A stretch of DNA of 64,000 nucleotides. Source: Candidatus Omnitrophota bacterium (lineage in GTDB: Bacteria > Omnitrophota > Gorgyraeia > Zapsychrales > Zapsychraceae). A program made the translations under genes and the position numbers. The notes below the pieces were generated by a model. It was not told the origin of the DNA, did no database searches, and worked only from the letters and a program-made list of their open reading frames with translations. The DNA lies in assembly GCA_015233405.1 (NCBI GenBank), contig JADFXT010000001.1, positions 169,386 through 233,385 of the forward strand, written 5' to 3'. This document shows, piece by piece, positions 1 through 64,000 of the stretch. Numbering within the stretch: the first letter of the stretch is position 1; each line of letters opens with the position of its first letter.

Positions 1-287
1 AAGTCAAAATTGTCGCTGGAGACATGAAGCAAGTGCGTGATATTTATAGTTCCATTAAGTCCATCTACGTTGATTTATCCAAGGCCCCCAACAGTTCCCT
101 CGAAGATTTCAAGAAGAAACTCTCCAAATATCCCGGCAAAGTCCCTGTTTATCTTAAAGTCAATACCAAGACCAATAAAAGCGTTGAAATTGTGGTCGGC
201 CAAGAACTTTTCGTCTCGCCTAATGAAAATTTGATGAACGAAATCAAAGATATCGTCGGAAAAGAAAGCTTGACGGTGGAGTTGTAA
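1..287 (+). CDS. dnaE: DNA polymerase III alpha subunit, C-terminal fragment (5' truncated by window edge)
   Basis: The ORF is open to the window start. The tail pattern (...YPGKVPVYLKV...VEIVVG...) resembles DnaE C-termini. Recollection only. Confidence 0.45.
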   Translation, partial: VKIVAGDMKQVRDIYSSIKSIYVDLSKAPNSSLEDFKKKLSKYPGKVPVYLKVNTKTNKSVEIVVGQELFVSPNENLMNEIKDIVGKESLTVEL

Positions 288-422
288 GGGGTTTCGCCGT
301 AGGATTAGCATGCTTTTGCGCTATCATTAGCAATTGTGCGGTCGCCATTTTCGGTTCGTGTTCAGTTGAATCGACAGATTTATCCAACGGCAGTCAGAAA
401 TCTGCCGGCTTAATTTAATCCC

Positions 423-451
423 TTGACACTGTAAACCGCTGTTGTTACTAT
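423..451 (+). promoter_or_regulatory. sigma70-like promoter (TTGACA, 17 nt spacer, TACTAT) upstream of the HU/IHF gene
   Basis: ttgaca at 423-428, 17-nt spacer, tactat at 446-451, then AGGAGG RBS at 462-467. Confidence 0.4.
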
Positions 452-475
452 AGTTGCAATCAGGAGGTAGGTTAA

Positions 476-748
476 ATGACAAAAAAAGATATTGTCCTAA
501 AGATCACGGATATGACCGGTATTAAACAGGTCGATGTCAAGAAAATCGTCCAGAAGACATTTGATGTGATCGTAGACAGCTTAATGAAGAACGAAAAGGT
601 TGAGCTCAGGAATTTTGGTGTTTTTAAGATCAAAGAACGTCGAGCCCGCTTTGGACGAAATCCCCGAACGGGAGATAGTGTTCCAGTCCCTCCAAGAAGA
701 GTGGTGGTCTTTAAGCCCGGCCTGGAAATGAAGCATAAAATCAAATAA
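476..748 (+). CDS. HU/IHF-family DNA-binding protein
   Basis: 90 aa. It carries the ...FGxFxxxxRxARxGRNPxTGxxxxxPxxxVVxFKPG... beta-arm signature of HU/IHF. Confidence 0.85.
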   Translation: MTKKDIVLKITDMTGIKQVDVKKIVQKTFDVIVDSLMKNEKVELRNFGVFKIKERRARFGRNPRTGDSVPVPPRRVVVFKPGLEMKHKIK

Positions 749-778
749 GTTCTTGAGTATTTTCCTGAAATCCTTGAA

Positions 779-814
779 AAGAGTATTGTCGAGGAGGCAT
801 TACTCTTATTTTTT
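779..814 (+). terminator. putative intrinsic terminator
   Basis: Imperfect hairpin aagagtattg/cattactctt followed by a T-run. Confidence 0.4.
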
Positions 815-848
815 GGAATAATAAAGATATATTAAGATTTATATACAT

Positions 849-2114
849 ATGACAAACAAATATTCCCTTCCCAGAGGCACCGCTGACATCCTTCCGCCGG
901 AAACTATTCTTTGGCAGAACATTGAGCAAAAGGTGCGGAAAGTCCTCGAGAATTATAATTACCGCGAAATCCGTACGCCCGTGTTCGAAGAAACAGCGCT
1001 CTTTAAACGTTCGTTAGGCCAGACCAGCGATGTCGTCAATAAGCAATTGCTGGAACTTGTTTCAACAAAAGAGGAAGGTTTTGCGCTACGGCCTGAAGGT
1101 ACGGCTTCGATCGTCCGTTCGTATATTGAAAATAGTTTAGATAAGAAAGAAAGTCTCTCTAAGCTTTATTATATTGGACCGATGTTTCGCGGTGAGCGTC
1201 CTCAAAAAGGCCGGCTTCGCCAATTTCATCAAATAGGCGTCGAGGCGATTGGACCGGATTCCACGTCGCCATATTTAGACGCGGAGGTGATTCATTTAAG
1301 TCTTTCTATTTTAAAGGCTTTGGGCTTGGGCGAAATAACGCTTAAAATCAATACGTTAGGGACGCCTCAGGATAAGGAAAATTTTTCGAAGCTTTTACGT
1401 AAACAATTAGAAGGAAATATTTCTAAACTGTGCGAAGACTGCCAGTCGCGGTTTGAACGAAATGTGTTTCGCGTGCTGGATTGTAAGAATCGAGATTGTA
1501 AAGAAGTTATCAAAGGCCTTTCGATTGGTACCAGTTATCTTTCGCCGGAAAGTTTAGCATATTATAATCAGGTCAAAGCTGCGTTAACGGCTCTTAATAT
1601 TTCTTACCAGGAATGTCCGGATCTGGTCCGCGGCCTTGATTATTATACGCATACAGTTTTTGAGATCACTTCTGCTGGATTAGGAAGCCAAGATGCCTTG
1701 GGTGCGGGTGGAAGGTATAATAATCTCGTCGAAGAATTGGGCGGATCTAAGGCGGACGCGATCGGATTTGCTTTAGGAATAGAACGGATTATTCTGGCGT
1801 TAGGAGAGAAGCTTACTGCAGAGCTGCAAACATTGGATTGTTTTCTTTTGTCCTTAAGCGACAAGTGTACGTTAAAAGCCTTTGAGACCCTTAAGAGTTT
1901 ACGAGAGGCCAACATCTCCTGCGATATGAATTATCGCTCAGCGTCCATGAAAAGTCTAATGCGCTTGGCTGATAAGTCCCGGGCGGAAAAGGTCTTGATT
2001 TTAGGCGAGGACGAGCTTCAAAAAGGTATTTTTACGGTCAAGAACATGAAGACCGGAGAACAAAGCGAAATCAAAATGGAAAATATTTATCAAGAGATCA
2101 CAAAACGCATCTAA
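849..2114 (+). CDS. hisS: histidyl-tRNA synthetase
   Basis: 421 aa. Class II HisRS motifs are present (RPEGTA, MFRxERPQKGRxRQFHQ, GGRYD/N-like GGRYNNL). Confidence 0.9.
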   Translation: MTNKYSLPRGTADILPPETILWQNIEQKVRKVLENYNYREIRTPVFEETALFKRSLGQTSDVVNKQLLELVSTKEEGFALRPEGTASIVRSYIENSLDKKESLSKLYYIGPMFRGERPQKGRLRQFHQIGVEAIGPDSTSPYLDAEVIHLSLSILKALGLGEITLKINTLGTPQDKENFSKLLRKQLEGNISKLCEDCQSRFERNVFRVLDCKNRDCKEVIKGLSIGTSYLSPESLAYYNQVKAALTALNISYQECPDLVRGLDYYTHTVFEITSAGLGSQDALGAGGRYNNLVEELGGSKADAIGFALGIERIILALGEKLTAELQTLDCFLLSLSDKCTLKAFETLKSLREANISCDMNYRSASMKSLMRLADKSRAEKVLILGEDELQKGIFTVKNMKTGEQSEIKMENIYQEITKRI

Positions 2115-2130
2115 GAAAGGTATTAGACCA

Positions 2131-3534
2131 ATGCTTCGAACACATACTTGCGGGGAATTAAGGAAAGAACAGGGAAATCAAACCGTGACCCTTTGCGGCT
2201 GGGTGGCTGCTCGTCGGGACCATGGCAAACTGATTTTTATCGATATCCGCGACCGGTATGGATTGACACAGGTTGTTTTTATTCCGTCAGTCAGCAAGGC
2301 CGCTCATGATATTGCTCAAACGTTAGGGCCGGAGTTTGTCATTAAGGTCACCGGCAAGGTTTCTATCCGGCCGCCTAAGATGGTCAATCCCGAACTTCCG
2401 ACGGGCGAAGTGGAAGTTTGTGCGGATGCGCTCGAAATTTTAAATCCGAGCCTCGTGCCGGTCTTTGAGATCGACGATAAAGTAGAAGTCTCTGAAGAAC
2501 TTCGTTTGGCGTACCGCTATTTGGATTTACGCCGGCCGAAAGTCGCAGAGGCGTTAAGAGTTCGTCATAAATTATGCGCTACCATTCGGGAATTCCTCAA
2601 TAAAGAAAATTTTATCGAGGTGGAAACGCCGGTCTTGACTAAATCCACGCCAGAAGGTGCACGGGATTTCTTGGTCCCGTCCAGGCTTAATCCGGGGACG
2701 TTTTACGCGCTGCCGCAATCACCGCAACTTTTTAAACAGATTTTGATGGTTTCCGGTTTTGACCGGTATTATCAGATCGTCAAGTGTTTCCGCGACGAGG
2801 ATTTGCGTGCGGACCGCCAACCGGAATTCACCCAGCTTGATATGGAGATGTCCTTCGTCAATGAGGAAGATATTTTTTCTTTGACGGAACGGCTGTATCA
2901 GAAGATCTTTAAAGAAGTGAAGGGCATTGATATTCCGATTCCTTTTCCCAGAATGACTCATCAGGAAGCCATGGCGAAATATAATAGTGACAAACCGGAC
3001 TTACGCAAAGACGGGCAAGAGTATGCTTTTACGTGGGTGGTCGACTTTCCGATGTTTAAATTCAACAAAGAAGAAAACCGTTGGGAAAGTGAGCATCATC
3101 CGTTTACGTCGATGAAAGAGGAAGACTTGCATTATCTTCAGACCGGCGAGTATGACAAAATTTACGCCCGTTCGTATGACCTTGTTTTAAACGGCAGTGA
3201 GCTCGGCAGCGGTTCTATTCGTATTCACAAAAAAGAAATGCAAAAGAAGGTCTTTGAGATCATCGGCCTCGACGCTGAACAGGCGCAGAATCGGTTCGGA
3301 TTTCTTCTTAAGGCTTTTGAATATGGGGCGCCGCCGCATGCTGGCGTTGCATACGGCATTGACAGATTGGTTTCCATTTTAACCGGCGCGGAGTCAATCC
3401 GCGATACGATTGCTTTCCCCAAGACGCAAAAAGGAAGCGATATGATGTCGGAAGCCCCGTCACAAGTGGATCTTAAACAACTTCAGGAATTAGGATTAAT
3501 TTTATCTACAAAAAAAGGAGGCAAAAATGCCTGA
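2131..3534 (+). CDS. aspS: aspartyl-tRNA synthetase, bacterial-type core but lacking the GAD insertion domain
   Basis: 467 aa. Contains LRTHxCGELR, FRDEDLRADRQPEFTQLD, SDKPDLR directly followed by ...VVDFPMF...HHPFT, and GAPPHAG. Confidence 0.85.
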   Translation: MLRTHTCGELRKEQGNQTVTLCGWVAARRDHGKLIFIDIRDRYGLTQVVFIPSVSKAAHDIAQTLGPEFVIKVTGKVSIRPPKMVNPELPTGEVEVCADALEILNPSLVPVFEIDDKVEVSEELRLAYRYLDLRRPKVAEALRVRHKLCATIREFLNKENFIEVETPVLTKSTPEGARDFLVPSRLNPGTFYALPQSPQLFKQILMVSGFDRYYQIVKCFRDEDLRADRQPEFTQLDMEMSFVNEEDIFSLTERLYQKIFKEVKGIDIPIPFPRMTHQEAMAKYNSDKPDLRKDGQEYAFTWVVDFPMFKFNKEENRWESEHHPFTSMKEEDLHYLQTGEYDKIYARSYDLVLNGSELGSGSIRIHKKEMQKKVFEIIGLDAEQAQNRFGFLLKAFEYGAPPHAGVAYGIDRLVSILTGAESIRDTIAFPKTQKGSDMMSEAPSQVDLKQLQELGLILSTKKGGKNA

Positions 3535-4081
3535 AAAATTCATGAAAATGGTAGGGACGATCGCAGGAATTATTCTCATCAGCGGGTGCGCGTCACGCGG
3601 CGTGACGGTGCAAAGTTATTTTGAACAAAAGCCCAGGGTTGACCAAGCCTTGTCGGAAGGGAATCAAGGGTATTTAATGGGAAGCCCATCGGCAGAGCAG
3701 ACGGAGCGTAAGGCCACTCGTGAAATTTTTGTGGTCGAGGTTTCCAAAGAAGCTACGCCTGGAGATGATGTTTATAAAGTCAAACGAGATGCGTCGACGG
3801 AAAATCAGTCAGCAGCGCCATCAGCTTCTGGAAGCTCAAATTTGACCGCGGTTGAAGCAGAGTCGCCTGTTCCTGCGATAACACCCATCGCAACCACTCC
3901 GACGCAAGTAACTTATGAGGCGTATAAAGTGGACAAGGACGACACCTTGCAAAAAATCGCCAAGAAATTTTATAATGATTACAGCAAGTGGCCTAGGATT
4001 TACGAGGCGAATAAGGCTTTGATCAAAAATCCGGACCGCATTCAGCCGGGCATTACGCTTCAGATCCCCGTCGAGAAATAA
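3527..4081 (+). CDS. LysM-domain lipoprotein
   Basis: Lipobox-like ISGC sits near the N-terminus. The C-terminus has a LysM pattern (YKVxKxDTLxKIAKKFY...I..PxxIxPGxxLxIP). Confidence 0.7.
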   Translation: MPEKFMKMVGTIAGIILISGCASRGVTVQSYFEQKPRVDQALSEGNQGYLMGSPSAEQTERKATREIFVVEVSKEATPGDDVYKVKRDASTENQSAAPSASGSSNLTAVEAESPVPAITPIATTPTQVTYEAYKVDKDDTLQKIAKKFYNDYSKWPRIYEANKALIKNPDRIQPGITLQIPVEK

Positions 4082-4124
4082 TTTTTTAGGCCTTTTTTGG
4101 CCGCAGAGGGGGAATGGAAAATCT

Positions 4125-4466
4125 ATGCAGATCATAGTTGAAACCGTAACGAATGAGGCATTAAAAGAAATGACAGCGGCGATGTTTGGGGATTTCGTCA
4201 AGGCTGTTGTTGACGTCGACAGGGAATTGTTGGCGGTGGATGCCGAACTTCACTGTGATCTAGAAGCGCTCCTTTTGGAAAACGGCTCAAAGCAGCAAAG
4301 CCTGTGGGGGATAAATATTTATCCGGAATTAAAAGGCGATCAGTATGTCGAATTTGATTCCATGATCAATATGCGCCCCGCGCAGGGCAATAGAAGCCGC
4401 GGGATTGACGACGAGAAAATACGCGAAAAGATCATCGCGATCGTCCAAAAAAGGGTCCAGCCATGA
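4125..4466 (+). CDS. conserved hypothetical protein (possibly DUF5674-like)
   Basis: 113-aa ORF with a 4-nt ATGA overlap with the next ORF. The family name is from memory only. Confidence 0.4.
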   Translation: MQIIVETVTNEALKEMTAAMFGDFVKAVVDVDRELLAVDAELHCDLEALLLENGSKQQSLWGINIYPELKGDQYVEFDSMINMRPAQGNRSRGIDDEKIREKIIAIVQKRVQP

Positions 4467-4795
4467 GCGTGCAACATAAAGAGCTTGCGGCGGGTCGTTG
4501 GAACGAGCTGCCGTTCGTCGAGCAAATGGCTAATATCGGAAGCGAAGTCGAGCGCGCCATGAATTGGCGGGTGAAACAAAATCTTCCCTACAGCCAAAGG
4601 GCGTTTGAACGCTCCTTGGAGCTTGTCGACTTGACGTTAGACCATACAAAAGAATCGGCTCGCCTTAAAGAGCTTGCTCGTGTGCGTGAGGCGCTGGTCG
4701 ATTATTTTGCCGGAGAAAATCAGTTCCAATCGACAGAAATGGCGTGGAGGAAATATTTTCTGGCGTTTACTTATGCAGCGCGGCGTGGACGATGA
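4463..4795 (+). CDS. conserved hypothetical protein, translationally coupled to the previous ORF
   Basis: 110-aa ORF with start/stop overlap. No recognised motif. Confidence 0.45.
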   Translation: MSVQHKELAAGRWNELPFVEQMANIGSEVERAMNWRVKQNLPYSQRAFERSLELVDLTLDHTKESARLKELARVREALVDYFAGENQFQSTEMAWRKYFLAFTYAARRGR

Positions 4796-4811
4796 TTGAA
4801 TAAATTTGAAT

Positions 4812-4910
4812 GTCATCCCCGCGAAAGCGGGGATCCAGGAAATGTTTTTAAGAATTCGGCTCCCATAAAAGTTTACTGCGTAACTGGATTCCCGCTTGCG
4901 CGGGAATGAC
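4812..4910. repeat. GC-rich hairpin-pair element (MITE-like), copy 1
   Basis: GTCATCCCCGCGAAAGCGGGGATCCAG (4812-4838) and its near reverse complement CTGGATTCCCGCTTGCGCGGGAATGAC (4884-4910). Each end is itself a hairpin. Confidence 0.85.
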
Positions 4911-4920
4911 AACAAGATAG

Positions 4921-5916
4921 ATGATATTGGGAAGATTAGAATTCGGAGTACAAAAACTTATGGAACGAATAATTACTTTTAGCGGAAATCAGGATTTGCA
5001 GATTCTTTTCGGTAAATACGACCAGAATCTTCGGCTCATTGAAAAAGAGCTGAATATCAAGATCATCCGCCACAATACGGGCCTTAAATGTACCGGCGAC
5101 CGGCACAACGTCGATAGGGTTTGCGAGTTGTTTGATTATCTTCAAGGGCTGGTAGCCAACGGCCTTGAGATTAAAAGCCGTGATATTGTCTATGCGTTAA
5201 AATTGGCCCACCCGGAAGAAGGGATTGATTTTAAACGGCTCGCCAAGGATAAGATCGACGTGTCCGTTAAAGGAGTTCTGGTCACGCCCAAGACCAAAGG
5301 CCAGATTGAATATGTCGACGCGATCAAGAAGCATGACATTGTTTTCGGCGTTGGCCCGGCGGGAACAGGAAAAACTTATTTGGCCATGGCCATGGCGGTC
5401 AATGCCATGAAAAAAGGGTTGGTGCGAAGAATCATTCTTACACGCCCTGCGATTGAAGCCGGAGAGAATTTAGGATTTTTGCCCGGCGACATGGTCGAGA
5501 AAGTTTCTCCCTACCTTCGGCCTTTATATGATGCTTTGTACGATATGATGGAAGGCAATAAAGTCGAGGAATATACCGAGCATGGCATTATTGAAGTTGC
5601 GCCCTTGGCATTTATGCGGGGCCGCACGCTCAATGATGCGTTTGTTATTCTGGATGAGGCGCAAAACAGCACTCCATTCCAGATGAAGATGTTCCTAACG
5701 CGATTGGGATTTGACTCCAAGACGGTCATTACCGGCGATCTGACCCAGAGTGATTTGCCTAAAGGCGTCTCTAATGGGCTTCAGCATGCCGAAAAAATTT
5801 TGCAGAATATCGAAGGGATTAAATTTCATTATATGACGGGCGAAGACGTGGTCCGCCACGAACTCGTCCAGAAAATCATTGAAGCTTATGAACACGAAGA
5901 TAAACATACAGGGTAA
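4921..5916 (+). CDS. phoH: PhoH-family ATPase (start uncertain; ATG 4960 is an alternative)
   Basis: Walker A GPAGTGKTYLAMA, and the ILTRPAVEAGExLGFLPGD-type motif is present. Confidence 0.85.
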   Translation: MILGRLEFGVQKLMERIITFSGNQDLQILFGKYDQNLRLIEKELNIKIIRHNTGLKCTGDRHNVDRVCELFDYLQGLVANGLEIKSRDIVYALKLAHPEEGIDFKRLAKDKIDVSVKGVLVTPKTKGQIEYVDAIKKHDIVFGVGPAGTGKTYLAMAMAVNAMKKGLVRRIILTRPAIEAGENLGFLPGDMVEKVSPYLRPLYDALYDMMEGNKVEEYTEHGIIEVAPLAFMRGRTLNDAFVILDEAQNSTPFQMKMFLTRLGFDSKTVITGDLTQSDLPKGVSNGLQHAEKILQNIEGIKFHYMTGEDVVRHELVQKIIEAYEHEDKHTG

Positions 5917-7333
5917 ATTCCCAGAGATCTTAAATGCGGTGGTTTCTGTGCTCGCTTTGGGCGCGGTCTCTGTCTTTTGTTATATGGCTGGGTATTCTTT
6001 GATCATTCCGGTTCTTTTGTTTGCCATCGGTGTACATTTAAATTTCTTTCAGAAAGCCAATATCCGCACCTTTCTTCTTTTGGGATTTCTTTTAGCGATC
6101 CTTCTTTTTATCACCCATGGCATTCAGGTTTATACGACGATCTCGCACTATTATATTCCCGTTGCGGCGTTCATTATGCTGACCATGCTTTTATTTAAAG
6201 ATGTGCAATTGTCTTTTGTCATGGCGTTTGTCTGTAGTGCGGTCGTCAGTCTTATTCTAAGCGGCGGATACGGGATGTTGTTTATCTTTTTTATCGGGAG
6301 TTTGACTGGTGCCTATTTTGTCCGGGAAGCTCGGACCCGCGGGCGGTTGATCACGGCAGGTTTTTTTGTCAGCGTGGTGCATCTGATTTGTTTAGTGCTT
6401 CTCACGCCCCATGAGGCTGTTCTTTCGACAAAAATATTTCTCCACCACATCGTATATCCGTTATTGGCGAATGGCTTTATCTCCATGTTTTTTGTCGCCG
6501 CTACGCTCAAGATCTTTGAGTTTCTTTTTGGCGTCGTCACCAACTATAGCCTTTTGGAATTATCCGATTTTAATCAACCGTTGTTAAAGAGGATGATCCT
6601 GGAAGCGCCGGGGACGTATCACCACAGCCTGGTCGTCAGCAACCTGGCGGAATCGGCGGCAGATGTTATTGGGGCAGATTCTCTTTTGTCCCGTGTAGGC
6701 GCTTATTATCATGATATCGGAAAAATCATGAAGCCTGAATATTTTACCGAGAACCAAGTCCGGGATGTCAACCGACACGATTTTATTGAGCCGACCATCA
6801 GCCGGCTCGTGATCTTTAATCACGTCAAAGAGGGAATTGAACTTGCCCGGAAGAATAATCTTAATCCGGTCATTATTGATTTTATCCTCCAGCATCATGG
6901 GACAAGCTTGATGCATTATTTTTATCAGCGGTCTTTGGAGGCGGCGCATAATGGGGAGGAAGTCAACGAAGAAGAGTTCCGTTATCCCGGCCCGAAGCCG
7001 CAGACGCGTGAGGCGGCGATCGTCATGCTCGCGGACTCCGCGGAAGCCGCGGTCAGGTCTTTAACCGAGGCGAGCCCGGTCAGGATCGAAGAAACTGTTA
7101 AAAAGATCATCAATAATAAATTTATCGACGGACAATTGGATGAATGCCCGTTGACCTTAAAAGAAATTGAGAAAATCTCTTCAACCTTTATCCGCATTCT
7201 AAGTGCGATGTATCATAGCCGCGTGAAGTATCCAGAAAAATCCAATGGAAGTCACAGTCCAAAATCATCAGAAAAAACTAAGTCTCAATTGCCCGCAGAT
7301 TACCAGGAACGCGACCAAGATTCTTCAGCATGA
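5879..7333 (+). CDS. 7TM-HD membrane phosphohydrolase (PgpH/YqfF family), short N-terminus
   Basis: Multiple TM helices are followed by an HD domain (HHSLVVSNLAE...YYHDIGK...HHG). It sits in the conserved phoH-yqfF-ybeY context. Confidence 0.75.
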   Translation: MKLMNTKINIQGKFPEILNAVVSVLALGAVSVFCYMAGYSLIIPVLLFAIGVHLNFFQKANIRTFLLLGFLLAILLFITHGIQVYTTISHYYIPVAAFIMLTMLLFKDVQLSFVMAFVCSAVVSLILSGGYGMLFIFFIGSLTGAYFVREARTRGRLITAGFFVSVVHLICLVLLTPHEAVLSTKIFLHHIVYPLLANGFISMFFVAATLKIFEFLFGVVTNYSLLELSDFNQPLLKRMILEAPGTYHHSLVVSNLAESAADVIGADSLLSRVGAYYHDIGKIMKPEYFTENQVRDVNRHDFIEPTISRLVIFNHVKEGIELARKNNLNPVIIDFILQHHGTSLMHYFYQRSLEAAHNGEEVNEEEFRYPGPKPQTREAAIVMLADSAEAAVRSLTEASPVRIEETVKKIINNKFIDGQLDECPLTLKEIEKISSTFIRILSAMYHSRVKYPEKSNGSHSPKSSEKTKSQLPADYQERDQDSSA

Positions 7334-7718
7334 AGAGCTTGAGCATGCCACGTTAGCTCTTGTTTTTGTGACCGGTCAGAAAATAAGGGCCCTAAACAAA
7401 AAATATCTTCATCAATCCGTGACAACCGATGTTCTGGCTTTTGAGGGCAGTGGGCCTTTGGGAAATGAAAAGCCCGGCGGAAAACGTCCGTGTCTTTATG
7501 GCGATATCATTATTTCCACCGATGCGGTCCTACAAAATAGCCGTATTTACAGGACAACGCCGTCGTATGAACTGACGCTTTATATTGCTCATGGAATTTT
7601 GCATTTGTTAGGATATGACGACCATAAGAAGATAGATATCCAAAAGATGCGCGCGAAGGAAAAAGAAGTCATGGAGTTTTTAGGTCGCGGGGTCAATTTT
7701 TTGTGTCAGGTTCAATGA
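7245..7718 (+). CDS. ybeY: rRNA maturation endoribonuclease YbeY
   Basis: The HGxLHLxGYDH zinc motif is present (HGILHLLGYDDH). Confidence 0.85.
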   Translation: MEVTVQNHQKKLSLNCPQITRNATKILQHEELEHATLALVFVTGQKIRALNKKYLHQSVTTDVLAFEGSGPLGNEKPGGKRPCLYGDIIISTDAVLQNSRIYRTTPSYELTLYIAHGILHLLGYDDHKKIDIQKMRAKEKEVMEFLGRGVNFLCQVQ

Positions 7719-7723
7719 AAAGC

Positions 7724-7880
7724 ACGAATATATAAATCCGAAATTCGAAACAAATTCTAATGGCACAATGTTTCAATAAAATAAAAAATAATTAAGAAGC
7801 AATATTCCCCAAATGTTTACTATCTGGTTTTCGGAATTTCGGGTTTGTTTCGGATTTCGTGTTTTGAGTTTCGGATTTTA
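7724..7880. repeat. AT-rich long imperfect palindrome (CGAAAT/ATTTCG family), copy 1
   Basis: Left arm AAATCCGAAATTCGAAACAAA. Right arm TTTGTTTCGGATTTCG plus further TTTCGGATTT units. Confidence 0.75.
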
Positions 7881-7900
7881 CCGAATAGACAAGCATTCAT

Positions 7901-8632
7901 ATGATCATCAAAACCGAAGCCATTGTTTTAAAAGCATTTGATTACCGTGAGACGAGCCGGATCGCGCGGTTTTTTACGAAAGATTATGGAAAGGTCTCCG
8001 GCGTTTTAAAGGGCATTCGTAAAGACCCCAAAAAATTCGGCAGTCATGTGGACAAATTTTCCGTCAATGACATTGTTTATTATCAATACCGGAACTCCGA
8101 CCTGCATTTGATCAGCCAGTGCGATTTAAAACAGTTCTTTTTCCCTATCCGGCAGGATTATAAACGCAGCCTTGCGGCCAATTATAGCCTGGAACTCGTC
8201 GACGTGATTATGCCGACGGAACAAAAGAACGTTGAGATCTATCAACTGATGCTGGATTATTTCAAGAACCTCGAAACGGTCAAGGACGTGGATAAGCTGG
8301 TCCACATTTTTCAGATCAAAGTGTTATTGGGTTCGGGTTTTCGTCCGCATATTGATTCTTGTGTCCGGTGTGAAAGAAAAGTCCATGACCATGTGCGGTT
8401 CAGTTTAAGTTTAGGCGGGTTGGTTTGCCCGAATTGTCCGACGACGGAAGCACATGTGACCGCCATTTCCCAGGGGACGATCTCTTCGATGCTTCATATT
8501 GAGCAAGGGGACTGGCCGCAGTGCCTGCGCTTGGGCTTGACCGACCTGGTCCGTAAGGAATTGAAATACCTTTTGAATAATTTTTTGGTTTATCATTTAG
8601 GAAAAAGAATTAAAACAGCGAAGTATTTATAA
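7901..8632 (+). CDS. recO: DNA repair protein RecO
   Basis: 243 aa. N-terminal OB pattern (EAIVLKxxDYxExSRI...) and a C-terminal Cys4 zinc motif (CxxC...CPxC). Confidence 0.85.
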   Translation: MIIKTEAIVLKAFDYRETSRIARFFTKDYGKVSGVLKGIRKDPKKFGSHVDKFSVNDIVYYQYRNSDLHLISQCDLKQFFFPIRQDYKRSLAANYSLELVDVIMPTEQKNVEIYQLMLDYFKNLETVKDVDKLVHIFQIKVLLGSGFRPHIDSCVRCERKVHDHVRFSLSLGGLVCPNCPTTEAHVTAISQGTISSMLHIEQGDWPQCLRLGLTDLVRKELKYLLNNFLVYHLGKRIKTAKYL

Positions 8633-8635
8633 AAC

Positions 8636-8734
8636 ACAACCGAGGACGAAACCTGCCTGCCGGCAGGCAGGTGTCCGATGGAGTGGTTGAGGCTCCCCCC
8701 GAAATCAAGGGAGTGATTGAGCATAGGCGAAACC
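8636..8734 (+). repeat. start-codon-proximal leader repeat array A (1 long unit plus 1 degenerate unit) ending ...GGCGAAACC|ATG
   Basis: ACAACCGAGGACGAAAC[CTGCCTGCCGGCAGGCAGG]TGTCCGATGGAGTGGTTGAGG, then a CTCCC...GGGAG hairpin, then TGATTGAGCATAGGCGAAACC. Confidence 0.85.
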
Positions 8735-9178
8735 ATGAAGATCGTAATTCAACGTGTGAAGGAAGCACAAGTCGAAGTGGCCGGAAAACTCGTCGGAAAA
8801 ATAACGACGGGGGCGCTGATTTTCTTGGGCGTGGCCAAAGAAGACGCACTAGCCGACGCGGATTATCTGGTCAGCAAAGTCATTAATTTGCGGATGTTCG
8901 AGGATAAAGACGGGAAGATGAACCTTTCAGGTTTGGAAGTTAACGCTGAATTTCTCGTTGTGTCCCAGTTTACGCTTTACGGCAATTGTGACAAAGGCCG
9001 TCGACCATCTTTTGATGACGCCGCAGACCCGCAAAAAGGCGAGGAATTGTACAATTATTTCGTCGATGCGCTCAAGAAACAGAATGTTAAGGTCGAGACC
9101 GGAGAATTTAGGGCGATGATGGACGTGTCGCTCATTAACGACGGCCCGGTGACGTTTATAATTGAGAGTAGGAAATAG
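8735..9178 (+). CDS. dtd: D-aminoacyl-tRNA deacylase
   Basis: MKIVIQRV... start and SQFTLYG motif. It is 147 aa from ATG 8735. The ORF-track TTG at 8717 lies inside the repeat. Confidence 0.9.
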   Translation: MKIVIQRVKEAQVEVAGKLVGKITTGALIFLGVAKEDALADADYLVSKVINLRMFEDKDGKMNLSGLEVNAEFLVVSQFTLYGNCDKGRRPSFDDAADPQKGEELYNYFVDALKKQNVKVETGEFRAMMDVSLINDGPVTFIIESRK

Positions 9179-9222
9179 AACCGTCCCCATTTTTCTACAT
9201 TTTTCAAAGAAAGGATTTTAAA

Positions 9223-9807
9223 ATGAATTACAGACTGTTTGTTTTTATTGTAGGAATAATGCTTGGATTGACAGCCACATCTCTGGTGAAGGCCGAGGAC
9301 GGCACGGTGGATGTTCTGACATTTGAGAATGGGGAAGCTAAAACTACCACAATGACTAAAGATGAAGTAAACGCAAACTATGTTCCTATTGGCCCGACAA
9401 TTCATATAGATGTTGATCAGAAAAAAGCGGAAGAAAATTTTAGTGCTGCCGAGGAGTATTTCTCAGAAGGAATAAATTTTTTAAAGAATGGGGAGTTTTC
9501 CAAAGCCTTGGATGCGTTTTTAGCGGCTGACAAGTTGCATCCAGGCGAAGCTACTATTTATAATGGCTTGGGGATGGCGTATCAAAAGACTGGCGATAAT
9601 GATCGGGCGTTACAATATTTTCAAAAAGCATTGGAAATCAAGCCGGATTCTTCAGAGTGCCTTGTTAATATTGCTTTTTACTATTACGATCTGGGCAACT
9701 GCGATTTAGCTTTGCCTTATTTTAAGAAAGCGTTGAGTTTAAATTCTCAAATGAATGGCTTAAGTCGGTATATTGATGAGTGTTCAAAAAAGATGAGTGG
9801 TCAATAG
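9223..9807 (+). CDS. secreted TPR-repeat protein
   Basis: Signal peptide plus TPR consensus (A...Y..LG.AY...G....A...F.KALE..P). Confidence 0.75.
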   Translation: MNYRLFVFIVGIMLGLTATSLVKAEDGTVDVLTFENGEAKTTTMTKDEVNANYVPIGPTIHIDVDQKKAEENFSAAEEYFSEGINFLKNGEFSKALDAFLAADKLHPGEATIYNGLGMAYQKTGDNDRALQYFQKALEIKPDSSECLVNIAFYYYDLGNCDLALPYFKKALSLNSQMNGLSRYIDECSKKMSGQ

Positions 9808-9867
9808 TTATTTAAAATGAAAAGGAAACGAAAGAGGACGGTTCTGTTTTTACAAATTCTATAAATT

Positions 9868-10668
9868 ATGATTATTGACACCCACACTCATTTAGACCAT
9901 ATCAAACACGTTGACGAGGCATTGGTGCGAGCTTATGAAGTGGGCGTCGAGGCGGTTATGGCCGTCGGGATCGATGCGGTCACATCCCGGAGGAATCTGG
10001 AATTAAGCCAACGGCAGGCGGCCAACTGGCCTAAGATTTATTTGGCGTTCGGCATGCATCCGTCTGAAGCTAATGTTGAAGAGCTGAAGGATTGCATTCT
10101 TCTGATGTCCGAGCATGTGGCGCATTTAAAAGCCGTCGGTGAGATCGGGCTCGATTTCTGGTATCCGTGGGTCAAGAAGTCCGACGTCAAGAAAGATGTC
10201 CAGCGGCAGGTTTTCCGTCGGCAACTAGAATTCGCCAAACAGCTCAATTTGCCGGTGATTGTCCATTCTCGTGGCGCGTGGGACGAATGTTATCAGATGG
10301 TAATGGACCTGGGAATTACAAAAGCCCTGTTCCATTGGTACAGCGGACCGGTTGATGTCTTAACAAAAATTTTAGACGCTGGTTTTTATATGTCGGCCAC
10401 ACCGTCGTTGGCCTACAGTCCTCAGGCGCGGGAAGCGGTTAACGTCGTGCCGCTTAACCGATTATTGGTTGAAACCGACAGTCCGGTGACTTTTAGAAGA
10501 CTTAAAGGACAGGCCGACGGTAAAGATGACTGGGAACCATTTGAAGCAGAGCCGAAGGATGTTTTTAAGGCTTTGGACTATGTCGCTGAAATAAAAAAAC
10601 AATCCCGGGAAGATGTCTTAGGGGTTGTGAATGATAACGCAAAACAATTTTTTCGTCTTACCGAATAA
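9868..10668 (+). CDS. tatD: TatD-family metal-dependent hydrolase
   Basis: IDTHTHLD start, GEIGLDF, and HSR...HWYSG motifs. Confidence 0.85.
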   Translation: MIIDTHTHLDHIKHVDEALVRAYEVGVEAVMAVGIDAVTSRRNLELSQRQAANWPKIYLAFGMHPSEANVEELKDCILLMSEHVAHLKAVGEIGLDFWYPWVKKSDVKKDVQRQVFRRQLEFAKQLNLPVIVHSRGAWDECYQMVMDLGITKALFHWYSGPVDVLTKILDAGFYMSATPSLAYSPQAREAVNVVPLNRLLVETDSPVTFRRLKGQADGKDDWEPFEAEPKDVFKALDYVAEIKKQSREDVLGVVNDNAKQFFRLTE

Positions 10669-10683
10669 AAGGAGCTTTGTTTT

Positions 10684-12732
10684 ATGAAGATAAAAAAGTT
10701 TTTTCTGGGAGTTTTGTATTTTATCATCGCCGTCGTCCTTTTAGGGGTCCTTGCTTATTTCTACATGAAGATCCCGCTTTCCGTCGAGAGGATTTTACCG
10801 AAAGGCCCGGTCGCCTATGTGAAGATCGCGGATGTTGAACATACAGCCCAGAAAATCATTACCTCATCTCCTTGGAAGACCATGCTTAATCTTAATTACG
10901 ATATCTTGATCGAGAAGAAGATCATGACTGCGGACCAAAAAGCCATGATTGAAATGATAAAGGAAAATCAGGAAAAGGTTCTTAACCATTTTCTTTTCAA
11001 AAAATTTCTTGGCAAGGAGATCACGTTCGCTTTTTATATCGACGCCTCCGATTTGGAAAGCTTGAAGAATGCAGGCCCAAAACAGAAAGCCGAGGACATT
11101 CAAAAGTTTTTTTCCAACTTGTTTGTCGTCACAAGGATCGCGCCGGAAGCACAAGTGATAGAATCGCTGGCGGCCATGTTCGCCAAACAAGTCAGCCAGG
11201 GGCAAGCGGCTCAAATAGAAGTTGTGACATATAAAGGCCATCAAATATTGATGTTCAAATCGTCGGACAAAGGCGTTGATATTGGTATCACGCGTATCAA
11301 AGATCTGCTTGTCTTAGGCCTGGGAGATAAAGCGGTCAAAGCAGCCATTGATGTTGTGAGAAATGAAAAACCGTCTTTGGCTTCCGACAGTGGTTTTACA
11401 GACATTCAGAAACATGAATTGAAACCAGCGACGATTGAAGGTTATGTGAATTTTCTTCAGATTGCCATGATCTTAAAGGACCAAATCAAGTCGCTCAAGG
11501 CCCAGGAACAAACGGCAATTGAAAATATCTTTCCGTATAAAGCGATAGGTTTGTCGGTTGTTTGGGATAATTTGCCTAAGGTAAAAATCGATATACAGAT
11601 GAGCGACAAACAGAAAACATTTTCTTCGAGCTGTGCTTTAGATAATCAAAGCATTCCATTTGTCCCCGACGGGGCTTTGGGATATGCGTGGTATGGCTGT
11701 TTGGATTTAAACGGAGCTTGGGAGATGGCTAAAAAGGACCTTCAGAAAGAAGAAGGGAACGCTTCGCCCAAAGATGCTCAGTCTTCGTCGAGAGCCAAGG
11801 CCATCGAAGAAAAAATTGGTTTTAAGATCGAACAGGACATCCTTCCGATTTTTGGCAAAGAGATCGGTGGATATTTGGCGAATATTGACGTCCAGAAAAC
11901 CATGGTTGTCCCGCAGCTTGTCTTCTTTGTGGAGATAAAGGATAAAGCGAAAAGTGAGGCCTTGATGGAAAAGCTTTTAAGCAAGACGCCTCTTCGGCCT
12001 AAGGAAGAAAATTATGCCGGCACGGCCATTCATTATATGGAACTTCCTTTTGAAAATCTGGGCCCGGCGTATTGTTATCTGGATAAATATTTATTGGTGG
12101 GAGTTAACCGGGATTTGTTAAAAAAGTCCCTTGACCTTTATGCCAAGAAGACTGGTTCGCTTATGACGCCTGCGGATTTTAAAGGCTTGGACCCTAGTTT
12201 CTCGCAGAAAAACCTCGCTGTGGTTTTTGTGCGGGTCAATCAGATCATGCTAAAGATCCAAGACGTCGTGCGATTTATCGACGGGCTATTTGATATCCAG
12301 GCGGCCAAGGTCAAAGCATTTCAGGCGGGAACCCAAAAACGGCTGGAAGAACTTCAGAATAATATTGTAAAAAATGAAGAGACCTCAAAGCGTGTGCAGA
12401 AAGATTTGGGTCCGCTTAATGATGCTATTTGGGATTTAGAAGCCAAGAATTTGGACCGCACGGCTGAGGAGCAAAAGAAGAAGGCCGTTGAGACGCAAAT
12501 CCAGGCTTTAGCCCAAGAGGTTCAGACGGACCGTAAGACCGTCGAAGAATTGAAAGTTCTTGTGACGAAGTGTAACAAGACACTTGAAACCGATGCCTCC
12601 TGGAAAATATATTTTAAGGAGTTCATCATTCCTGTCTTAAGCAGTTTCTCGACGATAAATTCGGTCGGGACAAGGCAAATTTATAACGGCAATATTTTAG
12701 AGACAACAAGTTTCTTTAAATTACAGAAATAA
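10684..12732 (+). CDS. membrane-anchored hypothetical protein with C-terminal coiled-coil
   Basis: 682-aa ORF with an N-terminal TM helix. No catalytic motif recognised. Confidence 0.55.
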   Translation: MKIKKFFLGVLYFIIAVVLLGVLAYFYMKIPLSVERILPKGPVAYVKIADVEHTAQKIITSSPWKTMLNLNYDILIEKKIMTADQKAMIEMIKENQEKVLNHFLFKKFLGKEITFAFYIDASDLESLKNAGPKQKAEDIQKFFSNLFVVTRIAPEAQVIESLAAMFAKQVSQGQAAQIEVVTYKGHQILMFKSSDKGVDIGITRIKDLLVLGLGDKAVKAAIDVVRNEKPSLASDSGFTDIQKHELKPATIEGYVNFLQIAMILKDQIKSLKAQEQTAIENIFPYKAIGLSVVWDNLPKVKIDIQMSDKQKTFSSSCALDNQSIPFVPDGALGYAWYGCLDLNGAWEMAKKDLQKEEGNASPKDAQSSSRAKAIEEKIGFKIEQDILPIFGKEIGGYLANIDVQKTMVVPQLVFFVEIKDKAKSEALMEKLLSKTPLRPKEENYAGTAIHYMELPFENLGPAYCYLDKYLLVGVNRDLLKKSLDLYAKKTGSLMTPADFKGLDPSFSQKNLAVVFVRVNQIMLKIQDVVRFIDGLFDIQAAKVKAFQAGTQKRLEELQNNIVKNEETSKRVQKDLGPLNDAIWDLEAKNLDRTAEEQKKKAVETQIQALAQEVQTDRKTVEELKVLVTKCNKTLETDASWKIYFKEFIIPVLSSFSTINSVGTRQIYNGNILETTSFFKLQK

Positions 12733-12820
12733 AGGTAGAGAAGATAAGGTGGTAGACAATCAGGAATCTTTAACATAAAATGAAGTCCATTCTCTAGAAA
12801 GAAATTTAGGAGCAGTTGCC

Positions 12821-13696
12821 ATGTTTGAAATTCTTAATAAACAAATCGTGACCCAGGACATCAAGCGGATTGATATCTATGCGCCTGATATTGCCAAAAA
12901 GGTGGAGCCGGGACAGTTTGTCCGCGTCTCTCCGGAAGAGGGCGATGAGCATATCCCTTTAAGCGTCGTCGATTGGGACAGAAAAAAAGGGACCATATCG
13001 TTCATCTTTCAGGAAATCGGGCAAACCACGGGTAAGTTGGGGTCGCTTCCTATTAATGAGCCGATCTTTTCCGTGCTCGGGCCATTGGGGTTTGCGTCTA
13101 AGATAGAGAAAAAAGGAACGGTTGTTTGTATCGCCACAGGCATCGGCACCGCGCAGATCCTTCCGATTTGCCGGGCGTATCAGAAATCAGGGAATAAAGT
13201 GATCGGGATCATTGGCGCCAAGACAAAAAAAAATTTGTTATTGGAAGCCCAGATGCGTATCGCATGTAATAAAGTTTTTATCGCCACCCAGGATGGGACG
13301 TATGAACGTAAAGGCCTGGCCACGGATGTCCTGAAGGATTTGGTCCATAAAAAAGAAGTCGATTTTGTTTATGCTATTGGCTCTATTGAGATGATGAAAG
13401 AGGTTTGTCGTCTGACCCAAGACAATAATATTCCAACACGCGTCCAGCTTAAGCCGATTATGGTGGACTGCCTGGGGATGTGCGGGTCCTGCCGTGTGAA
13501 GGTTGATAATAAAATCGTTTTTGCCTGTGTCGAAGGGCCGGAATTTGACGGGCACAAAGTCGATTTTGATGATTTTATCCGACGGATGAAAGGATTTGAG
13601 GAGTCTGTTCCATGTCCACACAAAACACAGTTCAACCAGCAGAAAAAAGAATCCGGACCTTTAATGAGGTTTCTCTCGGGTATTCTAAGCGATTAG
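12821..13696 (+). CDS. PyrK/NfnA-like FAD/NAD-binding oxidoreductase subunit with C-terminal Fe-S Cys motif
   Basis: PGQFVxV, a GxGxA nucleotide-binding loop, and CGxCRV near the C-terminus. Paired with a GltD-like subunit. Confidence 0.75.
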   Translation: MFEILNKQIVTQDIKRIDIYAPDIAKKVEPGQFVRVSPEEGDEHIPLSVVDWDRKKGTISFIFQEIGQTTGKLGSLPINEPIFSVLGPLGFASKIEKKGTVVCIATGIGTAQILPICRAYQKSGNKVIGIIGAKTKKNLLLEAQMRIACNKVFIATQDGTYERKGLATDVLKDLVHKKEVDFVYAIGSIEMMKEVCRLTQDNNIPTRVQLKPIMVDCLGMCGSCRVKVDNKIVFACVEGPEFDGHKVDFDDFIRRMKGFEESVPCPHKTQFNQQKKESGPLMRFLSGILSD

Positions 13697-14973
13697 TCTT
13701 AGAGGAAGCTCAGCGTTGTCCGCAGTGCTCGAATCCGGAGTGCATGAAAGAGCGCGGGTGCCCATTAGGGATTTTGATCCCCGGGTTTATCCGTTTCTTG
13801 CGCGAAGGTCATTTGCAACAAAGCTATCTTGAAATTTCCGAACGGAATTGTTTTCCGGCGATTTGCGGGCGCATTTGTTCAGCGCCGTGTGAAAAAGCAT
13901 GCATTCTCGCCAAGGACGGAAATCCAATCGCCATTCGCGCCCTGGAACGTTTTTCGTCGGACTTTGGGAAAACGCGGTCGAAGAAAGAACCTAAGAACCG
14001 AAACGGAAAGAAAGTGGCGATTGCTGGTGCCGGTCCTGCAGGATTGACCGCAGCCTGGCAGCTCGCTCTTAAAGGTTATCAGGTCACGGTGTTCGAGTCC
14101 ATGGACAAGCCCGGTGGTGTTTTACGCTATGGCGTTCCGGAGTTTCGTCTTCCTAAAAGGATTCTCGACGGAGAAATTAATGATATCAAGGCCTTAGGGG
14201 TGGAGATCCGGACGAATTTCCTGGTCGGGAAAACCGCAGCCATCGAGGATCTGCTTAAAGAGGGATATCAGGCGGTCCTTCTTGCGACGGGTGCGGGGAT
14301 CACAAAATTTATGGAACTCCCCGGTGCGAATTTAACCGGCGTCTATTATGGAGAAGAATTCTTGATGCGGGTCAATTTAATGAAAATGAATATTTTTTCC
14401 CAAAATATTCCGGCTTTTCCGATAGGCAAAAAGATCGCGGTCGTCGGCAGCGGCAACACGGCTTTGGATTGCGCACGTGCGGCGGTACGACTTAATCGAG
14501 AGGTCACTCTTATTTTTCGTCGGACACAAGAAGAAATGCGGGTACGCCAGGAGGATTGTGAGTACGGGAAAGAGGAAGGCGTTAAGCTCGAGCCGTTAAC
14601 GCGACCGGTGGAGGTGCTCTCTGACGCCCAAAACCGTGTGGGCGGGTTAAAATGTATCCGGATGGATTATGCGGATGTCAGCGGCGACGGCACATGGGAT
14701 TTATTGCCGGTCCCTGACTCTGAATTTGTCCTGGATGTTGATACGGTGATTCTGGCCATCGGCCATCGGCCGAATTCTTTAATCGCCAAAAGCGAATCAA
14801 AGTTGATGCTCAACGACAATGAAACCGTTTATGTGGATCCTGTCACGCGAATGACGCCTATCCCCGGGGTTTTTGCCGCCGGAAATGTCGTCACTAACGC
14901 CGGGCCTTTGGTGAGCGCCATGGCCTCTGGTATCAAAGCCGCCCAGAATATTGATAATTATTTAAAATCTTAA
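13612..14973 (+). CDS. GltD/NfnB-like NADPH-dependent oxidoreductase (glutamate synthase small-subunit family)
   Basis: N-terminal Cys clusters (CPQC...C), two GxGxxG folds (IAGAGPAGL, VVGSGNTALD), and YGVPEFRLPK. Confidence 0.8.
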   Translation: MSTQNTVQPAEKRIRTFNEVSLGYSKRLVLEEAQRCPQCSNPECMKERGCPLGILIPGFIRFLREGHLQQSYLEISERNCFPAICGRICSAPCEKACILAKDGNPIAIRALERFSSDFGKTRSKKEPKNRNGKKVAIAGAGPAGLTAAWQLALKGYQVTVFESMDKPGGVLRYGVPEFRLPKRILDGEINDIKALGVEIRTNFLVGKTAAIEDLLKEGYQAVLLATGAGITKFMELPGANLTGVYYGEEFLMRVNLMKMNIFSQNIPAFPIGKKIAVVGSGNTALDCARAAVRLNREVTLIFRRTQEEMRVRQEDCEYGKEEGVKLEPLTRPVEVLSDAQNRVGGLKCIRMDYADVSGDGTWDLLPVPDSEFVLDVDTVILAIGHRPNSLIAKSESKLMLNDNETVYVDPVTRMTPIPGVFAAGNVVTNAGPLVSAMASGIKAAQNIDNYLKS

Positions 14974-14974
14974 T

Positions 14975-15832
14975 ATGGCCAAATTATTGTCTTCCCCTCA
15001 AATCGAAAAGATCGTCGCTAAGAAAAAGAGCGGTGAAAAGATCACTATGATCGCCGCTTATGATTATCCTTTTGCCTTGTTGGCGGACAGGGCTGACGCG
15101 GATATTATTCTCGTTGGAGATTCCTTGGCCAATGTTGTTCTTGGCCTGGAGAAAACAAAAGACGTGACGATGGACGAGATGATTCATCACGCCAAGGCGG
15201 TACGACGGGCAGTTAAGGATGCGTTGGTCGTCGGTGATATGCCGTTTGAATCTTACCAGAATGACGGGAAAACAGCTGTTTTAAGCGCCCAACGATTTAT
15301 TAAAGAAGCCGGGTGCGACGCGGTCAAGATGGAATGGTCCGACCGTTGCCCCTTATTGACACGAGAAATCCGCGCCGCGGGAATCCCCGTGATGGGACAC
15401 GTTGGCTTGACGCCGCAGACCGCTGAACAATTGGGCGGACTTAAAGTTCAGGGCAAAGATGCGGATTCTGCTCGACGGATTATTCAAAACGCTCTGGAGT
15501 TGGAAGCGTTTGGGTGTTTTAGTATGGTCCTTGAATGTGTTCCTGCACCGCTCGCGAAAATGATCACTAAAAAACTGTCGATCCCGACGATTGGGATTGG
15601 TGCGGGGGTTTATTGCGATGGCCAGGTTTTGGTCCTCCACGATATTTTAGGTCTGTCCACAGGCAAGAATCCTAAATTTGTTAAACAGTATGCTCATTTA
15701 TATGACCAGGTTTTAAGCGCCATTACAAATTTCCGTGAAGATGTTCAAACCAGCCGGTTCCCGGATGCAGAGCATAGTTATTCCATGTCGCCGGAAGAAC
15801 TTCAGAAATTGACAACCCATAACGAGGATTGA
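14975..15832 (+). CDS. panB: 3-methyl-2-oxobutanoate hydroxymethyltransferase
   Basis: MITAYDYPxA, LVGDSLxxVxxG and GIGAG motifs. Confidence 0.9.
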
Positions 15833-15858
15833 CAGCTAAGAAATCAAGAGGTGTTGAT

Positions 15859-16209
15859 ATGAAAAAGTGCCCATTTTGCGCGGAAGAAATTCAGGACGAA
15901 GCCATTAAATGCCGTCACTGCGGTGAATTTTTAGACAAGAACATGCGGATCATTGCTCCGCCGCCTCAAGATGATGTTAAATGGTATTTTAAGCCGGTGA
16001 CGCTTATCACGATTTTCCTTTGCGTCGGGCCGCTCGTTCTGCCGCTGATTTGGTTTCATCCGCATTATAAGAAATCCAATAAGATCATCCTGACTATTGT
16101 TATTCTTGTTCTTTCGTTTTTTATTACGCGGATGTTTTTGACGGCTTTTAAATCGATCAAGGATTATTACAGTGTGATTCTCAACAGCGGGCAGGGAAGT
16201 CCGTTCTAA
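15859..16209 (+). CDS. zinc-ribbon membrane protein
   Basis: [11 protein letters not shown]...CRHCG zinc ribbon followed by two TM segments. ATG 15859 has an upstream AGAGG. Confidence 0.6.
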
Positions 16210-16302
16210 TTTCTCAAATCAAATTTTTTTTATTTCTTCATTTTTATTTAGGAATGTGCTATAGTAGACGAAAATTTGACATTTTTTAAGAAAGGAGCAT
16301 GT

Positions 16303-16842
16303 ATGAAAAAAATTTTATTAACAATACTCTTTGGAACGCTCTTAATTCCTTTATTATGTTTAAATAGTTCTGCTCAGGACGCTGCGAAGACAGATGAAGT
16401 GGCCGCACAGCCGGCTAATGAGGTCCAAGCCGCTCAACCTGCTGAAGCCCAGCCAGCTCAAAATCCTCAAGAAGAAGACCAATTGTTCGGGTTCGGTAAA
16501 GTTGTGCAAATTTCGGCAACAGCCATGAGCTTAACCGAATATGATTTCGAAACGGACAAAGAACAGCAAATTGATTACGTTCTTAATGACCAGACCAAAT
16601 TGGATAATATTGCAAATTTAAGCGAAATCAAAGTCGCTGATGAAGTTGGCGTTAATTATGAAGAGAAGGACGGCAAAAAGATCGCCAAGACCATTTTTAA
16701 ATATGTTGATATGGAAGAAGAAGGCACAACAGACGCCGGAGCTGCGGACACAACAGAAGCGACAACACCTGCCCCAGCTGCGGGAGAACCTGCTGCTGCT
16801 CCTGTTCAAGAGCAAACAGAACCTGCACCAGCTGCAAAATAG
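16303..16842 (+). CDS. secreted Ala/Pro/Glu-rich protein with small beta-rich core
   Basis: Signal peptide from MKKILLTILFG..., preceded by an AAGGAG RBS. Confidence 0.6.
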   Translation: MKKILLTILFGTLLIPLLCLNSSAQDAAKTDEVAAQPANEVQAAQPAEAQPAQNPQEEDQLFGFGKVVQISATAMSLTEYDFETDKEQQIDYVLNDQTKLDNIANLSEIKVADEVGVNYEEKDGKKIAKTIFKYVDMEEEGTTDAGAADTTEATTPAPAAGEPAAAPVQEQTEPAPAAK

Positions 16843-16864
16843 TTTTTTAAGATGATTTCTCGCG

Positions 16865-16899
16865 AAAGCCCACTTGAATAAAGTGGGCTTTTTGTTTTT
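16865..16899 (+). terminator. intrinsic terminator
   Basis: AAAGCCCACTT-gaata-AAGTGGGCTTT followed by a T-rich run. Confidence 0.65.
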
Positions 16900-16975
16900 A
16901 CTCGCCGATATTAAGAAAGATGCATTTTTAAAAAAAAGATAGTGTATAATATTTTTTCAAAGGAGCTAGCTAGAG

Positions 16976-17647
16976 ATGAGAATTCTTATTGTCGAGGATG
17001 AACAAAAGGTCGCGGATTTTATCAAGCGGGGTTTAAAAGAAGAAGGATATGCCGTCGATGTGGCGTATGACGGAGAGCAAGGGCATTTTCTTGCGACAAC
17101 AAATGATCATGACCTGATTATTCTCGATGTCATGCTTCCTGAAATTGACGGGATCACTTTGTGCCAGAGGCTCCGCAAAGAAAAAGTGCTCATTCCTATT
17201 TTGATGTTAACGGCCAGAGATGCGGTCTTAGATAAAGTCAAAGGGCTTGATTCGGGCGCGAATGATTATCTGACAAAGCCGTTTGCCTTTGCTGAACTGT
17301 TGGCAAGAATCCGTTCTCTGCTGCGGCATGCCGAAAACCATCAGGCGATAAATTTGCAGGTCGGGGATTTGACGCTCGATGTCGTGACCCATAAAGCGTC
17401 GAGGGCCGGACAACCAATCGAGCTTACCTTAAAGGAATATGCTTTGTTGGAATATCTGATGCGTAATGCCGGCACTATTGTCACCCGAACTATGATTTCC
17501 GAACACGTATGGGACATTCATTTTGACACCTTCACCAATGTGATTGACGTGTACATCAATTATTTACGCCGCAAGATCGACCAGGGATTTAAAAAGAAGC
17601 TTCTTCATACCGTCCGCGGCCGGGGATATATTTTAAAGGAGGGATAG
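16976..17647 (+). CDS. OmpR-family response regulator (CusR/CopR-like)
   Basis: MRILIVEDE start, receiver Asp (LDVMLP), and a winged-helix C-terminus (...TVRGRGYIL). Confidence 0.9.
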   Translation: MRILIVEDEQKVADFIKRGLKEEGYAVDVAYDGEQGHFLATTNDHDLIILDVMLPEIDGITLCQRLRKEKVLIPILMLTARDAVLDKVKGLDSGANDYLTKPFAFAELLARIRSLLRHAENHQAINLQVGDLTLDVVTHKASRAGQPIELTLKEYALLEYLMRNAGTIVTRTMISEHVWDIHFDTFTNVIDVYINYLRRKIDQGFKKKLLHTVRGRGYILKEG

Positions 17648-19119
17648 TGGTTCATTTAACGATACGCGCGCGTATTATTTTTTGGTTTGGGCTTATCATC
17701 ACGGCTATTCTTTGCGCATTTAGCGTTTTGGTTTATTTTAATTTCCAGACAGCTCTTTTGGCGAATACGGATGACTTCTTGGAATTGAAAGCGGAAGGGG
17801 TCCTGGATTATATTGACGCCTATTGGGTTGCTCAGAACCGTAAAGGGCTTGAGAACAGCAGGGAAACAGCGTCTTTTATTAAAACGAACAGCCGTAATTT
17901 TGTTAAGATCGCTCAAAATCGTGTGGGCGAAATCCCGGTCGATCCTGCCTTGACGGACATTTCCCTTAGCATTTTCTCGACGGAAGGACAGCTTCTGGCT
18001 TCTTCTGACAGTGTTGCCAAAAATAAATGGCTTTCCCCTCAAGCGCTGAAGGCTGTTTTAAAAGGAAAAAGTTTTTTTGACCCTCTCGTCGGGAATCTAT
18101 CCCGACAACCTCAAGCATCGAGACGCATTATTACGGTCCCGGTCGTGGAAGGCAACACGATTATTTGCATTTTACAATTAGCAAAGCCGTTAACGGATGC
18201 ACAAAGAACGTTAAATCAACTTAAGATTAAATTGGCGATGTTTTTACCCGTATCTATTTTATTGGTGGTTGTTGCGGCGTGGTTATTGGCCAGTCTTATT
18301 TTACATCCGCTGAAGAGTATTATTCATACCGTCCGTCATATTACGGCCGATAAATTGTCTTCCCGCGTTCCTTTATTCACGACAAAAGATGAAATCCGCG
18401 ATCTGTCCGAGACTTTTAATGATATGCTCGAGAAGCTCGAGAAGGCGTTTTTAATGCAAGAACGAATTGTCCAGGATGTTTCGCATGAACTAAGGACCCC
18501 ATTGACCATTTTAAAAGGGGAGATGGAGGTCGCGCTTAAAAAGGCGCGATCACCGGAAGAATATCAGGCAACACTCACAAGCGGACTTGAAGAGATCAAC
18601 AAGATCAATCATATGGTCGAAAACCTGCTTCTTTTGGCCCGTTTTGACAGCCATCAATCTGGGTTGGTTTTGAAAGAGATTGATTTTGAAAGTTTTGTCC
18701 AAGGGATCATCGATGACATGAGCCTTTTTGCCAAGCAGAAGAGTATTGTCATTCATACTGACTTGACCAAGGATGTTTTTATCCGTGCGGATGAGCAGCA
18801 TCTCTATCGCGCTTTAATTAATATTTTAGACAATGCCGTTAAATATACGCCCCAAGGAGGAAATATTTTTGTAACTCTGAAGAAAACTCCGGACATGACC
18901 GTGCTTGGCGTGGCGGATACGGGAATCGGCATTGACCCCAATCGCCTTCCTTTTATCTTTGACCGGTTCTACCGGGCAGATACCTCGCGTTCTAGTCGAG
19001 GATTTGGCTTGGGATTAAGTATCGCTAAAACTATTATTGATGCCCACGATGGTAAAATAGAAGTCACAAGCCTTCTGAAGCGGGGAACATCATTCCTTGT
19101 ATCTTTTCCGCTTGCCTAG
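17647..19119 (+). CDS. HAMP-domain sensor histidine kinase
   Basis: Two TM segments, a HAMP domain, H-box SHELRTPL, N-box DNAVKYT, and G-boxes DTGIGI / GFGLGLSI. Confidence 0.9.
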   Translation: MVHLTIRARIIFWFGLIITAILCAFSVLVYFNFQTALLANTDDFLELKAEGVLDYIDAYWVAQNRKGLENSRETASFIKTNSRNFVKIAQNRVGEIPVDPALTDISLSIFSTEGQLLASSDSVAKNKWLSPQALKAVLKGKSFFDPLVGNLSRQPQASRRIITVPVVEGNTIICILQLAKPLTDAQRTLNQLKIKLAMFLPVSILLVVVAAWLLASLILHPLKSIIHTVRHITADKLSSRVPLFTTKDEIRDLSETFNDMLEKLEKAFLMQERIVQDVSHELRTPLTILKGEMEVALKKARSPEEYQATLTSGLEEINKINHMVENLLLLARFDSHQSGLVLKEIDFESFVQGIIDDMSLFAKQKSIVIHTDLTKDVFIRADEQHLYRALINILDNAVKYTPQGGNIFVTLKKTPDMTVLGVADTGIGIDPNRLPFIFDRFYRADTSRSSRGFGLGLSIAKTIIDAHDGKIEVTSLLKRGTSFLVSFPLA

Positions 19120-19325
19120 AGAGATGTTTTTCTACATTAGAATTATTTAATGTTCCTTTAATCTTCTTTTAATCCTTTTTTTGTATAGTCATTATTGTTA
19201 TTTAGAAAATAAATAGCAAATTTTTAAAAGAAGAAAGGAGGCGATTTAATAATTCTTAAATAAAAAAATCCATGAGTCGAAATTAAAGGTCATCAAAATA
19301 ATATTATTTTTTTAAGGAGGGTAAC

Positions 19326-19652
19326 ATGAAGAAATTTCTAGTGATTTTAGTGGCTGCCATATTTATGGCAGGAGTGGCAAATGTTAGTTTTGCGCAAGTC
19401 AAGCATCCTAAAAAAGCAGTAGCTCCTACAGTAGAAAAAACAAAGGGAACCATTGTTTCTATCGATGCTGCCAAAAAAGAAATTGTTGTTAAAGATGCAA
19501 AATCGGGCGAATCCAAGACATTCGTGGTCGATGAAAAAGTTCTTGCTACGCTTGCGGCAGACCAGAAAGTCAAAATTACGACTAAGGTTGGAAGCAATGT
19601 TGCAGAAAGTGTTAAAGTTATGAAAGAAGAAAAAGCAATGAAAAAGAAATAA
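19326..19652 (+). CDS. small secreted protein
   Basis: Signal peptide ...VSFAQ, with a GGAGGG RBS upstream. Confidence 0.6.
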   Translation: MKKFLVILVAAIFMAGVANVSFAQVKHPKKAVAPTVEKTKGTIVSIDAAKKEIVVKDAKSGESKTFVVDEKVLATLAADQKVKITTKVGSNVAESVKVMKEEKAMKKK

Positions 19653-19678
19653 GCTGGCTATCCTTTAGGAGGAATTCC

Positions 19679-20092
19679 ATGAAGAAATTATTTGTTTTAA
19701 TGATGATGTTGGGATTTGTCAGCTCTGTTTGTTTTGCCCAACAGGCAGCAACAACTGCCCCAAAACAGGAAGCTCCTGCTCTGGAAGTTGTTAAGCCAGA
19801 AGTTCCTATCGCGCCAAAACCAGCTGTTCAGATTGAAGTTAAAACAGTTGTGGGGAAGATTGAGGCGGTGACTTTACCGGATTTTGCAAAAAAGGTAAAG
19901 GCTCAAATTGCCTTGGTTCAGGATAATGGCGAGAAAATGAATCTGATCGTCGCTGTTTCCGCGATGATGTTTGATAGCGAGGGCAAAGAAATCGGTATTG
20001 ATAAGCTAAAGAAAGACGATAAGATCGAAGTTAAATATTACGTTTCCACTTCGGGGGCTAATAAAGCCACTTCGATTAAAGTCTTAAAGTAA
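19679..20092 (+). CDS. small secreted protein
   Basis: Signal peptide ...VCFAQ, with an AGGAGG RBS upstream. Confidence 0.6.
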   Translation: MKKLFVLMMMLGFVSSVCFAQQAATTAPKQEAPALEVVKPEVPIAPKPAVQIEVKTVVGKIEAVTLPDFAKKVKAQIALVQDNGEKMNLIVAVSAMMFDSEGKEIGIDKLKKDDKIEVKYYVSTSGANKATSIKVLK

Positions 20093-20115
20093 AATTCGTC
20101 TTTTAGTGTGTTTAA

Positions 20116-20153
20116 AAAGGTGGGTATCTTTTAAAAGATGCCCACCTTTTTTT
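20116..20153 (+). terminator. intrinsic terminator
   Basis: AAAGGTGGGTATCTTTT/AAAAGATGCCCACCTTT hairpin followed by a T-run. Confidence 0.65.
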
Positions 20154-20248
20154 GTTCATTCTTCTTATGGGCCTTGCATTTCGCTGTTAATGTGATAAAA
20201 ATATACAGTTAACCGACGTTGAGTTTAGTGTTTAGTCTGTTTTTACCT

Positions 20249-20776
20249 ATGCGTAAACTTTCTCACCAGGAAATTGTGGCAAGGCAAAAAGAGCGGATGA
20301 AAATTCCGAGGGTGCCTTTGTGTGTCGTCTTGAATAATATCCGGAGCGCCCATAATGTCGGTTCGATTTTTCGGACCTGCGATGGCGCCGGGATTGAAAA
20401 AGTCTGGTTGTGTGGGATCACAGGGTATCCTCCGAACGCCCAAATCACCAAAACCGCGCTGGGAGCCGAACAACATGTCGATTGGGAATATCGAGAGGAC
20501 ATTTATAGTTTAGTCAAAGAATTGAAAGATAGAGGTTATCAGATTGTTCTTTTGGAACAAACGGAAAAAAGCGTTTTGTATCAAGATTTTAAGCCTAAAG
20601 GTCCTGTGTGCCTGGTTGTCGGCAATGAAGTTTCCGGTGTTTGTGAAACATTGACCAGCCTTTGCGATCAGGCCATTGAGATTGAGATGGATGGCGTTAA
20701 GAATTCCCTTAATGTTTCCGTGGCTTTTGGCATTGTAGCATATTATTTGCGGAATTTGATAATCAAGAGAAAGTAA
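20249..20776 (+). CDS. SpoU/TrmH-family RNA 2'-O-methyltransferase
   Basis: NxGSIxRTxxxxG motif, plus LVVGNExxGV and SLNVSVA motifs. Confidence 0.8.
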   Translation: MRKLSHQEIVARQKERMKIPRVPLCVVLNNIRSAHNVGSIFRTCDGAGIEKVWLCGITGYPPNAQITKTALGAEQHVDWEYREDIYSLVKELKDRGYQIVLLEQTEKSVLYQDFKPKGPVCLVVGNEVSGVCETLTSLCDQAIEIEMDGVKNSLNVSVAFGIVAYYLRNLIIKRK

Positions 20777-20835
20777 TACATCTTAAAAAGAAAATGTGGT
20801 AGTATAGAAACAATTTAAGAGCTGAAGGGGGCATT

Positions 20836-21108
20836 TTGAAAATAAAAAGAGTTTTACCTTTATCATTAGCTAAGATCACAGGCGTTATTGCGATGTCCTT
20901 TGGACTCATTATAGGCGTGATTATGACTTTTATGACAATTGTTGCCGGGGGTGGGAATGACCCTATGCAAAAATTTATGGGGTATATTGCCTTTATTATT
21001 GCTCCTCTTGGGTATGGGATGATCGGTTTTTTGATGGGATTGATACAATCTTGGCTTTTTAATTTAGCAGCCAAGCGGTTGGGCGGATTAGAAATCGAGA
21101 CGGAGTAA
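20836..21108 (+). CDS. small integral membrane protein (TTG start)
   Basis: 90-aa ORF with three hydrophobic segments and a GAAGGGGG sequence upstream. Confidence 0.45.
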   Translation: MKIKRVLPLSLAKITGVIAMSFGLIIGVIMTFMTIVAGGGNDPMQKFMGYIAFIIAPLGYGMIGFLMGLIQSWLFNLAAKRLGGLEIETE

Positions 21109-21488
21109 TGAACATGTCTTATAAAATATTGGTTGTTGATGATGATCCTGTCGATGTCCGTTTGATTCAGGCGATTTTAATGGCCCGTGGCTATCAGGCG
21201 ACGACAGCCGTGGATGGATGTGAGGCCCTGGCAAAGATTCGAAGCGAAAATCCTCATCTGGTGGTCTTGGATGTTATGATGCCCGAGGCCAATGGTTATG
21301 ATGTTTGTTATGAGCTTCGGTTTAATGATGAGTTCCAGAAGATCCCCATTCTTATTTTGACGCTGCGCGAACAGGAAATTGACGAAGAAATCGCGACGCG
21401 CCTTCACATGAAATATCTTCCCAAGCCCGTAGATGCCAATCTTCTTGTGGAATCCATTGAAGGTCTTTTATCCGGGACTAAAGCCTAG
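21108..21488 (+). CDS. stand-alone CheY-like receiver protein
   Basis: ILVVDDD, LDVMMP, and KP at the expected positions. No output domain. Confidence 0.85.
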   Translation: MNMSYKILVVDDDPVDVRLIQAILMARGYQATTAVDGCEALAKIRSENPHLVVLDVMMPEANGYDVCYELRFNDEFQKIPILILTLREQEIDEEIATRLHMKYLPKPVDANLLVESIEGLLSGTKA

Positions 21489-21499
21489 TTCTTACCTCT

Positions 21500-22423
21500 A
21501 TGATTGTATCCAAAAACCTTTCCAAACAATTCGGTGAGTTTGAAGCCCTTAAAAATGTCTCTTTTGAGATTGAACAAGGAGAGATCGTGGGTTTCTTAGG
21601 GCAGAATGGCGCCGGCAAGACCACGTTAATGCGGATCTTAACGGCGTATTTGCCTTCCAGTTCAGGCCAAGCCTTTGTTGGAGGGGAAGATGTTTCCTTG
21701 AATCCTTTGGCTGTTCATAAAAAGATCGGATATCTTCCGGAAACCCCTCCATTGTATCCCAATATGACCGTAAAAGCTTATTTGAGATTTGCCGCGCAGT
21801 TAAAAGATGTGGGGGTTAAATTTCAAAAAGCACAAGTGGAACACGTTTTGGAAGAATGCCGTCTTGAGGATGTTCAAAATCAAGTGATTGGGACTTTATC
21901 AAGAGGATATAAGCAGAGAGTCGGTATTGCCCAGGCGATCGTTCATGAGCCGGAGGTGATCATTTTAGATGAACCGACGAATGGGTTGGATCCTATTCAA
22001 ATCCTTCACGTCCGGGAGTTGATCCGTAAATTGGAGCATAAGCGCACCGTGATTGTCAGCACCCACATTCTTTCTGAAATTGAACAGCTTGCCAAAAGGG
22101 TCCTTATTATTAAAAAAGGGGAAATCGTGGTTGATTCTAATCTGGAGAAATTTCTGATTCCCGATGATAGAAAACAGATCTTTGTTAAAGTCAAAGGCGA
22201 GGAATTTCACATTGAGCAGGCGGTCAAAGACACCAACAGTGTAAAGCAGATCAATATTGAATTCTTAGGCGAGGATATTTATGAGCTGCACCTGGAGAAT
22301 ACCAATAATGTCGCCCATTATGGTGAACTCGTCCAGAATTTTATTAAATATGGCATTAAAGTGATCGAGATCAAAGAGAAAAAAGGGACCTTGGAAGAAG
22401 CGTTCTTAAAAATCAATAAATAA
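21500..22423 (+). CDS. ABC transporter ATP-binding protein (GldA-like)
   Basis: Walker A GQNGAGKTT, signature LSRGYKQR, and Walker B IILDEP. Confidence 0.9.
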   Translation: MIVSKNLSKQFGEFEALKNVSFEIEQGEIVGFLGQNGAGKTTLMRILTAYLPSSSGQAFVGGEDVSLNPLAVHKKIGYLPETPPLYPNMTVKAYLRFAAQLKDVGVKFQKAQVEHVLEECRLEDVQNQVIGTLSRGYKQRVGIAQAIVHEPEVIILDEPTNGLDPIQILHVRELIRKLEHKRTVIVSTHILSEIEQLAKRVLIIKKGEIVVDSNLEKFLIPDDRKQIFVKVKGEEFHIEQAVKDTNSVKQINIEFLGEDIYELHLENTNNVAHYGELVQNFIKYGIKVIEIKEKKGTLEEAFLKINK

Positions 22424-22430
22424 AAAGCCC

Positions 22431-23147
22431 ATGAAAAAGATATTTGCCATTGCCAACAAAGAGCTTTCCGGATATTTCCGGTCGCCGATAGCCTATGTCG
22501 TCTTGATCGTTGCGGTCACGGTCTTTAATGTCTTCTTTTTTATGATCATTGACGAGAATCAGGAAGCGACCTTACGCGATGTGTTTAAAGTGATGGAGTT
22601 TCTGTTTGTGTTTATTGTTCCCATCTTGACCATGAAAGTCTTTGCCGAAGAAAAGCAATTGGGGACCATGGAATTCTTGATGACGACCCCGACGACGCAT
22701 ATGCAGATCGTCCTGGGAAAATATTTAGGGACGTTGGTCTTTTTTACGCTCATCATGTGCTGGACGCTACCGTATTATGGGATTATCAAATTCTTTAGCC
22801 ATCCGGACACGATGACGATGATGACCGGCTATATCGGCATCTGGCTCGAGGGCGCCTTTTTTATCGCGGTGGGACTTATGGTCTCCTCCTGGACGCGCAG
22901 CCAAATTGTTTCGGCGATCTTGTCGTATGTTCTTTTATTCTTTCTTTATTTTGCTTCAGCGCTGGTCAAATATACGGGTGGATTCTTTCAAAGCATCATA
23001 AAATATCTTGATGTTATGGGGCACACACAAAATTTTATCGTCGGGCTTTTGTCGTCATCGGACGCGATTTATTTTATTAGCGGCATTGTGTTTTGCCTGG
23101 TGATGACACGCATCAGTATTGATACAAGGATCTGGGACAATATCTAA
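22431..23147 (+). CDS. ABC-2 type permease (GldF-like)
   Basis: Six-TM hydrophobic profile, directly after the ATPase gene. Confidence 0.75.
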   Translation: MKKIFAIANKELSGYFRSPIAYVVLIVAVTVFNVFFFMIIDENQEATLRDVFKVMEFLFVFIVPILTMKVFAEEKQLGTMEFLMTTPTTHMQIVLGKYLGTLVFFTLIMCWTLPYYGIIKFFSHPDTMTMMTGYIGIWLEGAFFIAVGLMVSSWTRSQIVSAILSYVLLFFLYFASALVKYTGGFFQSIIKYLDVMGHTQNFIVGLLSSSDAIYFISGIVFCLVMTRISIDTRIWDNI

Positions 23148-24761
23148 ATGAACGATGAACCCAAAAAATATCCGCTGTTCGTCTTATTTTTCTTAAGTCT
23201 GGCCTGCCTGCTGTATGCCTTTGGGCTTTGGTTTATTGAGCATACCCTTTATTTACGCTGTATCTTTCTTTTTGCCATCGGCGGATTTTCTTTTCTATTG
23301 ACTTTAGGCCATGCGATTTATTTAAAAGCGCCAAAATCCAAAAATTTTTATAAAAAATGTTTTTTTGCCTCAACCCTTATTGCCTTGTGGGTGGTGTGGC
23401 TTACGGCGGTCAATTTTTTAGGAAGCCGCTATGATATTCATTATGATGTGACTGCTTTTCAGCAGCACACGATGTCCGAAAATACCGTCGAGCTTCTCAA
23501 AAATTTGAAAACGAAAGTCCGCATCACGGTCCTTTATGTGGGGAGCGCACCGAAATATTTGGAAGATCTGTTAAATGGATACAAAAACGTTTCTGCCGGG
23601 CTTGTGGAATTTGAAATCATTGACCCGATCGAGAATATCGGCTACGCGGCGCGGTTTGGTAATGTCATCAGCGGCAAACAAAAGAAGGTCATTCTTGAGT
23701 CGGGAAAAGAGCGGCAGGATGTGGATTTTTCCGACCAGGACCTTGATGAAAACCTACTTAATAATGCGCTGGTGCGCGTCACGCGTTTAAAACGTACGGC
23801 TTACTTTTTGACCGGGCACAGGGAATACAATATTTTTGAAACATCTGAAACGGGTTTAAGCACTTTTGCCTCATTACTCGACGACAATAATATCAAGCCC
23901 AGACGGTTACTTTTGGATCAAAATGGGGTTATCCCCAAAGATTGTGATGTTTTGATCATTGCCGGGCCGAGATCATTTTTGTCGCCGAAGGAAGAGAAAG
24001 CAATCGAGGATTATTTGGAACAAGGCGGCGATGCCTTATTTTTAATTGAAAATACGGTTGTGACCACACCTGACAAGCCTCTGACGGAAAAAGAAAAAGA
24101 ATTAAATCCGTCGCTCAATAGCATTTTAAATCAGTGGGGAGTCAATGTCGAAAAAGATGTGGTCGTGGATTTGGCCAGCCATGCCAGCGGCGATGTGGGT
24201 TCGCCGGCGACCCGCAATTATATGACGCACCGCGCGATTGTTGGTGACTTAGATTATACGTTTTATGTCCGGCCGCGTTCGATTTCTATGACGAAAGATC
24301 GTCGGCAGTCCATTAAACTGGCGCCTTTGGTTTTAACCGCATCCGACCAGCAAAGCTGGGGAGAGACCAACCGTTATCTGAATGTCAAATATGACGCCAA
24401 AGAAGACCGTCCGGGCCCGGTGCCGATCGCTTATGTGGTCTGGGAAGCCAAGTCAGCGCTTAAAGACGGAAAAGTCAATGGGAAGGACAAGCCGTCCGAT
24501 ACCCGCATCGCTGTTTTTACCGACGCTGATTTTCTTACCAATGCGTTTATTAATCAATACAGTAACGCGCAAATGGGGCTGAATGTCGTCAATTGGCTTT
24601 CTGAGATGGATTATAAGCCGTTCGTTAAAAATAAACACGTGGAAGTTGTGCGCCTTGATTTGACCAGCAAACAAAAACGCGTCGTGGCGTTTATCCTTTT
24701 CCTCATGCCTTTGACCATTCTAATTGCCAGCCTTATTTTCTTCTTTTCCAAGAAATCCTAA
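23148..24761 (+). CDS. GldG-like ABC-transporter auxiliary protein
   Basis: N- and C-terminal TM anchors. The central region resembles the ABC_transp_aux family (…YFLTGHxE…, …LIIAGP…). Recollection only. Confidence 0.65.
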   Translation: MNDEPKKYPLFVLFFLSLACLLYAFGLWFIEHTLYLRCIFLFAIGGFSFLLTLGHAIYLKAPKSKNFYKKCFFASTLIALWVVWLTAVNFLGSRYDIHYDVTAFQQHTMSENTVELLKNLKTKVRITVLYVGSAPKYLEDLLNGYKNVSAGLVEFEIIDPIENIGYAARFGNVISGKQKKVILESGKERQDVDFSDQDLDENLLNNALVRVTRLKRTAYFLTGHREYNIFETSETGLSTFASLLDDNNIKPRRLLLDQNGVIPKDCDVLIIAGPRSFLSPKEEKAIEDYLEQGGDALFLIENTVVTTPDKPLTEKEKELNPSLNSILNQWGVNVEKDVVVDLASHASGDVGSPATRNYMTHRAIVGDLDYTFYVRPRSISMTKDRRQSIKLAPLVLTASDQQSWGETNRYLNVKYDAKEDRPGPVPIAYVVWEAKSALKDGKVNGKDKPSDTRIAVFTDADFLTNAFINQYSNAQMGLNVVNWLSEMDYKPFVKNKHVEVVRLDLTSKQKRVVAFILFLMPLTILIASLIFFFSKKS

Positions 24762-24814
24762 TTAATTAGCGAGTGATTGATTCATAATAAAACCTTCCTA
24801 ACGGTCAGAAAGAA

Positions 24815-24916
24815 ATACTAAATCCGAAATCCGAAACAAATCCGAAATCTGAAAATTTTAAACATTGAAGTTTGAATTTTTGATTTTTGTTTCGAATTTC
24901 GATATTCGAATTTTAC
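24815..24916. repeat. AT-rich long imperfect palindrome, copy 2
   Basis: AAATCCGAAATCCGAAACAAATCCGAAATC ... TTTGTTTCGAATTTCGATATTCGAATTT. Confidence 0.75.
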
Positions 24917-24997
24917 AAAGAGAGTTTTTTGGCTTTATAACATTTAATGGTATTTTTCCTATATATATTTTATACTTTATATAGAAGTTAGATTTAG

Positions 24998-25090
24998 TGA
25001 ACCGAAACGGCAAACCCATCGTAAGGTGGGGACGCAAAGTTAGAGGGTCCTGGAATAGGATAGCCTGACTACCGAAAGCGCTAGAATATT
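24998..25090 (+). promoter_or_regulatory. c-di-GMP-I (GEMM-I) riboswitch-like aptamer
   Basis: ACGGCAAACC-CAUC-GUAA-GGUG-GGGACGCAAAG... matches the conserved GGCAAACC / GNRA hairpin / GGGACGCAAAG blocks of GEMM-I, for example Vc2. Confidence 0.72.
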
Positions 25091-25093
25091 TAA

Positions 25094-25132
25094 GCCTATT
25101 CCTAATGATGCACGGGAGTAGGCGTTTTTTTT
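25094..25132 (+). terminator. riboswitch expression-platform terminator
   Basis: GCCTATTCCT (25094-25103) pairs with GGGAGTAGGC (25114-25123), followed by G and T8. CCTATTCC can alternatively pair with GGAATAGG (25052-25059). Confidence 0.6.
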
Positions 25133-25172
25133 GGGATGCTTATGAAGTAAAAGCGATATGAAGAATGTTTTT

Positions 25173-25249
25173 GTCATCCCCGCAATTTTTAGGCGGGGAT
25201 CCACAAGGGTTGAATATATGGATTCCCGACAGAGGCTTTCGGGAATGAC
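25173..25249. repeat. GC-rich hairpin-pair element, copy 2 (in the 5' leader of the giant ORF)
   Basis: GTCATCCCCGCAATTTTTAGGCGGGGATCCAC ... TGGATTCCCGACAGAGGCTTTCGGGAATGAC. Confidence 0.8.
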
Positions 25250-25304
25250 AGCAGTGAAAAAGGAATTACCAGTAGTTTTAGGACGAAAAAAGGGGGCAAT
25301 AAGG

Positions 25305-28300
25305 ATGTTTAGGGGGCAAGGCACAACAAGAAGTAACATACTAAAGACTATTAGTCTTATAGTCCTCTTTATTTTTATTCCTCAGACTTTATTCGCCCAA
25401 ATCTCTTTATCCAATCTTCCAACGCCTGGAACCATGGTCGCAACCAGTGCTTCATTTGTCCCACCGGTGTTAAAAGGGATGAAGGTCGATCTCAAGCAGC
25501 CGTTTCAATTTGATTTTATCCTCGATACCGGAAACTCCAATCTTAAAGATGATGAGCTTAAAGAAGAATCGAATAAACTTATTCGTTATTTTCTCTCGTC
25601 CTTGACCATTCCGGAAAAAGATTTATGGGTCAACTTGTCTCCGTATGAGAAAAATAGGATCATTCCCGACGAGTTTGGCACCACGGAAATGGGCCGCGAC
25701 TTATTGGCGCAGGATTATATCCTTAAACAGATAACGGCTTCGCTTATGTATCCGGAGAATGAAACCGGCAAGGCGTTTTGGCAGAAGGTTTATAAGAAAG
25801 CGTATGACCTTTATGGGACGACCGATATCCCGACGGATACATTTAATAAAGTGTGGATCGTTCCTGATAAAGCTGTTGTTTATGAGAACCCGTCACCTAA
25901 GCCTGGCGAGGCAACGGTGTTTGTGGTCGAGGCGAGGCTGAAGGTGATGTTGGAGGAGGATTATTTTGCGACATCGAATACTGTAGGGGCGGGGTTTCCC
26001 CGCCCTGAGGATAAAGGGCGCGGGAACCGCGCCCCTACGGCAATAATCAAAGAGGTCATTATTCCTATTTTGGAAAAAGAAGTCAATGAGGGCCAGAACT
26101 TCGCCCAACTACGTCAGGTGTATTATTCGCTCATTCTTGCCAAGTGGTACAAGGACAGCCTGAAGGAAAGTATTCTAAACCGTAAATATTCCGGCCAGAA
26201 AAAGGTCATGGGCGTCGACCTGGCTGGCAAAGAAGATAAACAAAAGATCTACGAGCAATATCTCGCGGCGTTTAAGAAAGGCGCATTCAATTACATCAAA
26301 GAAGAATACGATGCCAATTCCAAAACGCTGATCCCTCGTAAATATTTTTCCGGCGGGGCGAATATGGGGAAAGTTCCCTTGGCAAAGACCGGCGATTTGG
26401 CGATGACGTCTAGGAATCAAACTGGGAAATTGTTGGAGGTTGCCGGGAGGCTTATTGATCCGCAGAAGATCGTCGAGAAAGAGACTAGGGATGTCCGCGC
26501 CTTGATGACGGAAGAAGAAAAACAATATTTCCAAAAGGTTTTTCCTGCCCTCAATTTAGAAAAAGCCCTGGAAGTCCCCCCGATAGAAACGGTCCGAAAT
26601 GCTGAAGAATTGAAAAGGAAAAGGACCGATGCCAGAGCCAAAAATTGGGAGAATTATTTAAAGAACCAAAAGGATTTACGAACGGATATCTTGCTTTTAT
26701 TGGCTGATATCAAAAACGGGACGATTTTTACACAACGAGATTTTATAGACCGGTTGGCAGGTCTTAATAAGATTTTATTAACAGGCAAAGATGGCAAAAC
26801 TTTTTATCTTGCACCCACCTTGTCCTCTTTTATGTCCGTAAAAAAACTGCATGCCGATGAGTCCAATCGGCAGAACCAGACACTTTCTGAGCTCGCAGGC
26901 GAATACAGGAGCACCTCAACCAAATACGGCGCGCTCTTAGTAAAATTATTTAGAGAGATTAAAAATTTTACGGAATTAAAGAAAGATTCCAATACCCTTG
27001 ATGTCCTGAAACAGATTGCTTCGATCTATGAAATCGCCATGGAACAATTTTTATTTGTGAGCGGGAACAATTCCTTATTTATGAATATGGCAAACGGCTT
27101 ACTACGGCTTTATGGCTTCGACGGAATCGCCCATTATCAACTTGATATGAAGCTCACCGCCCGTATTTTTGGTAAATCCATTAAGAGGGATTTTATAAAG
27201 CTGGTTTTAAAGGCGAACCCACAGATGTCTTTGCCTGCCCATTGGAAATCGCAGGTATCATCTCGCAAACAAACAATGAAAGAAATTATAGAGGAAAATC
27301 AGCGTTTCGATCGTGCAATGACGGTCAAGAATGATGCGCGCCAGGATTCCACAAAATTGTACAAAAGAATTTCAAGCAGGATACCTATTGTATTACGTCG
27401 TGGTGCGGTTGCTGTTGGATTATTAGGGTTAGCTCTTTTACCTCTAAGCGATAATTTTCAGATGAGAGATCTTCCTCCTGCAAATCTTGCCAAGATTGCG
27501 CTTCAAGGCAATAAGGAAGCTTTGGATATTCTCAAAAATCTTGCGGATGATCAAGGCAATGCTTCCGCCCAAAAAGCTATAGAAACTCTTCCTATTAAAA
27601 CACTGGCGGACCTGACTGCTCAAGGGAATATAACCGCCTTTAGGATTCTCTTAAATCGGATGCGAATGAACAATCTCGTCGCACAGAATGCCTTAAAAAC
27701 TCTGCGCGTTGATTTGCTTGTTCAGCGTTTAAATAAAGGGGACCGAGACGCTTTCTTTCTTCTGCTCGATCTGGGTCAGGATGCTAATAACCTTAATGCT
27801 CAAGAAGCTTTCAACAATATTCAACCGCAGAAACTTGCTGAACTCATTTCCAGAGATGGAAATGTAGGTGCGACAGACATTCTTGAGAATCTTGCTTTAT
27901 GGAAAGATGACACTGGCATTGTGGAAATTTTAAGAACAGTTAAAGTCCAAAAGCTTGCCGAACAGGCCTATCAGGGAAAGAGGGATGCTTTTGATGTTAT
28001 CGCATATCTTTATCAAAAGTATAACAACGTTTCTGCTAAAAACGTTTTAAGTCTATTCCCCGTGCAGAGGATCGTTAAATCTGTTGTTCAGGGGAATATG
28101 GACGCCTATCTTATGTTGGAAAGTCTTAGTGCTTTTAAGAACCTCGGCACGAGAGAGATTTTAAGAAATCTTAATGTCCAACAACTCACCGAACGTGCCT
28201 ATCAGGGGAATAAAGATGCCATAAATATTCTCATCATGTTGGATAAAGACAATCAGAATCCCGCTGCCCAAAAGGCGCTCAAGGATATGGCTGTCCAACT

Positions 28301-31300
28301 TATCTCAAAAGATAAGAAGATCTTTTCCTCTCAAATAAGAAGTCTTATTCCTTATTGCGATTTAAATACCTTGATGGATTTGTTGTTGATCGATAAGTCC
28401 TCGATCAAAGATCCTGAATCTTTTCGCCCAGCTTTATATTATCAGATCGCGGATAGAATTTTATCTGAACTGCAAGCTAATCCGAATCTCGTCGGCAAAG
28501 AAGCCCAATGGGCAAAGTTTAGGAGTAATTATAAAAAAGCTATTGCTGGCATGGAAGGCATAGAACAATATTCTCCCCAAGTGATGGACATCGTCTATAA
28601 GAGCATCGATTTGATGGGGACTGAAAAATTGGCGGCTGTTAGTAAAGAAGTGGAGAATGAATTTCATGTCCCTCCGATGAGAATGCTTTTTTATAATTCT
28701 ATGCCTCGAGCGGTTACCTGGCTTGTCGATGCCTATCAAGAAGTAACCCAGGCAAGTCCGAATAATAAACTTGATTTTAATTTCTTTTATGCCACGGCGC
28801 TTGTGGAAGGTTGGCCTTTAGTTGGGCGGACCGTGATGGAGGGTGCTCAATATTTGGATGTTACAACTACTCAGCCTATGGGGTTAGACAGATTCCCGAG
28901 CGTTATGGATAAGTTGATAAAGGAAAAGAAATTACCAGGAGGAGAAAATTTTAGAAAAAGAATCAATCTTTATAATCACCGCTATCACGGAAGATATCAA
29001 TATGGACAATTTAGAGATGTGACAAGCGCCCTTGATGCTCTTGGCGCGATGATCCTGGAAGATGAGGAGTATTTCCGGCAAGAATTGACCGCAAGAGGTA
29101 TAAATCCAAGTGGTGTGAATGTAGATGCCTTTAGGGTCGGGACCTATCTTCATTTCTGTACGCCTGGGGATCTTTTTAAACAGTACTTTGAAAAATATGC
29201 TCACAACCAAGAAACCGGACGTTATGATCCTCAAGGACTTATCGGCAAAAGAGGAAAAGGTAAAGGAAAACCTGAAGGGCAAGGCGAATTCGGTAATGGT
29301 ATTTACAACGCTCAGTACCTTGGTGCCACAGCTAAGCTGCTAGATTTGTTGTTCCCTCAGATGAACGTTTTACTTAAAACGTCCACCGTCAAACCATCAG
29401 CGAAACAAGAGAATCGTCAGACGTCGCGGTTGCCTTCTTCCGTACAAAATCCAAATAAAGTTTTTTATGAAGCCATTCATAAAAGAAAAGCGGATTTAAA
29501 TGTTGCTTTAAGAAAAGTTTTTGCGGCCAGCGGAGATGTTTTGATTGGACGGTTTACCGGCGGACGGATTTTTAATGAACAAGAAAAAGCCCGCGCCGAA
29601 GCTGCGAATAAAGCGGTCAATATCATTATGGCGGAACAGGCGCATTTGACAAGCTTGTTAAATCGTGCGCTGGATCATTTTGTCGGGAGGAATACAGAGG
29701 CAATACAAAAGCAGAAAGAGGAACTATTTTTTAATAATGTGGCTCGTCTTGTTTCACAACAAAATGGCAGCGCGGACGCGGCGATGACGGTCAGATTTAT
29801 CCGGCCCATCTTGCCGATAGTTTTCTCTGGTTTAATTGCTCTTTTGTCCAATTGTTCACCCGTCTATTTGAACGAAAATCCGATCAATCCTATTCCCACA
29901 TCTGTCGGCGAGCAATCTCCGCAGGAAAGGATTAATTCTTTAGTCCAGGTTGTTCTTAATACTTCAAACACTGTAGATGAACGCGTTAAAGCGTTTGATT
30001 CTTTAAAAAGCCTAAGGGCTGTTGATGCGTTAATTCAGTTATCGATGAGCGAAAAAGCGACTGTCAGCGCACCGGCAACTTACCGGTTGGCGGATCTCAA
30101 CGACTCGACGGCATTTGACAAGGTGCTCAAGATATTTATCAATGGAAAATCGCAGGAGCGGGATAAGACAATTTTTGTTTTAAGCGTGCTTAGCGATAAT
30201 TTGGAGAGAGGACATCCCTATAAATATCTTTTTACATGCCTTCGCGATAGAAGCGATGAACTTGAAAATAAAACATTGTCAGCCCAGGACATGTATTTAG
30301 TTTACAGCAACCACGAGTTTCAACGTTTGACGAATGGGATGGAAGAGAATGATCAATTTAGTGTAGCGCGGGGAATAGAAAATATCCTTGTTCGTTTTCA
30401 TAAGAATATTAACGACCAGAATATTACACTCGCTGCTCCTGATATGGTCGAGGCGTGGCAGACCGAAGGCCATAATTTGGCGCTCGATGGGAACACACAA
30501 GTGATCGCCAGTTTTCACAAAGAGTTCGATAGCGAAAAAGTGAGTTTCGTTGAGCTCATGCGTCCATTCGGCATTATTCTTAAGGAGAATTCGCCGCAAT
30601 TCAGATTATTCTCAGGAAGCAATAATCCTTTCACGCTTTATAAGACGAGAAAAGGCCTTTGGCAAGCGATAGAGAATTCCAAAGGCCAGACATTGTTATT
30701 CTTTGAGCATCATGGCGACGGATTGCATCTCGCTTCTTCAAGTTATCCTACCTTTGGTATGGGGATGTTAAGTTATGACAAATTAGCCAGGAGTTTAAGC
30801 CAACGGGCACGGAAAACCGGAGGAGATCTTTCGAAAGTTACGATTGTTATTAATGCGTGTTATTCGTCGGATTATTCGTTGGAGACGCTCAATGCGCTCT
30901 ACGATGATATCGCTAAACTTTCTCGTGTTCTTATGAATGATAAAGAAATCACAGGTTTCCCGACGATCGTAACTTCCACCAACAGAGGCATGTCAGGTTT
31001 CTCAACGTTAATGAGCATGCAAAAAGTTTTCGCGGGGAAACAAGAAATCCATGTGTCGGATTTTTATGATATCGCACGAGAAATGGCGGGACGGCATCAA
31101 TCCATGGGATTCTTTTTAAATATCCCTCGAGAAAAATTGGAACAATTAAGAAAGAAACTTGGAGCTCCGGATAAAAATGTTAATTATAAAAGCGGCGAAC
31201 AACTGAATCCAAATTTACCGATGTTAAATGCCCAATTATCTCCTAAGACATTCAATGATATTGCTCGTCAGGTTAGTCAAACCGGCAATCCAACTTTTGC

Positions 31301-33701
31301 TGTTGTCATGCCTGGACGCTCCGATGCGGCGATGATGACGGGCGGACAAGCCAAAAAATTCCAGGAATTTTTAGATGAATTATTTCAAAGAGAGAAAGAC
31401 CCGGACAAGGAACTTCTTAAAGCGGTTGTCTCCGGAGCAAAACCCGCGGAATTGGTAGGATATCCTAATTTAAATGCCTATGCATTGAACCTTTATAAGG
31501 AAATGCATAATGCGTTCGGTCTTGATTTTGTGATATCGCAAGAAAGAAATAATATATTGATTTATAACGTCGACGCTTTGAAAAATCGTTTAGTGGCAGC
31601 ACAATATTTATTAAATGATATTAAAGGCGGTGAAACGATTTCTGAGGAAATGCTTGAGACAGACTTGCATGATTTTCTGCAATCGACCTTAGACACGTTT
31701 AAGAGTGACCCTTCCGCTTATCACAAGGTCATCGGCATAGCGGTCGGATATCCGTTATCTAAAGTTTGGGGGTTTGACCCAAATCGTAGCATCACTAGCG
31801 TCGGTCTTCCCATGGCCAGTCAATATGCAGCGGGCGTAAGCGATAAATATGGCAAGGAATTTTTAAAGTGGTTAAAAGGCGGAGCATTGGACTTTCCTAT
31901 TAATGGTAAGGAAGATATTGTTTATTTTGAAGACCAGGCTGGCCATGTTTTTGATTTAGCTGTGATGCCACAGCATTCCCGCGTCGTCGTGGAAAAGGTC
32001 ATGGATGAGCCTATCGAATTTGATTTTGGCAACACCAAAGAGTCGACGATGGCGATAAAATTCAGAATGAAGTTTATCAATAATGAAACAGGCGACACTG
32101 TTGAGGAAAAAACAGTGTATTCCCGGGAAGATAAAACGGTTGTCACTTTAGATGATCAGGGCAAAGAGCTGTCGAGACGTACGACGAGTAATGATAATCA
32201 CAAAGTCAGGGTTGAGAATATTACACCAAGAGTTGTTAACCGCGCGGAGGAATATTTAGATTCGGTTTATGAGATTTTCAAACAAATTAGAAAATTCGAC
32301 TCTCTCGCCGGTGACAAGGCGATGATGAGCAAACCTACTGTCAAGACGATGAAAGGCACTTACGGCGGAGAATGGAAGCTTACCAATACAAATACAACCG
32401 AACTTTTGCCTTTGGAGCAGCGTCAGAAAATCAAGAAGGTCGTCTGGACTTTTTCGGGACGCCGCCTTTCTCGGCCATTGTTAGCAAATGCCATGCTGAT
32501 CCCTCAAATAGAACAATTATTCCCGAATGCACAAATAAATATTTACTGCAATCCTGAACAATATTTACTTAAGGCCATGGCTTATGGAAAGCGCGTACGT
32601 ATTATTAACAAGCTCGAACGACAACACATTACGCGGGATACTTTGGTCATTAATTCTGATTTTACATTTCATGAGGGAAGGTACCCGCATTCTGCCGGTG
32701 TCCTGTCAATGGTAACTACTAATGACATTATATTTAAGAAAGGGTCTGCAATCGCAGAGTATAATTTTGAAAAAGCATATTATGATCTCAAAGATTCTAA
32801 GCAGGGCCTATATTATCGTAGGGCTGCGGATGCCTTGCGGGCGTTAGGGCTTAAGGAGATCAAAGGCGACGAGCCTGTGGTTTTTGGACCGGATCAATTT
32901 AGCGACGAGCTTAAATCGAAAATAGCGGCGATACGACAGACCTATTTTGTTGGTAAACCGAAAGAATCCCCGGTTATTTTCTTTAATGCCGCGTGGGGGT
33001 CTGGGTTATCCCGTGGCGAAAGAGATATAAAGGATTGGCAACAATTAATCGGCAATGTTTTACAGAATACCGATGCGTACATCGTTATTAATAAAGGAGA
33101 TCCTACTTGGGTGTCCAGTCAACAGGGAAAAATGCCTATGCGGTTCCAAATTGATGACTTATATCAAAATTTACGTAAATGGTATCCGAAGCAAGCTCAT
33201 CGTTTGGTTGAGATACCATCTGAAGGCTTAGGCAAAGATCTTATTCGGCTGATGGCCGTCATGTCGTTGTCGGATGCCGTCATCACCGAAAATTCCGGTG
33301 TGACGCACTTGGCTGATTTTATGAATAAACCATGCGCGTCTTTCTTGAATCCTTGGTTTCTTAAGTATATGACCAAACGTGTTGATATTTTGGATGATGA
33401 TTTGCAAAAGGCGGATTTGCAAATCAAGGATTTCTTAAAGAAACAAAATATCAATTATCAACCAGAATCCGACGCGGCGATGAGTACGACGGCGCCCGGC
33501 GGTATTGATTTTAATCCGGATCGTTTGAAGCTCGAAAAGAAAGGCGTTCACAGCGATTTTGATTTGCCGACGGACGCCGGGGATCTTGATAAAATTCAGA
33601 TCAACGGTTTGGTTCCGGTTATTTTGCACATCACGCCTGTTACTAACTTGCCGGTTCTTTTAGGCGCGAATCAGAATAATGAAACAATAAAGCCGCTCTA
33701 A
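25305..33701 (+). CDS. giant modular secreted/membrane-associated protein (about 2,798 aa from ATG 25305)
   Basis: Uninterrupted 8.4-kb ORF. ATG 25305 has AGGGGG 8-14 nt upstream and yields a signal peptide MFRGQGTTRSNILKTISLIVLFIFIPQTLFAQ. The ORF-track start at 25158 translates the repeat element. Confidence 0.85.
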   Translation: MFRGQGTTRSNILKTISLIVLFIFIPQTLFAQISLSNLPTPGTMVATSASFVPPVLKGMKVDLKQPFQFDFILDTGNSNLKDDELKEESNKLIRYFLSSLTIPEKDLWVNLSPYEKNRIIPDEFGTTEMGRDLLAQDYILKQITASLMYPENETGKAFWQKVYKKAYDLYGTTDIPTDTFNKVWIVPDKAVVYENPSPKPGEATVFVVEARLKVMLEEDYFATSNTVGAGFPRPEDKGRGNRAPTAIIKEVIIPILEKEVNEGQNFAQLRQVYYSLILAKWYKDSLKESILNRKYSGQKKVMGVDLAGKEDKQKIYEQYLAAFKKGAFNYIKEEYDANSKTLIPRKYFSGGANMGKVPLAKTGDLAMTSRNQTGKLLEVAGRLIDPQKIVEKETRDVRALMTEEEKQYFQKVFPALNLEKALEVPPIETVRNAEELKRKRTDARAKNWENYLKNQKDLRTDILLLLADIKNGTIFTQRDFIDRLAGLNKILLTGKDGKTFYLAPTLSSFMSVKKLHADESNRQNQTLSELAGEYRSTSTKYGALLVKLFREIKNFTELKKDSNTLDVLKQIASIYEIAMEQFLFVSGNNSLFMNMANGLLRLYGFDGIAHYQLDMKLTARIFGKSIKRDFIKLVLKANPQMSLPAHWKSQVSSRKQTMKEIIEENQRFDRAMTVKNDARQDSTKLYKRISSRIPIVLRRGAVAVGLLGLALLPLSDNFQMRDLPPANLAKIALQGNKEALDILKNLADDQGNASAQKAIETLPIKTLADLTAQGNITAFRILLNRMRMNNLVAQNALKTLRVDLLVQRLNKGDRDAFFLLLDLGQDANNLNAQEAFNNIQPQKLAELISRDGNVGATDILENLALWKDDTGIVEILRTVKVQKLAEQAYQGKRDAFDVIAYLYQKYNNVSAKNVLSLFPVQRIVKSVVQGNMDAYLMLESLSAFKNLGTREILRNLNVQQLTERAYQGNKDAINILIMLDKDNQNPAAQKALKDMAVQLISKDKKIFSSQIRSLIPYCDLNTLMDLLLIDKSSIKDPESFRPALYYQIADRILSELQANPNLVGKEAQWAKFRSNYKKAIAGMEGIEQYSPQVMDIVYKSIDLMGTEKLAAVSKEVENEFHVPPMRMLFYNSMPRAVTWLVDAYQEVTQASPNNKLDFNFFYATALVEGWPLVGRTVMEGAQYLDVTTTQPMGLDRFPSVMDKLIKEKKLPGGENFRKRINLYNHRYHGRYQYGQFRDVTSALDALGAMILEDEEYFRQELTARGINPSGVNVDAFRVGTYLHFCTPGDLFKQYFEKYAHNQETGRYDPQGLIGKRGKGKGKPEGQGEFGNGIYNAQYLGATAKLLDLLFPQMNVLLKTSTVKPSAKQENRQTSRLPSSVQNPNKVFYEAIHKRKADLNVALRKVFAASGDVLIGRFTGGRIFNEQEKARAEAANKAVNIIMAEQAHLTSLLNRALDHFVGRNTEAIQKQKEELFFNNVARLVSQQNGSADAAMTVRFIRPILPIVFSGLIALLSNCSPVYLNENPINPIPTSVGEQSPQERINSLVQVVLNTSNTVDERVKAFDSLKSLRAVDALIQLSMSEKATVSAPATYRLADLNDSTAFDKVLKIFINGKSQERDKTIFVLSVLSDNLERGHPYKYLFTCLRDRSDELENKTLSAQDMYLVYSNHEFQRLTNGMEENDQFSVARGIENILVRFHKNINDQNITLAAPDMVEAWQTEGHNLALDGNTQVIASFHKEFDSEKVSFVELMRPFGIILKENSPQFRLFSGSNNPFTLYKTRKGLWQAIENSKGQTLLFFEHHGDGLHLASSSYPTFGMGMLSYDKLARSLSQRARKTGGDLSKVTIVINACYSSDYSLETLNALYDDIAKLSRVLMNDKEITGFPTIVTSTNRGMSGFSTLMSMQKVFAGKQEIHVSDFYDIAREMAGRHQSMGFFLNIPREKLEQLRKKLGAPDKNVNYKSGEQLNPNLPMLNAQLSPKTFNDIARQVSQTGNPTFAVVMPGRSDAAMMTGGQAKKFQEFLDELFQREKDPDKELLKAVVSGAKPAELVGYPNLNAYALNLYKEMHNAFGLDFVISQERNNILIYNVDALKNRLVAAQYLLNDIKGGETISEEMLETDLHDFLQSTLDTFKSDPSAYHKVIGIAVGYPLSKVWGFDPNRSITSVGLPMASQYAAGVSDKYGKEFLKWLKGGALDFPINGKEDIVYFEDQAGHVFDLAVMPQHSRVVVEKVMDEPIEFDFGNTKESTMAIKFRMKFINNETGDTVEEKTVYSREDKTVVTLDDQGKELSRRTTSNDNHKVRVENITPRVVNRAEEYLDSVYEIFKQIRKFDSLAGDKAMMSKPTVKTMKGTYGGEWKLTNTNTTELLPLEQRQKIKKVVWTFSGRRLSRPLLANAMLIPQIEQLFPNAQINIYCNPEQYLLKAMAYGKRVRIINKLERQHITRDTLVINSDFTFHEGRYPHSAGVLSMVTTNDIIFKKGSAIAEYNFEKAYYDLKDSKQGLYYRRAADALRALGLKEIKGDEPVVFGPDQFSDELKSKIAAIRQTYFVGKPKESPVIFFNAAWGSGLSRGERDIKDWQQLIGNVLQNTDAYIVINKGDPTWVSSQQGKMPMRFQIDDLYQNLRKWYPKQAHRLVEIPSEGLGKDLIRLMAVMSLSDAVITENSGVTHLADFMNKPCASFLNPWFLKYMTKRVDILDDDLQKADLQIKDFLKKQNINYQPESDAAMSTTAPGGIDFNPDRLKLEKKGVHSDFDLPTDAGDLDKIQINGLVPVILHITPVTNLPVLLGANQNNETIKPL
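25983..26038. repeat. GC-rich compound palindrome embedded in-frame in the giant ORF
   Basis: GTAGGGGCGGGGTTTCCCCGCCCTGAGGATAAAGGGCGCGGGAACCGCGCCCCTAC. The outer ends GTAGGGGCG/CGCCCCTAC are reverse complements, with two inner hairpins. Confidence 0.75.
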
Positions 33702-33807
33702 GATTTTAGTAAAGGATTTCGCAGAGAATAACGTTTATGTCTGTTGCTCTTTCTAAGGGGCTGTGATATATTTTACAGTAAGGATACATCATAAAAAGGA
33801 ATTCATT

Positions 33808-34005
33808 ATGTTAAAGCGTCATTTAAAAGGTCAAAGCATTACCGAGTATGTCTTGATTTTTGCGGCTGTTTCTATCGTCATTCTAATGGCCTTGGCGCCG
33901 AAACACGGGTTTGTCACTAAAGCCATTGATAACTCTCTGAACATATCGGTTTCAGCCATAGAAAATATGGTTCAAACCGTGAAGTATAATATTGATCTTC
34001 AATGA
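33808..34005 (+). CDS. Flp/Fap-type (type IVb) pilin-like protein
   Basis: MLKRHLKG|QSITEYVLIFAAVSIV fits the Flp prepilin G/xxxxEY motif followed by a hydrophobic helix. There is an AAAAAGGA RBS 7 nt upstream. Confidence 0.55.
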   Translation: MLKRHLKGQSITEYVLIFAAVSIVILMALAPKHGFVTKAIDNSLNISVSAIENMVQTVKYNIDLQ

Positions 34006-34439
34006 GTCCATCCTTAAAAACCACCCTCGAAGAGAAAAATTTAATCAGACGATATCTTATCTGGTGTTATAAGACGACCAAGGAATCTTTAGATAGGATT
34101 GACCGTTATTATACGCAGCTTAAGGCCGATGATTTTATCCTTAAGGAATTAAAGGCCGGCCAGGATTTTAAAAAAGAAGAAAGCAATCCAGCCTATAAAA
34201 CCCTTGTCAAAGGTTTTGAAGATTATATGGCCCAGAAGAAAATAAATGTCGACCAGAAAAAATATTCAGAGTGCGATTTAAAAAACTTGCATCCGGATTA
34301 TCTATATCTTAAGAACCGTTGTTCTGCCATTCAGAACGCCATTGTTCATTTCTTGGGCAAGAAAGAATTAAAGGCCATTCAACAGCTTTATGAACAGGAA
34401 ATGACTCAGCGCATTCTTCAATCCAGAGAACATACTTAA
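34002..34439 (+). CDS. hypothetical helical protein, ATGA-coupled to the pilin-like gene
   Basis: 145-aa ORF with a 4-nt overlap. No recognised motif. Confidence 0.55.
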   Translation: MSPSLKTTLEEKNLIRRYLIWCYKTTKESLDRIDRYYTQLKADDFILKELKAGQDFKKEESNPAYKTLVKGFEDYMAQKKINVDQKKYSECDLKNLHPDYLYLKNRCSAIQNAIVHFLGKKELKAIQQLYEQEMTQRILQSREHT

Positions 34440-34476
34440 TTTTATTTTATAGAGAAATAGAGTGAAACGGGCGAGA

Positions 34477-34734
34477 TTATTTGTGACGCATATCGCGGAT
34501 TCTTTGTTTCTGGGCTTCCATCATGTTTTTACGCTGTTGTTCAATATCATCCATCATCTGCTTTTGTTGTCTGGCTTTGAGTGTAGAATCGATATTGACT
34601 TTCGGCGGTGGAGTTTTGATCAGGCTTTTGAGCCCTTTCATAGCGCCTAAGAATAGGACGCAGGCAATGATGACGCCTGAAATGATGAGGATTGGGAATT
34701 CGTTATCTGCTGCTCCGGAAGTATATTTTTTCAT
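34477..34734 (-). CDS. small single-pass membrane protein with basic/Gln-rich tail
   Basis: ORF taken from MKKYTSGAADNEFPILIISGVIIACVLFLG... The longer ORF-track start is unlikely. Confidence 0.45.
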   Translation of the reverse strand: MKKYTSGAADNEFPILIISGVIIACVLFLGAMKGLKSLIKTPPPKVNIDSTLKARQQKQMMDDIEQQRKNMMEAQKQRIRDMRHK

Positions 34735-34811
34735 AACACAGTAATTATAGAATAAAAAAAACAGTTGAGCAAATTTTTCCTTAAGAAATTTAAGAAAGAT
34801 CACATCGCAAA

Positions 34812-35465
34812 ATGTCTCGGATCATAAAGAATTTAGAAAAATATTTCCTTCTTGTTGTTTTAGGGGTCTGTTTGATGAATAGCAGGCTATTGGCACAAGA
34901 GGCTGTTTCTCCCAAGGTCCAGGATGCCAAACGTCCGACGCCAAAAGTGGAATGGGTCACGCTTCCGATAGAAGTCCCTGTCGAGCGGTATTCGGATTCG
35001 GTCGTGATTATCCCACCATCAACCAAAGCAAAAATTCGAGAGGCATTTAGAAAAGAATTTGAGGCTAAAACAGTCGAGATATTTGTTAAAGGTGAAAAAT
35101 ATAAGTCTATCAGGGAATATCGGGATAAAAATAAAGACGATGTTTCTTTTGAACCGATTGCAAAGGAACCAGATGCAGGTCAGGGAATAAAAACGGCAGA
35201 AGAGGACCTATTAAAGGGAAAACTCGCTCAAAAGCCGTCCCGTCCTCTTAAGGACATTGTGGAAGAGGAATTAGACCGGTTCAGTCCGCCAGAGCATTCT
35301 TCCCAAGCGGTGGCTAGCCAAGGAGAAGCTGGGAACCCTCAAGAGTTGGAGAACATGATGGCGTCTTATTTAGAAGAACATAAGCATGCCCGTCCAGTGG
35401 CGATTGACCCTACGAAAGTCAAGACCATTCTCATCAACTCGAAGAATCCGCAAAAGAATCCGTAG
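34812..35465 (+). CDS. secreted hypothetical protein
   Basis: Signal peptide ...SRLLAQE. No recognised domain. Confidence 0.55.
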   Translation: MSRIIKNLEKYFLLVVLGVCLMNSRLLAQEAVSPKVQDAKRPTPKVEWVTLPIEVPVERYSDSVVIIPPSTKAKIREAFRKEFEAKTVEIFVKGEKYKSIREYRDKNKDDVSFEPIAKEPDAGQGIKTAEEDLLKGKLAQKPSRPLKDIVEEELDRFSPPEHSSQAVASQGEAGNPQELENMMASYLEEHKHARPVAIDPTKVKTILINSKNPQKNP

Positions 35466-35496
35466 AAAGTTTTTTACCTTTCCCGTTTTATTAAAC

Positions 35497-35525
35497 TTGA
35501 CTATTACAAAGGGCGATAGTATAAT
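35497..35525 (+). promoter_or_regulatory. sigma70-like promoter for rpsO-pnp (TTGACT, 17 nt spacer, TATAAT)
   Basis: ttgact at 35497-35502 and tataat at 35520-35525. Confidence 0.5.
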
Positions 35526-35586
35526 GCCCACTCAATAAATAAAATAATCATTAATATCTATAAAAAGTAAATATAAGGAGGCTGCG

Positions 35587-35856
35587 TTGGTATTACTGAA
35601 AGAAAAAAAGACCGAAGTTATTGAAAACTTCAAGAGCCATGCCAAAGACACAGGATCGGCGGAAGTACAGGTGGCCCTGTTAACTCAAAAAATTGATTAT
35701 TTAACGGAACATTTTAAGGCCCATAAGAAAGATTTTCATTCTCGTCGGGGTCTTTTAATGATGATTGGGAAAAGACGTCGTCTTTTAGCTTATCTTAAGA
35801 AAAAAGATCCGAAAAAATATCAGGAAACTATCGAAAAATTGAACATTAGAAAATAA
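35587..35856 (+). CDS. rpsO: 30S ribosomal protein S15 (TTG start)
   Basis: [35 protein letters not shown] signature. AAGGAGG RBS upstream. Confidence 0.95.
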
Positions 35857-35872
35857 GGTTAGGCTAAAAAAT

Positions 35873-37975
35873 ATGAATAAAATTGAGATCCCTTTTGGCA
35901 ATAAGAATATTATTATTGAAACAGGCAAGTTGGCGAAACAGGCGAATGGGGCTGTAACGGTGACCTGCGGTGGCACGGTTGTTTTAGTGGCCGTGTGTAT
36001 GACAAAGAAACCTAAGGAAGATGCGGACTTCTTTCCTTTGATGGTTGATTATCAGGAGAAGACGTATGCTGCCGGAAAGATTCCCGGAGGATTCTTTAAA
36101 CGCGAAGGTCGTCCTACGCAGAAAGAAATTTTAACGTCCCGTTTGATTGACAGACCTGTTAGACCGCTTTTCCCTAAAGGGTTTCTTAATGACGTTTTGG
36201 TCACCGCCGTTGTATTAAGCAGCGATAACGAAAATGACCCGGATGTTTTAGCGATTTTAGGCGCTTCCGCAGCACTCCATATTTCTGATATCCCTTTTGA
36301 AGGTCCTATCGGCGCAGCCAGAGTTGTATTTCTCGACGGCAAATATATCTTAAATCCGAATTATGAAGAGAGAGAAAAGAGCGCTTTGGAATTGGTCGTG
36401 GTCGGTTTAAAAGAAGGCGTTGTGATGATTGAAGGGGAGGCGTTGGAAGTCCCTGAATCTGAAGTTGTTAACGGGCTTAATTTTGCCCAGAAAGAACTTC
36501 AGCCTTTGATTGACGCTCAAGAGACATTTAAGAAACAGTGCGGAAAAGCAAAAGTTTCAGTGGATTTAATCCAGGCGCATCCGGATTTAAAGAAGAAAGT
36601 GGAAGCACTTTGTCTGGCCAAATTGACTAAGATTTATCAGATCGCGGATAAAATGGAACGTGAAAATGCTCAAGGTGTTTTATTCGACGAGTTGGTCAGC
36701 GATATGGCTATTTTTGAATCTTACAAGGTTGGCGAGCGGGAAGTCACCAAAGGCCAGCTGAAAGAAATTTTAGACCAGATTGAATATGATGTGGTCCGGA
36801 AAATGATTTTTGAGAAACAACTCCGTGCTGATGGCCGCGGGCTTAAAGATGTCCGGAATATTTCCTGTGAAGTTAATATCCTTCCTAGGACGCATGGTTC
36901 CAGCCTTTTTACGCGCGGACAAACCCAGAGTTTGGCGGTTGTGACTTTAGGTACTAAACGCGACGAACAGATGGTCGAATCTTTAACAGGTGTTTCATAT
37001 AATAATTTTATGCTTCATTATAACTTTCCTTCGTTTAGCGTCGGAGAGGCCAAGGTCAGCCGCGGACCCGGTCGTCGAGAGATCGGCCATGGGGCGCTCG
37101 CTGCCAAAGCTTTAAAAGGTGTTTTACCGACCAAGGATGATTTTCCTTATACCATTCGCGTGGTCTCGGAAATCTTAGAATCCAACGGTTCTTCTAGTAT
37201 GGCGAGCGTTTGCGCCGGCTGTTTGAGTTTAATGGCCGCAGGTGTTCCTATTAAAAGCCCGGTTGCTGGAATTTCTATCGGATTGATCCTCGATGACAAC
37301 GGTAAGTATGCGTTGTTGACCGATATCATGGGACTTGAAGACCATTTCGGCGATATGGATTATAAGATTGCCGGTAGTAAAAAAGGCGTTACAGCGATTC
37401 AGCTTGATCTTAAGGTCAAAGGTGTGCCGCTGGATGTTTTGGCTAAAGGTATTGAACAGGCCAAAGAAGCGCGCACGATGATTTTGGATAAAATGACGGC
37501 GGTTATTGATAAGCCGAAGACTGACATTTCCGAATATGCTCCGCGTATTTTAATCATCACGATTCCTCAGGAAAAGATAGGCGAAGTGATTGGACCTGGA
37601 GGAAAGACGATTAAAAAGATCATGGAAACAACAGGCGCTGAGGCCATTGACATTGATGATGACGGTAAAGTTTTCATCTCAGCTATGGACAAAGGTGCGG
37701 CGGAAAAGGCTTTAGAATATGTTAAAGGGTTGGTGGAAGTTCCCGAAGTCGGTCGTATCTATGATGCCCTGGTCACTCGCGTGGAAAATTACGGTGCATT
37801 TTGCGAAATTCTTCCCGGGAGACAGGGATTAGTCCATATTTCCGAAGCTGCCAAGTCTTATGTTAAGGATATCAATACGGTTATCAAAGTCGGCGACAGG
37901 GTTAAAGTTAAACTCCTTGAAATTGACCAGATGAACCGCTTGAACCTTAGCATCAAGCAAGCCATAACGGAATAA
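35873..37975 (+). CDS. pnp: polynucleotide phosphorylase
   Basis: 700 aa with two RNase PH domains, a KH domain (GPGGKTIKKI) and a C-terminal S1 domain. Confidence 0.95.
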   Translation: MNKIEIPFGNKNIIIETGKLAKQANGAVTVTCGGTVVLVAVCMTKKPKEDADFFPLMVDYQEKTYAAGKIPGGFFKREGRPTQKEILTSRLIDRPVRPLFPKGFLNDVLVTAVVLSSDNENDPDVLAILGASAALHISDIPFEGPIGAARVVFLDGKYILNPNYEEREKSALELVVVGLKEGVVMIEGEALEVPESEVVNGLNFAQKELQPLIDAQETFKKQCGKAKVSVDLIQAHPDLKKKVEALCLAKLTKIYQIADKMERENAQGVLFDELVSDMAIFESYKVGEREVTKGQLKEILDQIEYDVVRKMIFEKQLRADGRGLKDVRNISCEVNILPRTHGSSLFTRGQTQSLAVVTLGTKRDEQMVESLTGVSYNNFMLHYNFPSFSVGEAKVSRGPGRREIGHGALAAKALKGVLPTKDDFPYTIRVVSEILESNGSSSMASVCAGCLSLMAAGVPIKSPVAGISIGLILDDNGKYALLTDIMGLEDHFGDMDYKIAGSKKGVTAIQLDLKVKGVPLDVLAKGIEQAKEARTMILDKMTAVIDKPKTDISEYAPRILIITIPQEKIGEVIGPGGKTIKKIMETTGAEAIDIDDDGKVFISAMDKGAAEKALEYVKGLVEVPEVGRIYDALVTRVENYGAFCEILPGRQGLVHISEAAKSYVKDINTVIKVGDRVKVKLLEIDQMNRLNLSIKQAITE

Positions 37976-38015
37976 ACCCCTCGTTTAATTCTTATTTGGA
38001 CAATACAGCTTGTCT

Positions 38016-40280
38016 ATGAAACAAGAGCATATCAGCGAGATAAAAGCGATTTCTATTCTGGTGATCGGCATTATTCTCTTAGCCAGCCTTATGTCTTTTG
38101 TTCCCGAAGACCTTGCCTGGTTTACGTCCCATCCGAATATCCATGCTAAAAATCTTATCGGCACGACCGGTGCTTATATCGGAGGTGTCCTGTTTTTTAT
38201 TTTTGGGTACAGTGCCTATACGCTGGTACTTTTAGTGCTTTTTTGGAGCTGGAACAAATTTTCTTCTCGGGAACTCGAATTCTCTTTTGCAAAATTTATC
38301 GGGCTCTTGGTCCTGATTGGCGTTGTCAGCTCTTTGTTAAGCATGATCGGCGGGCAAGAGGATATCTTTAAATTCCAGAGAGGCGGGATCCTGGGGTCTT
38401 TTATTTCGGATTTCTTGGTCCAGCGTCTGGCTCGATTAGGGGCGTATATCTTGTTATTTGCCTTCGGGACTTTGGCGTTGATTATCACCGGCGAATTTCT
38501 GGTCACTCCCATCATCCTTAATGGACTGGAAAAAGGGCGCAACTTTTTAAATGCCTTTAAAGAACGCCTTCAAAAGAAGAAATTGGCAGCAGAGTTAGCG
38601 AAACCTAAAATAGGCGCTCCGGTTTTTCCAAAGAACAAGCCGGCTGACACGAAAAAGATCGTTTCGGAAAAAGCCGCTGGCGAATCTTTAGAAGCGGAAG
38701 AAGAGATCGAAGAAGATGAAGACGCTGAACTGACCCCGAAAAAGAAAGTCGAGAAGCCTAAAATTCGCATTGCTCCTTCCGAGACCAAGAAAGATAAAGT
38801 TTCCGACGAGGAGCCGAAGATCGTCGGGGTCTATCATCTGCCTTCTTTGGATTTATTGGAAGATGCTCCCCAGGTTCCTGCGAATAAAATCCAGGACGGA
38901 TTAATGAACGGGGCAAAGCTTTTGGAAGAAACCCTATCGAACTTCGGCGTTTTGGCCAAGGTGGTCGACATTGAGCGCGGCCCGGCCATTACCCGTTATG
39001 AATTGGAACCCGCCCCCGGAGTCAAGGTCCAGAAATTCACGACTCTTCAAGATGATATTGCTTTAGCGATGAAAGCTCCGACGGTGCGCATCGTTGCTCC
39101 TATCCCCGGGAAAAATCGTATCGGGATTGAAGTCCCGAATGCGGATTCTTCGTTTGTTTTCTTAAAAGACGTTCTTTCTAGTAATGAGTTTCGCGCTGCA
39201 GGCTCAAAATTGATGTTGGCGCTCGGAAAAGATATTGCTGGCCAGCCGATGGTCGCGGATTTAGCAGAAATGCCGCATTTGTTGATCGCAGGAACGACGG
39301 GGTCAGGAAAATCTGTTTGTATTAACGGGATTATCATGTCGATTTTGTTTAACGCATCTCCGGATGAAGTGAAATTGATCATGGTCGACCCTAAGATGGT
39401 AGAGTTGGCGCAGTATAATGGAATTCCACATTTGCTTTGTCCGACGGTGACTGATCCTAAGAAAGCGTCGGCTGTTTTAAATTGGGTCGTCGGAGAGATG
39501 GAGAGTCGCTATAAAAAACTTTCTCAAGACGGATCGCGCAATATCAAGATGTACAATGAAAAAGGCAATAAAATGCCGTATATGGTTATTATTCTCGACG
39601 AGCTAGCGGATTTGATGCAGGTGTCGGCGAAATCCGTGGAAAGCGCGGTCACCCGTATTGCCCAATTGTCCCGGGCGGTGGGGATTCATCTTATTATTGC
39701 CACGCAAAGACCGTCCGTCGACGTTTTAACCGGTGTTATCAAGGCCAATTTTCCGGCAAGAATTTCGTTTAAGGTCGCCCAGAAAAATGATTCGCGGGTT
39801 GTCCTCGATATGAATGGGGCGGAAACGCTTTTAGGGCGCGGCGATATGCTTTTCATCAAGCCCGGTGATGCCAAGCCTACGCGCGGACAGGGAAATTTTG
39901 TGAAAGATAAAGAGATCAGCGAGGTGGTCCAGTTTATCCGAGACCAGCAGGAGCCTCTGTATGATGAAAGTATTATTCAGCAGCAAAAAAGCGGTGGCTT
40001 AGAAGGGTCTGATGAAAAGGATGAATATTACGATGAGGCGGTGCAGCTTGTGATTGAAACGGGGCAGGCCTCGGTCTCCATTCTTCAGCGGCGCATGCGT
40101 TTAGGCTATACGCGTGCAGCACGGTTGATTGATATGATGGAACAGCGTGGGATCGTGGGCCCGTATTGCGGCAGCAAGCCTAGAGACATTTTGGTCGACC
40201 GGGAACAATGGTTACTGGAAAATATGAATAACCAAGACAAAGGTGAAGGACCTCAAGATGATCAACAATCCTCCGAGTAA
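38016..40280 (+). CDS. ftsK: DNA translocase FtsK/SpoIIIE
   Basis: N-terminal TM segments, Walker A GTTGSGKS, Walker B ILDELADL, and a C-terminal gamma domain (SxxxLQRRxRxGYxRAARLxD). Confidence 0.9.
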   Translation: MKQEHISEIKAISILVIGIILLASLMSFVPEDLAWFTSHPNIHAKNLIGTTGAYIGGVLFFIFGYSAYTLVLLVLFWSWNKFSSRELEFSFAKFIGLLVLIGVVSSLLSMIGGQEDIFKFQRGGILGSFISDFLVQRLARLGAYILLFAFGTLALIITGEFLVTPIILNGLEKGRNFLNAFKERLQKKKLAAELAKPKIGAPVFPKNKPADTKKIVSEKAAGESLEAEEEIEEDEDAELTPKKKVEKPKIRIAPSETKKDKVSDEEPKIVGVYHLPSLDLLEDAPQVPANKIQDGLMNGAKLLEETLSNFGVLAKVVDIERGPAITRYELEPAPGVKVQKFTTLQDDIALAMKAPTVRIVAPIPGKNRIGIEVPNADSSFVFLKDVLSSNEFRAAGSKLMLALGKDIAGQPMVADLAEMPHLLIAGTTGSGKSVCINGIIMSILFNASPDEVKLIMVDPKMVELAQYNGIPHLLCPTVTDPKKASAVLNWVVGEMESRYKKLSQDGSRNIKMYNEKGNKMPYMVIILDELADLMQVSAKSVESAVTRIAQLSRAVGIHLIIATQRPSVDVLTGVIKANFPARISFKVAQKNDSRVVLDMNGAETLLGRGDMLFIKPGDAKPTRGQGNFVKDKEISEVVQFIRDQQEPLYDESIIQQQKSGGLEGSDEKDEYYDEAVQLVIETGQASVSILQRRMRLGYTRAARLIDMMEQRGIVGPYCGSKPRDILVDREQWLLENMNNQDKGEGPQDDQQSSE

Positions 40281-41124
40281 AGAAGATATTTCCCAAAGCA
40301 TCAAAGGGCTTTTATTAAAGCAGGCCCGTGAAACCAAAGGGCTTTCTTTAGAGACCGTCCATGAACAGACCAAGATTCCCGTCGACGTTCTCAAGGGAAT
40401 TGAAGATGGGTACAAAATCAGGACCGTCTCTTCTTTTTATTTGAAGGCCTTCGTCAAGATCTATGCCCAATATCTGGACGTGGATGTTCAGCAGGTCATG
40501 GAGGGATATCACAAAGAAGAACTGCCTAAATATGTTAAGGTTGACGTCGAGGATTCCACCGCCTCTCAGTGGGTTTCGCGTATCTTTACCCGAGAGCGGA
40601 AACAAAAGCTTGTCCTTGGCGCTACGATTGTTCTTGGTCTGATATTGGTTTTTAAGTTTATTTCTTTTGTTGTGCATAAAAAGAATCAGGGAAATTCCAT
40701 AAAAAGAGAATTGCCTATTGTTGAAAAGAAGGCAAAGTCAAAGAAAGAAAACAAACACAAGAAACAGGATGCTGAGGAAGATAAGTCTGCAAAGTCGGAA
40801 GAATCGTCGTCGGAAGAAAAAAACACATCACAGGCCGCTTCCTCTGAAGAAAAGAAAGTTTATAAAGATGTGACGCTGGTTGTCCGGGCTAAGGCCAAAA
40901 GTTGGTTACGAGTGAAAGCGGATGGGCAAGTTGTTTTTCAGTCCACGTTAAAGACGGGTTCATTCGAAACCTGGACGGCTAAAGACAAAATTGAGATTTC
41001 TGGTCGAAATATTAGCCAATTGGAATTTGAATTGAACGGTAAGCTTATCGGGTCCTTAGGCCGTGAAGACCGTCAGGCCAAAACGATTGTCATCACCAAA
41101 AACGGCTTGTCCGTGACGAAATAG
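40258..41124 (+). CDS. RodZ-like HTH / DUF4115 membrane protein
   Basis: N-terminal HTH (LKQARETKGLSLETVHEQTKIP), one TM segment, and a C-terminal beta domain (SWLRVKADG...). Confidence 0.65.
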   Translation: MINNPPSKEDISQSIKGLLLKQARETKGLSLETVHEQTKIPVDVLKGIEDGYKIRTVSSFYLKAFVKIYAQYLDVDVQQVMEGYHKEELPKYVKVDVEDSTASQWVSRIFTRERKQKLVLGATIVLGLILVFKFISFVVHKKNQGNSIKRELPIVEKKAKSKKENKHKKQDAEEDKSAKSEESSSEEKNTSQAASSEEKKVYKDVTLVVRAKAKSWLRVKADGQVVFQSTLKTGSFETWTAKDKIEISGRNISQLEFELNGKLIGSLGREDRQAKTIVITKNGLSVTK

Positions 41125-41129
41125 TCCCC

Positions 41130-42428
41130 ATGGGCTCTCTCAAGAAATCCTCTCATCGTAAAGTTTTTTCCAAACAAAAAATTCGTGTTATCAATCTGGG
41201 ATGCGCCAGGAATTTGGCGGATGCCGGAACTCTCGCCGGAATCTTAAAAAAAAGAGGACATAGGCTTGTGGATTCTGACAAGTCAGATGCAGTGATTTTA
41301 AATACCTGTTGCTTTATCGAGGACGCCAAGAAAGAGACCATCGACGCTATCTTAGATCTATTGGAGCTAAAAAATAAAGGGCATATTAAACGGTTGGTTG
41401 TTGCTGGCTGCTTTCCTGAGCGTTATCGCTCAGAGATCCTCAAAGAATTCAAAGGGGTTGATGCTTATATCGGCGCTATAAAGCTTACAGAGGATTCTTT
41501 TTCCCGTCAGATTCCCTTAACTCCGTCTCACTTTGCGTATCTTAAAATTTGCGAAAGTTGTTATAATCTGTGCCGCTTTTGTATAATTCCTTCGATTAAG
41601 GGAAAGTTTATATCAAGGACCGAAGATTCTATTCTCGACGAGGTTAAAAGGCTTGATGCCCAAGGCGTGAAAGAACTTAATATTATCGGCCAAGACATTA
41701 CGGCTTATGGAATGGATCTGTATCAGGAGAAAAGGCTCGCGAAGCTTTTAAAGAAAATTTGTTCGGCGTCTAAGAATATCCGGTGGATACGACTTTTGTA
41801 TACCTTCCCGGCGCATGTGACAGATGAGCTGATTGACGTGATCGCCCAGGAACCTAAAATTTGCAAATATATTGATATTCCTTTGCAGCATATTCATGAT
41901 ACAATCCTTACCCAGATGAACCGGCGGACCACCAAGAAAGAAACGGTTCAACTGATCAAGGATATCAGGAATAAAATCCCTCAGGCTCGGTTACGTACGA
42001 CGTTTATCGTCGGGCTTCCGGGTGAGACAGAAGAAATTTTTGAAGACCTGGTCGCTTTTGTCAAAGAGATGCGGTTTGAAAAACTCGGCGTGTTTAAATA
42101 TTCCCGGGAAGAAGGAACGCCGGCTTATGACATGCCCGGCCAAGTTGATGAAGCCGTTAAAGAAGAGCGGTATAACCGGCTGATGAAAGTCCAGCAGGCG
42201 ATTTCAGAGGATATCCAGAGGCAATTCGTCGGAAAAACCCTTGATGTCTTGATCGATGAAAAATTGAAAGAGGAAAAGAACGACTATTTGGGCCGCACGC
42301 CATATGACGCGCCGGATGTCGACGGAGTGGTGTATGTGCATGCCAAGAAGAAATTAAAACCCGGGGACATTGTGAAAGTCAGGATCACAGATTCCCTCGA
42401 ATATGATCTAGCCGGAGAGACCTTATGA
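41130..42428 (+). CDS. rimO: ribosomal protein S12 methylthiotransferase RimO
   Basis: N-terminal UPF0004 Cys residues, radical-SAM motif CxxxCxFC (CYNLCRFC), and a C-terminal TRAM domain. Confidence 0.85.
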   Translation: MGSLKKSSHRKVFSKQKIRVINLGCARNLADAGTLAGILKKRGHRLVDSDKSDAVILNTCCFIEDAKKETIDAILDLLELKNKGHIKRLVVAGCFPERYRSEILKEFKGVDAYIGAIKLTEDSFSRQIPLTPSHFAYLKICESCYNLCRFCIIPSIKGKFISRTEDSILDEVKRLDAQGVKELNIIGQDITAYGMDLYQEKRLAKLLKKICSASKNIRWIRLLYTFPAHVTDELIDVIAQEPKICKYIDIPLQHIHDTILTQMNRRTTKKETVQLIKDIRNKIPQARLRTTFIVGLPGETEEIFEDLVAFVKEMRFEKLGVFKYSREEGTPAYDMPGQVDEAVKEERYNRLMKVQQAISEDIQRQFVGKTLDVLIDEKLKEEKNDYLGRTPYDAPDVDGVVYVHAKKKLKPGDIVKVRITDSLEYDLAGETL

Positions 42429-42997
42429 AGCTTCCTAATTATTTGACCTTGTCGAGGATCGTTTTAACTTTTATTTTTGCCGCTTTGATTTATCAGCCGC
42501 AATTTTATTTAAAAGTCTTGGCGCTGGTCATTTTCATCATGGCGTCATTCACGGATTTCTTAGACGGTTATTTTGCTAAAAAAATGAATTTGTGCTCCAA
42601 TTTTGGGAAGATCATGGACCCGATTGCAGATAAGTTCTTGATGCTGACCGCATTTTTTATTTTTGCTCAAATGGCGATTATCCCGGCTTCGATGTTTATC
42701 GTGATCTTTTTCCGCGAGATGCTGATCACGGGCTTAAGGCTTGTTGCCGTCGGAAGAGGAAAAGTTTTGGCGGCAGAAAAGTTAGGCAAATACAAAACGG
42801 TCGTCCAAATGGTCGCGGTTTATATGATTTTGTTTTTCATTTTATTAAAAGAATCTCCGCTAACGGCTTGGAAAACAAAAACAGCGTTGTTTTATTGGGA
42901 AATGAGCATTTATGGCGTGATGCTGGTCGCCATATTTTTAACGCTGGTCTCCGGGATCTCATATCTGTCCGGCAACAAGGAATATTATGACCGATAA
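42425..42997 (+). CDS. pgsA: CDP-diacylglycerol-glycerol-3-phosphate 3-phosphatidyltransferase
   Basis: CDP-alcohol phosphatidyltransferase motif DFLDGYxAxxxxxxxxxGxxxDPxADK. Confidence 0.85.
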   Translation: MKLPNYLTLSRIVLTFIFAALIYQPQFYLKVLALVIFIMASFTDFLDGYFAKKMNLCSNFGKIMDPIADKFLMLTAFFIFAQMAIIPASMFIVIFFREMLITGLRLVAVGRGKVLAAEKLGKYKTVVQMVAVYMILFFILLKESPLTAWKTKTALFYWEMSIYGVMLVAIFLTLVSGISYLSGNKEYYDR

Positions 42998-43442
42998 AAC
43001 CGTTAAATTATTATCCACATTTTTTTATGTCGGCTATTGCCCGGTAGCTCCGGGAAGTTTGGCCAGCTTGGCGGGAACATTGATTTATGTTTTCATCCAT
43101 GGCCAGCCATTGGTTCATGTTTTTCTTTTTATCCTTGTGACATGGATAGGGTTTGCGGTGAGCGGTAAAATGGAGGAGCTCGTGAAGGAGAAAGACCCGT
43201 CTTGCGTTGTTATCGACGAAGTCTCAGGGATTTTGTTGTCGTTCTTCTTATTGCCGATTAATCCTGCGACGGTGTTTACTACATTTTTTCTTTTCCGTGC
43301 GTTTGACATGTTTAAGATCTATCCCGGGAATCGGTTTGAAGCGATGGGCGGGGGCTTTGGGATCATGATGGACGACATTTCCGCCGGGGTCTATACCAAC
43401 ATCATCATGCAAATCGCCGTCCACCTCATTGGTATAAAGTAG
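42987..43442 (+). CDS. pgpA: phosphatidylglycerophosphatase A
   Basis: GxxPxAPGSxASL, xxDExxG and FRxFDxxK motifs. Confidence 0.8.
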   Translation: MTDKTVKLLSTFFYVGYCPVAPGSLASLAGTLIYVFIHGQPLVHVFLFILVTWIGFAVSGKMEELVKEKDPSCVVIDEVSGILLSFFLLPINPATVFTTFFLFRAFDMFKIYPGNRFEAMGGGFGIMMDDISAGVYTNIIMQIAVHLIGIK

Positions 43443-43473
43443 TTTCTTTGAACGTTGTTTAATCAAAAGATCA

Positions 43474-43848
43474 ATGAATCACCTCAGAAAAATTTTATTG
43501 ATGGGTGCGGGTTTTCTATCCGTGGTTTTAGGTATTATCGGCGCGGTCATGCCTGTAATGCCATCCATTCCTTTTTTTATCATTGCCTCGATTTGCTTCT
43601 CGAAAAGCTCCAAAAAATTCCACGATCTTTTATTAAACAATAAATGGGTCGGCCCCCATATTAAGCGCTATCATGAAAATAACGGAATAAAATTAGAAAT
43701 GAAGGTTCTGTTTATCTTTTTTCAGTGGGCGGGCATAGTATGTACGTCCATACTGTTCGTCCACAACATTTTGGGCAGGATTCTGATGCTTATCATCGCG
43801 ATAGGCGCCACTATTTATGTTTTATCTCTCAAGACCGCCCAAAAATAA
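43474..43848 (+). CDS. DUF454/YbaN-family inner-membrane protein
   Basis: LGIIGAVMPVMPSIPFFIIASICFSKSS pattern is typical of YbaN. Confidence 0.7.
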   Translation: MNHLRKILLMGAGFLSVVLGIIGAVMPVMPSIPFFIIASICFSKSSKKFHDLLLNNKWVGPHIKRYHENNGIKLEMKVLFIFFQWAGIVCTSILFVHNILGRILMLIIAIGATIYVLSLKTAQK

Positions 43849-43914
43849 TAGAAGGATCATGGGTGGGGTGAAAGGGTGGGAGATTAATACAGAAAAATGG
43901 AAAAAGAGGCGTTG

Positions 43915-43943
43915 TTGACAATACGTACGCAATATGGTACGCT
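43915..43943 (+). promoter_or_regulatory. promoter (TTGACA, 17 nt spacer, TACGCT) with two GTAC cores 12 bp apart (candidate YefM-YoeB operator)
   Basis: ttgaca at 43915-43920. GTAC at 43925-43928 and 43937-43940. Confidence 0.45.
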
Positions 43944-43962
43944 TTAGGTGGAGGGAATAAAG

Positions 43963-44205
43963 ATGACTTCAATCACAGTAACTCAGGCAAGAGCCAAATT
44001 ATATCAGTTGTTGGATAGCACGGCCCAATCTCATGAACCTATTCAGATTACTGGTAAAAGAAACAACGCTGTTTTGATTTCTGAAGAAGATTGGAAGGCG
44101 ATCCAGGAAACCCTTTATTTGCTTTCTATTCCCGGGATGAAGAAGTCCATTCGTTTGGGGCTAAATACACCCGTTTCCAAATGTGATAAGGTTCTTAAAT
44201 GGTAA
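43963..44205 (+). CDS. yefM: Phd/YefM-family antitoxin
   Basis: The sequence ...TVTQARAKLYQLLD...EPIQITGKRNNAVLISEEDWKAIQETLYLL is typical of YefM. Confidence 0.85.
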   Translation: MTSITVTQARAKLYQLLDSTAQSHEPIQITGKRNNAVLISEEDWKAIQETLYLLSIPGMKKSIRLGLNTPVSKCDKVLKW

Positions 44206-44465
44206 CTTGGACGCTTGTTTATACAAAACAGGCCCAAAAAGATGCCCACAAGATTTCTGAAGCAGGGCTTCGCCCTAAAGTTCAAGAACTCTTGGAAGTC
44301 CTCCATAAAAATCCTTTCCAAAATCCACCATCTTTTGAAAAACTTGTTGGCGATTTGGATGGTGCATATTCACGCCGCATCAATATTCAGCACCGGCTTG
44401 TTTATCAGGTTCTTAAAGAATCGCACACGGTGAAAATCCTTCGGATGTGGACGCATTACGAATGA
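44199..44465 (+). CDS. yoeB: Txe/YoeB-family toxin (ribosome-dependent mRNA interferase)
   Basis: ...YSRRINIQHRLVYQV...ILRMWTHYE C-terminus. Overlaps the yefM stop. Confidence 0.85.
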   Translation: MVTWTLVYTKQAQKDAHKISEAGLRPKVQELLEVLHKNPFQNPPSFEKLVGDLDGAYSRRINIQHRLVYQVLKESHTVKILRMWTHYE

Positions 44466-44468
44466 TTG

Positions 44469-45035
44469 TTATTGTAATGCGATCTTCTCGATAATTTCAT
44501 AAATCGGTCCGCTAGAGGTGAGCGTGCTTTTGTATAAGATGACATGATTCATTTCTTCAGCGGCGGGTTGCTTGAGGGAATAGCTTGAAATCGTCTCTAT
44601 TAGCTTCGAGAGATTTTTATCCGACTTAATCCTGCCAAGAGTAACATGAGGGCTAAATGCGCGGGTTTCTTTAGGAAATCCAATCTTTTCAAAAGCTTCT
44701 TCAATAGATAGCGCCAACTGTGTGAGTCCGGCGTCTTCTTTTAATCCCACCCAAACAATTCTTGGATGAATTTTTTCCGGGAAAGTCCCGAGCGTCGTCC
44801 ATTCGAGCGGAATCGCTCTGGTATTTTGTAAAACCTCTTGGAGCGTTTTGACGATAACAGGGATCTGATCTCTCGACGTGTCGCCTAAGAATTTTAATGT
44901 TAAATGGGCATTTTTTGGTTTGACCCATGTGACGGGACAGGCGGATTTTTTAAGGTGATTTTCAATTCCTTCAATAAATTCATGGCTTTCGGCGCTTAAC
45001 GGAAGAGCTAAGAAAATTCGAATAAAAGGGGTCAT
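44469..45035 (-). CDS. thpR: RNA 2',3'-cyclic phosphodiesterase (2H family, ThpR/LigT)
   Basis: Two HxTx motifs (HLTLKFLG, HVTLGR). Start taken at MTPFIRIFLAL. Confidence 0.8.
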   Translation of the reverse strand: MTPFIRIFLALPLSAESHEFIEGIENHLKKSACPVTWVKPKNAHLTLKFLGDTSRDQIPVIVKTLQEVLQNTRAIPLEWTTLGTFPEKIHPRIVWVGLKEDAGLTQLALSIEEAFEKIGFPKETRAFSPHVTLGRIKSDKNLSKLIETISSYSLKQPAAEEMNHVILYKSTLTSSGPIYEIIEKIALQ

Positions 45036-45037
45036 TG

Positions 45038-45541
45038 TTAGGAAAGATACCTTAAAAGTAATTTTAGCGCTTGGGTCGTGGTTTGCGTCTTGACTTGAAG
45101 TCGACTGCCTTTGAAATGACATTTTAGGCAAACAACTTTGGTTTTTGTGCTTAAGGCAATAAATACCAACCCAACGGGTTTTGTTTTTGTCCCACCGGTT
45201 GGGCCAGCGATGCCGGTAATGCCAATACCAAAATCTGTTTTAAACAACTTACGGACATTTTTCGCCATCAAGCTCGCCACATCACGGCTTACGGCGCCAT
45301 GTTTTTCAAGCAGCTTTTTAGGCACATTTAAGAGCTTTGTTTTGGATTCATAGCTGTAAGTCACCAGCGCTGCCATTAGGAAAGAGGAACTGCCGGAAAT
45401 ATTGGTCAGCCGGTGGGATAATAGACCGCCCGAGCAGGATTCGGCAATGGCTAATGTCTTTTTCTGATGGATGAGGCAATGGGCAACGATCTCTTCTAAT
45501 TGCATGGGACACATTATAGGCAGGGACAAAGACCTTGACAA
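45038..45541 (-). CDS. pncC: CinA C-terminal domain protein / nicotinamide-nucleotide amidase PncC
   Basis: AESCSGGLL...TGIAGPTGG...KPVGLVF motifs. Confidence 0.85.
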   Translation of the reverse strand: MSRSLSLPIMCPMQLEEIVAHCLIHQKKTLAIAESCSGGLLSHRLTNISGSSSFLMAALVTYSYESKTKLLNVPKKLLEKHGAVSRDVASLMAKNVRKLFKTDFGIGITGIAGPTGGTKTKPVGLVFIALSTKTKVVCLKCHFKGSRLQVKTQTTTQALKLLLRYLS

Positions 45542-45649
45542 GCATTAATATTTCACCTATATTACCCCAGACTTTAGATATTATTAATATTATTTATATT
45601 AACCGAAACGCACACCTGGTGCGTGAATGGAAATAAAGAGAGGGATGGC

Positions 45650-46849
45650 ATGTTTAATACTATTGAACAGGTCCTTGAGGATTTAAAACAAGGGAAAATG
45701 ATCGTTGTGATGGATGATGAAGGCCGGGAAAATGAAGGCGATATCTTATGTCCGGCAGAGTTTATCACGGCAGATAAGATCAATTTTATGGCCAAAGAAG
45801 CGCGGGGCTTAGTTTGCATTCCTATGAGCGAAGAGCGCCTCAATGAGCTCGACCTTCACCCGATGAAGGTGCATATTAGCCACCGGCATCAGAAGTGTGA
45901 CACGGGTTGGGCTATTTCCGTGGACGCATCACATGGTGTGACGACCGGTATTTCAGCGGCGGATAGAGCGCATACCGTTAAAGTCCTTATTGATCCCAAA
46001 TCCAAACCGTCAGACTTAATTACCCCAGGACATTTGTTCCCTTTACGCGCTGTTCAGGGCGGGGTATTGGTTCGCGCCGGGCATACGGAAGCTTCCGTCG
46101 ATCTGATGAAAATCGCAGGGCTTTATCCGGCCGGGGTTATTTGTGAGATCATGAATGAAGATGGGACCATGGCTAGGACAAAAGACTTGATCGCATTTTC
46201 TAAAAAACATAATTTAAGGATCTGCACGATTGATAGCCTGATTGAATATTTAAGGACAAAGCAAAAGCTCGTCGAGCGTTTGGTCGATACGAAGCTGCCT
46301 ACGCCTTACGGGGAATTTACCATGATCGCCTATCGTTCCAAGATCGACGGCTTTGTGCATGTTGCCTTGACGTTCGGGGACATTAACAAAGAAGAGCCTG
46401 TGTTGGTGCGGGTCCAGTCGGAATGTTTAACGGGTGATGTGTTTGGATCTTTGCGATGCGATTGCCGCGACCAGTTGACGGCGGCTTTGGAAACGATCAG
46501 CAAAAATGGGTCCGGTGTTTTGATTTATATGCGCCAGGAAGGCCGGGGGATTGGGCTGGTCAATAAATTAAAAGCCTACAATCTGCAGGATGAAGGGCTT
46601 GATACCGTCGAGGCCAATGAGGCGTTGGGATTTGCCGCGGACTTAAGGCATTACGGCTTGGGCGCTCAGATCCTCGTTGATTTAGATATTAGAAAGATCC
46701 GTTTGCTGACGAATAATCCGCGAAAGATCGTCGGATTAGATGGATATGGACTCTCTGTGGTGGAACGTGTTCCGCTTCAGGTTCCGCACAATGAGATCAA
46801 TGAAAAATATTTGAAGGCCAAAAAAGAAAAATTAGGACATTGGTTATGA
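45650..46849 (+). CDS. ribBA: bifunctional 3,4-dihydroxy-2-butanone-4-phosphate synthase / GTP cyclohydrolase II
   Basis: [18 protein letters not shown], and [14 protein letters not shown] motifs. Start at [12 protein letters not shown]. Confidence 0.9.
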
Positions 46850-47355
46850 TGCTGGGTTTGTCGACGAAAAAAGCCGGTGTTATTTTAGAAGGCAATAGTA
46901 AAGATAAAGCCAAAGGCAGCCGGATTGCTATTGTGGTGTCTAAATTCCATGAATTTGTGACCCAGCGGCTTTTGGACGCGGCTTTAGAGGAATTGACAGC
47001 CTGCGGAGTAAAGAAAAACGATATTGTCGTAGCGTGGGTCCCAGGTGCGTTTGAAATTCCGCTCGTGGCCCAGACGCTTGTCGCTAAAAAAAACATTGAT
47101 GGCGTTATCTGTTTAGGCGCGGTTGTCCGGGGAGAAACGAAGCATTATGACCTCGTCGCGGAGAATGCGGCGCGGGGCATTGCCCAGGTTTCTTTAGCGA
47201 GCGGCAAGCCGGTCATTTTTGAAGTTTTGGCGACGGACACCATGGAATTGGCCTACAAGCGTTCAGAGGAAAAAGGAATTAATAAAGGGCGCGACGCCGC
47301 ACATGCAGTGTTGGAAATGCTGGATTTGTTGAGCCAGACGGATAAAATTAAGTAA
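46840..47355 (+). CDS. ribH: 6,7-dimethyl-8-ribityllumazine synthase
   Basis: [13 protein letters not shown]...WVPGAFEIP...G.VIRGET.HYD pattern. Confidence 0.9.
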
Positions 47356-47357
47356 GA

Positions 47358-47475
47358 ATCCTAAATCCGAATATCGAAATACGAAACAAATTTTAAAATT
47401 TTAAGAATCAAAAAGCCTTTCGAATTTCGGATTTGAATTTATTGTTTAGAATTTTGATATTCGGATTTCAATTTT
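47358..47475. repeat. AT-rich long imperfect palindrome, copy 3
   Basis: AAATCCGAATATCGAAATACGAAACAAA ... TTCGAATTTCGGATTTG ... GATATTCGGATTTC. It shares a central AAGAATCAAAAA block with copy 4. Confidence 0.75.
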
Positions 47476-47478
47476 TTA

Positions 47479-47593
47479 TTGAGCAACAATAAGCCACGAC
47501 CGACCACGAAACGTGCGAGGAAGTGGTTGAACGATCAAGAAAACACGACCGAGCACGAAACGTGCGAGGAAGTGGTTGAGCAACGGCGAAACC
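47479..47593 (+). repeat. start-codon-proximal leader repeat array B (2 short units plus terminal GAGCAACGGCGAAACC|ATG)
   Basis: Two units of 48-49 nt: ...CACGACCGA(C/G)CACGAAACGTGCGAGGAAGTGGTTGA... Confidence 0.85.
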
Positions 47594-48034
47594 ATGCGTA
47601 AACGAACCGAATCACGAGAAGCTGCTTTGAAAGTCCTTTACCAGGCGGAAATCACCCGCCGGGAAATCAGCGTTGCCTCTGAAAATTTTTGGGCCGACCG
47701 TGAGGATATTGATGATACCGTCCTGAAATTTTGCGAGCGTATCACTTCTGGCGTTCAAAAGCATTTTCAAGAGATCGACGACAAGATCGTCCATTATGCT
47801 GCCAATTGGCAATTGAAGCGTATGGCGGTGATTGACCGCAACATTTTAAGAATCGGCGTATTTGAAATGCTTTTCACCTCCGATGTTCCCCCGAAGGTTT
47901 GTATCAATGAAGCCGTGGAACTGGCAAAGAAATATGGCGACCTTGATTCCAGCAAGTTCGTCAATGGCATCCTGGATAAAATCCATAAAGTTGAAATCCT
48001 TTCCAAAGATAAAGACCATGAGCCAGTGGGCTGA
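47594..48034 (+). CDS. nusB: transcription antitermination factor NusB
   Basis: MRKRTESREAALKVLYQ... It is 146 aa from ATG 47594, with a DRNILRIGVFE motif. Confidence 0.9.
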   Translation: MRKRTESREAALKVLYQAEITRREISVASENFWADREDIDDTVLKFCERITSGVQKHFQEIDDKIVHYAANWQLKRMAVIDRNILRIGVFEMLFTSDVPPKVCINEAVELAKKYGDLDSSKFVNGILDKIHKVEILSKDKDHEPVG

Positions 48035-48857
48035 TCTTCACATCCATACCACTTTCTCCGATAGCACATTGTCTCCCCTAGATGTCGTTAAAGATGCGTA
48101 CAAAAATGGCGTCGATTGTATCGGCATCACGGATCACGATACTGTGGCGGGCATTCTTCCGACGATCAATGAGGCCAAGAAATATAATATTGAGGTTGTT
48201 CCGGCCATTGAACTTTCGTCGGAATTAAACGGCCGGGATATCCATGTCTTAGGATATTATTTTGATTACCATAACGCAGCCTTTGTCAATCAGCTTTCCA
48301 GTATGCAAAATACGCGCGTCGAACGGATGGACAAAATGATCGGGAAATTGCATGACCTTTTCGGGATTAATAATATTTCCCTTAAAGAAGTTTGTGCTTT
48401 GGCGGGGACAAAATCCGTCGGAAGGCCTCATTTAGCGACGAAATTGATTGAGAAAGGCTGGGTGTCCGATATTCCCACGGCTTTTAATAAATTTATCGGC
48501 GAGCGGGCCCCGGCGTATGTTCCTAAATTTAAGCAAACCCCTCAGGAAGCGGTTCAGTTCATTCACAAGGCCGGCGGAGCGGCCGTATTGGCGCATCCGG
48601 TCATCACGCAGATCGATGAGCTCATTCCCCAATTGGTGGCCTCCGGGCTCGACGGACTTGAGGTCTATTACCCAAATGTTTCCGGTAATATTACTCGATT
48701 CTATGAGGGTATGGCCCAGAAACATGATCTTGTTATGACGGGCGGCTCAGATGCCCACGGTACAGCCAAGGTTTATGAATATATCGGCATGGTGAAAGTT
48801 TCTTATGCGCGGGTTGAAGAATTAAAGAAACGGGCTGAGAGGTATAAAAAAATTTAA
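48018..48857 (+). CDS. PHP-domain phosphoesterase (TrpH/YciV-like)
   Basis: ADLHIHTTFSD, ITDHD and GGSDAHG motifs. The ORF-track start at 47862 overlaps nusB out of frame. Confidence 0.8.
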   Translation: MSQWADLHIHTTFSDSTLSPLDVVKDAYKNGVDCIGITDHDTVAGILPTINEAKKYNIEVVPAIELSSELNGRDIHVLGYYFDYHNAAFVNQLSSMQNTRVERMDKMIGKLHDLFGINNISLKEVCALAGTKSVGRPHLATKLIEKGWVSDIPTAFNKFIGERAPAYVPKFKQTPQEAVQFIHKAGGAAVLAHPVITQIDELIPQLVASGLDGLEVYYPNVSGNITRFYEGMAQKHDLVMTGGSDAHGTAKVYEYIGMVKVSYARVEELKKRAERYKKI

Positions 48858-48988
48858 ATTCGAAATACGAAAAACGAAATAAATTTTAAATTTCCAAGAA
48901 TCAAAAAATCTTTTGAATTGTTTCGCTTTTCGATATTCGGGTTTCGAATTTGTTTCGGATTTCGTGTTTAGAGTTTCGAGTTTCAAAA
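48856..48988. repeat. AT-rich long imperfect palindrome, copy 4
   Basis: AAATTCGAAATACGAAAAACGAAAT ... TTTCGATATTCGGGTTTCGAATTTGTTTCGGATTTCG. Confidence 0.75.
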
Positions 48989-48993
48989 ATTAT

Positions 48994-50082
48994 ATGACTG
49001 ATGAATTTTACATGAAGCGGGCGATTCGATTGGCCCAAAAGGGAAGAGGCGAAACATCCCCTAACCCGATGGTCGGCGCTGTGGTCGTCAAAGGCGGTAA
49101 AATTATTGCTGAAGGCTGGCACAAAAAATATGGCCAAGCCCACGCCGAAGTGAACGCTTTTAATAACGCGAAGGTCTCTTTAAAAGGCGCAACGCTTTTC
49201 GTCAACCTCGAGCCTTGTCATCATTTTGGGCAAACTCCGCCGTGTGTAGATGCGGTTATAAAATCCGGGATCAAAAAGGTGGTCATCGCCATGAAAGATC
49301 CGAATCCGTTAACGAACGGCAAATCCATTACTAAGATGAAGAGCTCCGGCATAGTTGTTAAAGTCGGGGTTTTAAAAGATGAAGCGGAAAAGCTTAACGA
49401 GGCTTTTGTTAAAATGAAGAAAAGGAACATGCCTTTTGTCATCGGGAAAATTGCCCAAACTTTGGATGGTAAAATTGCTACGCAAAGCGGATCGTCTAAA
49501 TGGATAACGTCAGAGGCGACAAGATTTCTCGCCCGAAAATTAAGAGCGGAGTTCGACGCGATCTTAGTCGGAATCAATACCGTCCTTAAAGATGACCCGT
49601 CGCTTAATGCGGATGGAAAAATTCGGGGGCTTAAGAAGATTGTGTTGGATTCCCGATTGAAAATATCTTTAAGCGCTCGATTATTTCAAGGATGTCTTTT
49701 AAGCGATTGTATTATTGCAACGACACAAAAAGCGTCTCAGCAGAAGATCAAACAATTTCGGAATAAAGGCGTTACCGTCATTGTCTGCCCGGAAAAACAG
49801 CAGAAAGTTGACCTTAAATGGTTGTTCAAAGAACTTGCCAAGCAAAAGATTATGAGTATTCTAATAGAAGGCGGCGCCAAAGTTTTGGGAAGCGCGTTGG
49901 CTGAGGAGCTGGTGGATAAGCTTCATGTTTATATCGCTCCAAAGCTCGTCGGGGACCAGAACGCTTTATCATCTGTCGACGGCCTAAAAATCACAGATAT
50001 TTCCAAAGCTCTTAAGTTAAAAAATATGGAAGTTCAGCGGATGGGTGAGGATATTTTTGTGTCGGGATATCTTAAGAAGTAG
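48994..50082 (+). CDS. ribD: bifunctional riboflavin biosynthesis deaminase/reductase RibD
   Basis: NPMVGAVVV, HAEVNA and PCxHxGxTPPC deaminase motifs, plus a reductase C-terminus. The ORF-track start at 48913 translates the repeat. Confidence 0.9.
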   Translation: MTDEFYMKRAIRLAQKGRGETSPNPMVGAVVVKGGKIIAEGWHKKYGQAHAEVNAFNNAKVSLKGATLFVNLEPCHHFGQTPPCVDAVIKSGIKKVVIAMKDPNPLTNGKSITKMKSSGIVVKVGVLKDEAEKLNEAFVKMKKRNMPFVIGKIAQTLDGKIATQSGSSKWITSEATRFLARKLRAEFDAILVGINTVLKDDPSLNADGKIRGLKKIVLDSRLKISLSARLFQGCLLSDCIIATTQKASQQKIKQFRNKGVTVIVCPEKQQKVDLKWLFKELAKQKIMSILIEGGAKVLGSALAEELVDKLHVYIAPKLVGDQNALSSVDGLKITDISKALKLKNMEVQRMGEDIFVSGYLKK

Positions 50083-50086
50083 CTTC

Positions 50087-50114
50087 TGTCATTCCCGCCT
50101 TCGCGGGGATGACA
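50087..50114. repeat. solo GC-rich hairpin (same family as the hairpin-pair elements)
   Basis: TGTCATTCCCGCCTTCGCGGGGATGACA. Confidence 0.75.
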
Positions 50115-50152
50115 AACACAGGCATAATAAGAAAATAGAAGAGGTATGAATT

Positions 50153-50779
50153 ATGTTCTCAGGCATTATTGAAGAAACCGGTATCGTGGAAGAAATTGAA
50201 AAGAAGCCAAATCTTTGCGTTTTAAAGGTAAGAGCCAAAAAAGTTTTAAAAGACGCCAAGCTGGGATCCAGCATCGCTGTCGACGGGGTTTGTTTGACCG
50301 TGACCGCTATCAAGAAAGATATTTTGTCCTTTGATATCATGCTCGAAACGATGAAGAAAACGACACTGGGTTCCGTAAAGCCGAAGACGCATGTCAATCT
50401 GGAGCGGTCCTTAAAGATGAGCGACCGGATCTGCGGGCATTTTGTCTCAGGCCATGTGGATGCTATGCAATCCGTCACCAAGATCATTACGGGCGAGAAT
50501 TATACGGAATTGCGGATAAGCCTGACAAAAGAACTTCATAAATATGTGGTGCCTAAAGGCTCTGTTGCGCTCGACGGCGTGAGTTTGACCGTCGGAGATG
50601 TGAGACAGAAAGATTTCTCAGTATATTTGATTCCATTCACGCTTCAAGTGACGAATTTAGGCTATAAAAAAGAAGGTAGTCCGATCAATATTGAGACCGA
50701 TATTTTGGCGAAATATTTATTCGCCCAGTCTCGGGATAAAAGTTCTAATCCGTATTCGTTTAAGAAAGACAATAATTGA
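50153..50779 (+). CDS. ribE: riboflavin synthase
   Basis: MFSGIIEETG start and duplicated ...SIAVDGVCLTV / ...SVALDGVSLTV lumazine-binding repeats. Confidence 0.9.
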   Translation: MFSGIIEETGIVEEIEKKPNLCVLKVRAKKVLKDAKLGSSIAVDGVCLTVTAIKKDILSFDIMLETMKKTTLGSVKPKTHVNLERSLKMSDRICGHFVSGHVDAMQSVTKIITGENYTELRISLTKELHKYVVPKGSVALDGVSLTVGDVRQKDFSVYLIPFTLQVTNLGYKKEGSPINIETDILAKYLFAQSRDKSSNPYSFKKDNN

Positions 50780-50783
50780 GCTT

Positions 50784-51024
50784 TCACTACGACCGAGCAC
50801 GTAACCTGACTGCCGTCAGGCAGGTGTGTTAGGAAGTGGTTGAGTAACAAAGAAACTACGACCGAGCACGTAACCTGACTGTTGTCAGGTAGGTGTGTGA
50901 GGAAGTGGTCAAGCAACAAGAAACCACGACCGAGGACGTAATGTCCGAGGAAGTGGTCAAGCAACAAGAAACCACGACCGAGGACGTAATGTCCGAGGAA
51001 GTGGTCGAGCCAACAGGCGAGACC
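50784..51024 (+). repeat. start-codon-proximal leader repeat array C (2 long plus 2 short units, terminal ...GGCGAGACC|ATG)
   Basis: The long units carry the nested hairpin CCTGACTGCCGTCAGGCAGG. The two 48-nt short units are identical (CAAGCAACAAGAAACCACGACCGAGGACGTAATGTCCGAGGAAGTGGT). Confidence 0.9.
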
Positions 51025-52263
51025 ATGAAAAAACGCGTTGTCATCACCGGTGCAGGGATCATTGCCAGTAACGGAAAGGGCAAGGAAGAGTTTTGGCAAA
51101 ATCTTCAAGACGGCAAGACCGGCTATCGGCCCATTACGTTATTTGAGACCGGGGATTTTCTGGTCAATATGGCGGGTGAGATCACGGATTTTGACGCCTC
51201 GCTTTACGTCGGGAAAAAGGGTTTAAGGCTTTTAGACCGAAGCACCCGGCTTCTTATTTCTGCCGCGCATTTAGCCATTGCAGATAGCCAATTACAGATA
51301 ACGGATGATAATACCGACGATGTCGGCGTTTCCGTGGGAACGACCTTCGGCAGCTTAAAGAGTATCAGCGATTTTGACGAGGTGACGCTGCGCGAAGGCC
51401 CGCGGTATACCAATCCCGCACTTTTCCCCAATACGGTCATCAATTCTCCGGCCAGCCAGGTGTCCATTTGGAACAATATCCAGGGATTTAATACGACGAT
51501 TTCGACGGGATTCACCTCCAGCATTGATGCGATGAGCTATGCATATGATTTTTTACAGATGGAACGCGTTAAGGTGGTTTATACCGGAAGCGTTGAGGAG
51601 CTTTGCCGTCAGACGTACGACGGATTTCATTCACTACAATTTTTATCCGGCTCGAAGCAAGGCGAGGCGTTCGTCAATTGCCCGTTCGATAAACGGCGTA
51701 ACGGGATAACGCTCGGTGAAGGTGCGGGCTTGATTTCTATGGAAGATCATGCGCATGCCGTCGAGAGAAAAGCACCTGTTCTCGCTGAAGTCCTTGGGTT
51801 TGGTTACAGCTTTGACCCGTTTCGTATTCACAAATATAATCCCCGCGGCACAGGGTTAAAAGAGTCGCTTCGGCAGGCCTTAGAGAACGCTCAATTGGAA
51901 TTAAAGGACATCGATTATATTTGCGCTAATGCCAATTCCACGCAAGCTGCGGATAGAATTGAAACGCAGGCGATCAAAGAAGTTTTTGGCGAATGGGCGT
52001 ATAAAATTCCAGTCAGTTCGATCAAATCCATGACCGGGGAATGTTTTAGCGTCTCGGGGACTTTTGCCGTGATCGCGTCTTTAGGCGCGTTGGCTAAAGA
52101 TTTCATTCCTCCGACGGTGAATTATAAAGAAAAAGACCCGGAGTGTGATTTGGATTACGTTCCTAACGTTGCCAGAAAGGCGCGGCTCAATAATATTTTG
52201 ATCATCACCTTCGGCCCGAATGGCAGTAATAGTTGCATGGTGATTGGAAGGTATCGGGGATAG
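51025..52263 (+). CDS. beta-ketoacyl-ACP synthase II-like protein lacking the Cys-His-His catalytic triad
   Basis: It is 412 aa from ATG 51025 and collinear with FabF as I recall it. Positions matching FabF C163/H303/H340 read F163 (51511-51513), N302 (51928-51930) and E339 (52039-52041). Confidence 0.8.
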   Translation: MKKRVVITGAGIIASNGKGKEEFWQNLQDGKTGYRPITLFETGDFLVNMAGEITDFDASLYVGKKGLRLLDRSTRLLISAAHLAIADSQLQITDDNTDDVGVSVGTTFGSLKSISDFDEVTLREGPRYTNPALFPNTVINSPASQVSIWNNIQGFNTTISTGFTSSIDAMSYAYDFLQMERVKVVYTGSVEELCRQTYDGFHSLQFLSGSKQGEAFVNCPFDKRRNGITLGEGAGLISMEDHAHAVERKAPVLAEVLGFGYSFDPFRIHKYNPRGTGLKESLRQALENAQLELKDIDYICANANSTQAADRIETQAIKEVFGEWAYKIPVSSIKSMTGECFSVSGTFAVIASLGALAKDFIPPTVNYKEKDPECDLDYVPNVARKARLNNILIITFGPNGSNSCMVIGRYRG

Positions 52264-52274
52264 CTCATTTTGTT

Positions 52275-52373
52275 GTCATCCCCGCGAAAGCGGGGATCCA
52301 GGATACGGGGTAAGTTTCAACAGGAATCAAAAGCTTAAAACATTAACTGGATTCCCGCTTACGCGGGAATGAC
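52275..52373. repeat. GC-rich hairpin-pair element, copy 3
   Basis: GTCATCCCCGCGAAAGCGGGGATCCAG ... CTGGATTCCCGCTTACGCGGGAATGAC. It is 99 bp, the same length as copy 1. Confidence 0.85.
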
Positions 52374-52399
52374 AGAAAAGAATAAAAGAGGAATATTTT

Positions 52400-53146
52400 A
52401 TGAATCTAAAAGGAAAAGTTGCCATTGTGACCGGCGGTGGACGAGGAATTGGCCGGGCCATTGTCTTAAAATTGGCAAGCTTGGGCTGTAACGTGGCGTT
52501 TAATTATGTGAAAAATAAAGAAGCAGCCGCCTCGTTAGAAAAAGAAGTCCAAAAGCTCGGCGTGAAATGCCAGTCCCGTTCGGTAGATATTAAAGATTTT
52601 GCCAAGGTCAAAGAGTGGGTGGATTTTATTAAGGAAGAATTCGGCGGACTGGATATCCTGGTCAATAATGCGGGAATCATCGTCGATAAAGCGCTCATGT
52701 TGATGTCCGAAGAAGATTGGAATTCGGTGATTGATACGAATTTAAACGGCATGTTTAACGCCTCGCGCGCCGTTATCGTCACATTTTTAAAACAGAAAAG
52801 CGGGCACGTGATTAATATTTCGTCGGTGAGCGGCCTGATCGGGCTGCCTCGTCAGACCAATTATTCGGCGAGCAAGGGCGCCATGAATGCCTTTACGAAA
52901 TCTTTGGCCAAAGAAGTTGCTGCGTACGGAATTAAAGTTAATGCGATTGCCCCGGGATTTATTGAAACGGAAATGTTGAGCGAATTTAGCGACGAGCAAA
53001 AACAGAAAATTTTAGACATGATCCCGCTGGGCCGGATGGGTTCGGTTCATGATGTCACGGGGTGTGTGGAATTTTTATTGTCCGACGCCGCGCAATACAT
53101 TACAGGACAAATTATTCAGATTGATGGTGGATTAGCGATAAGATAA
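52400..53146 (+). CDS. fabG: 3-oxoacyl-ACP reductase
   Basis: TGGGRGIG, NNAG and S...YSASK motifs are intact. Confidence 0.85.
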   Translation: MNLKGKVAIVTGGGRGIGRAIVLKLASLGCNVAFNYVKNKEAAASLEKEVQKLGVKCQSRSVDIKDFAKVKEWVDFIKEEFGGLDILVNNAGIIVDKALMLMSEEDWNSVIDTNLNGMFNASRAVIVTFLKQKSGHVINISSVSGLIGLPRQTNYSASKGAMNAFTKSLAKEVAAYGIKVNAIAPGFIETEMLSEFSDEQKQKILDMIPLGRMGSVHDVTGCVEFLLSDAAQYITGQIIQIDGGLAIR

Positions 53147-53157
53147 TTAAGAAATGA

Positions 53158-53280
53158 AAGAGGGGTTTCCCCTCCCCCCTTAAAAATTGTGGGGAGGGCG
53201 TAGGGAGGGGGGCGATTTAAAAAGATATTTCATCGATTCACCCCCACCTGCACCTCCCCCATCGAAAAGGGGGAGGGAAA
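53158..53280. repeat. G-tract/C-tract palindromic element with a G-quadruplex-type run
   Basis: GAGGGGTTTCCCCTCCCCCC ... GGGGAGGGCGTAGGGAGGGGGG ... CCTCCCCCATCGAAAAGGGGGAGG. Confidence 0.65.
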
Positions 53281-53336
53281 ACTAATGGATTGCGATTTAA
53301 AGTTTTGACAGTATATAAAAAAAGAAAGGACTTGCT

Positions 53337-53771
53337 ATGCAATTAGACGTTCGAGAAATCCAAAAAATTCTTCCGCACCGTTTTCCATTTTTGATGATCG
53401 ATAAGGTCGTCGAGTGTGAGCCGAACCAAAAGCTTGTCGCGATCAAGAATGTTTCGGTCAATGAGCATTTCTTCGTCGGGCATTTTCCGGATGAGAAGGT
53501 CATGCCGGGCGTTTTGATCGTGGAGGCCATGGCGCAGGCTGGGTGCATTTATTTTTATTACAGCAAGAATATGCAAGGCAAGAACCTCATTTATTATCTC
53601 GCCAAAGTCACGGCCAAATTCATCGCACCCGTAGTCCCTGGTGACCAGCTAAAAATTGAGGTGACGACCATCAAAATGCTTCCCAAAGCAGGATTCCTCG
53701 AAACCAAGGCCTTTGTCGGCGATAAGCTCGTTGCCGAGGCGGAAATTGGGTTTGGAATTAAAGAGGTGTAA
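53337..53771 (+). CDS. fabZ: 3-hydroxyacyl-ACP dehydratase FabZ
   Basis: LPHRFPFLMIDKV and HFxxxPVMPGVLIVEAMAQ motifs. Confidence 0.9.
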   Translation: MQLDVREIQKILPHRFPFLMIDKVVECEPNQKLVAIKNVSVNEHFFVGHFPDEKVMPGVLIVEAMAQAGCIYFYYSKNMQGKNLIYYLAKVTAKFIAPVVPGDQLKIEVTTIKMLPKAGFLETKAFVGDKLVAEAEIGFGIKEV

Positions 53772-54005
53772 GGTCTTATTGCGTCGCTAAGAAAGATTTT
53801 TTTCCGTTTCCGCCCATTGACGAAATAAAGTGTTGATGGTAAACTACCTTCCTTAATTATTGTTAACTTCGATTTTTTTGGGGAGTAGCGGCAGCGACTC
53901 CGACCGAGCGAGAGCAAGGGAGGAGAAGTCCTGAGCGAGCAAAGCGAGTCGAAGGATTGGCGTTCGCGAAGCCCGAGTTCGAAACTAACATGATTTGATA
54001 TTTTC

Positions 54006-54080
54006 CGGGGAGTAGCGCAGTTGGCTTAGCGCGCAACGTTCGGGACGTTGAGGTCGCGGGTTCAACCCCCGCCTCCCCGA
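54006..54080 (+). tRNA. tRNA-Pro (anticodon CGG), CCA not encoded
   Basis: Cloverleaf read by eye: acceptor CGGGGAG/CTCCCCG, D arm GCGC...GCGC, anticodon arm CAACG-TTCGGGA-CGTTG, and T arm GCGGG-TTCAACC-CCCGC. Confidence 0.85.
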
Positions 54081-54113
54081 TAAATTTTAGTTCTTTAAAG
54101 AAGGAGCCCACAG

Positions 54114-54511
54114 ATGACAGACGGCAATTCTTCCCTTGACCCTAATCTTCCACGGGTTGAGCTGAATTTAAGCCAGGAACGCAATTGGGCGATGTTTTGT
54201 CATTTAAGCGCGTTGACCTGCTTTATCGGCATCCCCTTCGGGAACATTTTTGCCCCGCTTATTATTTGGTTCGTGAAACGAAGAGGCATGTCTCTCGTCG
54301 ACAGAGAAGGCCGGAAGGCCTTGAATTTTCAGATATCCATGACGATCTATGCGCTCATTGCCGCTATTCTTTGTTTCTTCCTGGTCGGATTTCTACTGAT
54401 CATCCCGCTGATCGTTGCGGACATCATCATTACGATCGTTGCCGCTGTTAAGACAAAAAAGGCCAAGGATTTCGAATATCCTTTTGCGATCAGATTCTTT
54501 AAGCCTCTACA

Positions 54512-54515
<4 letters not shown>
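54114..54515 (+). CDS. DUF4870-like membrane protein
   Basis: ERNWAMFCHLSAL...PLIIW pattern plus TM segments. The family name is from memory. Confidence 0.6.
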
Positions 54516-57306
<2,791 letters not shown>

Positions 57307-57486
57307 CCATGCCCGAGGAGGACTGAGGACGAAACCTGACTGCCGTCAGGCAGGTGTCCGAAGAAGTGGTTGAACAATGAAGAAAACACGACTGAGGACG
57401 AAAGGTCTGAAGAAGTGGTTGAACAGCAACAGAACCCATGCCCGAGGACGAAATGTCCGAGGAAATGGTTGAGCAACGGCGAAACC
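57307..57486 (+). repeat. start-codon-proximal leader repeat array D (1 long plus 2 short units, terminal GAGCAACGGCGAAACC|ATG)
   Basis: CCATGCCCGAGGAGGACTGAGGACGAAAC[CTGACTGCCGTCAGGCAGG]TGTCCGAAGAAGTGGTTGAAC..., followed by two shorter units. Confidence 0.9.
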
Positions 57487-58374
57487 ATGGAACATTTTAT
57501 CGAAGAGTTCATTAATTATCTAGGCGTCGAGCGAGGACTGTCGGATAATACGCTTTTAGCGTACCGTCGAGACCTGGAGAAATACGTCCAGCATCTTAAG
57601 AAGGCGGACGTCCTGGATATTGATCAGGTCAAGAAAGAACAGATCACGCAATTTATGTTCGCCGAGAAAGAATCAGGGCTGTCCGCGAATTCGATCTCTC
57701 GTTCTTTAGCTGCGATAAAAATGTTTCACCGTTTTTTGGTCCGCGAAAGGCTAGCTAAGGAAGACCCGACGAACTTAGTTGATACTCCGAAATTGTGGAA
57801 ACGGGTGCCAGAGGTCTTGTCCTCTTCTGAGATCGAGGCCATGATCCAGGCGTCCAAAGGACGGGGCGCCCAAGCCGTTCGGGACAATGCTGTTTTGGAA
57901 TTGCTTTACGCGACGGGAATGCGTGTTTCTGAACTTGTAAATTTAAAGCTTGAGAATGTCAATCTTGAGGTCGGATATGTGCGCTGCGTCGGAAAAGGAC
58001 GTAAAGAACGTCTGGTGCCAATGGGCCGTAGGGCTAAAGAGGCGGTGTCCAAATATTGCGAGTCTGTCCGGAAAAAACAGGCCAAAGACAATTTCATTCC
58101 GTTTTTATTTTTAAGCCGGTTGGGCAAAAAGATCAGCCGCCAAAGTATTTGGAAGATCGTGAAGCTTTACGCCCAGAAAGCCAAAGTCAAAAGGGAGATC
58201 AAACCGCACACTTTACGACATAGTTTTGCTACGCACTTATTGGAGCATGGTGCGGATTTGCGTTCTGTGCAAGAGATGCTCGGGCATTCGGATATTTCGA
58301 CGACACAAATTTATACACATGTTGATAAAGAACGCTTAAAAAGTATTCATCAGCAATTTCATCCGAGAGGCTAA
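57487..58374 (+). CDS. xerD: tyrosine recombinase XerD/XerC
   Basis: It is 295 aa from ATG 57487. It has FxxYLxVERGLSxNTLxAYRRDL at the N-terminus and a C-terminal R...HxLRH...Y catalytic set. Confidence 0.85.
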   Translation: MEHFIEEFINYLGVERGLSDNTLLAYRRDLEKYVQHLKKADVLDIDQVKKEQITQFMFAEKESGLSANSISRSLAAIKMFHRFLVRERLAKEDPTNLVDTPKLWKRVPEVLSSSEIEAMIQASKGRGAQAVRDNAVLELLYATGMRVSELVNLKLENVNLEVGYVRCVGKGRKERLVPMGRRAKEAVSKYCESVRKKQAKDNFIPFLFLSRLGKKISRQSIWKIVKLYAQKAKVKREIKPHTLRHSFATHLLEHGADLRSVQEMLGHSDISTTQIYTHVDKERLKSIHQQFHPRG

Positions 58375-58381
58375 TAAGGCT

Positions 58382-58483
58382 GTCATTCCCACAAAAGTGG
58401 GAATCCAGTAAATTTTTTTAAGATTTTGGTTCATTGTTTGCGTTTAACCCATTATTCTGGATCCCCGCTTTCGCGGGGATGAC
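58382..58483. repeat. GC-rich hairpin-pair element, copy 4
   Basis: GTCATTCCCACAAAAGTGGGAATCCAG ... CTGGATCCCCGCTTTCGCGGGGATGAC. Confidence 0.85.
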
Positions 58484-58504
58484 AAAGGTAGGGAAGGGGA
58501 TTTC

Positions 58505-59821
58505 ATGGAAGATCATCTGTCAAAATTGGACAAAAGGCTTTTATCCGCGGCCCGTCGAGCCGGGGCGTTAGCGGATAAGCGCGGCGTTCGTCTTTATCTA
58601 GTCGGTGGCATTGTTCGGGATATTCTTTTAAAGAAGCAAAGCCTTGATTTGGATATGGTTGCTGAGCCCATAATTTTTCCTTCGTCTAAAGGGCGAAACC
58701 CTGGGCCTGTCCCGTCCATAGGCGGGACTGGCACATGGGTCGAGGCGGATGCCATGAAATTTGCTAAAGAGTTGTCCACTATTTTGAAGGCGCGGCTGGT
58801 CGTTTATCCGCAGTTTAAAACGGCTAGTTTGTCTTTATCCAATGGTGTTCGTGTGGATTGTGCCACCGCACGAAAGGAGACCTATCCTGTTTCTGGCGCT
58901 TTGCCGGTGGTTGAGCCGGGTTCTTTAAAAGAAGACCTTTTCCGTCGGGATTTTACCATCAATGCTTTGGCGGTATCTTTAAATAAGAACTCTTTCGGGC
59001 AATTGATTGACGAGTATGGTGGGTTTAGAGACCTAAAGTCGCGGACAATCCGTATTCTTCACGACAAAAGTTTCCTTGATGATCCGACGAGAATTTTACG
59101 CGCGGTACGTTTTGAGCAGCGGTTTGCGTTTTCTATTGAACCGAAGACAATAGGCTTATTAGAACGCGCCTTAAAGCAAGAATGTTTTTGTTCTGTGACG
59201 GCTCCGCGGCTTTTTGCAGAGTTTAAGAAAATATTAAAAGAAAAAGATCCGGTGAAATGTTTTACAAGGCTCAATCAACTTAATGCCATGGAGTTCTTGG
59301 CGGGCGCTAAACAGATAAATCTAGAGGTTTTTCGGCGCCTTAATCGTCGGGACTTCTCGCAGGATTCATCCGCCTGGCTTATTTATTGTATGGCTTTAAT
59401 GGAAAGTATTTCTCCGCCCAAAAAAGAGCAGGTCTTAAATAAATTTCCGTTTACGCGGGAAGAAAAACAAAGCCTTTCCCAAGCCGGCAGGCTTAAGACG
59501 GTCTGGGCGGCGCTTCAAAAAAAAGATTTAACGAAATCCGGGGTTTATGCTATTCTGAAGCCTTTCTCTTTGGATGTTGTGTTATACTTTTTAGCAAGAG
59601 CGCAAGAGCCGATGGTTAGGGCGCGCATTAAAAGATTTTTAGAAAAAGATTCCAAGGTCGCCGTTTGTTTGACGGGCCATGATCTCAAGAATTTAGGGGT
59701 TGTCGTCGGGAAAGATATCGGTCTGGTCTTAAATGAGCTTCTTTATCGGAAAATAGACAAGGGTTATAAAACAAAAGCCCAGGAACGGCAATGGGTCAAA
59801 AAATATCTTAAGGCTCTTTGA
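58505..59821 (+). CDS. cca: CCA-adding enzyme / poly(A) polymerase-family tRNA nucleotidyltransferase
   Basis: LVGGxVRDxLL...DLDxV head-domain motifs and RDFTINA. It carries an about 25-aa insert after DLDMV. Confidence 0.8.
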   Translation: MEDHLSKLDKRLLSAARRAGALADKRGVRLYLVGGIVRDILLKKQSLDLDMVAEPIIFPSSKGRNPGPVPSIGGTGTWVEADAMKFAKELSTILKARLVVYPQFKTASLSLSNGVRVDCATARKETYPVSGALPVVEPGSLKEDLFRRDFTINALAVSLNKNSFGQLIDEYGGFRDLKSRTIRILHDKSFLDDPTRILRAVRFEQRFAFSIEPKTIGLLERALKQECFCSVTAPRLFAEFKKILKEKDPVKCFTRLNQLNAMEFLAGAKQINLEVFRRLNRRDFSQDSSAWLIYCMALMESISPPKKEQVLNKFPFTREEKQSLSQAGRLKTVWAALQKKDLTKSGVYAILKPFSLDVVLYFLARAQEPMVRARIKRFLEKDSKVAVCLTGHDLKNLGVVVGKDIGLVLNELLYRKIDKGYKTKAQERQWVKKYLKAL

Positions 59822-59832
59822 AGGAGGACAGC

Positions 59833-60195
59833 ATGGGACGTATTGATCGAGTCAATGAGCAGGTGAAGCGGGAAATCAGCCTTATCTTACAGCGGGAGCT
59901 TCAGGACCCGCGGCTGGAATTTGTGACGATCACCTCCGCCGATGTCAGCGCGGACCTGCGGAATGCAAAAATTTATTATAGCGCGATCTTCAATATGCGT
60001 TCTTTAGAGGACATCCAGAATGGATTTAATTCCGCAAGAGGGATGATCCGTAAACTTTTAGGGCAGAGAATGCAAATGCGTTATACGCCGGAATTGATCT
60101 TCGAGTTTGACAGTTCCATTGAACACAGTGCCAGAATCGACGAGGTCTTAAAGGAGATCCATGAAGAACATCCTGAAAATTATCCAGACGCTTAA
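59833..60195 (+). CDS. rbfA: ribosome-binding factor A
   Basis: RxxRVxEQxKREIS...DPR..FVTIT pattern. AAGGAGG RBS at 59821-59827. Confidence 0.9.
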   Translation: MGRIDRVNEQVKREISLILQRELQDPRLEFVTITSADVSADLRNAKIYYSAIFNMRSLEDIQNGFNSARGMIRKLLGQRMQMRYTPELIFEFDSSIEHSARIDEVLKEIHEEHPENYPDA

Positions 60196-61126
60196 AAAGA
60201 ACAAAACTTTTTTGGTGACCACGCACGTCAATCCGGATGCCGACGGGTTGTGTTCTCAGCTCGCCGTGGCCCATTACATCCGTTCGCTGGGTGGAAAAAA
60301 AGTGTATCTCATCAACGAGGAGTCAGCTCCGAAACGTTTTGATTTCATTAAGGGGATCACCCAGATCAAGTCGGTCACCGAGGTCAAGAACCTCCATTAT
60401 GACGTCGCGCTTGTCCTTGATTGCGGAGAATTGTCCCGCATCGGCAAAGTGAAGTCCGTGTTTGATAAGAATAAGCCGGTCATCAATATCGACCATCACA
60501 TTACCAACAACCGCTTCGGCCAAATCAATTGGGTAGACGACCAAGCATCCTCGACCACGGAAATGATTTTTTTGTTATTGGAAGAAGCCCGAAGCGTTAT
60601 CACCAAAGATATCGCCCTTTATCTGTATGCAGGGATGATGACCGACACGGGGTCTTTCCGGTTTGAGAATACGACCAGCCGTACGCATGAGATCATCGCC
60701 AGGCTGATGTATTTTGATATTCCTGTCGTCGAGCTTTATAAAAAGTTTTATGAAGACATCCCGTCGCAGGATCTAAAAATGTTGACGAAGATCCTCAATA
60801 AGTTCGACCTTTTGTTTGACGGGCAGGTCGTGTGTATGGTTTTAGGCAAAGCTATTCTCTCGAAAGTATCCGCCGATTTTGATTTGCGCGAAGCCATCTT
60901 TAAATTTTTGCGCAATATGAAGGGGGCAAAAATTTTTGTTATCTTCACGGAAGTTTCTTCGCAGAAGACCAGAGTTAATTTTCGTTCTGTTGCCACGGTC
61001 GATGTCTCGGCCTTAGCTGGGCATTTCGGCGGCGGCGGGCATAAGCAAGCCAGCGGCTGCACCATCAATAAACCCATTCGCCAGGCCAAGGCGTTGGTCT
61101 TAAATTATCTGAAGAAGGCCTTGTGA
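60161..61126 (+). CDS. DHH/DHHA1 phosphoesterase (NrnA-like)
   Basis: HxNPDADGL, DHH (NIDHHITN) and GGGGH motifs. Confidence 0.8.
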   Translation: MKNILKIIQTLKKNKTFLVTTHVNPDADGLCSQLAVAHYIRSLGGKKVYLINEESAPKRFDFIKGITQIKSVTEVKNLHYDVALVLDCGELSRIGKVKSVFDKNKPVINIDHHITNNRFGQINWVDDQASSTTEMIFLLLEEARSVITKDIALYLYAGMMTDTGSFRFENTTSRTHEIIARLMYFDIPVVELYKKFYEDIPSQDLKMLTKILNKFDLLFDGQVVCMVLGKAILSKVSADFDLREAIFKFLRNMKGAKIFVIFTEVSSQKTRVNFRSVATVDVSALAGHFGGGGHKQASGCTINKPIRQAKALVLNYLKKAL

Positions 61127-61788
61127 TGGACGGCATCATCGTCATCAATAAGCCGCAAGGATTCACCTCTCACGACGTGGTTGCAAAGGTCCGTAAGAAA
61201 TTAAATTTCAAGAAAATCGGGCATGCCGGGACCTTAGACCCTCTTGCGACTGGGGTTCTTGTGCTTCTCCTCGGGAAATCCACAAAACTTTTTGATGCCT
61301 TCGTTGGTTATGATAAGGCGTATAAGGCAACATTGATCTTAGGCACGACGACGGATTCCGCAGACACGCAAGGGCATATTCTTAAAACGTTGCCCTATGA
61401 GTCCATCACCGTCGACCAGATCAATGCAGCTTTCAAGAAATTTCAAGGCGCGCTTCAGCAATTGCCTCCGATGGTCTCGGCTGTCAAACATAAGGGCAAA
61501 AAGCTTTATGAACTTGCACGCAAAGGCCTAAAGGTCGAGCGACAGCCACGGGACATCATCATCCATCGGCTTTCTATCGACGAGATTCAGATCCCCAAGG
61601 TCAAATTTTCTTTGGATTGTTCGAAGGGGACATATGTTCGTCAACTCGCGGAGGATATTGGAGAGGCCTTAGGATGCGGAGCGTGCATCTGCCAAATTGA
61701 GCGAACGAAAGTCGGGCCGTTTAGTCTCGAACAGGCCGTTACCCTCGAGGAGTTTAATGAAAGTCATATTCGGCATTGGCAAGGTTAA
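61123..61788 (+). CDS. truB: tRNA pseudouridine(55) synthase
   Basis: GHAGTLDPLATG catalytic motif. Confidence 0.9.
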   Translation: MMDGIIVINKPQGFTSHDVVAKVRKKLNFKKIGHAGTLDPLATGVLVLLLGKSTKLFDAFVGYDKAYKATLILGTTTDSADTQGHILKTLPYESITVDQINAAFKKFQGALQQLPPMVSAVKHKGKKLYELARKGLKVERQPRDIIIHRLSIDEIQIPKVKFSLDCSKGTYVRQLAEDIGEALGCGACICQIERTKVGPFSLEQAVTLEEFNESHIRHWQG

Positions 61789-62692
61789 GACCCATTTCCC
61801 CAAAGCTGTCTTAGCTATTGGTGTTTTTGACGGCGTCCATCTTGGGCACCAGGCCTTGATCAAAAAAGTTGTTCAAAAGGCCAAAGAGATCCAGGGCGAA
61901 GCAATCGTCTTGACGTTTTATCCTCATCCGGTTTCTGTTCTTCATCCCGAAGCAAATTTAAAATTGCTAACTCCCATTCAGTATCGGTTAAAACTCCTTG
62001 AGGCCTTAGGCGTCAATACGTGCATTGTGGTCCATTTTACCAAAAGGTTTGCCGCCTTAAGCCCGGAACGTTTTATCAAGCGTTACCTGCTTAAACATAT
62101 GAACCTGTCCGATATTTTTGTCGGCGGGGATTTTCGTTTCGGCCATGACCGCGAAGGGACTCTGGATTATTTTAAGAAAGAAGGGGATATTTTTCATTTT
62201 CACGTCCACGGGATCGGCGTTATTCCGGTGGATCGAAACCATCATAGTAAGATCAGCAGCTCGACGATCCGTCAACATATTCTCTCCGGGCAGATTGAGA
62301 AAGCCTCCAAACTTTTAGGACGAAATGTTTCGCTGGTCGGCCGTGTTCAAAAAGGCGACGGGTTAGGCAAGAAGCTTGGATTCCCGACGGTAAATTTATA
62401 TCCTAAGGAAGAGATCTGTCCTCCATTCGGGGTTTATGCCGCGTCCGTCGAAATAGCAGGGAAGATTCACGACGGGATGGTGTATATCGGCCGACGTCCG
62501 TCGATAAGAAAAGTCCAGCACCGCGTTGTCGTCGAAGCGAACATCTTTGATTTTAACCAAACTATTTACGGTCAAGAGATCGTTATCCATTTTATGAAAA
62601 AGATCCGTGGAGAGAAAAAGTTCACCTCGCCAGAGGCGCTGATCCAGCAGATCCGCAAAGATAAATCGCAGATTAGGAGCTTTTTGCGTTAG
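61757..62692 (+). CDS. ribF: bifunctional riboflavin kinase / FMN adenylyltransferase
   Basis: AIGVFDGVHLGHQ, then a C-terminal kinase region (GFPTVN...E..IFDF). Start taken at MKVIFGIG. Confidence 0.9.
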   Translation: MKVIFGIGKVKTHFPKAVLAIGVFDGVHLGHQALIKKVVQKAKEIQGEAIVLTFYPHPVSVLHPEANLKLLTPIQYRLKLLEALGVNTCIVVHFTKRFAALSPERFIKRYLLKHMNLSDIFVGGDFRFGHDREGTLDYFKKEGDIFHFHVHGIGVIPVDRNHHSKISSSTIRQHILSGQIEKASKLLGRNVSLVGRVQKGDGLGKKLGFPTVNLYPKEEICPPFGVYAASVEIAGKIHDGMVYIGRRPSIRKVQHRVVVEANIFDFNQTIYGQEIVIHFMKKIRGEKKFTSPEALIQQIRKDKSQIRSFLR

Positions 62693-62718
62693 TCCGTTTT
62701 TAAATGCGTCATTTCATA

Positions 62719-62752
62719 AGGCCGTCCTTTTTTAAAAGGGACGGCTTTTTCA
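62719..62752 (+). terminator. intrinsic terminator
   Basis: GCCGTCC...GGGACGGC hairpin followed by T5. Confidence 0.55.
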
Positions 62753-62816
62753 TTTCCCGCCGGTATTTCTCCAAGTGGAGTATCCTGCATACTTATTTAA
62801 TAATAAAAGGAAAATA

Positions 62817-62845
62817 TTGACATTCCCACAGGTTGTTTATATACT
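62817..62845 (+). promoter_or_regulatory. sigma70-like promoter of the mraZ (dcw) operon (TTGACA, 17 nt spacer, TATACT)
   Basis: ttgaca at 62817-62822 and tatact at 62840-62845. Confidence 0.5.
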
Positions 62846-62855
62846 GTGAACAAAG

Positions 62856-62880
62856 GTGGGGCAAAGTGGAGTAAAGTGGA
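62856..62880 (+). promoter_or_regulatory. three direct GTGGR repeats with 5-nt spacers (candidate MraZ operator)
   Basis: GTGGGgcaaaGTGGAgtaaaGTGGA, immediately downstream of the -10 element. Confidence 0.5.
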
Positions 62881-62950
62881 TTTCCACTCTTTTTGGCCTC
62901 ACACTCTTTTATTTTTAAATATTTCTATTAGTTTCTTACTTATCAAAAAT

Positions 62951-63388
62951 ATGTTTTACGGAGAATATCAACATAATATCGACAATAAGGGCCGATTGAT
63001 CTTGCCTTCTCGGGTGCGCGAGGTCTGTAAAGAAGCCGGCATTGAACGGTTCTTTCTGACGCAGGGTTTGGATAAATGTATCTTTATGTTTTCCGAGAGC
63101 GAGTGGAAGGCCCATGAGCAAAAGTTCAAATCCATGCCGTTTACAAAACAGCAGAATCGAAGTTTTAATCGTATGTTTTTTTCACGGGCGGTCGATATTG
63201 TTCCGGACAAACAGGGACGTTTTATTATCCCACAATTCTTGAAAGATTATGCCGTGATAGAACGGGAAGTGATCATTATCGGCGTTTCCAATCGAATGGA
63301 AATTTGGGACCGGAAAAAATGGCAGGAATTTTATAGTAATTCTAGCGGTTCGTTTGAAGAAATCGCTGAAAATATTTTGAATATTTAA
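62951..63388 (+). CDS. mraZ: transcriptional regulator MraZ
   Basis: MFYGEYQHNIDNKGRLILP start and a second DxxGRFxIP repeat. It is 145 aa. Confidence 0.9.
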   Translation: MFYGEYQHNIDNKGRLILPSRVREVCKEAGIERFFLTQGLDKCIFMFSESEWKAHEQKFKSMPFTKQQNRSFNRMFFSRAVDIVPDKQGRFIIPQFLKDYAVIEREVIIIGVSNRMEIWDRKKWQEFYSNSSGSFEEIAENILNI

Positions 63389-63440
63389 ATTTGGTTTTTA
63401 GTTTCTAAACCTTCTCATTTCCAGGAAAAAACAAAATCGT

Positions 63441-64000
63441 ATGTTTGCGCAGACTCTCTTAGAAGAGCTAGAGGCGGACTGTGATATGAAAGAGACCGAA
63501 TCCATCCATATCCCTGTCATGAGTCAGGCTGTCCTCGAATATTTGAACCCCAAGGACAGAGATATCGTCGTTGACGGTACGTTAGGCTTAGGCGGCCATG
63601 CGAAAGAATTCTTAAAGCGTATCGGCCCGGCCGGACGGTTGATTGGCCTGGACCGGGACAGCACATCGTTAGCGTTGGCGAAGCAGAATCTCGACGAGTT
63701 TCTACATCAATGCCATTTCGTCCATGAGAACTTTAAAAATATTGACCGGGTCTTGAAAGACCTGAACATCAAAGAAGTCGATTGTATTTTATTCGATCTA
63801 GGGATCTCGAGCTTTCAGCTGGATAATCCGCAAAGAGGCTTTAGCCTACAGCAGGACGGCCCGCTCGATATGCGCATGAGCCAGGAAAATCAGATCTCGG
63901 CTTTTGATCTGGTCAATTCCTTGTCGGAAAAAGAGATCGATGCGATCATTCATGATTTTGGAGAGGACCGTTGGCACTATCGCATCGCCCATCAGATCGT
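63441..64000 (+). CDS. rsmH: 16S rRNA (cytosine1402-N4)-methyltransferase RsmH, 3' truncated by window edge (ATG 63486 is an alternative start)
   Basis: My own translation gives ...HIPVM...DGTLGLGGHA...GLDRD...DLGISSFQLD.... Confidence 0.85.
   Translation, partial: MFAQTLLEELEADCDMKETESIHIPVMSQAVLEYLNPKDRDIVVDGTLGLGGHAKEFLKRIGPAGRLIGLDRDSTSLALAKQNLDEFLHQCHFVHENFKNIDRVLKDLNIKEVDCILFDLGISSFQLDNPQRGFSLQQDGPLDMRMSQENQISAFDLVNSLSEKEIDAIIHDFGEDRWHYRIAHQI

What the first reader, a model, noticed from the sequence alone, without database searches (positions are those of the whole stretch)
24998..25135. GEMM-I (c-di-GMP-I) riboswitch-like leader with a competing terminator upstream of the giant ORF
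The RNA ACGGCAAACC-CAUC-GUAA-GGUG-GGGACGCAAAG-UUAGAGGG...CCUGACUACC reproduces the two most conserved blocks of the c-di-GMP-I aptamer. These are GGCAAACC, a GNRA-capped hairpin, and GGGACGCAAAG, as in Vibrio Vc2.

It is followed by a hairpin GCCUAUUCCU/GGGAGUAGGC and U8, which looks like an intrinsic terminator. The terminator 5' arm (CCUAUUCC, 25095-25102) is also perfectly complementary to GGAAUAGG (25052-25059) inside the aptamer P2 region. This gives mutually exclusive folds, as expected for a transcriptional switch.

The regulated gene would be the 8.4-kb ORF. I cannot tell the ON or OFF direction from sequence alone.
Basis: partly seen in the sequence, partly recalled or inferred. Interest (0 to 1): 0.75.

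Follow-up and report, generated by a model that had tools for sequence, protein, structure and literature searches.

The report
Cyclic-di-GMP riboswitch before giant gene
This is an ordinary class-I cyclic-di-GMP riboswitch with its own transcription terminator; its only unusual side is that it sits in front of a 2,798-residue secreted protein of an uncultured Omnitrophota bacterium.

Summary
Every quoted motif is at the stated coordinates. Rfam places a c-di-GMP-I-clan aptamer at 25000-25077 (+) with 60.1 bits and E 1e-11. A 10-bp hairpin (25094-25123) followed by U8 (25125-25132) comes next, then the ORF 25305-33701.

Rfam labels the hit RF03167, the 'GGC' variant. That label is a by-product of competition between related models. 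In a control batch, 22 of 24 ordinary class-I aptamers from metagenomes received the same label.

The window carries the canonical pocket residues with Vc2 spacing: G25009 (G20), C25033 (C44), A25036 (A47), G25063 (G83) and C25072 (C92). The predicted ligand is therefore c-di-GMP.

GGAAUAGG (25052-59) is a perfect complement of the terminator 5' arm. This is modestly non-random (p about 0.01 by exact match, about 0.05 by energy). It recurs in one homologous Omnitrophota riboswitch and is weaker in others.

Aptamer and terminator do not overlap, so they can coexist. I therefore favour an OFF switch (about 0.6), in which c-di-GMP promotes termination.

Only 2 of 80 related Omnitrophota large-protein genes carry such a riboswitch upstream, and the two closest full-length relatives do not. 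This is a new member of a known kind, of modest interest.

The parts
24993..24999 (+). Outer P1 helix, 5' strand (UUUAGUG)
   Evidence: RNAfold of 24990-25093 and longer transcripts pairs it with 25079-25085 (7 bp, 2 G-U). This is predicted only and could not be aligned across relatives.
25000..25077 (+). c-di-GMP-I (GEMM-I) aptamer core
   Evidence: Rfam cmscan gives 60.1 bits and E 1e-11 over the full model 1-80. My own covariance model R1 gives 91.1 bits. Covariation in 23 relatives supports the fold.
25003..25004 (+). Inner P1 pairs: C25003-G25074 and G25004-C25073
   Evidence: RNAfold. The same CG/CG pairs are seen in about 10 of 23 aligned relatives (helix 1).
25009..25009 (+). G equivalent to Vc2 G20, which contacts one guanine of the ligand
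   Evidence: It is the base immediately 5' of the G25010-C25011 / G25034-C25035 pairs and lies 27 nt before the A47 equivalent, as in Vc2 and Vc1 (alignment; residue roles from PMC4744006 and PMC5888326).
25015..25030 (+). First hairpin: CCCAUC / GGUGGG capped by the GNRA tetraloop GUAA (25021-25024)
   Evidence: The stem is 100% paired, with 4 covarying pairs in relatives (helix 3).
25033..25036 (+). C25033 (Vc2 C44, interhelical pair) and A25036 (Vc2 A47, which stacks between the two guanines of the ligand)
   Evidence: GGGACGCAAAG block. The RF03167 consensus has G where the window has A25036.
25038..25070 (+). Second hairpin (P2 here; P1b/P3 in Vc2 nomenclature), with bulged A25062-G25063 (G25063 = Vc2 G83)
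   Evidence: Six covarying pairs are seen in relatives (helix 4).
25052..25059 (+). GGAAUAGG: apical loop plus 3' strand of the P2 tip; candidate anti-terminator strand
   Evidence: Exact complement of 25095-25102. p = 0.009 by exact match and 0.05 by energy. The identical pairing is present in L067.
25071..25072 (+). A25071-C25072, equivalent to Vc2 A91-C92 (C92 pairs with the second guanine of the ligand)
   Evidence: alignment. C25072 lies 9 nt after the G83 equivalent, as in Vc2.
25079..25085 (+). Outer P1 helix, 3' strand (CGCUAGA)
25082..25088 (+). Linker UAGAAUA, a second possible competitor for the terminator 5' arm (pairs with UAUUC-CUA, 25097-25104); it overlaps the outer P1 3' strand
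   Evidence: Read from the sequence. A GAAUA or AAUAG word complementary to the arm is also present in the linkers of L051 and L067. It is weak and inferred.
25094..25123 (+). Intrinsic terminator hairpin
   Evidence: 10 bp, -15.1 kcal/mol. It is in the MFE of every transcript that contains it. Homologous arms occur in L051, L067 and L109.
25125..25132 (+). U8 tract
25172..25250 (+). Copy of a dispersed palindromic repeat (two hairpins) inside the leader, between the terminator and the start codon
   Evidence: Full copies lie at 4811-4912, 52274-52375 and 58381-58485. It is probably not part of the switch.
25290..25296 (+). Shine-Dalgarno-like AAGGGGG, 8 nt before the ATG
   Evidence: Read from the sequence.
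25305..33701 (+). Regulated gene: a 2,798-aa protein with a signal peptide, a conserved N-terminal module (about residues 33-351) and a conserved C-terminal 'GGIDFNP...' module
   Evidence: Paralogues P0011 and P0003 start at the same MFRGQGT/MFRGHGT. It has no Pfam or NCBIfam family.

Best explanation
The leader of the large ORF carries a canonical class-I cyclic-di-GMP riboswitch (GEMM-I). It controls the gene by intrinsic transcription termination.

**Proposed sequence of events.**
- Transcription starts somewhere in the AT-rich spacer upstream of 24993.
- The nascent RNA folds into the three-helix aptamer (24993-25085).
- c-di-GMP is bound at the junction by G25009, A25036 and C25072.

**Direction of the switch.** The terminator (25094-25132) lies wholly downstream of the aptamer, so both can form at once. 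The ligand-bound state is therefore most simply the terminated state, which makes this an OFF switch (my probability about 0.6).

**State without ligand.** The less rigid aptamer lets the terminator's 5' arm be captured before its 3' arm is made. The capturing strand would be GGAAUAGG at the tip of P2 (an 8-bp, pseudoknot-type pairing). The linker UAGAAUA, which the outer P1 helix otherwise holds, may also capture it. RNA polymerase would then read through into the 8.4-kb gene.

**Shown versus inferred.**
- Shown: aptamer identity, conserved pocket residues, the terminator, the complementarity and the gene arrangement.
- Inferred: ligand binding, the transcription start site, use of the competing helix and the direction of the switch.

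The confidence given (0.85) is for the identity and the termination-based control; the OFF direction alone stands at about 0.6.
For: **Identity.**
- Rfam clan hit with E 1e-11 over the full length. A second clan member also passes its own threshold but is hidden by the tool.
- RF01051's threshold is 35 bits.
- All five signature residues sit at the Vc2 spacings: G20 to A47 is 27 nt, C44 to A47 is 3 nt, and G83 to C92 is 9 nt.
- Covariation in 23 relatives: 83% of cells paired, 11 pairs with double changes, 0 of 500 shuffles as good, and slid controls at most 46% paired.

**Terminator.** 10 bp followed by U8, -15.1 kcal/mol.

**Coexistence.** The minimum-energy structure of 24990-25135 contains the aptamer and the terminator together at -43.7 kcal/mol.

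**Competing helix.**
- Exact 8-mer complement, p 0.009.
- The same pair is present in the homologous riboswitch L067, although the linker and the terminator loop differ.
- L109 keeps 6 bp with one A-U to U-A exchange.
- Read by eye: relatives with stand-alone terminators also place a complement of the 5' arm in P2 (L116 about 13 bp, L186 9 bp, L112 7 bp). The automated duplex search confirmed only L186 (p 0.01). For L116 and L112 it chose other partners, with p 0.20 and 0.54.

**Precedent.** All class-I c-di-GMP riboswitches of C. difficile act as transcriptional OFF switches. One of them precedes an adhesion protein (PMC11477304).

**Recurrence.** The same riboswitch type lies upstream, on the same strand, of two other members of this protein family in other genomes (L067, L020).
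Against: - No experiment, and no transcription start site.
- Forcing the GGAAUAGG:CCUAUUCC helix costs 8.6 kcal/mol relative to aptamer plus terminator in a model without pseudoknots (-35.1 versus -43.7). Read-through would therefore have to be kinetic or use a pseudoknot.
- The pairing drops to 5 bp in L051, which has the same terminator arm. It is not evident in L164 or L154.
- The energy-based significance is only p about 0.05.
- P2's tip lies far from the ligand pocket, so ligand control of its accessibility is indirect.
- Biology would suit an ON switch equally well, since high c-di-GMP usually raises surface proteins. Bc2 in front of a collagen adhesin is an ON switch (PMC4933901).
- The two closest full-length relatives of the protein have no riboswitch.
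Confidence: 0.85

Rival explanations
1. Same aptamer and same terminator, but an ON switch. The terminator forms by default. c-di-GMP binding would fix P2 so that its apical loop presents GGAAU to the terminator 5' arm (a loop-strand pseudoknot), or would otherwise disfavour the terminator. The large surface protein would then be made when c-di-GMP is high.
For: - Without any ligand term, the nearest-neighbour minimum-energy structure already contains the terminator. This fits a repressed-by-default design like Bc2 (PMC4933901).
- c-di-GMP commonly induces adhesins (class-II examples).
- The protein has a signal peptide.
Against: - The terminator does not overlap the aptamer. The ON-type relatives found here (L130, L148, L168, L190) all use the aptamer's own 3' strand as the terminator 5' arm.
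- There is no physical reason why ligand should make the P2 loop more available. The loop is equally exposed without ligand.
Confidence: 0.3
2. It is a member of the RF03167 'c-di-GMP-I-GGC' variant class, as the Rfam table says, and senses a ligand other than c-di-GMP.
For: RF03167 is the best clan hit, at 60.1 bits against a gathering score of 59.
Against: - The RF03167 consensus has G at model position 37 (GACGC-G-AA) and G at position 74. The window has A at both (A25036, A25071), like Vc2 (alignment).
- In a control batch of ordinary GACGCAAA-type aptamers from unrelated metagenomes, 22 of 24 were also labelled RF03167. All of them also passed a second clan model, so the label does not discriminate.
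- That the three letters of the name stand for positions 20/47/92 is my recollection of Weinberg et al. 2017. The paper was not available.
Confidence: 0.04
3. It is a decaying or non-functional copy, or a chance resemblance. The hairpin plus U8 would be just a constitutive attenuator or the end of a short non-coding transcript.
For: - The riboswitch is sporadic in this gene family (2 of 80 loci) and absent from the closest relatives.
- P1 is short in the Rfam alignment.
- A repeat element has been inserted into the leader.
Against: - E 1e-11.
- Every ligand-contacting and tertiary-contact residue is intact.
- A 7-bp outer P1 helix is available.
- Aptamer plus terminator is kept as a module in at least four Omnitrophota-type loci with different downstream genes.
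Confidence: 0.05

Closest known systems
Vc2, the c-di-GMP-I riboswitch of Vibrio cholerae (Rfam RF01051; residues as cited in PMC4744006 and PMC5888326)
   Same: - The blocks GGCAAACC and GGGACGCAAAG are the same.
- The first hairpin carries a GNRA tetraloop.
- G20, C44, A47, G83 and C92 have equivalents at identical spacings (27, 3 and 9 nt).
   Different: - The tetraloop is GUAA rather than GAAA.
- P2 is 9 nt shorter.
- The junction before G20 is 4 nt rather than 5 nt, with C rather than G preceding G20. This variant is also seen in L122, L180 and L196.
- The expression platform here is an intrinsic terminator.
Class-I c-di-GMP riboswitches of Clostridioides difficile (Cd1 and others; PMC11477304)
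   Same: - A class-I aptamer is followed by an intrinsic terminator.
- They are described as transcriptional OFF switches.
- One of them precedes a calcium-binding adhesion protein (CD2797).
   Different: - The phylum is different.
- The candidate anti-terminator strand here lies at the tip of P2 rather than in the P1 3' strand.
- The direction here is untested.
Bc2 riboswitch upstream of the collagen adhesion protein Cap in Bacillus thuringiensis (PMC4933901)
   Same: A class-I aptamer plus terminator sits in the 5' UTR of a large surface protein gene.
   Different: Bc2 is an experimentally shown ON switch. The architecture here, a stand-alone terminator compatible with the folded aptamer, points the other way.
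Rfam RF03167, the c-di-GMP-I-GGC variant
   Same: The scaffold is the same, and this is the highest-ranked Rfam model for the hit.
   Different: The window has A, not G, at the variant-defining position after GACGC. It also has A, not G, before the C92 equivalent.
Homologous riboswitch modules in other Omnitrophota-type contigs: L067, L051, L109 and L182
   Same: - The aptamers are closely similar.
- The terminator arms are homologous (GCCUAUUCCU or GCCUAAUCCU).
- L067 lies before a gene of the same large-protein family.
   Different: - The downstream genes differ: a 77-aa secreted protein (L051), a response regulator (L109), and dockerin-type proteins of about 1,450 aa (L182).
- The P2-tip to terminator complementarity ranges from 8 bp down to weak.

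Membership tests
c-di-GMP-I riboswitch (GEMM-I, RF01051 clan CL00126) | Covariance-model score at or above the curated threshold | tested here: met
   The clan hit is 60.1 bits with E 1e-11. One further clan model passes its own gathering score but is not named by the tool. RF01051's threshold is 35 bits. The RF01051 score itself could not be read out.
c-di-GMP-I riboswitch (GEMM-I, RF01051 clan CL00126) | Two side-by-side hairpins closed by P1, with a GNRA tetraloop on the first hairpin | tested here: met
   Shown by the Rfam alignment, by RNAfold, and by covariation in 23 relatives (83% paired, 11 doubly changed pairs). The tetraloop GUAA lies at 25021-24.
c-di-GMP-I riboswitch (GEMM-I, RF01051 clan CL00126) | Ligand-contacting residues G20, A47 and C92 | tested here: met
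   G25009, A25036 and C25072, assigned by alignment and by spacing. The residue roles come from PMC4744006 and PMC5888326.
c-di-GMP-I riboswitch (GEMM-I, RF01051 clan CL00126) | Interhelical Watson-Crick pair (Vc2 C44-G83) | tested here: met
   C25033 and the bulged G25063 occupy the corresponding positions. The feature is described as universally conserved in PMC4744006. The pairing itself is tertiary and not testable here.
c-di-GMP-I riboswitch (GEMM-I, RF01051 clan CL00126) | Specific, tight binding of c-di-GMP | not testable with these tools
   Needs in-line probing, ITC or equilibrium dialysis.
c-di-GMP-I riboswitch (GEMM-I, RF01051 clan CL00126) | Location in a 5' UTR, on the same strand as the downstream gene | tested here: inconclusive
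   The strand and position are right: the element lies 228 nt before the ATG at 25305, with no intervening gene. No transcription start site is known, and only weak promoter-like words were seen.
c-di-GMP-I-GGC variant (RF03167) | G in place of A47 (consensus GACGC-G-AA) | tested here: not met
   The window has A25036 (alignment). That the family name refers to this position is my recollection, since the source paper is not held.
c-di-GMP-I-GGC variant (RF03167) | Score above the RF03167 gathering threshold | tested here: inconclusive
   The threshold is met by 1.1 bits. However, 22 of 24 ordinary A47-type aptamers also meet it, so the criterion does not discriminate.
c-AMP-GMP riboswitch (GEMM-Ib) | A at position 20 | tested here: not met
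   The window has G25009. That A20 is the determinant is from my knowledge of Kellenberger 2015 and Nelson 2015, which are cited in PMC7266159.
c-di-GMP-II riboswitch (RF01786) | Covariance-model match | tested here: not met
   No match at E<=10 in 24850-25400.
Intrinsic (Rho-independent) terminator | A stable G+C-containing hairpin immediately followed by a U tract | tested here: met
   A 10-bp stem with 6 G-C pairs, -15.1 kcal/mol, then G and U8. The 10-nt loop is long, which is why the simple scan missed it.

The most novel reading that the evidence does not exclude
This Omnitrophota lineage of class-I c-di-GMP riboswitches may switch in an unusual way. Instead of the usual P1 3' strand, the tip of P2 (loop plus 3' strand) would capture the terminator 5' arm in a pseudoknot. 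The aptamer-terminator cassette would then be a portable module that has been placed in front of several different secreted or surface protein genes, including members of the large-protein family typical of this phylum. That would give the first direct regulatory input (c-di-GMP) for those genes.
Probability: 0.3. Interest if true: 0.45.

Novelty: new member of a known kind. Interest (0 to 1): 0.3.

Why it matters
- Omnitrophota are uncultured, and their very large envelope proteins have no known function or regulation.
- The two giant-gene papers read here mention PilZ genes and GGDEF domains near giant genes, but no riboswitch.
- A riboswitch states its signal in the sequence itself. For this gene, and for at least two relatives in other genomes, it would tie expression to c-di-GMP.
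- The prediction can be tested in vitro without culturing the organism.
- There is also a practical point. Rfam's clan competition labels many ordinary c-di-GMP-I aptamers as the 'GGC' variant, which could mislead annotation pipelines about ligand specificity.

Tried and rejected
1. **DNA of the paralogues in the same genome.** I looked up P0004, P0011, P0022, P0116, the related P0003 and the window's own protein. None is on record. Whether the paralogues that share the near-identical signal peptide also share the riboswitch remains unknown.
2. **Source paper for the GGC variant.** Weinberg et al. 2017 (PNAS) is not held. Other papers only name the family.
3. **Function of the regulated protein.**
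   - No Pfam or NCBIfam family.
   - The AlphaFold model of the N-terminal module is mediocre (pLDDT 63).
   - It has no PDB fold match (best E 0.17).
4. **PilZ genes downstream**, as reported for giant genes. None is detectable in 33763-35853.
5. **GGDEF, EAL or HD-GYP motifs in the window's ORFs.** None found. This is uninformative for a 64-kb sample.
6. **A second alternative pairing.** The aptamer 3' strand GCCUGACUACC could pair with the terminator 3' arm (-11.0 kcal/mol). I dropped it because it is not conserved in L067 and would only give another terminator-like stem.
7. **Riboswitch as a general feature of the family.** Rejected. My own covariance model finds it on the gene's strand in 2 of 80 loci, plus one on the opposite strand. 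It finds none before the two closest full-length relatives.
8. **Reading out the RF01051 score directly.** Not possible, because the tool keeps only the best model of a clan.
9. **Structure in the leader downstream of the terminator (25133-25320).** It does not fold better than shuffles (z = 0.23). Its two hairpins belong to a dispersed repeat.

Full report
**1. The observation**

- GGCAAACC lies at 25009-16.
- The hairpin CCCAUC-GUAA-GGUGGG lies at 25015-30.
- GGGACGCAAAG lies at 25029-39.
- The stem GCCUAUUCCU (25094-25103) pairs with GGGAGUAGGC (25114-25123). It has 10 bp, two of them G-U, a 10-nt loop and an energy of -15.1 kcal/mol.
- G25124 and then U8 (25125-32) follow.
- GGAAUAGG (25052-59) is the exact complement of CCUAUUCC (25095-102).

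The consensus terminator scan did not list the hairpin because it allows loops of at most 8 nt. RNAfold puts the hairpin in the minimum-energy structure.

**2. The direct test**

Rfam cmscan of the whole window finds one riboswitch. It is a full-length match at 25000-25077 (+) with 60.1 bits and E 1e-11. On the local region the E-value is 9e-14.

The reported model is RF03167 (c-di-GMP-I-GGC, gathering score 59). One further model of the same clan also passes its own threshold but is hidden by the tool. The core pattern occurs once in the window and never in 100 shuffles.

**3. Canonical aptamer or 'GGC' variant**

In the cmscan alignment the RF03167 consensus reads GGGACGC-G-AAg and cU-G-Ccg. 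The window reads GGGACGC-A-AAG and CU-A-CCG. It therefore differs from that model exactly where the model differs from ordinary class-I aptamers.

As a control I collected class-I aptamers from metagenomes with the pattern GCAAACC-NNN-CGTAAG-NNN-GGGACGCAAA. All of them have A at that position. I ran 20 loci through Rfam. Of the 24 aptamers found, 22 were labelled RF03167 (59.4-76.9 bits) and two were labelled RF01051. All 22 also passed a second clan model.

RF03167 gives much smaller E-values for the same bit score. For example, 64.5 bits gives 9.5e-13 with RF03167, whereas 65.2 bits gives 2.6e-10 with RF01051. The label is therefore a by-product of clan competition and not evidence for a variant.

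The pocket residues named in the literature for Vc2 are G20, A47 and C92, together with the universally conserved interhelical pair (PMC4744006, PMC5888326). They map to G25009, A25036, C25072 and C25033/G25063. The spacings are the same as in Vc2: 27, 3 and 9 nt.

Position 20 is G, so the aptamer is not the c-AMP-GMP type either. That the name 'GGC' denotes positions 20/47/92 is my recollection. The source paper is not in the library.

**4. Fold**

A MAFFT alignment of the window with 22 relatives supports the structure.
- 83% of cells are paired, against 25-46% when the partners are slid.
- 11 of 22 pairs show changes on both sides.
- None of 500 shuffles reaches the observed values.

When a few more 5' bases are included, RNAfold adds an outer P1 helix. 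It pairs 24993-24999 with 25079-25085 (7 bp) beyond an internal loop and the inner CG/CG pairs 25003-4 with 25073-4. The functional element therefore spans about 24993-25132, and transcription must start upstream of 24993. No convincing promoter was found, and the start site is unknown.

**5. Expression platform**

The terminator begins 9 nt after the outer P1 helix, so it does not overlap the aptamer. The two coexist in the minimum-energy structure of 24990-25135 (-43.7 kcal/mol). Forcing the GGAAUAGG:CCUAUUCC helix gives -35.1 kcal/mol in a model that cannot keep the base of P2, because no pseudoknots are allowed.

The complementarity is modestly non-random. An exact complement of at least 8 nt to the arm appears in 0.9% of dinucleotide shuffles of the aptamer. 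An energy-based duplex test gives z = -1.9 and p = 0.05.

Comparative evidence is mixed.
- L067 is a homologous riboswitch in another Omnitrophota MAG. It keeps exactly the same two 8-mers, although its linker and terminator loop are unrelated and its 3' arm differs. The test there gives z = -3.1 and p = 0.007.
- L109 keeps 6 bp, with one A-U to U-A exchange.
- L051 has the same terminator arm but only 5 bp of pairing.
- L164 and L154 show nothing comparable.
- Read by eye from the sequences, more distant relatives with stand-alone terminators often place a complement of the 5' arm somewhere in P2. The examples are L116 (about 13 bp at the P2 tip), L186 (9 bp) and L112 (7 bp). The automated duplex search confirmed only L186 (p 0.01). 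For L116 and L112 it chose other partners, with p 0.20 and 0.54.
- The ON-type relatives L130, L148, L168 and L190 all build the terminator from the aptamer's own 3' strand.
- A second, weaker competitor exists. The linker UAGAAUA (25082-88) overlaps the outer P1 3' strand and can pair with UAUUC-CUA of the arm. A GAAUA or AAUAG word is also present in the linkers of L051 and L067.

From this architecture the parsimonious reading is an OFF switch. A ligand-stabilised aptamer would leave the arm free, the terminator would form, and transcription would stop at about 25132. Without ligand, the arm would be captured kinetically and polymerase would read through.

I put this at about 0.6. Class-I riboswitches of C. 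difficile are OFF switches, whereas Bc2 before a collagen adhesin is ON. Direction cannot be settled from sequence.

**6. The regulated gene and its surroundings**

The window comes from a Candidatus Omnitrophica MAG. The protein is identical to HQL24_01030 on a 304,738-bp contig.

The ORF is open from 25158, but the likely start is ATG 25305.
- A Shine-Dalgarno-like AAGGGGG lies 8 nt upstream.
- The N-terminus MFRGQGT... followed by a hydrophobic signal peptide is shared with paralogues that start there.

The 2,798-aa product has no Pfam or NCBIfam family. More than 1,900 Omnitrophota proteins match it at E<=1e-5. The top matches cover mainly an N-terminal module of about 350 aa at 50-65% identity. 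The two compared in detail also share a C-terminal module of about 60 aa around GGIDFNP. A structure model of the N-module is of middling confidence and matches nothing solved.

The upstream genes are GldA/F/G-like ABC transporter components. The downstream genes are small unknown ORFs, then rpsO and pnp.

**7. How general is the association**

I fetched 80 loci of the N-terminal module from GTDB species representatives. I searched them with my own covariance model, built from the 23-sequence alignment.
- L067 has the riboswitch about 50 nt before the gene.
- L020 has it about 300 nt before the gene, with a large insertion in P2.
- L051 has one on the opposite strand, driving a 77-aa secreted protein.
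- Rfam on 20 of the loci agrees for L067 and L020.
- The two closest full-length relatives, P0013 and P0019, share about 700 aa with the window's protein. They have short spacers without any aptamer.

The riboswitch is therefore a sporadic addition to individual genes of the family and not a family trait. The aptamer-terminator cassette itself recurs, with homologous terminator arms, in front of different genes.

**8. Literature**

The two giant-gene papers read here do not mention riboswitches. One notes PilZ genes downstream of giant genes and GGDEF domains within them. A wider full-text search for Omnitrophota, giant and riboswitch listed no paper holding both 'Omnitrophota' and 'riboswitch' among its 15 best-ranked results. 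No PilZ gene is detectable downstream here.

**9. Verdict**

- It is a new member of a very well known riboswitch class and is found by the standard Rfam model.
- The points that go beyond routine annotation are the host phylum and target gene, the possible use of the P2 tip as the switching strand, and the misleading RF03167 label.
- Interest is modest, at 0.3.

Noticed in passing
window 4811-4912, 52274-52375, 58381-58485 (full copies); 25172-25250 (shorter copy in the ORF leader); 50087-50114 (single hairpin): A dispersed palindromic repeat of about 105 bp sits in intergenic regions. It reads TGTCATCCCCGC-GAAA-GCGGGGATCCAG, then about 45 nt, then CTGGATTCCCGC-TTGC-GCGGGAATGACA. The core 10-mer with at most 1 mismatch occurs 18 times against 4.3 expected. 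It looks like a REP or MITE element. It is absent from the 200 loci held at the time.
   Followed up: partly
Rfam results for L082-L197: Rfam clan competition labels most ordinary c-di-GMP-I aptamers that have A at the A47 position as RF03167 'c-di-GMP-I-GGC'. This happened for 22 of 24 aptamers tested. RF03167 gives far smaller E-values at equal bit scores, and its gathering score of 59 does not separate the variant from the parent class.
   Followed up: yes
L182 (metagenome contig, minus strand): riboswitches at 10815-10892, 6196-6274 and 1743-1821: Three near-identical riboswitch-terminator cassettes sit in tandem. Two of them precede proteins of about 1,450 aa with a dockerin-like C-terminus. 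The ORFs as listed begin at or upstream of the P1 3' strand (ATG in CCGCCAUGAAAA for 1892-6199). The terminator hairpin therefore lies inside the stretch that encodes the signal peptide.
   Followed up: partly
L051 312-409 (minus strand): This is a class-I aptamer with a variant core (GGCAAAACC and GGUGGCGCAAAG, that is, G in place of A43). It has the same terminator arm GGCCUAUUCCU and drives a 77-aa signal-peptide protein. It lies divergent from a large-protein gene.
   Followed up: partly
L020 709-719 and 887-897: The aptamer's 5' strand GCCGAUAAAGG is complementary to CUUUUAUCGGC, which is followed by U6. That would make a long-range stem enclosing the whole aptamer, which has an insertion of about 70 nt in P2. 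A second hairpin with a U-rich tail follows.
   Followed up: no
window 24820-24854 and 24891-24910: Two 17-nt direct repeats (AAATCCGAAATCCGAAA) and a 10-nt palindrome (TTCGAATTTC/GATATTCGAA) lie in the AT-rich spacer between the upstream gene and the riboswitch. They might be an operator, a terminator of the upstream operon or part of the promoter region.
   Followed up: no
window 25305-33701 and proteins P0002-P0120: Omnitrophota large proteins share an N-terminal module of about 350 aa (signal peptide, DLWVNLSPYEK, NKVWIVPDKAVVYE, KYFSGG). The two compared in detail also share a C-terminal module of about 60 aa (GGIDFNP...LVPVI..ITP). Many top hits carry Pfam enzyme or repeat domains in the remainder, such as M48 peptidase, UbiB kinase, HEAT repeats and methyltransferases. 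Several paralogues occur per genome, and neither module is in Pfam or NCBIfam.
   Followed up: partly
window 21500-24761: An ABC ATPase, an ABC-2 permease and an ABC_transp_aux protein (a GldA/F/G-like trio) lie directly upstream of the riboswitch on the same strand. A stand-alone response-regulator receiver lies at 21108-21488.
   Followed up: no

What the first reader, a model, noticed from the sequence alone, without database searches (positions are those of the whole stretch)
29784..29873. Signal-peptide or lipoprotein-like segments inside the giant ORF, immediately after junction Mets
After junction 2 the sequence reads MTVRFIRPILPIVFSGLIALLSNCSPVYL. That is a basic n-region, a hydrophobic core, then a lipobox-like LSNC, which is the layout of a bacterial lipoprotein signal peptide. 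It lies about 1,490 residues into the ORF.

After junction 1 (27318-27470) the sequence reads MTVKNDARQDSTKLYKRISSRIPIVLRRGAVAVGLLGLALLPLS, which is also signal- or anchor-like.

Modules D, E and F start with Met but have no hydrophobic segment. This pattern is what one would see if independently targeted proteins (secreted, anchored, lipoprotein, cytoplasmic) were fused in frame. Alternatively, they could be translated or processed separately.
Basis: partly seen in the sequence, partly recalled or inferred. Interest (0 to 1): 0.6.

Follow-up and report, generated by a model that had tools for sequence, protein, structure and literature searches.

The report
Targeting signals inside a bacterial polyprotein-like ORF
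One 2,847-codon gene of an uncultured Omnitrophota bacterium strings together several complete proteins, some with their own export signals, joined by a short conserved Asp-x-Ala-Met motif; this suggests a bacterial "polyprotein" that is split into separately targeted proteins and points to candidate split sites for this phylum's giant genes.

Summary

The ORF belongs to a very large, unannotated Omnitrophota family. Members have a conserved signal-peptide-bearing N-terminal "cap", shuffled variable cassettes, and a conserved ~70-aa C-terminal "cap".

- Across 120 relatives, D-x-A-M-[LVTMAI]-[TSAG] is 79-fold enriched.
- The motif bounds cassettes of median 306 aa that are whole proteins, such as adenylate kinase and HPr.
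- Hydrophobic signal-like segments are about 4-fold enriched just after junctions. They include Sec-type, lipoprotein-type and canonical twin-arginine (RRxFLK) signals.
- All three hydrophobic segments here have N-in/C-out charge bias, which is incompatible with one alternating polytopic chain.
- Junction AUGs lack Shine-Dalgarno sites and lie in GC-rich, more structured RNA, which argues against internal initiation.

Best reading (about 0.5): a polyprotein split at the junction motif into independently targeted proteins. Cleavage is inferred, not shown, and no protease was identified. The "lipobox" LSNC fails the canonical -1 rule, so lipoprotein status is unproven. The motif was not found in the literature I searched. 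A c-di-GMP-I riboswitch with a terminator precedes the gene.

The parts
25000..25077 (+). c-di-GMP-I (GGC variant) riboswitch aptamer in the 5' leader of the giant gene
   Evidence: Rfam RF03167, 60.1 bits (gathering score 59), E = 8.5e-14, full-length model.
25094..25132 (+). Terminator-like hairpin: a 10-bp stem (GCCUAUUCCU...GGGAGUAGGC) followed by U8. Probably the riboswitch expression platform.
   Evidence: Sequence; MFE fold -19.3 kcal/mol, z = -2.1.
25158..33701 (+). Giant ORF of 2,847 codons from the first ATG. The probable true start is M50 at 25305 (NCBI HQL24_01030, 2,798 aa), which is preceded by AAAAGGGGG.
25305..25400 (+). N-terminal Sec-type signal peptide: MFRGQGTTRSNILKTISLIVLFIFIPQTLFAQ, with the organism-typical xAQ| site.
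   Evidence: (near-invariant A31, invariant Q32).
25401..26393 (+). N-cap: a conserved ~340-aa domain shared at 50-60% identity by all 119 listed relatives. No Pfam, NCBIfam, PDB-sequence or fold match.
26394..26405 (+). Junction J0 (D-L-A-M), at the end of the N-cap.
26403..27317 (+). Cassette A2. The same cassette type occurs at other positions in P0012, P0056 and P0043, again flanked by junction motifs.
27309..27320 (+). Junction J1 (D-R-A-M).
27318..27449 (+). Signal-anchor-like start of module B: a basic n-region (5 K/R) followed by GAVAVGLLGLALLPLS.
27318..29783 (+). Module B (822 aa): helical repeats plus a C-terminal domain (aa 1083-1405) that sits behind a twin-arginine signal in relative P0002.
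29775..29786 (+). Junction J2 (D-A-A-M).
29784..29873 (+). The finding itself: the signal-peptide-like start of module C (MTVRFIRPILPIVFSGLIALLSNC...). The lipobox is imperfect.
30498..30983 (+). Putative clan-CD (caspase/metacaspase-like) cysteine-peptidase core of module C. His1852/His1857 (HHGDGLH) and Cys1901 (INACYS) are invariant in the alignment.
   Evidence: Motifs and secondary structure fit; the fold search is not significant.
31323..31334 (+). Junction J3 (D-A-A-M, then a second Met).
32313..32324 (+). Junction J4 (D-K-A-M, then a second Met).
33471..33482 (+). Junction J5 (D-A-A-M), in front of the C-cap.
33480..33698 (+). C-cap: PGGIDFNP ... GLVPVILHITPVTNLPVLLG, present at the C-terminus of 118 of 120 relatives. 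No known family.

Best explanation
**What it is.** The ORF is a cassette polyprotein of an Omnitrophota-specific family. A Sec-exported N-terminal cap is followed by a string of complete, formerly independent proteins and then a small C-terminal cap. Each part is separated by the six-residue peptide motif D-x-A-M-(L/V/T/M/A/I)-(T/S/A/G).

**How it most likely works.** The chain is severed at or next to this motif, probably at A|M, by a site-specific endopeptidase acting in the cytoplasm during or soon after translation. Each cassette then gets its own N-terminus. Module B inserts as a type-II signal-anchored protein. Module C, a caspase-like peptidase, is exported by its Sec-type and possibly lipoprotein signal. 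Modules D and E stay cytoplasmic.

**Regulation.** The whole gene is made from one transcript controlled by a 5' c-di-GMP-I riboswitch with a terminator.

**Shown:** the motif, its enrichment, its position at cassette borders, the targeting signals behind it, the topology conflict, and the absence of initiation signals.

**Inferred:** that the chain is actually cut, where, and by what.
For: **Motif enrichment**
- D.AM occurs 6 times against 0.35 expected in the ORF.
- It occurs 343 times against 30 expected in 120 relatives. Scrambled controls such as M.AD and A.DM sit near 1x.
- The 6-residue form occurs 211 times against 2.7 expected, a 79-fold enrichment.

**The constraint is on the peptide**
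- D and A codons vary (GAT/GAC; all four GCN).
- Conservation spans both sides of Met, at residues whose codons share no bases.
- Met is sometimes replaced by I, L, V or A, for example DKAIIT, DEALLS and DAAALT.

**Cassettes are whole proteins**
- Median spacing between junctions is 306 aa.
- Adenylate kinase in P0032 (aa 1305-1496) has its P-loop about 13 aa from the junction Met. HPr lies inside P0116 aa 1626-1771.
- The same cassette occurs at different positions in different proteins, again flanked by junction motifs.

**Targeting signals sit right behind junctions**
- 11 of 51 internal hydrophobic segments lie within 45 aa after D.AM, a zone covering 5% of the sequence (p = 3e-5).
- 13 of 417 junctions, against 0.8% of control Mets, are followed by a strongly hydrophobic 11-mer (p = 4e-5).
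- Tat examples: P0002 aa 440 and 948 (..DNAM-x12-MDRRDFLKKTGKGSLALALLGLLG), L007 aa 440 (DRAMSSDMGRRQFLSKLG) and L049.
- Lipoprotein-type example: L071 (..LGIVPGCGSGSGSS).
- Sec-type examples: P0011 (..PAVVSAQN) and P0078 (..SILAQE).

**Topology conflict**
- All three segments here are N-in/C-out.
- In L007 the exported N-cap is followed directly by a Tat signal with no intervening TM segment.
- The domain at query aa 1083-1405 sits behind a signal anchor here and behind a Tat signal in P0002, so it appears to be exported in both.

**Module C relatives**
- Relatives of module C that lack the family caps mostly start with an N-terminal signal peptide or lipobox, for example P0170 LIVGC and P0139 LNAGC.

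**No sign of separate expression**
- SD pairing at junction AUGs is -3.2 to +0.3 kcal/mol, equal to other internal Met codons (median -1.7) and weaker than real starts (median -5.4).
- Junctions are GC-rich (0.47-0.70 against 0.42 for the ORF), and the 60-nt MFE is below the ORF median at 6 of 6.
- Promoter-like and terminator-like sites inside the ORF are at chance level.

**Weak hint of avoidance**
- D.AM is 0.5x depleted in 383 ordinary ORFs of the same loci (9 against 17.2 expected, p = 0.024).
Against: - No cleavage has been observed and no protease was identified. The N-cap has no invariant His, Ser or Cys and matches no fold. No protease gene recurs next to family genes; only a two-component system does.
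- About a third of family members have no D.AM at all, for example the M48+AarF group. The motif is therefore not obligatory for the family.
- No relative was found in which the gene is cleanly split at a junction into two genes.
- Most cassettes have no targeting signal. Internal twin-arginine signals are known in single-chain Sec/Tat dual-pathway membrane proteins (Streptomyces Rieske protein; from my own knowledge), so an internal Tat motif alone does not prove separation.
- A junction-specific excess of G at synonymous third positions around the AUG shows an added RNA-level constraint that simple proteolysis does not explain.
- I could not run SignalP, LipoP, TatP or DeepTMHMM. The signal calls rest on hydropathy, charge and motif rules.
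Confidence: 0.5

Rival explanations
1. The protein stays a single uncut multi-domain membrane protein. The hydrophobic stretches are ordinary TM helices or relics of former signals, and D-x-A-M is a conserved linker, hinge or docking motif between domains.
For: - The published view of Omnitrophota long proteins is of membrane-anchored single chains with roughly one TM helix per several hundred residues (bioRxiv 10.64898/2026.06.07.730766).
- No protease was found.
- Many family members lack the motif yet keep fused domains.
- No split orthologues were found.
Against: - All three segments are N-in/C-out, so they cannot alternate.
- In L007 a Tat signal directly follows the exported N-cap with no return helix.
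- Canonical RRxFLK, lipobox+GS-tether and xAQ sites are well preserved rather than decayed.
- The homologous domain behind a signal anchor here sits behind a Tat signal in P0002.
- Cytoplasmic-type enzymes (Adk, HPr, TIM) would end up outside the cell.
Confidence: 0.27
2. The modules are translated separately from the junction AUGs on one mRNA, like an operon without stop codons. D-x-A is then merely the read-through tail of the upstream product.
For: - Met is near-invariant at the junction, in roughly 90% of functional instances.
- Junction-specific synonymous-site constraint surrounds the AUG.
- Signals behind the junction need a free N-terminus.
Against: - SD pairing is no better than at random internal Met codons.
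- The context is GC-rich and more structured, with G at -1, the opposite of this genome's A/U-rich real starts.
- The motif extends two residues downstream of Met at the amino-acid level and tolerates Ala/Ile/Leu in place of Met.
- In P0002 and L007 the cassette keeps its own Met just before RR, separate from the junction Met.
- Upstream ribosomes would still read through.
Confidence: 0.08
3. Non-proteolytic co-translational chain separation at D-x-A|M: a bacterial 2A-like 'stop-go', or a stop-less termination-reinitiation at the adjacent AUG.
For: - It would explain both the peptide motif and the need for AUG.
- It would also fit the RNA-level G3 signal at the junction.
Against: - No such mechanism is known in bacteria.
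- Only three upstream residues are conserved, far fewer than in viral 2A peptides.
- Non-AUG variants exist.
Confidence: 0.07
4. Artefact or decay: a mis-assembled MAG contig, or a recently fused, degenerating gene cluster with lost stop codons.
For: - The source is a metagenome-assembled genome.
- A few relatives carry frameshifts or in-frame stops (L058, L064, L077).
Against: - More than 2,000 relatives were found in independent assemblies, and more than 585 loci in GTDB species representatives share the same N-cap/cassette/C-cap plan.
- An 8.5-kb frame is open in a genome that uses all three stop codons normally.
- The motif is conserved.
Confidence: 0.03

Closest known systems
Omnitrophota long or giant 'multi-enzyme' proteins (West-Roberts et al. 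2023, bioRxiv 10.1101/2023.11.21.568195; 2026 bioRxiv 10.64898/2026.06.07.730766)
   Same: - Same phylum.
- Many unrelated enzyme domains tiled in one ORF.
- An N-terminal signal peptide plus scattered hydrophobic helices.
- Authors speculate about cleavage into several products.
   Different: [quoted passage not shown] One suppressed internal signal-peptide calls as chunking artefacts.
- Here the proteins are 0.8-5 kaa, with defined N- and C-caps, a defined junction motif, and N-terminal-type Sec, Tat and lipoprotein signals behind it.
Viral polyproteins with internal signal peptides (flavivirus, hepacivirus and bunyavirus glycoprotein precursors; PMC7926653)
   Same: - One ORF holding several mature proteins.
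- Internal signal sequences start downstream units and direct their translocation.
- Short conserved cleavage motifs with a small P1 residue occur in several viral proteases (for example birnavirus VP4 (S/T)-x-A|(S/A)-G; from my own knowledge).
   Different: - This is a cellular bacterial gene with no virus context.
- The motif D-x-A-M has Asp at P3, which does not fit signal peptidase I.
- Tat-type signals are present.
- The protease is unknown and cleavage is unproven.
Cellular tandem precursors cut at internal targeting-like sites (mitochondrial Arg5,6 cleaved by MPP; PMC8734313)
   Same: Two complete enzymes are made as one chain and separated at an internal sequence that resembles an N-terminal targeting signal.
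   Different: - That case is eukaryotic and organellar, with two units and a known peptidase.
- Here there are up to 16 junctions per protein in a bacterium, and a separate motif precedes the signal.
Bacterial lipoprotein signal peptides (Lgt/LspA substrates)
   Same: A basic n-region, a 14-aa hydrophobic core, and Cys 24 residues after the junction Met. The homologous cassette in P0025 also has signal plus Cys.
   Different: - The -1 residue is Asn (LSNC), whereas this genome's clear lipoproteins have LISGC and LSGC.
- The segment is internal unless the chain is cut.
Dual Sec/Tat polytopic proteins with an internal twin-arginine helix (Streptomyces Rieske protein; from my own knowledge)
   Same: An RR motif sits inside a chain whose earlier part uses Sec.
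   Different: There the RR helix follows an even number of Sec-inserted helices, so its n-region is cytoplasmic. In L007 it follows an exported domain with no return helix.

Membership tests
Omnitrophota N-cap / cassette / C-cap protein family (unnamed, no Pfam or NCBIfam model) | N-terminal signal peptide plus a conserved ~340-aa N-cap (WVNLSPYE, TEMGRDLLAQDY, RKYFSGG) | tested here: met
   50-60% identity to all 119 listed relatives over ORF aa ~70-415.
Omnitrophota N-cap / cassette / C-cap protein family (unnamed, no Pfam or NCBIfam model) | C-terminal ~70-aa cap: GGIDxNP ... G(L/F)xPVIxxIxPxxxLPxxLG | tested here: met
Omnitrophota N-cap / cassette / C-cap protein family (unnamed, no Pfam or NCBIfam model) | D-x-A-M junction motif between cassettes (present in about two thirds of members) | tested here: met
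   Six copies at aa 413, 718, 1540, 2056, 2386 and 2772.
Proteolytically processed polyprotein | Short conserved motif at every unit boundary | tested here: met
   79-fold enriched 6-residue motif at cassette borders.
Proteolytically processed polyprotein | Units correspond to complete, independently functional proteins | tested here: met
   Adk and HPr cassettes; median cassette length 306 aa; cap-less relatives of module C exist.
Proteolytically processed polyprotein | A cognate protease, in cis or in trans | tested here: inconclusive
   - The N-cap lacks an invariant His, Ser or Cys and matches no fold.
- Module C is caspase-like but rare in the family.
- No protease neighbour recurs.
Proteolytically processed polyprotein | Demonstrated cleavage products | not testable with these tools
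   Needs proteomics or expression experiments.
Bacterial lipoprotein signal peptide (module C, 29784-29873) | K/R within the first 7 residues and an uncharged hydrophobic core before the Cys | tested here: met
   R4, R7; PILPIVFSGLIALL; Cys24 counted from the junction Met.
Bacterial lipoprotein signal peptide (module C, 29784-29873) | Lipobox [LVI][ASTVI][GAS]C (PROSITE PS51257-type rule; from my own knowledge) | tested here: not met
   LSNC has Asn at -1. Genuine lipoproteins in the window have LISGC and LSGC.
Bacterial lipoprotein signal peptide (module C, 29784-29873) | Location at a free N-terminus | not testable with these tools
   True only if the chain is cut or restarted at J2.
Sec-type signal peptide or signal anchor (modules B and C) | Positive n-region upstream, hydrophobic h-region, N-in/C-out charge bias | tested here: met
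   K/R upstream against downstream: 5 vs 2 (module B) and 2 vs 0 (module C).
Sec-type signal peptide or signal anchor (modules B and C) | Signal peptidase I site (in this genome typically xAQ|) | tested here: not met
   No AxA or xAQ after either h-region. Both may be uncleaved anchors.
Single polytopic membrane protein | Successive TM helices alternate in orientation (positive-inside rule) | tested here: not met
   All three are N-in/C-out. No dedicated predictor was available.
Internal translation start sites (operon-like expression) | Shine-Dalgarno pairing and an A/U-rich, unstructured context | tested here: not met
Clan CD cysteine peptidase (caspase/metacaspase-like), module C | beta-strand-His-Gly and beta-strand-(A/S)-Cys catalytic dyad | tested here: met
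   FFEHHGDG and VINACYS; relatives have GHGG and IDSCHSG; His and Cys are invariant in A3; strands precede both in the model.
Clan CD cysteine peptidase (caspase/metacaspase-like), module C | Significant profile or fold match to C14, C13, C11 or C80 | tested here: inconclusive
   - No Pfam or NCBIfam hit.
- The model has pLDDT 53.
- Foldseek hits to the MARTX CPD, caspase-4 and MALT1 reach only E 0.35-0.6.
c-di-GMP-I riboswitch (Rfam RF03167 variant) | Covariance-model score above the gathering threshold, full length, upstream of a gene on the same strand | tested here: met
   60.1 bits against 59 (marginal), E = 8.5e-14, followed by a terminator hairpin. The ligand of the GGC variant was not verified.

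The most novel reading that the evidence does not exclude
Omnitrophota may run an 'operon in one ORF' system. Complete genes, with their own start Met and their own Sec, Tat or lipoprotein signals, are spliced in frame between universal N- and C-caps. The chain would then be separated co-translationally at D-x-A|M.

The most novel reading is that separation is not by an ordinary protease. Instead a ribosome-level event would release the chain and restart at the adjacent AUG, a bacterial counterpart of viral 2A 'stop-go'. This would account for the near-invariant AUG and for the junction-specific synonymous-site (G3) constraint around it.
Probability: 0.07. Interest if true: 0.95.

Novelty: new variant of a known kind. 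Interest (0 to 1): 0.8.

Why it matters
- **An open question becomes testable.** Giant and long multi-enzyme ORFs are a hallmark of Omnitrophota. Whether they act as single chains or are cut into many proteins is explicitly unresolved, because no cleavage points were known. A short, highly enriched junction motif that bounds whole-protein cassettes, followed by N-terminal-type Sec, Tat and lipoprotein signals, gives concrete candidate cut sites. These can be checked by N-terminomics or by a simple expression construct.
- **It would be a rare case in cells.** If cutting is confirmed, this would be a widespread cellular polyprotein strategy, with thousands of genes and several per genome. That is rare outside viruses. 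It would also change how these proteomes are annotated, in gene counts, localisation and stoichiometry.
- **Possible practical use.** It would provide a natural cleavable linker for multi-protein expression in bacteria.
- **If uncut, still puzzling.** The family would then pose a topology problem for the Sec and Tat pathways.

Tried and rejected
- **Family and structure searches on all modules.** Pfam and NCBIfam gave nothing significant. PDB sequence searches of the N-cap, C-cap and modules B, D and E gave nothing.
- **N-cap structure.** The AF2 model (pLDDT 69) has no Foldseek match in PDB or BFVD. The best hit is a Tupanvirus J-domain protein at E = 0.03, which is not significant.
- **Retropepsin idea for the N-cap.** The string 'FDFIxDTG' resembles a retropepsin motif, but the Thr is not conserved and there is no fold support. 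Rejected.
- **ATGA overlap signal.** All six junctions here read ATGA (a +1-frame TGA). Relatives have ATGC, ATGG or ATGT, so this is not a conserved signal. Rejected.
- **Alternative genetic code or recoded stop.** Neighbouring genes use TAA, TAG and TGA normally. Rejected.
- **Word-index searches.** Searches with module C and module E alone returned nothing, not even the self hit. The exhaustive HMMER search was used for module C instead.
- **Split orthologues.** I looked for genes split at a junction and found only frameshifts or in-frame stops away from junctions.
- **Conserved neighbouring protease.** None was found. Response-regulator and histidine-kinase pairs recur instead.
- **Riboswitch in other loci.** The c-di-GMP riboswitch is not upstream of 20 other family loci.
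- **Encoding-contig look-ups.** P0004 and P0116 were not on record.
- **CaaX-box analogy.** DAAM resembles a CaaX box and M48 cassettes are frequent. The motif is internal, x is not aliphatic, and M48-bearing members mostly lack the motif, so I treat it as coincidence.
Full report
**1. Observation**

Window 25158..33701 (+) is one open frame of 2,847 codons. NCBI annotates it from M50 (25305) as hypothetical protein HQL24_01030 of a Candidatus Omnitrophica MAG.

- Each follows a D-x-A-M tetrapeptide. That tetrapeptide occurs six times in the ORF, at aa 413, 718, 1540, 2056, 2386 and 2772, against 0.35 expected (P = 2e-6).
- A hydropathy scan finds three strongly hydrophobic segments outside the C-terminal cap. 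These are the N-terminal signal peptide (aa 60-80) and the two segments of the finding (aa 742-765 and 1545-1565).
- Both internal segments lie within 50 aa of a junction (p about 0.011).
- The neighbouring genes use all three stop codons and ordinary Shine-Dalgarno sites. The long frame is therefore not a genetic-code effect.

**2. What the ORF is**

None of the six modules matches Pfam or NCBIfam. A search of 5.8 billion proteins returned more than 2,000 relatives, all from Omnitrophota, of 1,500-5,000 aa.

- The shared parts are two ends. The N-cap (ORF aa ~70-415) is 50-60% identical in all 119 listed relatives. The C-cap (aa 2775-2847, PGGIDFNP...GLVPVIxxITPVTNLPxLLG) is present in 118 of 120.
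- The middle is heterogeneous. It includes kinases, M48 peptidases, methyltransferases, adenylate kinase, TIM, PGK, HPr, and HEAT and TPR repeats.
- The middle is also shuffled. Cassette A2 of this ORF recurs at positions 665, 1857, 1957 and 2049 in other proteins.
- A scan of GTDB species representatives gave more than 585 loci, several per genome. ORFs range from 784 to more than 3,700 aa, and nearly all complete ones end in the C-cap.
- Neither cap matches any PDB sequence, NCBIfam model or solved or viral fold.

**3. The junction motif**

- In 120 relatives D.AM occurs 343 times against 30 expected. Permuted controls sit near 1x.
- The extended form D-x-A-M-[LVTMAI]-[TSAG] occurs 211 times against 2.7 expected.
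- Information content is confined to these six positions.
- The constraint is mainly on the peptide. Asp and Ala codons vary, and the two residues after Met are conserved as classes whose codons share no bases. Met is sometimes replaced by Ile, Leu, Val or Ala, for example DKAIIT, DEALLS and DAAALT in front of the C-cap, and DKALLV and DQAILT after the N-cap.
- Junction-to-junction spacing has a median of 306 aa, the size of an average bacterial protein. A minor class of 10-50-aa spacers also exists.
- Cassettes are complete proteins. P0032 aa 1305-1496 is an adenylate kinase with its P-loop 13 residues after the junction Met. P0116 aa 1626-1771 holds a full HPr domain. P0107 aa 406-778 holds all parts of a triosephosphate isomerase in circularly permuted order.
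- The same cassette type is flanked by junction motifs on both sides in unrelated positions of P0012 and P0056.

**4. Targeting signals behind junctions are a family-wide pattern**

- In the 120 relatives, 11 of 51 internal hydrophobic segments lie within 45 aa after D.AM. That zone is 5% of the sequence (p = 3e-5). Their K/R bias is upstream in 7, downstream in 2.
- In 200 non-redundant family proteins, 13 of 417 junctions are followed by a strongly hydrophobic 11-mer, against 0.8% of control Met residues (p = 4e-5).
- The examples are textbook N-terminal signals:
  - Twin-arginine: P0002 aa 440 and 948 (DNAM-TEPGDGDGPAG-MDRRDFLKKTGKGSLALALLGLLGSPGSA), L007 aa 440 (DRAMSSDMGRRQFLSKLGIAIAGVSAGV), and L049 (FDAGM...RRQFLTGLVLAAAYA).
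  - Lipoprotein-type with Gly/Ser tethers: L071 (...ALFVVLGIVPGCGSGSGSS, twice).
  - Sec-type with the organism-typical xAQ| site: P0011 and P0078.
- In P0002 and L007 the cassette keeps its own Met immediately before the RR motif, distinct from the junction Met. The junction motif is therefore an added element, not just a former start codon.
- Module C itself has only 65 relatives among 1.84 billion representative proteins. Those that lack the family caps mostly begin with an N-terminal signal peptide or lipobox, for example P0170 ...LIVGC and P0139 ...LNAGC. The homologous cassette in P0025 also starts with junction, signal and Cys.
- Module C carries His-Gly and Ala-Cys motifs. Relatives have GHGG and IDSCHSG, as in clan-CD (caspase/metacaspase-like) peptidases. 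The model is poor (pLDDT 53), and matches to the MARTX CPD, caspase-4 and MALT1 are not significant.

**5. One chain or several?**

- By the positive-inside rule all three hydrophobic segments of this ORF are N-in/C-out. A single chain cannot do that.
- In L007 the Sec-exported N-cap is followed directly by a Tat signal with no return helix.
- The domain at query aa 1083-1405 sits behind a signal anchor here and behind a Tat signal in P0002. It therefore appears to be extracytoplasmic in both. The alternating single-chain model would place it in the cytoplasm here.
- These conflicts disappear if each cassette acquires its own N-terminus.

**6. How the N-termini could arise**

Internal initiation is disfavoured.
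- SD pairing at junction AUGs (-3.2 to +0.3 kcal/mol) equals that at other internal Met codons (median -1.7). It is weaker than at real starts (median -5.4).
- The 30 nt around junctions are 47-70% GC against 42% for the ORF, and all six fold more stably than the ORF median.
- The base before AUG is G or C in 84% of junctions, whereas real starts in this genome are A/U-rich.
- Promoter-like and terminator-like sites inside the ORF are at chance level.

A six-residue peptide motif spanning both sides of the boundary is what a site-specific endopeptidase would read. Ala at P1 would resemble Ser/Lys-dyad proteases, but Asp at P3 does not fit signal peptidase I (from my own knowledge). I therefore favour proteolytic separation at or next to A|M, in the cytoplasm, early enough to free the exported N-cap from what follows.

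This step is inferred.
- No protease was found. The N-cap has no invariant His, Ser or Cys.
- No protease gene recurs beside family genes. A two-component system does, in 9-12 of 81 loci.
- A third of family members lack the motif altogether.
- D.AM is mildly depleted in ordinary proteins of the same loci (9 against 17.2 expected, p = 0.024). This is a weak hint of avoidance.

**7. Unexplained**

- At 68 strict junctions, third-base G is enriched at the x, Ala and following codons: 0.43, 0.56 and 0.53 against 0.28, 0.29 and 0.30 expected from each ORF's own usage. GCG is 56% against 27% (p down to 3e-6).
- This is not seen around 2,715 other in-frame Met codons.
- The bias is for G and not C, so it is strand-specific and probably acts on the RNA.
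- It may suppress spurious initiation at a conserved in-frame AUG. It also leaves room for an RNA-level or ribosome-level event at the junction.

**8. Regulation**

- An Rfam c-di-GMP-I (GGC variant) riboswitch lies at 25000-25077. It scores 60.1 bits against a gathering score of 59, with E = 8.5e-14.
- It is followed by a 10-bp hairpin plus U8, and then by the gene.
- The whole ORF thus looks like one regulated transcription unit.
- The riboswitch is not found upstream of 20 other family loci.

**9. Comparison with what is known**

- Long and giant multi-enzyme ORFs with many predicted TM helices are described for Omnitrophota. [quoted passage not shown]
- A 2026 preprint suppressed internal signal-peptide calls as chunking artefacts (10.64898/2026.06.07.730766).
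- I found no mention of the N-cap/C-cap family, the D-x-A-M motif, or internal Tat or lipoprotein signals in the searchable literature.
- The nearest functional analogues are viral glycoprotein polyproteins with internal signal peptides (PMC7926653) and the mitochondrial tandem precursor Arg5,6 (PMC8734313).

**10. Verdict**

- The reading 'independently targeted proteins fused in frame' is supported by family-wide evidence.
- The lipoprotein call is unproven, because LSNC fails the -1 rule that this genome's own lipoproteins obey.
- Physical separation of the modules is the best explanation (about 0.5 for proteolysis, and about 0.65 for separation by any route) but remains untested.

Noticed in passing
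window 25000-25132: A c-di-GMP-I (GGC variant, RF03167) riboswitch aptamer, followed by a terminator hairpin plus U8, lies directly upstream of the giant ORF. It scores just above the gathering threshold (60.1 against 59). It was not found upstream of 20 other family loci.
   Followed up: partly
68 junctions in window, L001 and L002-L081 (e.g. window 29775-29792): There is a junction-specific excess of G at synonymous third positions of the three codons flanking the AUG (GCG 56% against 27%). It is absent around other in-frame Met codons and is strand-specific, so probably an RNA-level constraint. The cause is unknown.
   Followed up: partly
P0107 aa 406-778 (relative, not in window): A triosephosphate isomerase cassette appears circularly permuted. 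The Pfam TIM match starts at profile position 51, and the GANWK (beta-1) segment follows the C-terminal end.
   Followed up: partly
P0122, P0123, P0133, P0137 (hits of the module C search): A second, unrelated N-terminal cap (...FAQIAGQLNISG...FRPLHLR) is combined with the same GGID C-cap. The C-cap is therefore shared by more than one family.
   Followed up: no
C-cap of relatives (e.g. P0009 aa 1649, P0053 aa 2489, L001 ORF aa 4693): Many C-caps contain an internal F-x-x-D-P-A-M-L string, so a D-x-A-M-like motif is built into the cap. In this window's C-cap that position has diverged (DLPTDAGDL).
   Followed up: no
window 16976-19119; L036 4516-6919; 9-12 of 81 loci: An OmpR-type response regulator plus histidine kinase pair recurs near family genes. 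It is the only recurrent neighbour found.
   Followed up: partly
L007 ORF aa ~790-960; L049 ORF aa ~560-600: Small cassettes just before the C-cap carry HExxH strings (AHEVAH, AHELAH). M48 peptidase domains are common in the family (15 of 120), but mostly in members that lack D-x-A-M.
   Followed up: no
383 ordinary ORFs in window and loci: D.AM is about 2-fold depleted in non-family proteins of the same loci (9 observed, 17.2 expected, p = 0.024). This could reflect avoidance of a cleavage motif.
   Followed up: partly
N-cap, window ~25500-25530 (FDFILDTG): This retropepsin-like string (hydrophobic-hydrophobic-D-T-G) lies in a beta-hairpin of the N-cap. The Thr is not conserved among relatives, and no fold match supports a protease.
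   Followed up: yes
L058 (in-frame stop after aa 404), L064 and L077 (frameshifts): A few family genes in MAGs are interrupted away from junctions. These could be assembly errors, pseudogenes or recoding; I did not resolve which.
   Followed up: no
window 54006-54080; L005 1328-1489: The window holds a tRNA-Pro(CGG). L005 has a cobalamin riboswitch 3 kb upstream of its N-cap gene, probably serving another gene.
   Followed up: no
window 25158-25304: The frame is open for 49 codons upstream of the annotated start and contains 'SGMTAVKK', which resembles the post-junction 'AMTVKN/AMTVRF'. The SD-like AAAAGGGGG supports M50 as the real start.
   Followed up: partly

Follow-up and report, generated by a model that had tools for sequence, protein, structure and literature searches.

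MIRUs of mycobacteria are 40-100 bp units, often in tandem, that lie between genes of one operon and are co-transcribed with them; they are absent from the orthologous sites of relatives, their ends touch the flanking stop and start codons, and the number of units varies (Supply et al. 1997, summarised in PMC3184786). Small ORFs overlapping the neighbouring stop and start codons have been described for them (PMC3184786). The REP2 (CREN) element of Neisseria and the IR element of Borrelia are dispersed, lack terminal inverted repeats, form two internal RNA stem-loops, and are found directly upstream of unrelated ORFs, containing the ribosome-binding site and the ATG; REP2 is 120-150 bp in length, is not tandem, and carries a promoter (PMC3184786). 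The arrays in the 64-kb stretch of Omnitrophota DNA analyzed in this work (the window) are like MIRUs in that tandem units of the 40-100 bp class lie between co-directional genes and are missing at the orthologous sites of relatives. Unlike MIRUs, they occur in another phylum and share no sequence similarity with them, no consistent ORF spans the arrays, and the unit folds into a hairpin that shows strong covariation and has a specialised subtype at the array end. With REP2 they share the position directly upstream of ORFs, two stem-loops, and the A of the ATG inside the element (by the boundary seen in a second contig, L001); they differ from REP2 in that arrays B, C and D have no promoter consensus and the Shine-Dalgarno (SD)-like block is mis-spaced.

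REP and BIME sequences of enterobacteria and pseudomonads are short imperfect intercistronic palindromes near the upstream stop codon, clustered, species-specific and transcribed, and they can modulate expression inside operons. REP clusters usually alternate in orientation, carry a 5' GTAG, lie downstream of genes and leave the next SD intact. The Omnitrophota units are also palindromic and extragenic, but all are direct, have no GTAG, and abut and remake the ATG. A different repeat family in the same window, family 2, behaves in a REP/BIME-like manner. IS200/IS605-derived palindrome-associated elements are strand-specific imperfect hairpins that insert without target duplication in an orientation tied to the replication strand, and an internal guide picks out both the element end and the target through base pairing. 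The Omnitrophota unit may resemble them in its strand-specific hairpins, in the L001 insertion without duplication, and in the AACCA-like flanks at three window sites (not at L001); it is far smaller, its target preference is only suggested, and an association with start codons is foreign to IS200/IS605. In phage T4 gene 38 and gene 25 the SD is too distant from the AUG linearly and an intervening hairpin shortens the spacing; a distant SD may be bridged by a hairpin in the terminal unit as well, although the T4 cases are single gene-specific leaders that were shown experimentally. A hairpin repeat abutting start codons is unusual, yet it appears akin to the types known in mycobacteria and Neisseria.

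Arrays, units and downstream genes

Four same-strand (+) arrays in the window hold 10-11 hairpin-forming units. The unit is 48-51 nt long, or 69 nt when a nested palindrome is present, each array contains 2-4 units, and tandem periods of 69, 48 and 50 nt were detected by TRF. All four array positions given in the initial annotation hold; its count of eleven units is reached if the 5'-truncated unit A2 is included, and the fragments B0 and D0 come extra. The features are as follows (bits are covariance model scores; T-type, terminal; I-type, internal).

Unit A1, 8637..8707, + strand: 52.1 bits; head CAACC, HP1 with nested 20-nt palindrome (8652-8671), aberrant tail GAGGCUCCCCCCGAAAUCA; begins 4 nt past the recO stop codon (TAA 8630-8632)
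Unit A2, 8708..8735, + strand: 5'-truncated terminal (T-type) unit, AGGGAGUGAUUGAGCAUAGGCGAAACCA; its final A is the A of the dtd ATG (8735-8737)
dtd, 8735..9178, + strand: D-Tyr-tRNA deacylase, 147 aa, Pfam Tyr_Deacylase; served by array A
Fragment B0, 47479..47496, + strand: 3' tail of an internal-type unit only, TTGAGCAACAATAAGCCA; adjoins an AT-rich palindromic block (47357-47468)
Unit B1, 47497..47544, + strand: internal (I-type), 53.5 bits; HP1 stem CCACG/CGUGC, tail GAACGAUCAAGAAAACA
Unit B2, 47545..47594, + strand: terminal (T-type, short), 78.3 bits; HP1 GCACG/CGUGC, HP2 GUGGUU-GA-GC-AACG-GC-GA-AACCAU; its final A is the A of the nusB ATG (47594-47596)
nusB, 47594..48034, + strand: 146 aa, Pfam NusB; served by array B
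Unit C1, 50790..50858, + strand: 59 bits; nested palindrome variant CCTGACTGCCGTCAGGCAGG at 50805-50824; separated from the ribE stop codon (TGA 50777-50779) by 10 nt of native spacer
Unit C2, 50859..50926, + strand: decayed nested palindrome (50874-50893), internal-type tail
Unit C3, 50927..50974, + strand: plain internal unit of 48 nt, 60.3 bits
Unit C4, 50975..51025, + strand: terminal (T-type, long), 72.6 bits; HP2 GUGGUC-GA-GCC-AACA-GGC-GA-GACCAU, in which the GGUC/GACC pairing is a compensatory change; its final A is the A of the fabF ATG (51025-51027)
fabF-like gene, 51025..52263, + strand: ketoacyl-ACP synthase, 412 aa; served by array C
Fragment D0, 57310..57321, + strand: unit head only, TGCCCGAGGAGG
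Unit D1, 57322..57388, + strand: 55.4 bits; nested palindrome (57335-57354), middle helix CU/AG in place of CC/GG (compensatory change)
Unit D2, 57389..57438, + strand: plain internal unit with the CU/AG variant common to D1
Unit D3, 57439..57487, + strand: terminal (T-type, short), 75 bits; head UGCCC, so that the D2/D3 junction reads AUG; outer helix CCAU/AUGG (compensatory change), HP2 AUGGUU...AACCAU; its final A is the A of the xerD ATG (57487-57489)
xerD-like gene, 57487..58374, + strand: tyrosine recombinase, 295 aa, Pfam Phage_integrase and SAM_1; served by array D

Array D opens with AACCATG, the same as its end, because TAA (57304-57306) is followed by CCA and then by fragment D0.

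The arrays end at the ATGs of four unrelated housekeeping genes (8735, 47594, 51025 and 57487), as initially annotated, and the protein lengths of 147, 146, 412 and 295 aa proposed from these ATGs fit the Pfam domains, the FabF homologues (410-415 aa, consistent with the 412-aa reading) and the XerD alignment, which starts at residue 1 of the orthologue. The N-termini of orthologues fall on the array-end ATG. The observation that the ACG at the head of an internal unit occupies the position taken by the ATG at the array end was also correct. The public FabF annotation is 452 aa and reaches 40 codons into array C; such arrays misguide gene callers, and this record is 40 residues too long.

The 19-nt core GAGGAAGTGGTTGAGCAAC gave nine matches at ≤3 mismatches, all on the + strand, and none in 100 shuffles; a gapped hairpin-plus-core pattern gave six matches versus zero expected. 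A covariance model trained on 12 units was searched against the window with filters off, and on either strand it found the array units and no further copies. The same-strand bias is inseparable from gene direction because nearly all window genes lie on the + strand. Just one other genome among 185,579 species genomes searched was found to contain the family, which is described from four loci in one 64-kb window and one foreign locus (L001). The Rfam search of the window at gathering scores returned only one tRNA and one c-di-GMP riboswitch, both outside the arrays, and over array C at E up to 10 the sole match was Yfr1 at 12 bits. A pattern scan of metagenomes gave one isolated match within an apparent elongation-factor gene, without the remainder of the unit, and a scan of viral sequences gave no copy of the unit. 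A tRNA-like 3' end (ACCA) was considered for the unit and rejected, as no acceptor-like helix lies beside ACCA.

Hairpin structure and the terminal subtype

Each unit folds into a hairpin of 40 nt that is interrupted by two 2x2 internal loops of purines. HP1 reads CC-GA-GGACG-AAA-UGUCC-GA-GG and can lengthen to the 40-nt hairpin ACCAC.../...GUGGU. The paired cells amount to 92.9%, compared with 29-47% when the partners are slid; double-sided changes occur at four pairs, and the observed score was reached by 0 of 500 shuffles. The sense strand has 19 G-U cells versus 0 A-C cells, and the array folds have z-scores of -5.9, -2.1 and -2.6. The two symmetric 2x2 loops, GA/GA and GA/AA, have unpaired purines that never vary, and either AAA or UAA makes up the apical loop. 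The inner-hairpin change pointed out initially, GGACG/UGUCC versus GCACG/CGUGC, is confirmed, with GC at pair 15:45 in eight units and CG in four. The outer pairing GACC/GGUY suggested at the same time is feasible, with 97.9% of cells paired, but has no double-sided change; the alternative register, ACCAC/GUGGU plus CC/GG, is the minimum-free-energy fold and contributes two more independent double changes, C-G to U-A (D3; D1/D2). Because the units are young paralogues, common ancestry or gene conversion of the palindromes could account for their conservation and for some of the covariation. Both GGA motifs sit in stems or at internal-loop edges, not in apical loops, and the early idea of CsrA/RsmA-type binding sites is not supported. 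The nested hairpin of 19-20 nt does not belong to the family; it is a separate 20-nt palindrome that occurs in many unrelated contigs.

Every array closes with a unit of a distinct subtype, whose tail, GAGC(C)AAC(N)GGCGARACC, recurs across the arrays and in L001 and is unlike the internal tails. In this terminal unit a second hairpin, HP2, GUGGUY-GA-GC(C)-loop-(G)GC-GA-RACCAU, pairs GUGGUY with a segment that takes in the start-codon A and U; 6 of 6 positions are paired in B2, C4, D3 and both L001 copies, and the long form gains one C-G pair. HP1 and HP2 together are 98.6% paired. HP1 plus HP2 is at least as stable as the long hairpin: the predicted energies of the two are -15.7 versus -14.8 kcal/mol for B2, -15.4 versus -14.4 kcal/mol for D3, and -22.6 versus -17.9 kcal/mol for C4.

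Many genes of the host use a canonical SD (AAGGAGG and similar, 6-9 nt upstream), and none is present within 20 nt of the four ATGs. The SD-like block GAGGAAGUGGU has a predicted pairing of -12.6 kcal/mol with a generic anti-SD, and the terminal tails pair with it weakly (-3.7 to -4.5 kcal/mol). This block stops 17 nt before the AUG, so the earlier remark that it lies beyond normal SD spacing is upheld. With no canonical SD left, we infer that initiation at these genes has to come from the terminal unit. The most stable predicted folds, however, have the SD-like block base-paired and the AUG occluded by HP2, and the terminal unit could therefore equally be a translational repressor. The repeats most likely act as portable ribosome-start leaders. 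An RNA thermometer (ROSE or fourU) was rejected for lack of an SD at normal spacing, of a fourU/ROSE motif and of an Rfam match. Promoter or terminator function was dropped as well, since neither a sigma-70-like promoter nor a terminator consensus was found in arrays B, C and D, which were those scanned.

Orthologous junctions and the L001 copies

Three of the four arrays take up everything between the upstream stop codon and the ATG, and at these three junctions the genes of one or more relatives overlap or leave a gap of just a few nt. For example, ribE and fabF share 4 nt in L003 and have a 7-nt gap between them in L008, and in L004 the overlap of the lipoprotein gene with xerD is 17 nt. 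The array junctions are empty or different in L003, L004, L007, L008 and L009, and the motif is absent from the orthologous junctions of six relatives. The covariance model found no copy in 13 loci from relatives except a weak, diverged one in L015. Since the genes of relatives overlap or nearly touch, we concluded that the arrays are lineage-specific insertions at tight junctions.

An unrelated 98-nt tandem repeat in L004 also ends exactly at the fabF ATG, and intergenic junctions of the host genome and its relatives contain several more families of small hairpin repeats.

On the Omnitrophota contig L001, two copies are located inside a pseudo-tRNA. A clean 51-nt insertion lies between tRNA positions 7 and 8 (CCTG/CGACC...AAACCA/TAGCTCA) with no target duplication. 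This insertion sets the unit boundaries at CGACC...AAACCA and therefore places the window units between A and TG of the ATG, a phase that accounts for the ACG heads as well as for the remade ATG. We infer that the unit is mobile and inserts inside ATG. The native 5' flanks AAAACA, TCACTA and TAACCA resemble the unit end AAACCA at 9 of 12 positions (P about 3e-4); the L001 target CCTG/TAGC is unlike AACCA. The L001 element has no downstream ORF, so the association with start codons is not intrinsic to the sequence. Among the three roles proposed in the initial annotation, that of a selfish element targeting start codons draws the most support, from the L001 boundaries and the 5' flanks.

L001 is labelled Planctomycetales, and a spread across phyla was considered; it was rejected because the DnaX homologues of L001 are all Omnitrophota. 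The zeta-toxin gene of L001 is 59% identical to one from an Omnitrophota relative. A related single-copy block is conserved in the divergent contigs L001 and L015 (DnaX 68% identical), with the first stem wholly replaced and its pairing kept. Within the window, stem and loop variants are specific to arrays (GUAA loops in C, GCACG/CGUGC in B, CU/AG in D1 and D2), which favours local duplication or conversion over repeated independent insertion. The internal-type tails are similar across arrays, and dispersal of a multi-unit composite therefore fits as well as single-unit insertion.

Proposed origin and competing explanations

The reading that accounts best for these data is a lineage-restricted, non-coding, hairpin-forming Omnitrophota repeat, similar to MIRU, REP2 and REP, with a built-in initiation module; taken as a whole, we consider the chances for and against it to be evenly balanced. 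The repeat would be a small non-autonomous insertion or duplication element that carries its own translation-initiation module, with a basic unit of about 51 nt (CGACC...AAACCA) entering in sense orientation directly on start codons. On insertion between A and TG, the old A plus the CG of the unit would form ACG, and the last A of the unit would remake ATG. Local multiplication by tandem duplication or gene conversion would then give arrays of 2-4 units. The arrays would have taken over tight or overlapping cistron junctions with no canonical SD remaining, the terminal unit recruiting ribosomes and the upstream units serving as a structured intercistronic spacer. The likeliest route would use the extended SD-like GAGGAAGUGGU, its 17-nt spacer being shortened by the small inner hairpin of HP2; alternatively, GAGGAAGUGGU may be a standby site beside the A/C-rich open tail.

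In its boldest form, which we regard as improbable, this reading would make the unit a non-autonomous mobile element of 51 nt whose integration sites are start codons. The insertion between A and UG would be guided by pairing of the internal GUGGU(U) with the target ...ACCA/U, the unit's own last A would remake AUG, and the element would bring a portable initiation structure, SD-independent or hairpin-bridged. The order of subtypes would record successive hits: palindrome-bearing first, plain next, terminal last.

The same hairpins could instead be a cis-regulatory RNA motif that defines a regulon. Each unit would bind a trans-acting protein or offer the 30S subunit a standby or decoy platform, tandem copies would tune its occupancy and hence translation of dtd, nusB, fabF and xerD, and the motif would be selected rather than selfish. 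The invariant unpaired purines in both 2x2 loops and the sense-strand specificity of the structure speak for it, and the L001/L015 block with its replaced but paired first stem suggests selection at the RNA level. The layout is that of a translational operator, as HP2 pairs the start-codon A and U and uses the 3' half of the SD-like block as its 5' arm. The four genes are functionally unrelated, however, no candidate binding protein was identified and no Rfam family matched; the junctions of six relatives lack the motif, copy number changes through local duplication, and detection in a single other species genome is atypical of a regulon motif. We regard this explanation as doubtful. A purely DNA-level selfish element, whose RNA would be merely tolerated, is rather improbable. 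Here the + strand single-stranded hairpins would be moved by a trans-acting HUH/Y1 transposase in the style of IS200/IS605-PATE or REP/RAYT, with GUGGU(U) as the guide pairing the target ACCA/T. This would agree with hairpins that have conserved mismatches, with the lack of target duplication in L001, with the G-rich leading-strand sequence (i.e., the lagging-strand template) as the single strand, with HP2 pairing the element end plus the first flanking T, and with the 5' flanks similar to AACCA. A 4-5-nt target, however, cannot account for four of four arrays abutting an ATG, as ∼1% of intergenic positions do so; AACC precedes only 0.7% of the window ATGs, and the L001 target does not match AACCA. 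No transposase or RAYT-like gene occurs among the ∼30 window ORFs scanned, which says nothing on the rest of the genome. Essential genes are left without their SD, so that initiation, at the least, would have to come from the element.

Two further explanations concern what the transcript would encode or how it would be cut. Self-cleaving RNAs, or RNase III or RNase P sites, could act as processing modules that cut near the AUG and release separate, possibly leaderless mRNAs. Tandem structured units of ∼50 nt with conserved GA/AG loops beside helices (as in hammerhead domain 2), the CUGAGGA heads of D1 and D2, palindrome-bearing hairpins of up to ∼24 pairs (non-canonical included), and a unit boundary exactly at the start codon speak for such modules. 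This possibility is nevertheless very unlikely, given that no ribozyme family matched even at E up to 10 and that the host has no sign of leaderless initiation. Most units read CCGAGGA, with GAGGAA and not GAAA after the stem; both deviate from the hammerhead core, and the hammerhead or hairpin ribozyme reading (CUGAGGA...GAAA) was dropped with no model match. Least credible of all is translation of the repeats, either as acidic N-terminal extensions (TTEDEMSEEVVEQQE repeats) or as small coupling ORFs of the kind proposed for MIRUs. One frame of the unit is open, and array C, the only array open continuously with its gene, keeps 44 codons in frame with fabF through its 48- and 69-nt periods, in keeping with the 452-aa public annotation; GAGGA, 5 nt and then AUG are found in the HP1 loop of C3, C4, D3 and the L001 copies. 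Arrays B and D, however, have 49-50-nt periods, in-frame stops lie 7 codons (array A) and 22 codons (array B) upstream of the ATG, and orthologues of equal length begin at the array-end ATG without an extension. The loop AUG is missing from array B and A1, and short versus long terminal tails shift it between frames. No array contains an ORF that would link the upstream stop with the downstream start; the periods are 48, 49, 50 and 69 nt and the frames differ, and the MIRU-style coupling ORF was dropped for this inconsistency between arrays. An exhaustive HMMER search of 1.84 billion representative proteins gave nothing for the 44-aa repeat peptide, and a word-indexed search of a 5.8-billion-protein collection gave nothing for a composite repeat peptide.

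For the repeat with a built-in initiation module, the arrays illustrate the tolerance of repeat invasion in the very compact genomes of an uncultured phylum: elements at tight operon junctions would survive only if the start codon and the ribosome-binding function are rebuilt. The arrays could also be used as variable-number markers for strain typing, like MIRUs. If the terminal unit drives initiation, it would be a compact transferable module that needs no Shine-Dalgarno sequence at normal spacing, although the organism otherwise relies on one, and such a module would bear on how ribosomes find start codons behind stable structures. If the boldest form of the reading is true, the 98-nt repeat of L004 would be a parallel case and would make start-codon-directed repeat growth a general trait of Omnitrophota genomes.

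Repeat arrays at four gene starts

The tandem repeat arrays noticed in the initial annotation before dtd, nusB, a FabF-like gene and xerD, each ending at the ATG, were confirmed by direct reading of the sequence, TRF, motif searches and a covariance model. Units are numbered 5' to 3'; the last of each array (A2, B2, C4, D3) is the terminal unit and those before it are internal units.

Repeat arrays in the window, sequence read directly
8637-8735, + strand: array A (A1-A2), before dtd
47479-47594, + strand: array B (B1-B2), before nusB
50790-51025, + strand: array C (C1-C4), before the fabF-like gene
57310-57487, + strand: array D (D1-D3), before xerD

TRF gave periods of 69, 48 and 50 nt. In the window, a 19-nt core was found nine times at ≤3 mismatches, always on the + strand (shuffles, 0), and the hairpin-plus-core pattern matched six times versus 0 expected. 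For the covariance-model scan proposed in the initial annotation, 12 units were used to build model R1. An unfiltered search with it on both strands of the 64-kb window, which is the scope of the host-genome census, matched solely the known units, all on the + strand. A looser motif search of the window yielded no further copies.

Pfam searches of the array genes detected Tyr_Deacylase, NusB and Phage_integrase (with a SAM_1 domain), and the FabF-like identity is supported by homologues of 410-415 aa. Based on this length and on the alignment of XerD from residue 1 to a 295-aa orthologue, the array-end ATG is the conserved gene start in each case. The host is a Candidatus Omnitrophica/Omnitrophota MAG. 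Its public FabF record (P0001) has 452 aa, of which residues 1-40 come from translated repeats of array C (50905-51024); we concluded that this 40-codon extension is an annotation artefact of an open frame. Reading frames, in-frame stops and orthologue lengths all contradict translation of the units, and the translated repeat gave no protein match.

Unit hairpin, terminal unit and translation signals

Alignment of the units gave the consensus AAACCACGACCGAGGACGAAATGTCCGAGGAAGTGGTTGAGCAAC..GAAACC. Minimum-free-energy folds of the arrays had z-scores of -5.9, -2.1 and -2.6, and a 40-nt hairpin was predicted in each unit (ACCAC-GA-CC-GA-GGACG-AAA-UGUCC-GA-GG-AA-GUGGU), with symmetric 2x2 purine loops between its three helices. 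Paired cells make up 92.9% of the unit alignment, compared with 29-47% when the partners are slid, and the covariation score was reached by 0/500 shuffles, so that the predicted hairpin is well supported on the alignment. Double-sided changes affect three of its pairs: the inner stem goes from G-C to C-G (arrays B and C), and C-G is replaced by U-A both in the middle helix of D1 and D2 and in the outer helix of D3. One more double-sided change, from A-U to C-G, belongs to the nested palindrome described below and affects its stem. The outer pairing GACC/GGUY suggested earlier is compatible with the alignment (97.9% of cells paired), but it has zero double-sided changes and leaves those of D1/D2 and D3 unexplained. 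The fold is specific to one strand: since 19 G-U and 0 A-C cells occur on the + strand, the folded molecule is sense RNA or + strand single-stranded DNA.

The terminal tail reads GAGC(C)AAC(N)GGCGA(A/G)ACC in all four arrays and internal tails are ..CAACAAGAAACC-like; judged by the alignment, the terminal unit is a distinct subtype. Besides the first hairpin of the unit (HP1), a second (HP2) is predicted in this tail: GUGGUY-GA-GC(C)-loop-(G)GC-GA-RACCAU. The outer part of HP2 comprises six pairs, in which the start-codon A and U take part; B2, C4, D3 and the two foreign copies on contig L001 (see below) keep all six. C4 carries GGUC/GACC and the others GGUU/AACC; in the long form of HP2 the inner stem has one more C-G pair.

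Predicted stability of terminal units (kcal/mol)
B2: HP1 + HP2, -15.7; long hairpin, -14.8
D3: HP1 + HP2, -15.4; long hairpin, -14.4
C4: HP1 + HP2, -22.6; long hairpin, -17.9

From these predicted stabilities, the terminal unit could alternate between two folds, one with the AUG free and the other with the AUG paired and GAGGAA exposed.

Canonical SDs are located 6-9 nt before the start at many window genes; no SD was found within 20 nt of the ATG in 4/4 array genes. Predicted pairing with a generic anti-SD is -3.7 to -4.5 kcal/mol for the terminal tails and -12.6 kcal/mol for GAGGAAGUGGU of the unit, a block that ends 17 nt before the AUG and is too distant for normal spacing, as the initial annotation had pointed out. 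Neither promoter-like nor terminator-like sites were found in arrays B, C and D, the scanned region. The gene fabF is generally indispensable. Because the array genes, fabF among them, lack an SD, we infer that the terminal unit must itself sustain initiation, possibly by SD-like capture with spacing shortened by the hairpin, by a standby site or by regulated occlusion through HP2.

Insertion sites, foreign copies and the nested palindrome

Arrays A, C and D fill nearly all the space between the upstream co-directional stop codon and the ATG, with stop-to-repeat gaps of 4 nt (recO), 10 nt (ribE) and 3 nt (a small putative lipoprotein gene), respectively. The gene order ribBA-ribH-nusB-PHP-ribD-ribE-fabF-fabG ... 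ligA-lipoprotein-xerD is kept in relatives (FabF ∼73-76% identical), in which no R1 copies were found. In L003 the ends of ribE and fabF share 4 nt, in L008 the two genes are separated by 7 nt, and in L004 the overlap of the lipoprotein gene with xerD is 17 nt; these junctions argue that the arrays are lineage-specific insertions at tight cistron junctions. The ribH-nusB and ribE-fabF junctions of relatives hold their own, unrelated hairpin elements.

Junction hairpin elements of relatives
L004 5733-5820 and 9597-9680: e.g., GTCATTGCGAG...CTCGCAATGAC
L007 3498-3559 and 6476-6556: one is a perfect 17-bp hairpin
L003 3161-3294: hairpin element

Among 185,579 species, each represented by one genome, a pattern scan found one other locus, L001 (CAZBHY010000043.1), with two copies; a metagenome scan gave one isolated partial match and a viral scan no match. 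L001 is labelled an uncultured Planctomycetales MAG, but every named homologue of its DnaX comes from Omnitrophota (identity 50-63%), and its zeta-toxin gene shares 59% identity with one in the Omnitrophota locus L008; an error of binning or labelling is probable. We thus found no evidence for cross-phylum spread.

Both L001 copies are of the terminal subtype. The leader that contains them belongs to a tRNA gene interrupted by a group I intron, and they are downstream of a consensus TTGACA-17-TATAAT promoter. Compared with the intact tRNA and the syntenic contig L015, each is a clean 51-nt insertion, without target duplication, between tRNA positions 7 and 8 of a duplicated tRNA 5' fragment (CCTG^C(G/A)ACCGAGG...GGCGAAACCA^TAGCTCA; ^, boundary). 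Carried to the window, this phase is A^CGACC...AACCA^TG; if it applies, each unit sits inside a start codon, between its A and TG; ACG at unit heads would then come from the displaced A followed by CG, and the last A of the unit would restore ATG. This phase would explain why ACG opens internal units at the ATG position, as described earlier. The native 5' flanks of A (AAAACA), C (TCACTA) and D (TAACCA) match AACC at 9/12 positions (P about 3e-4), which suggests target preference or remnants of older units.

The leader of the intron-bearing tRNA gene (L015 9880-10240; L001 4075-4430) is an insertion graveyard. Besides duplicated tRNA 5' fragments it contains the 20-nt palindrome and a GIY-YIG ORF of 78 aa (L015 9968-10204, Pfam E 9e-15), and in L001 the two repeat units. 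A non-coding block 3' of this tRNA (L001 3850-3945, - strand; L015 10630-10722) is conserved between the two contigs, whose DnaX proteins are only 68% identical. It reads AGUUCUGACCG-(variable hairpin)-RAGGAAAUGGUGCCGAAUYAG.G.GAGGCACCRGAGUCCUC and carries the repeat-family motifs (C)UGACCG..stem..RAGGAAAUGGUGCC...GGCACC, with GACCGAG and CGAGG in L015 and GACCGCA and AAGG in L001. Its first stem is wholly replaced between the two with pairing retained. Rfam gave no family for the block, for which a small RNA and the ancestral copy of the repeat family are candidate identities.

The nested 19-20-nt hairpin ascribed to the 5'-most units is indeed present in A1, C1 and D1, and also in C2, but it is an independent micro-element.

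Locations of the 20-nt palindrome
Window 8652-8671 (A1), 50805-50824 (C1), 50874-50893 (C2), 57335-57354 (D1)
L015 9914-9933
L016-L054

Besides L015, exact CCTGCCTGCCGGCAGGCAGG is present in 35 viral-contig stretches, some of which have 2-6 copies; the variant CCTGACTGCCGTCAGGCAGG of C1 and D1 has exact copies in 4 further viral-contig stretches (GC of all these contigs, 37-68%). The two forms have two differences, compensatory in a shifted fold (CCTGNC-TGCC-GNCAGG), and neither was found in the literature. Copies are situated in the D-loop or variable loop of tRNAs, or in loops that belong to further hairpin repeats. In 6/46 contexts, versus 0.7 expected, the palindrome is flanked by direct repeats ≥6 nt long (6-14 nt).

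Some variants are private to one array and common to its units (GCACG/CGUGC for B, GUAA loops for C, CU/AG for D1 and D2), which points to local growth of the arrays, by tandem duplication or gene conversion. The order of subtypes agrees between all arrays: units with the palindrome precede plain internal ones, and the terminal unit comes last. Internal tails are alike between arrays. This order and likeness fit both dispersal of a multi-unit composite leader, later locally duplicated, and repeated hits on one start codon by a changing master copy.

Other repeats and the nature of the family

Other small hairpin repeats abound at gene junctions of the host and its relatives. A tandem repeat of 98 nt in L004, unrelated to this family (9695-10001; 3.1 copies, 98% matches), likewise ends exactly at the fabF ATG. 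Its gene junction is gattcattt^ATGG and its unit junctions gattcattt^AGTGG or AATGG, and a diverged single copy precedes a FabA-like gene (14970-15125). Two further families occur in the window.

Other window repeats
4804-4911, 50084-50114, 52267-52375, 58374-58485: TGTCATCCCCGCGAAAGCGGGGATCCAG hairpins, mostly inverted pairs
7720-7878 (before recO), 24812-24913 (before a riboswitch), 47357-47468 (before array B), 48855-48984 (before ribD): AT-rich blocks, AAATCCGAAA repeats then inverse TTTCGGATTT

The TGTCATCCCCGCGAAAGCGGGGATCCAG family begins a few nt past stop codons, fabF and xerD included, and leaves the SD of the next gene intact, in which it resembles REP/BIME. The AT-rich blocks lie in longer intergenic regions at their four sites. 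The riboswitch is of the c-di-GMP-I-GGC type (25000-25077; 60.1 bits, gathering score 59), directly upstream of a 2847-aa ORF (25158-33701).

The initial interpretation as a whole is supported in part. A regulon motif read by a trans-factor is weakened by its absence from orthologous sites and from other genomes. A purely DNA-level element falls short because target choice alone cannot account for 4/4 ATG junctions, and RNA processing or ribozyme activity had no model support. The reading with the best support is that of a small hairpin repeat, non-coding and on the sense strand, of the same kind as MIRU, REP2 or REP: in MIRUs, intercistronic units of 40-100 bp are arranged in tandem and overlap neighbour genes at their ends, and Neisseria REP2 stem-loops bring an RBS and ATG before unrelated genes (PMC3184786).

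Such a repeat would have colonised tight gene junctions and then multiplied locally, with a specialised 3' module that would hold the start-codon A and have to supply ribosome recruitment. Given the L004 98-nt repeat and the other junction hairpin repeats, we concluded that repeats ending at start codons are a phenomenon broader than this family.
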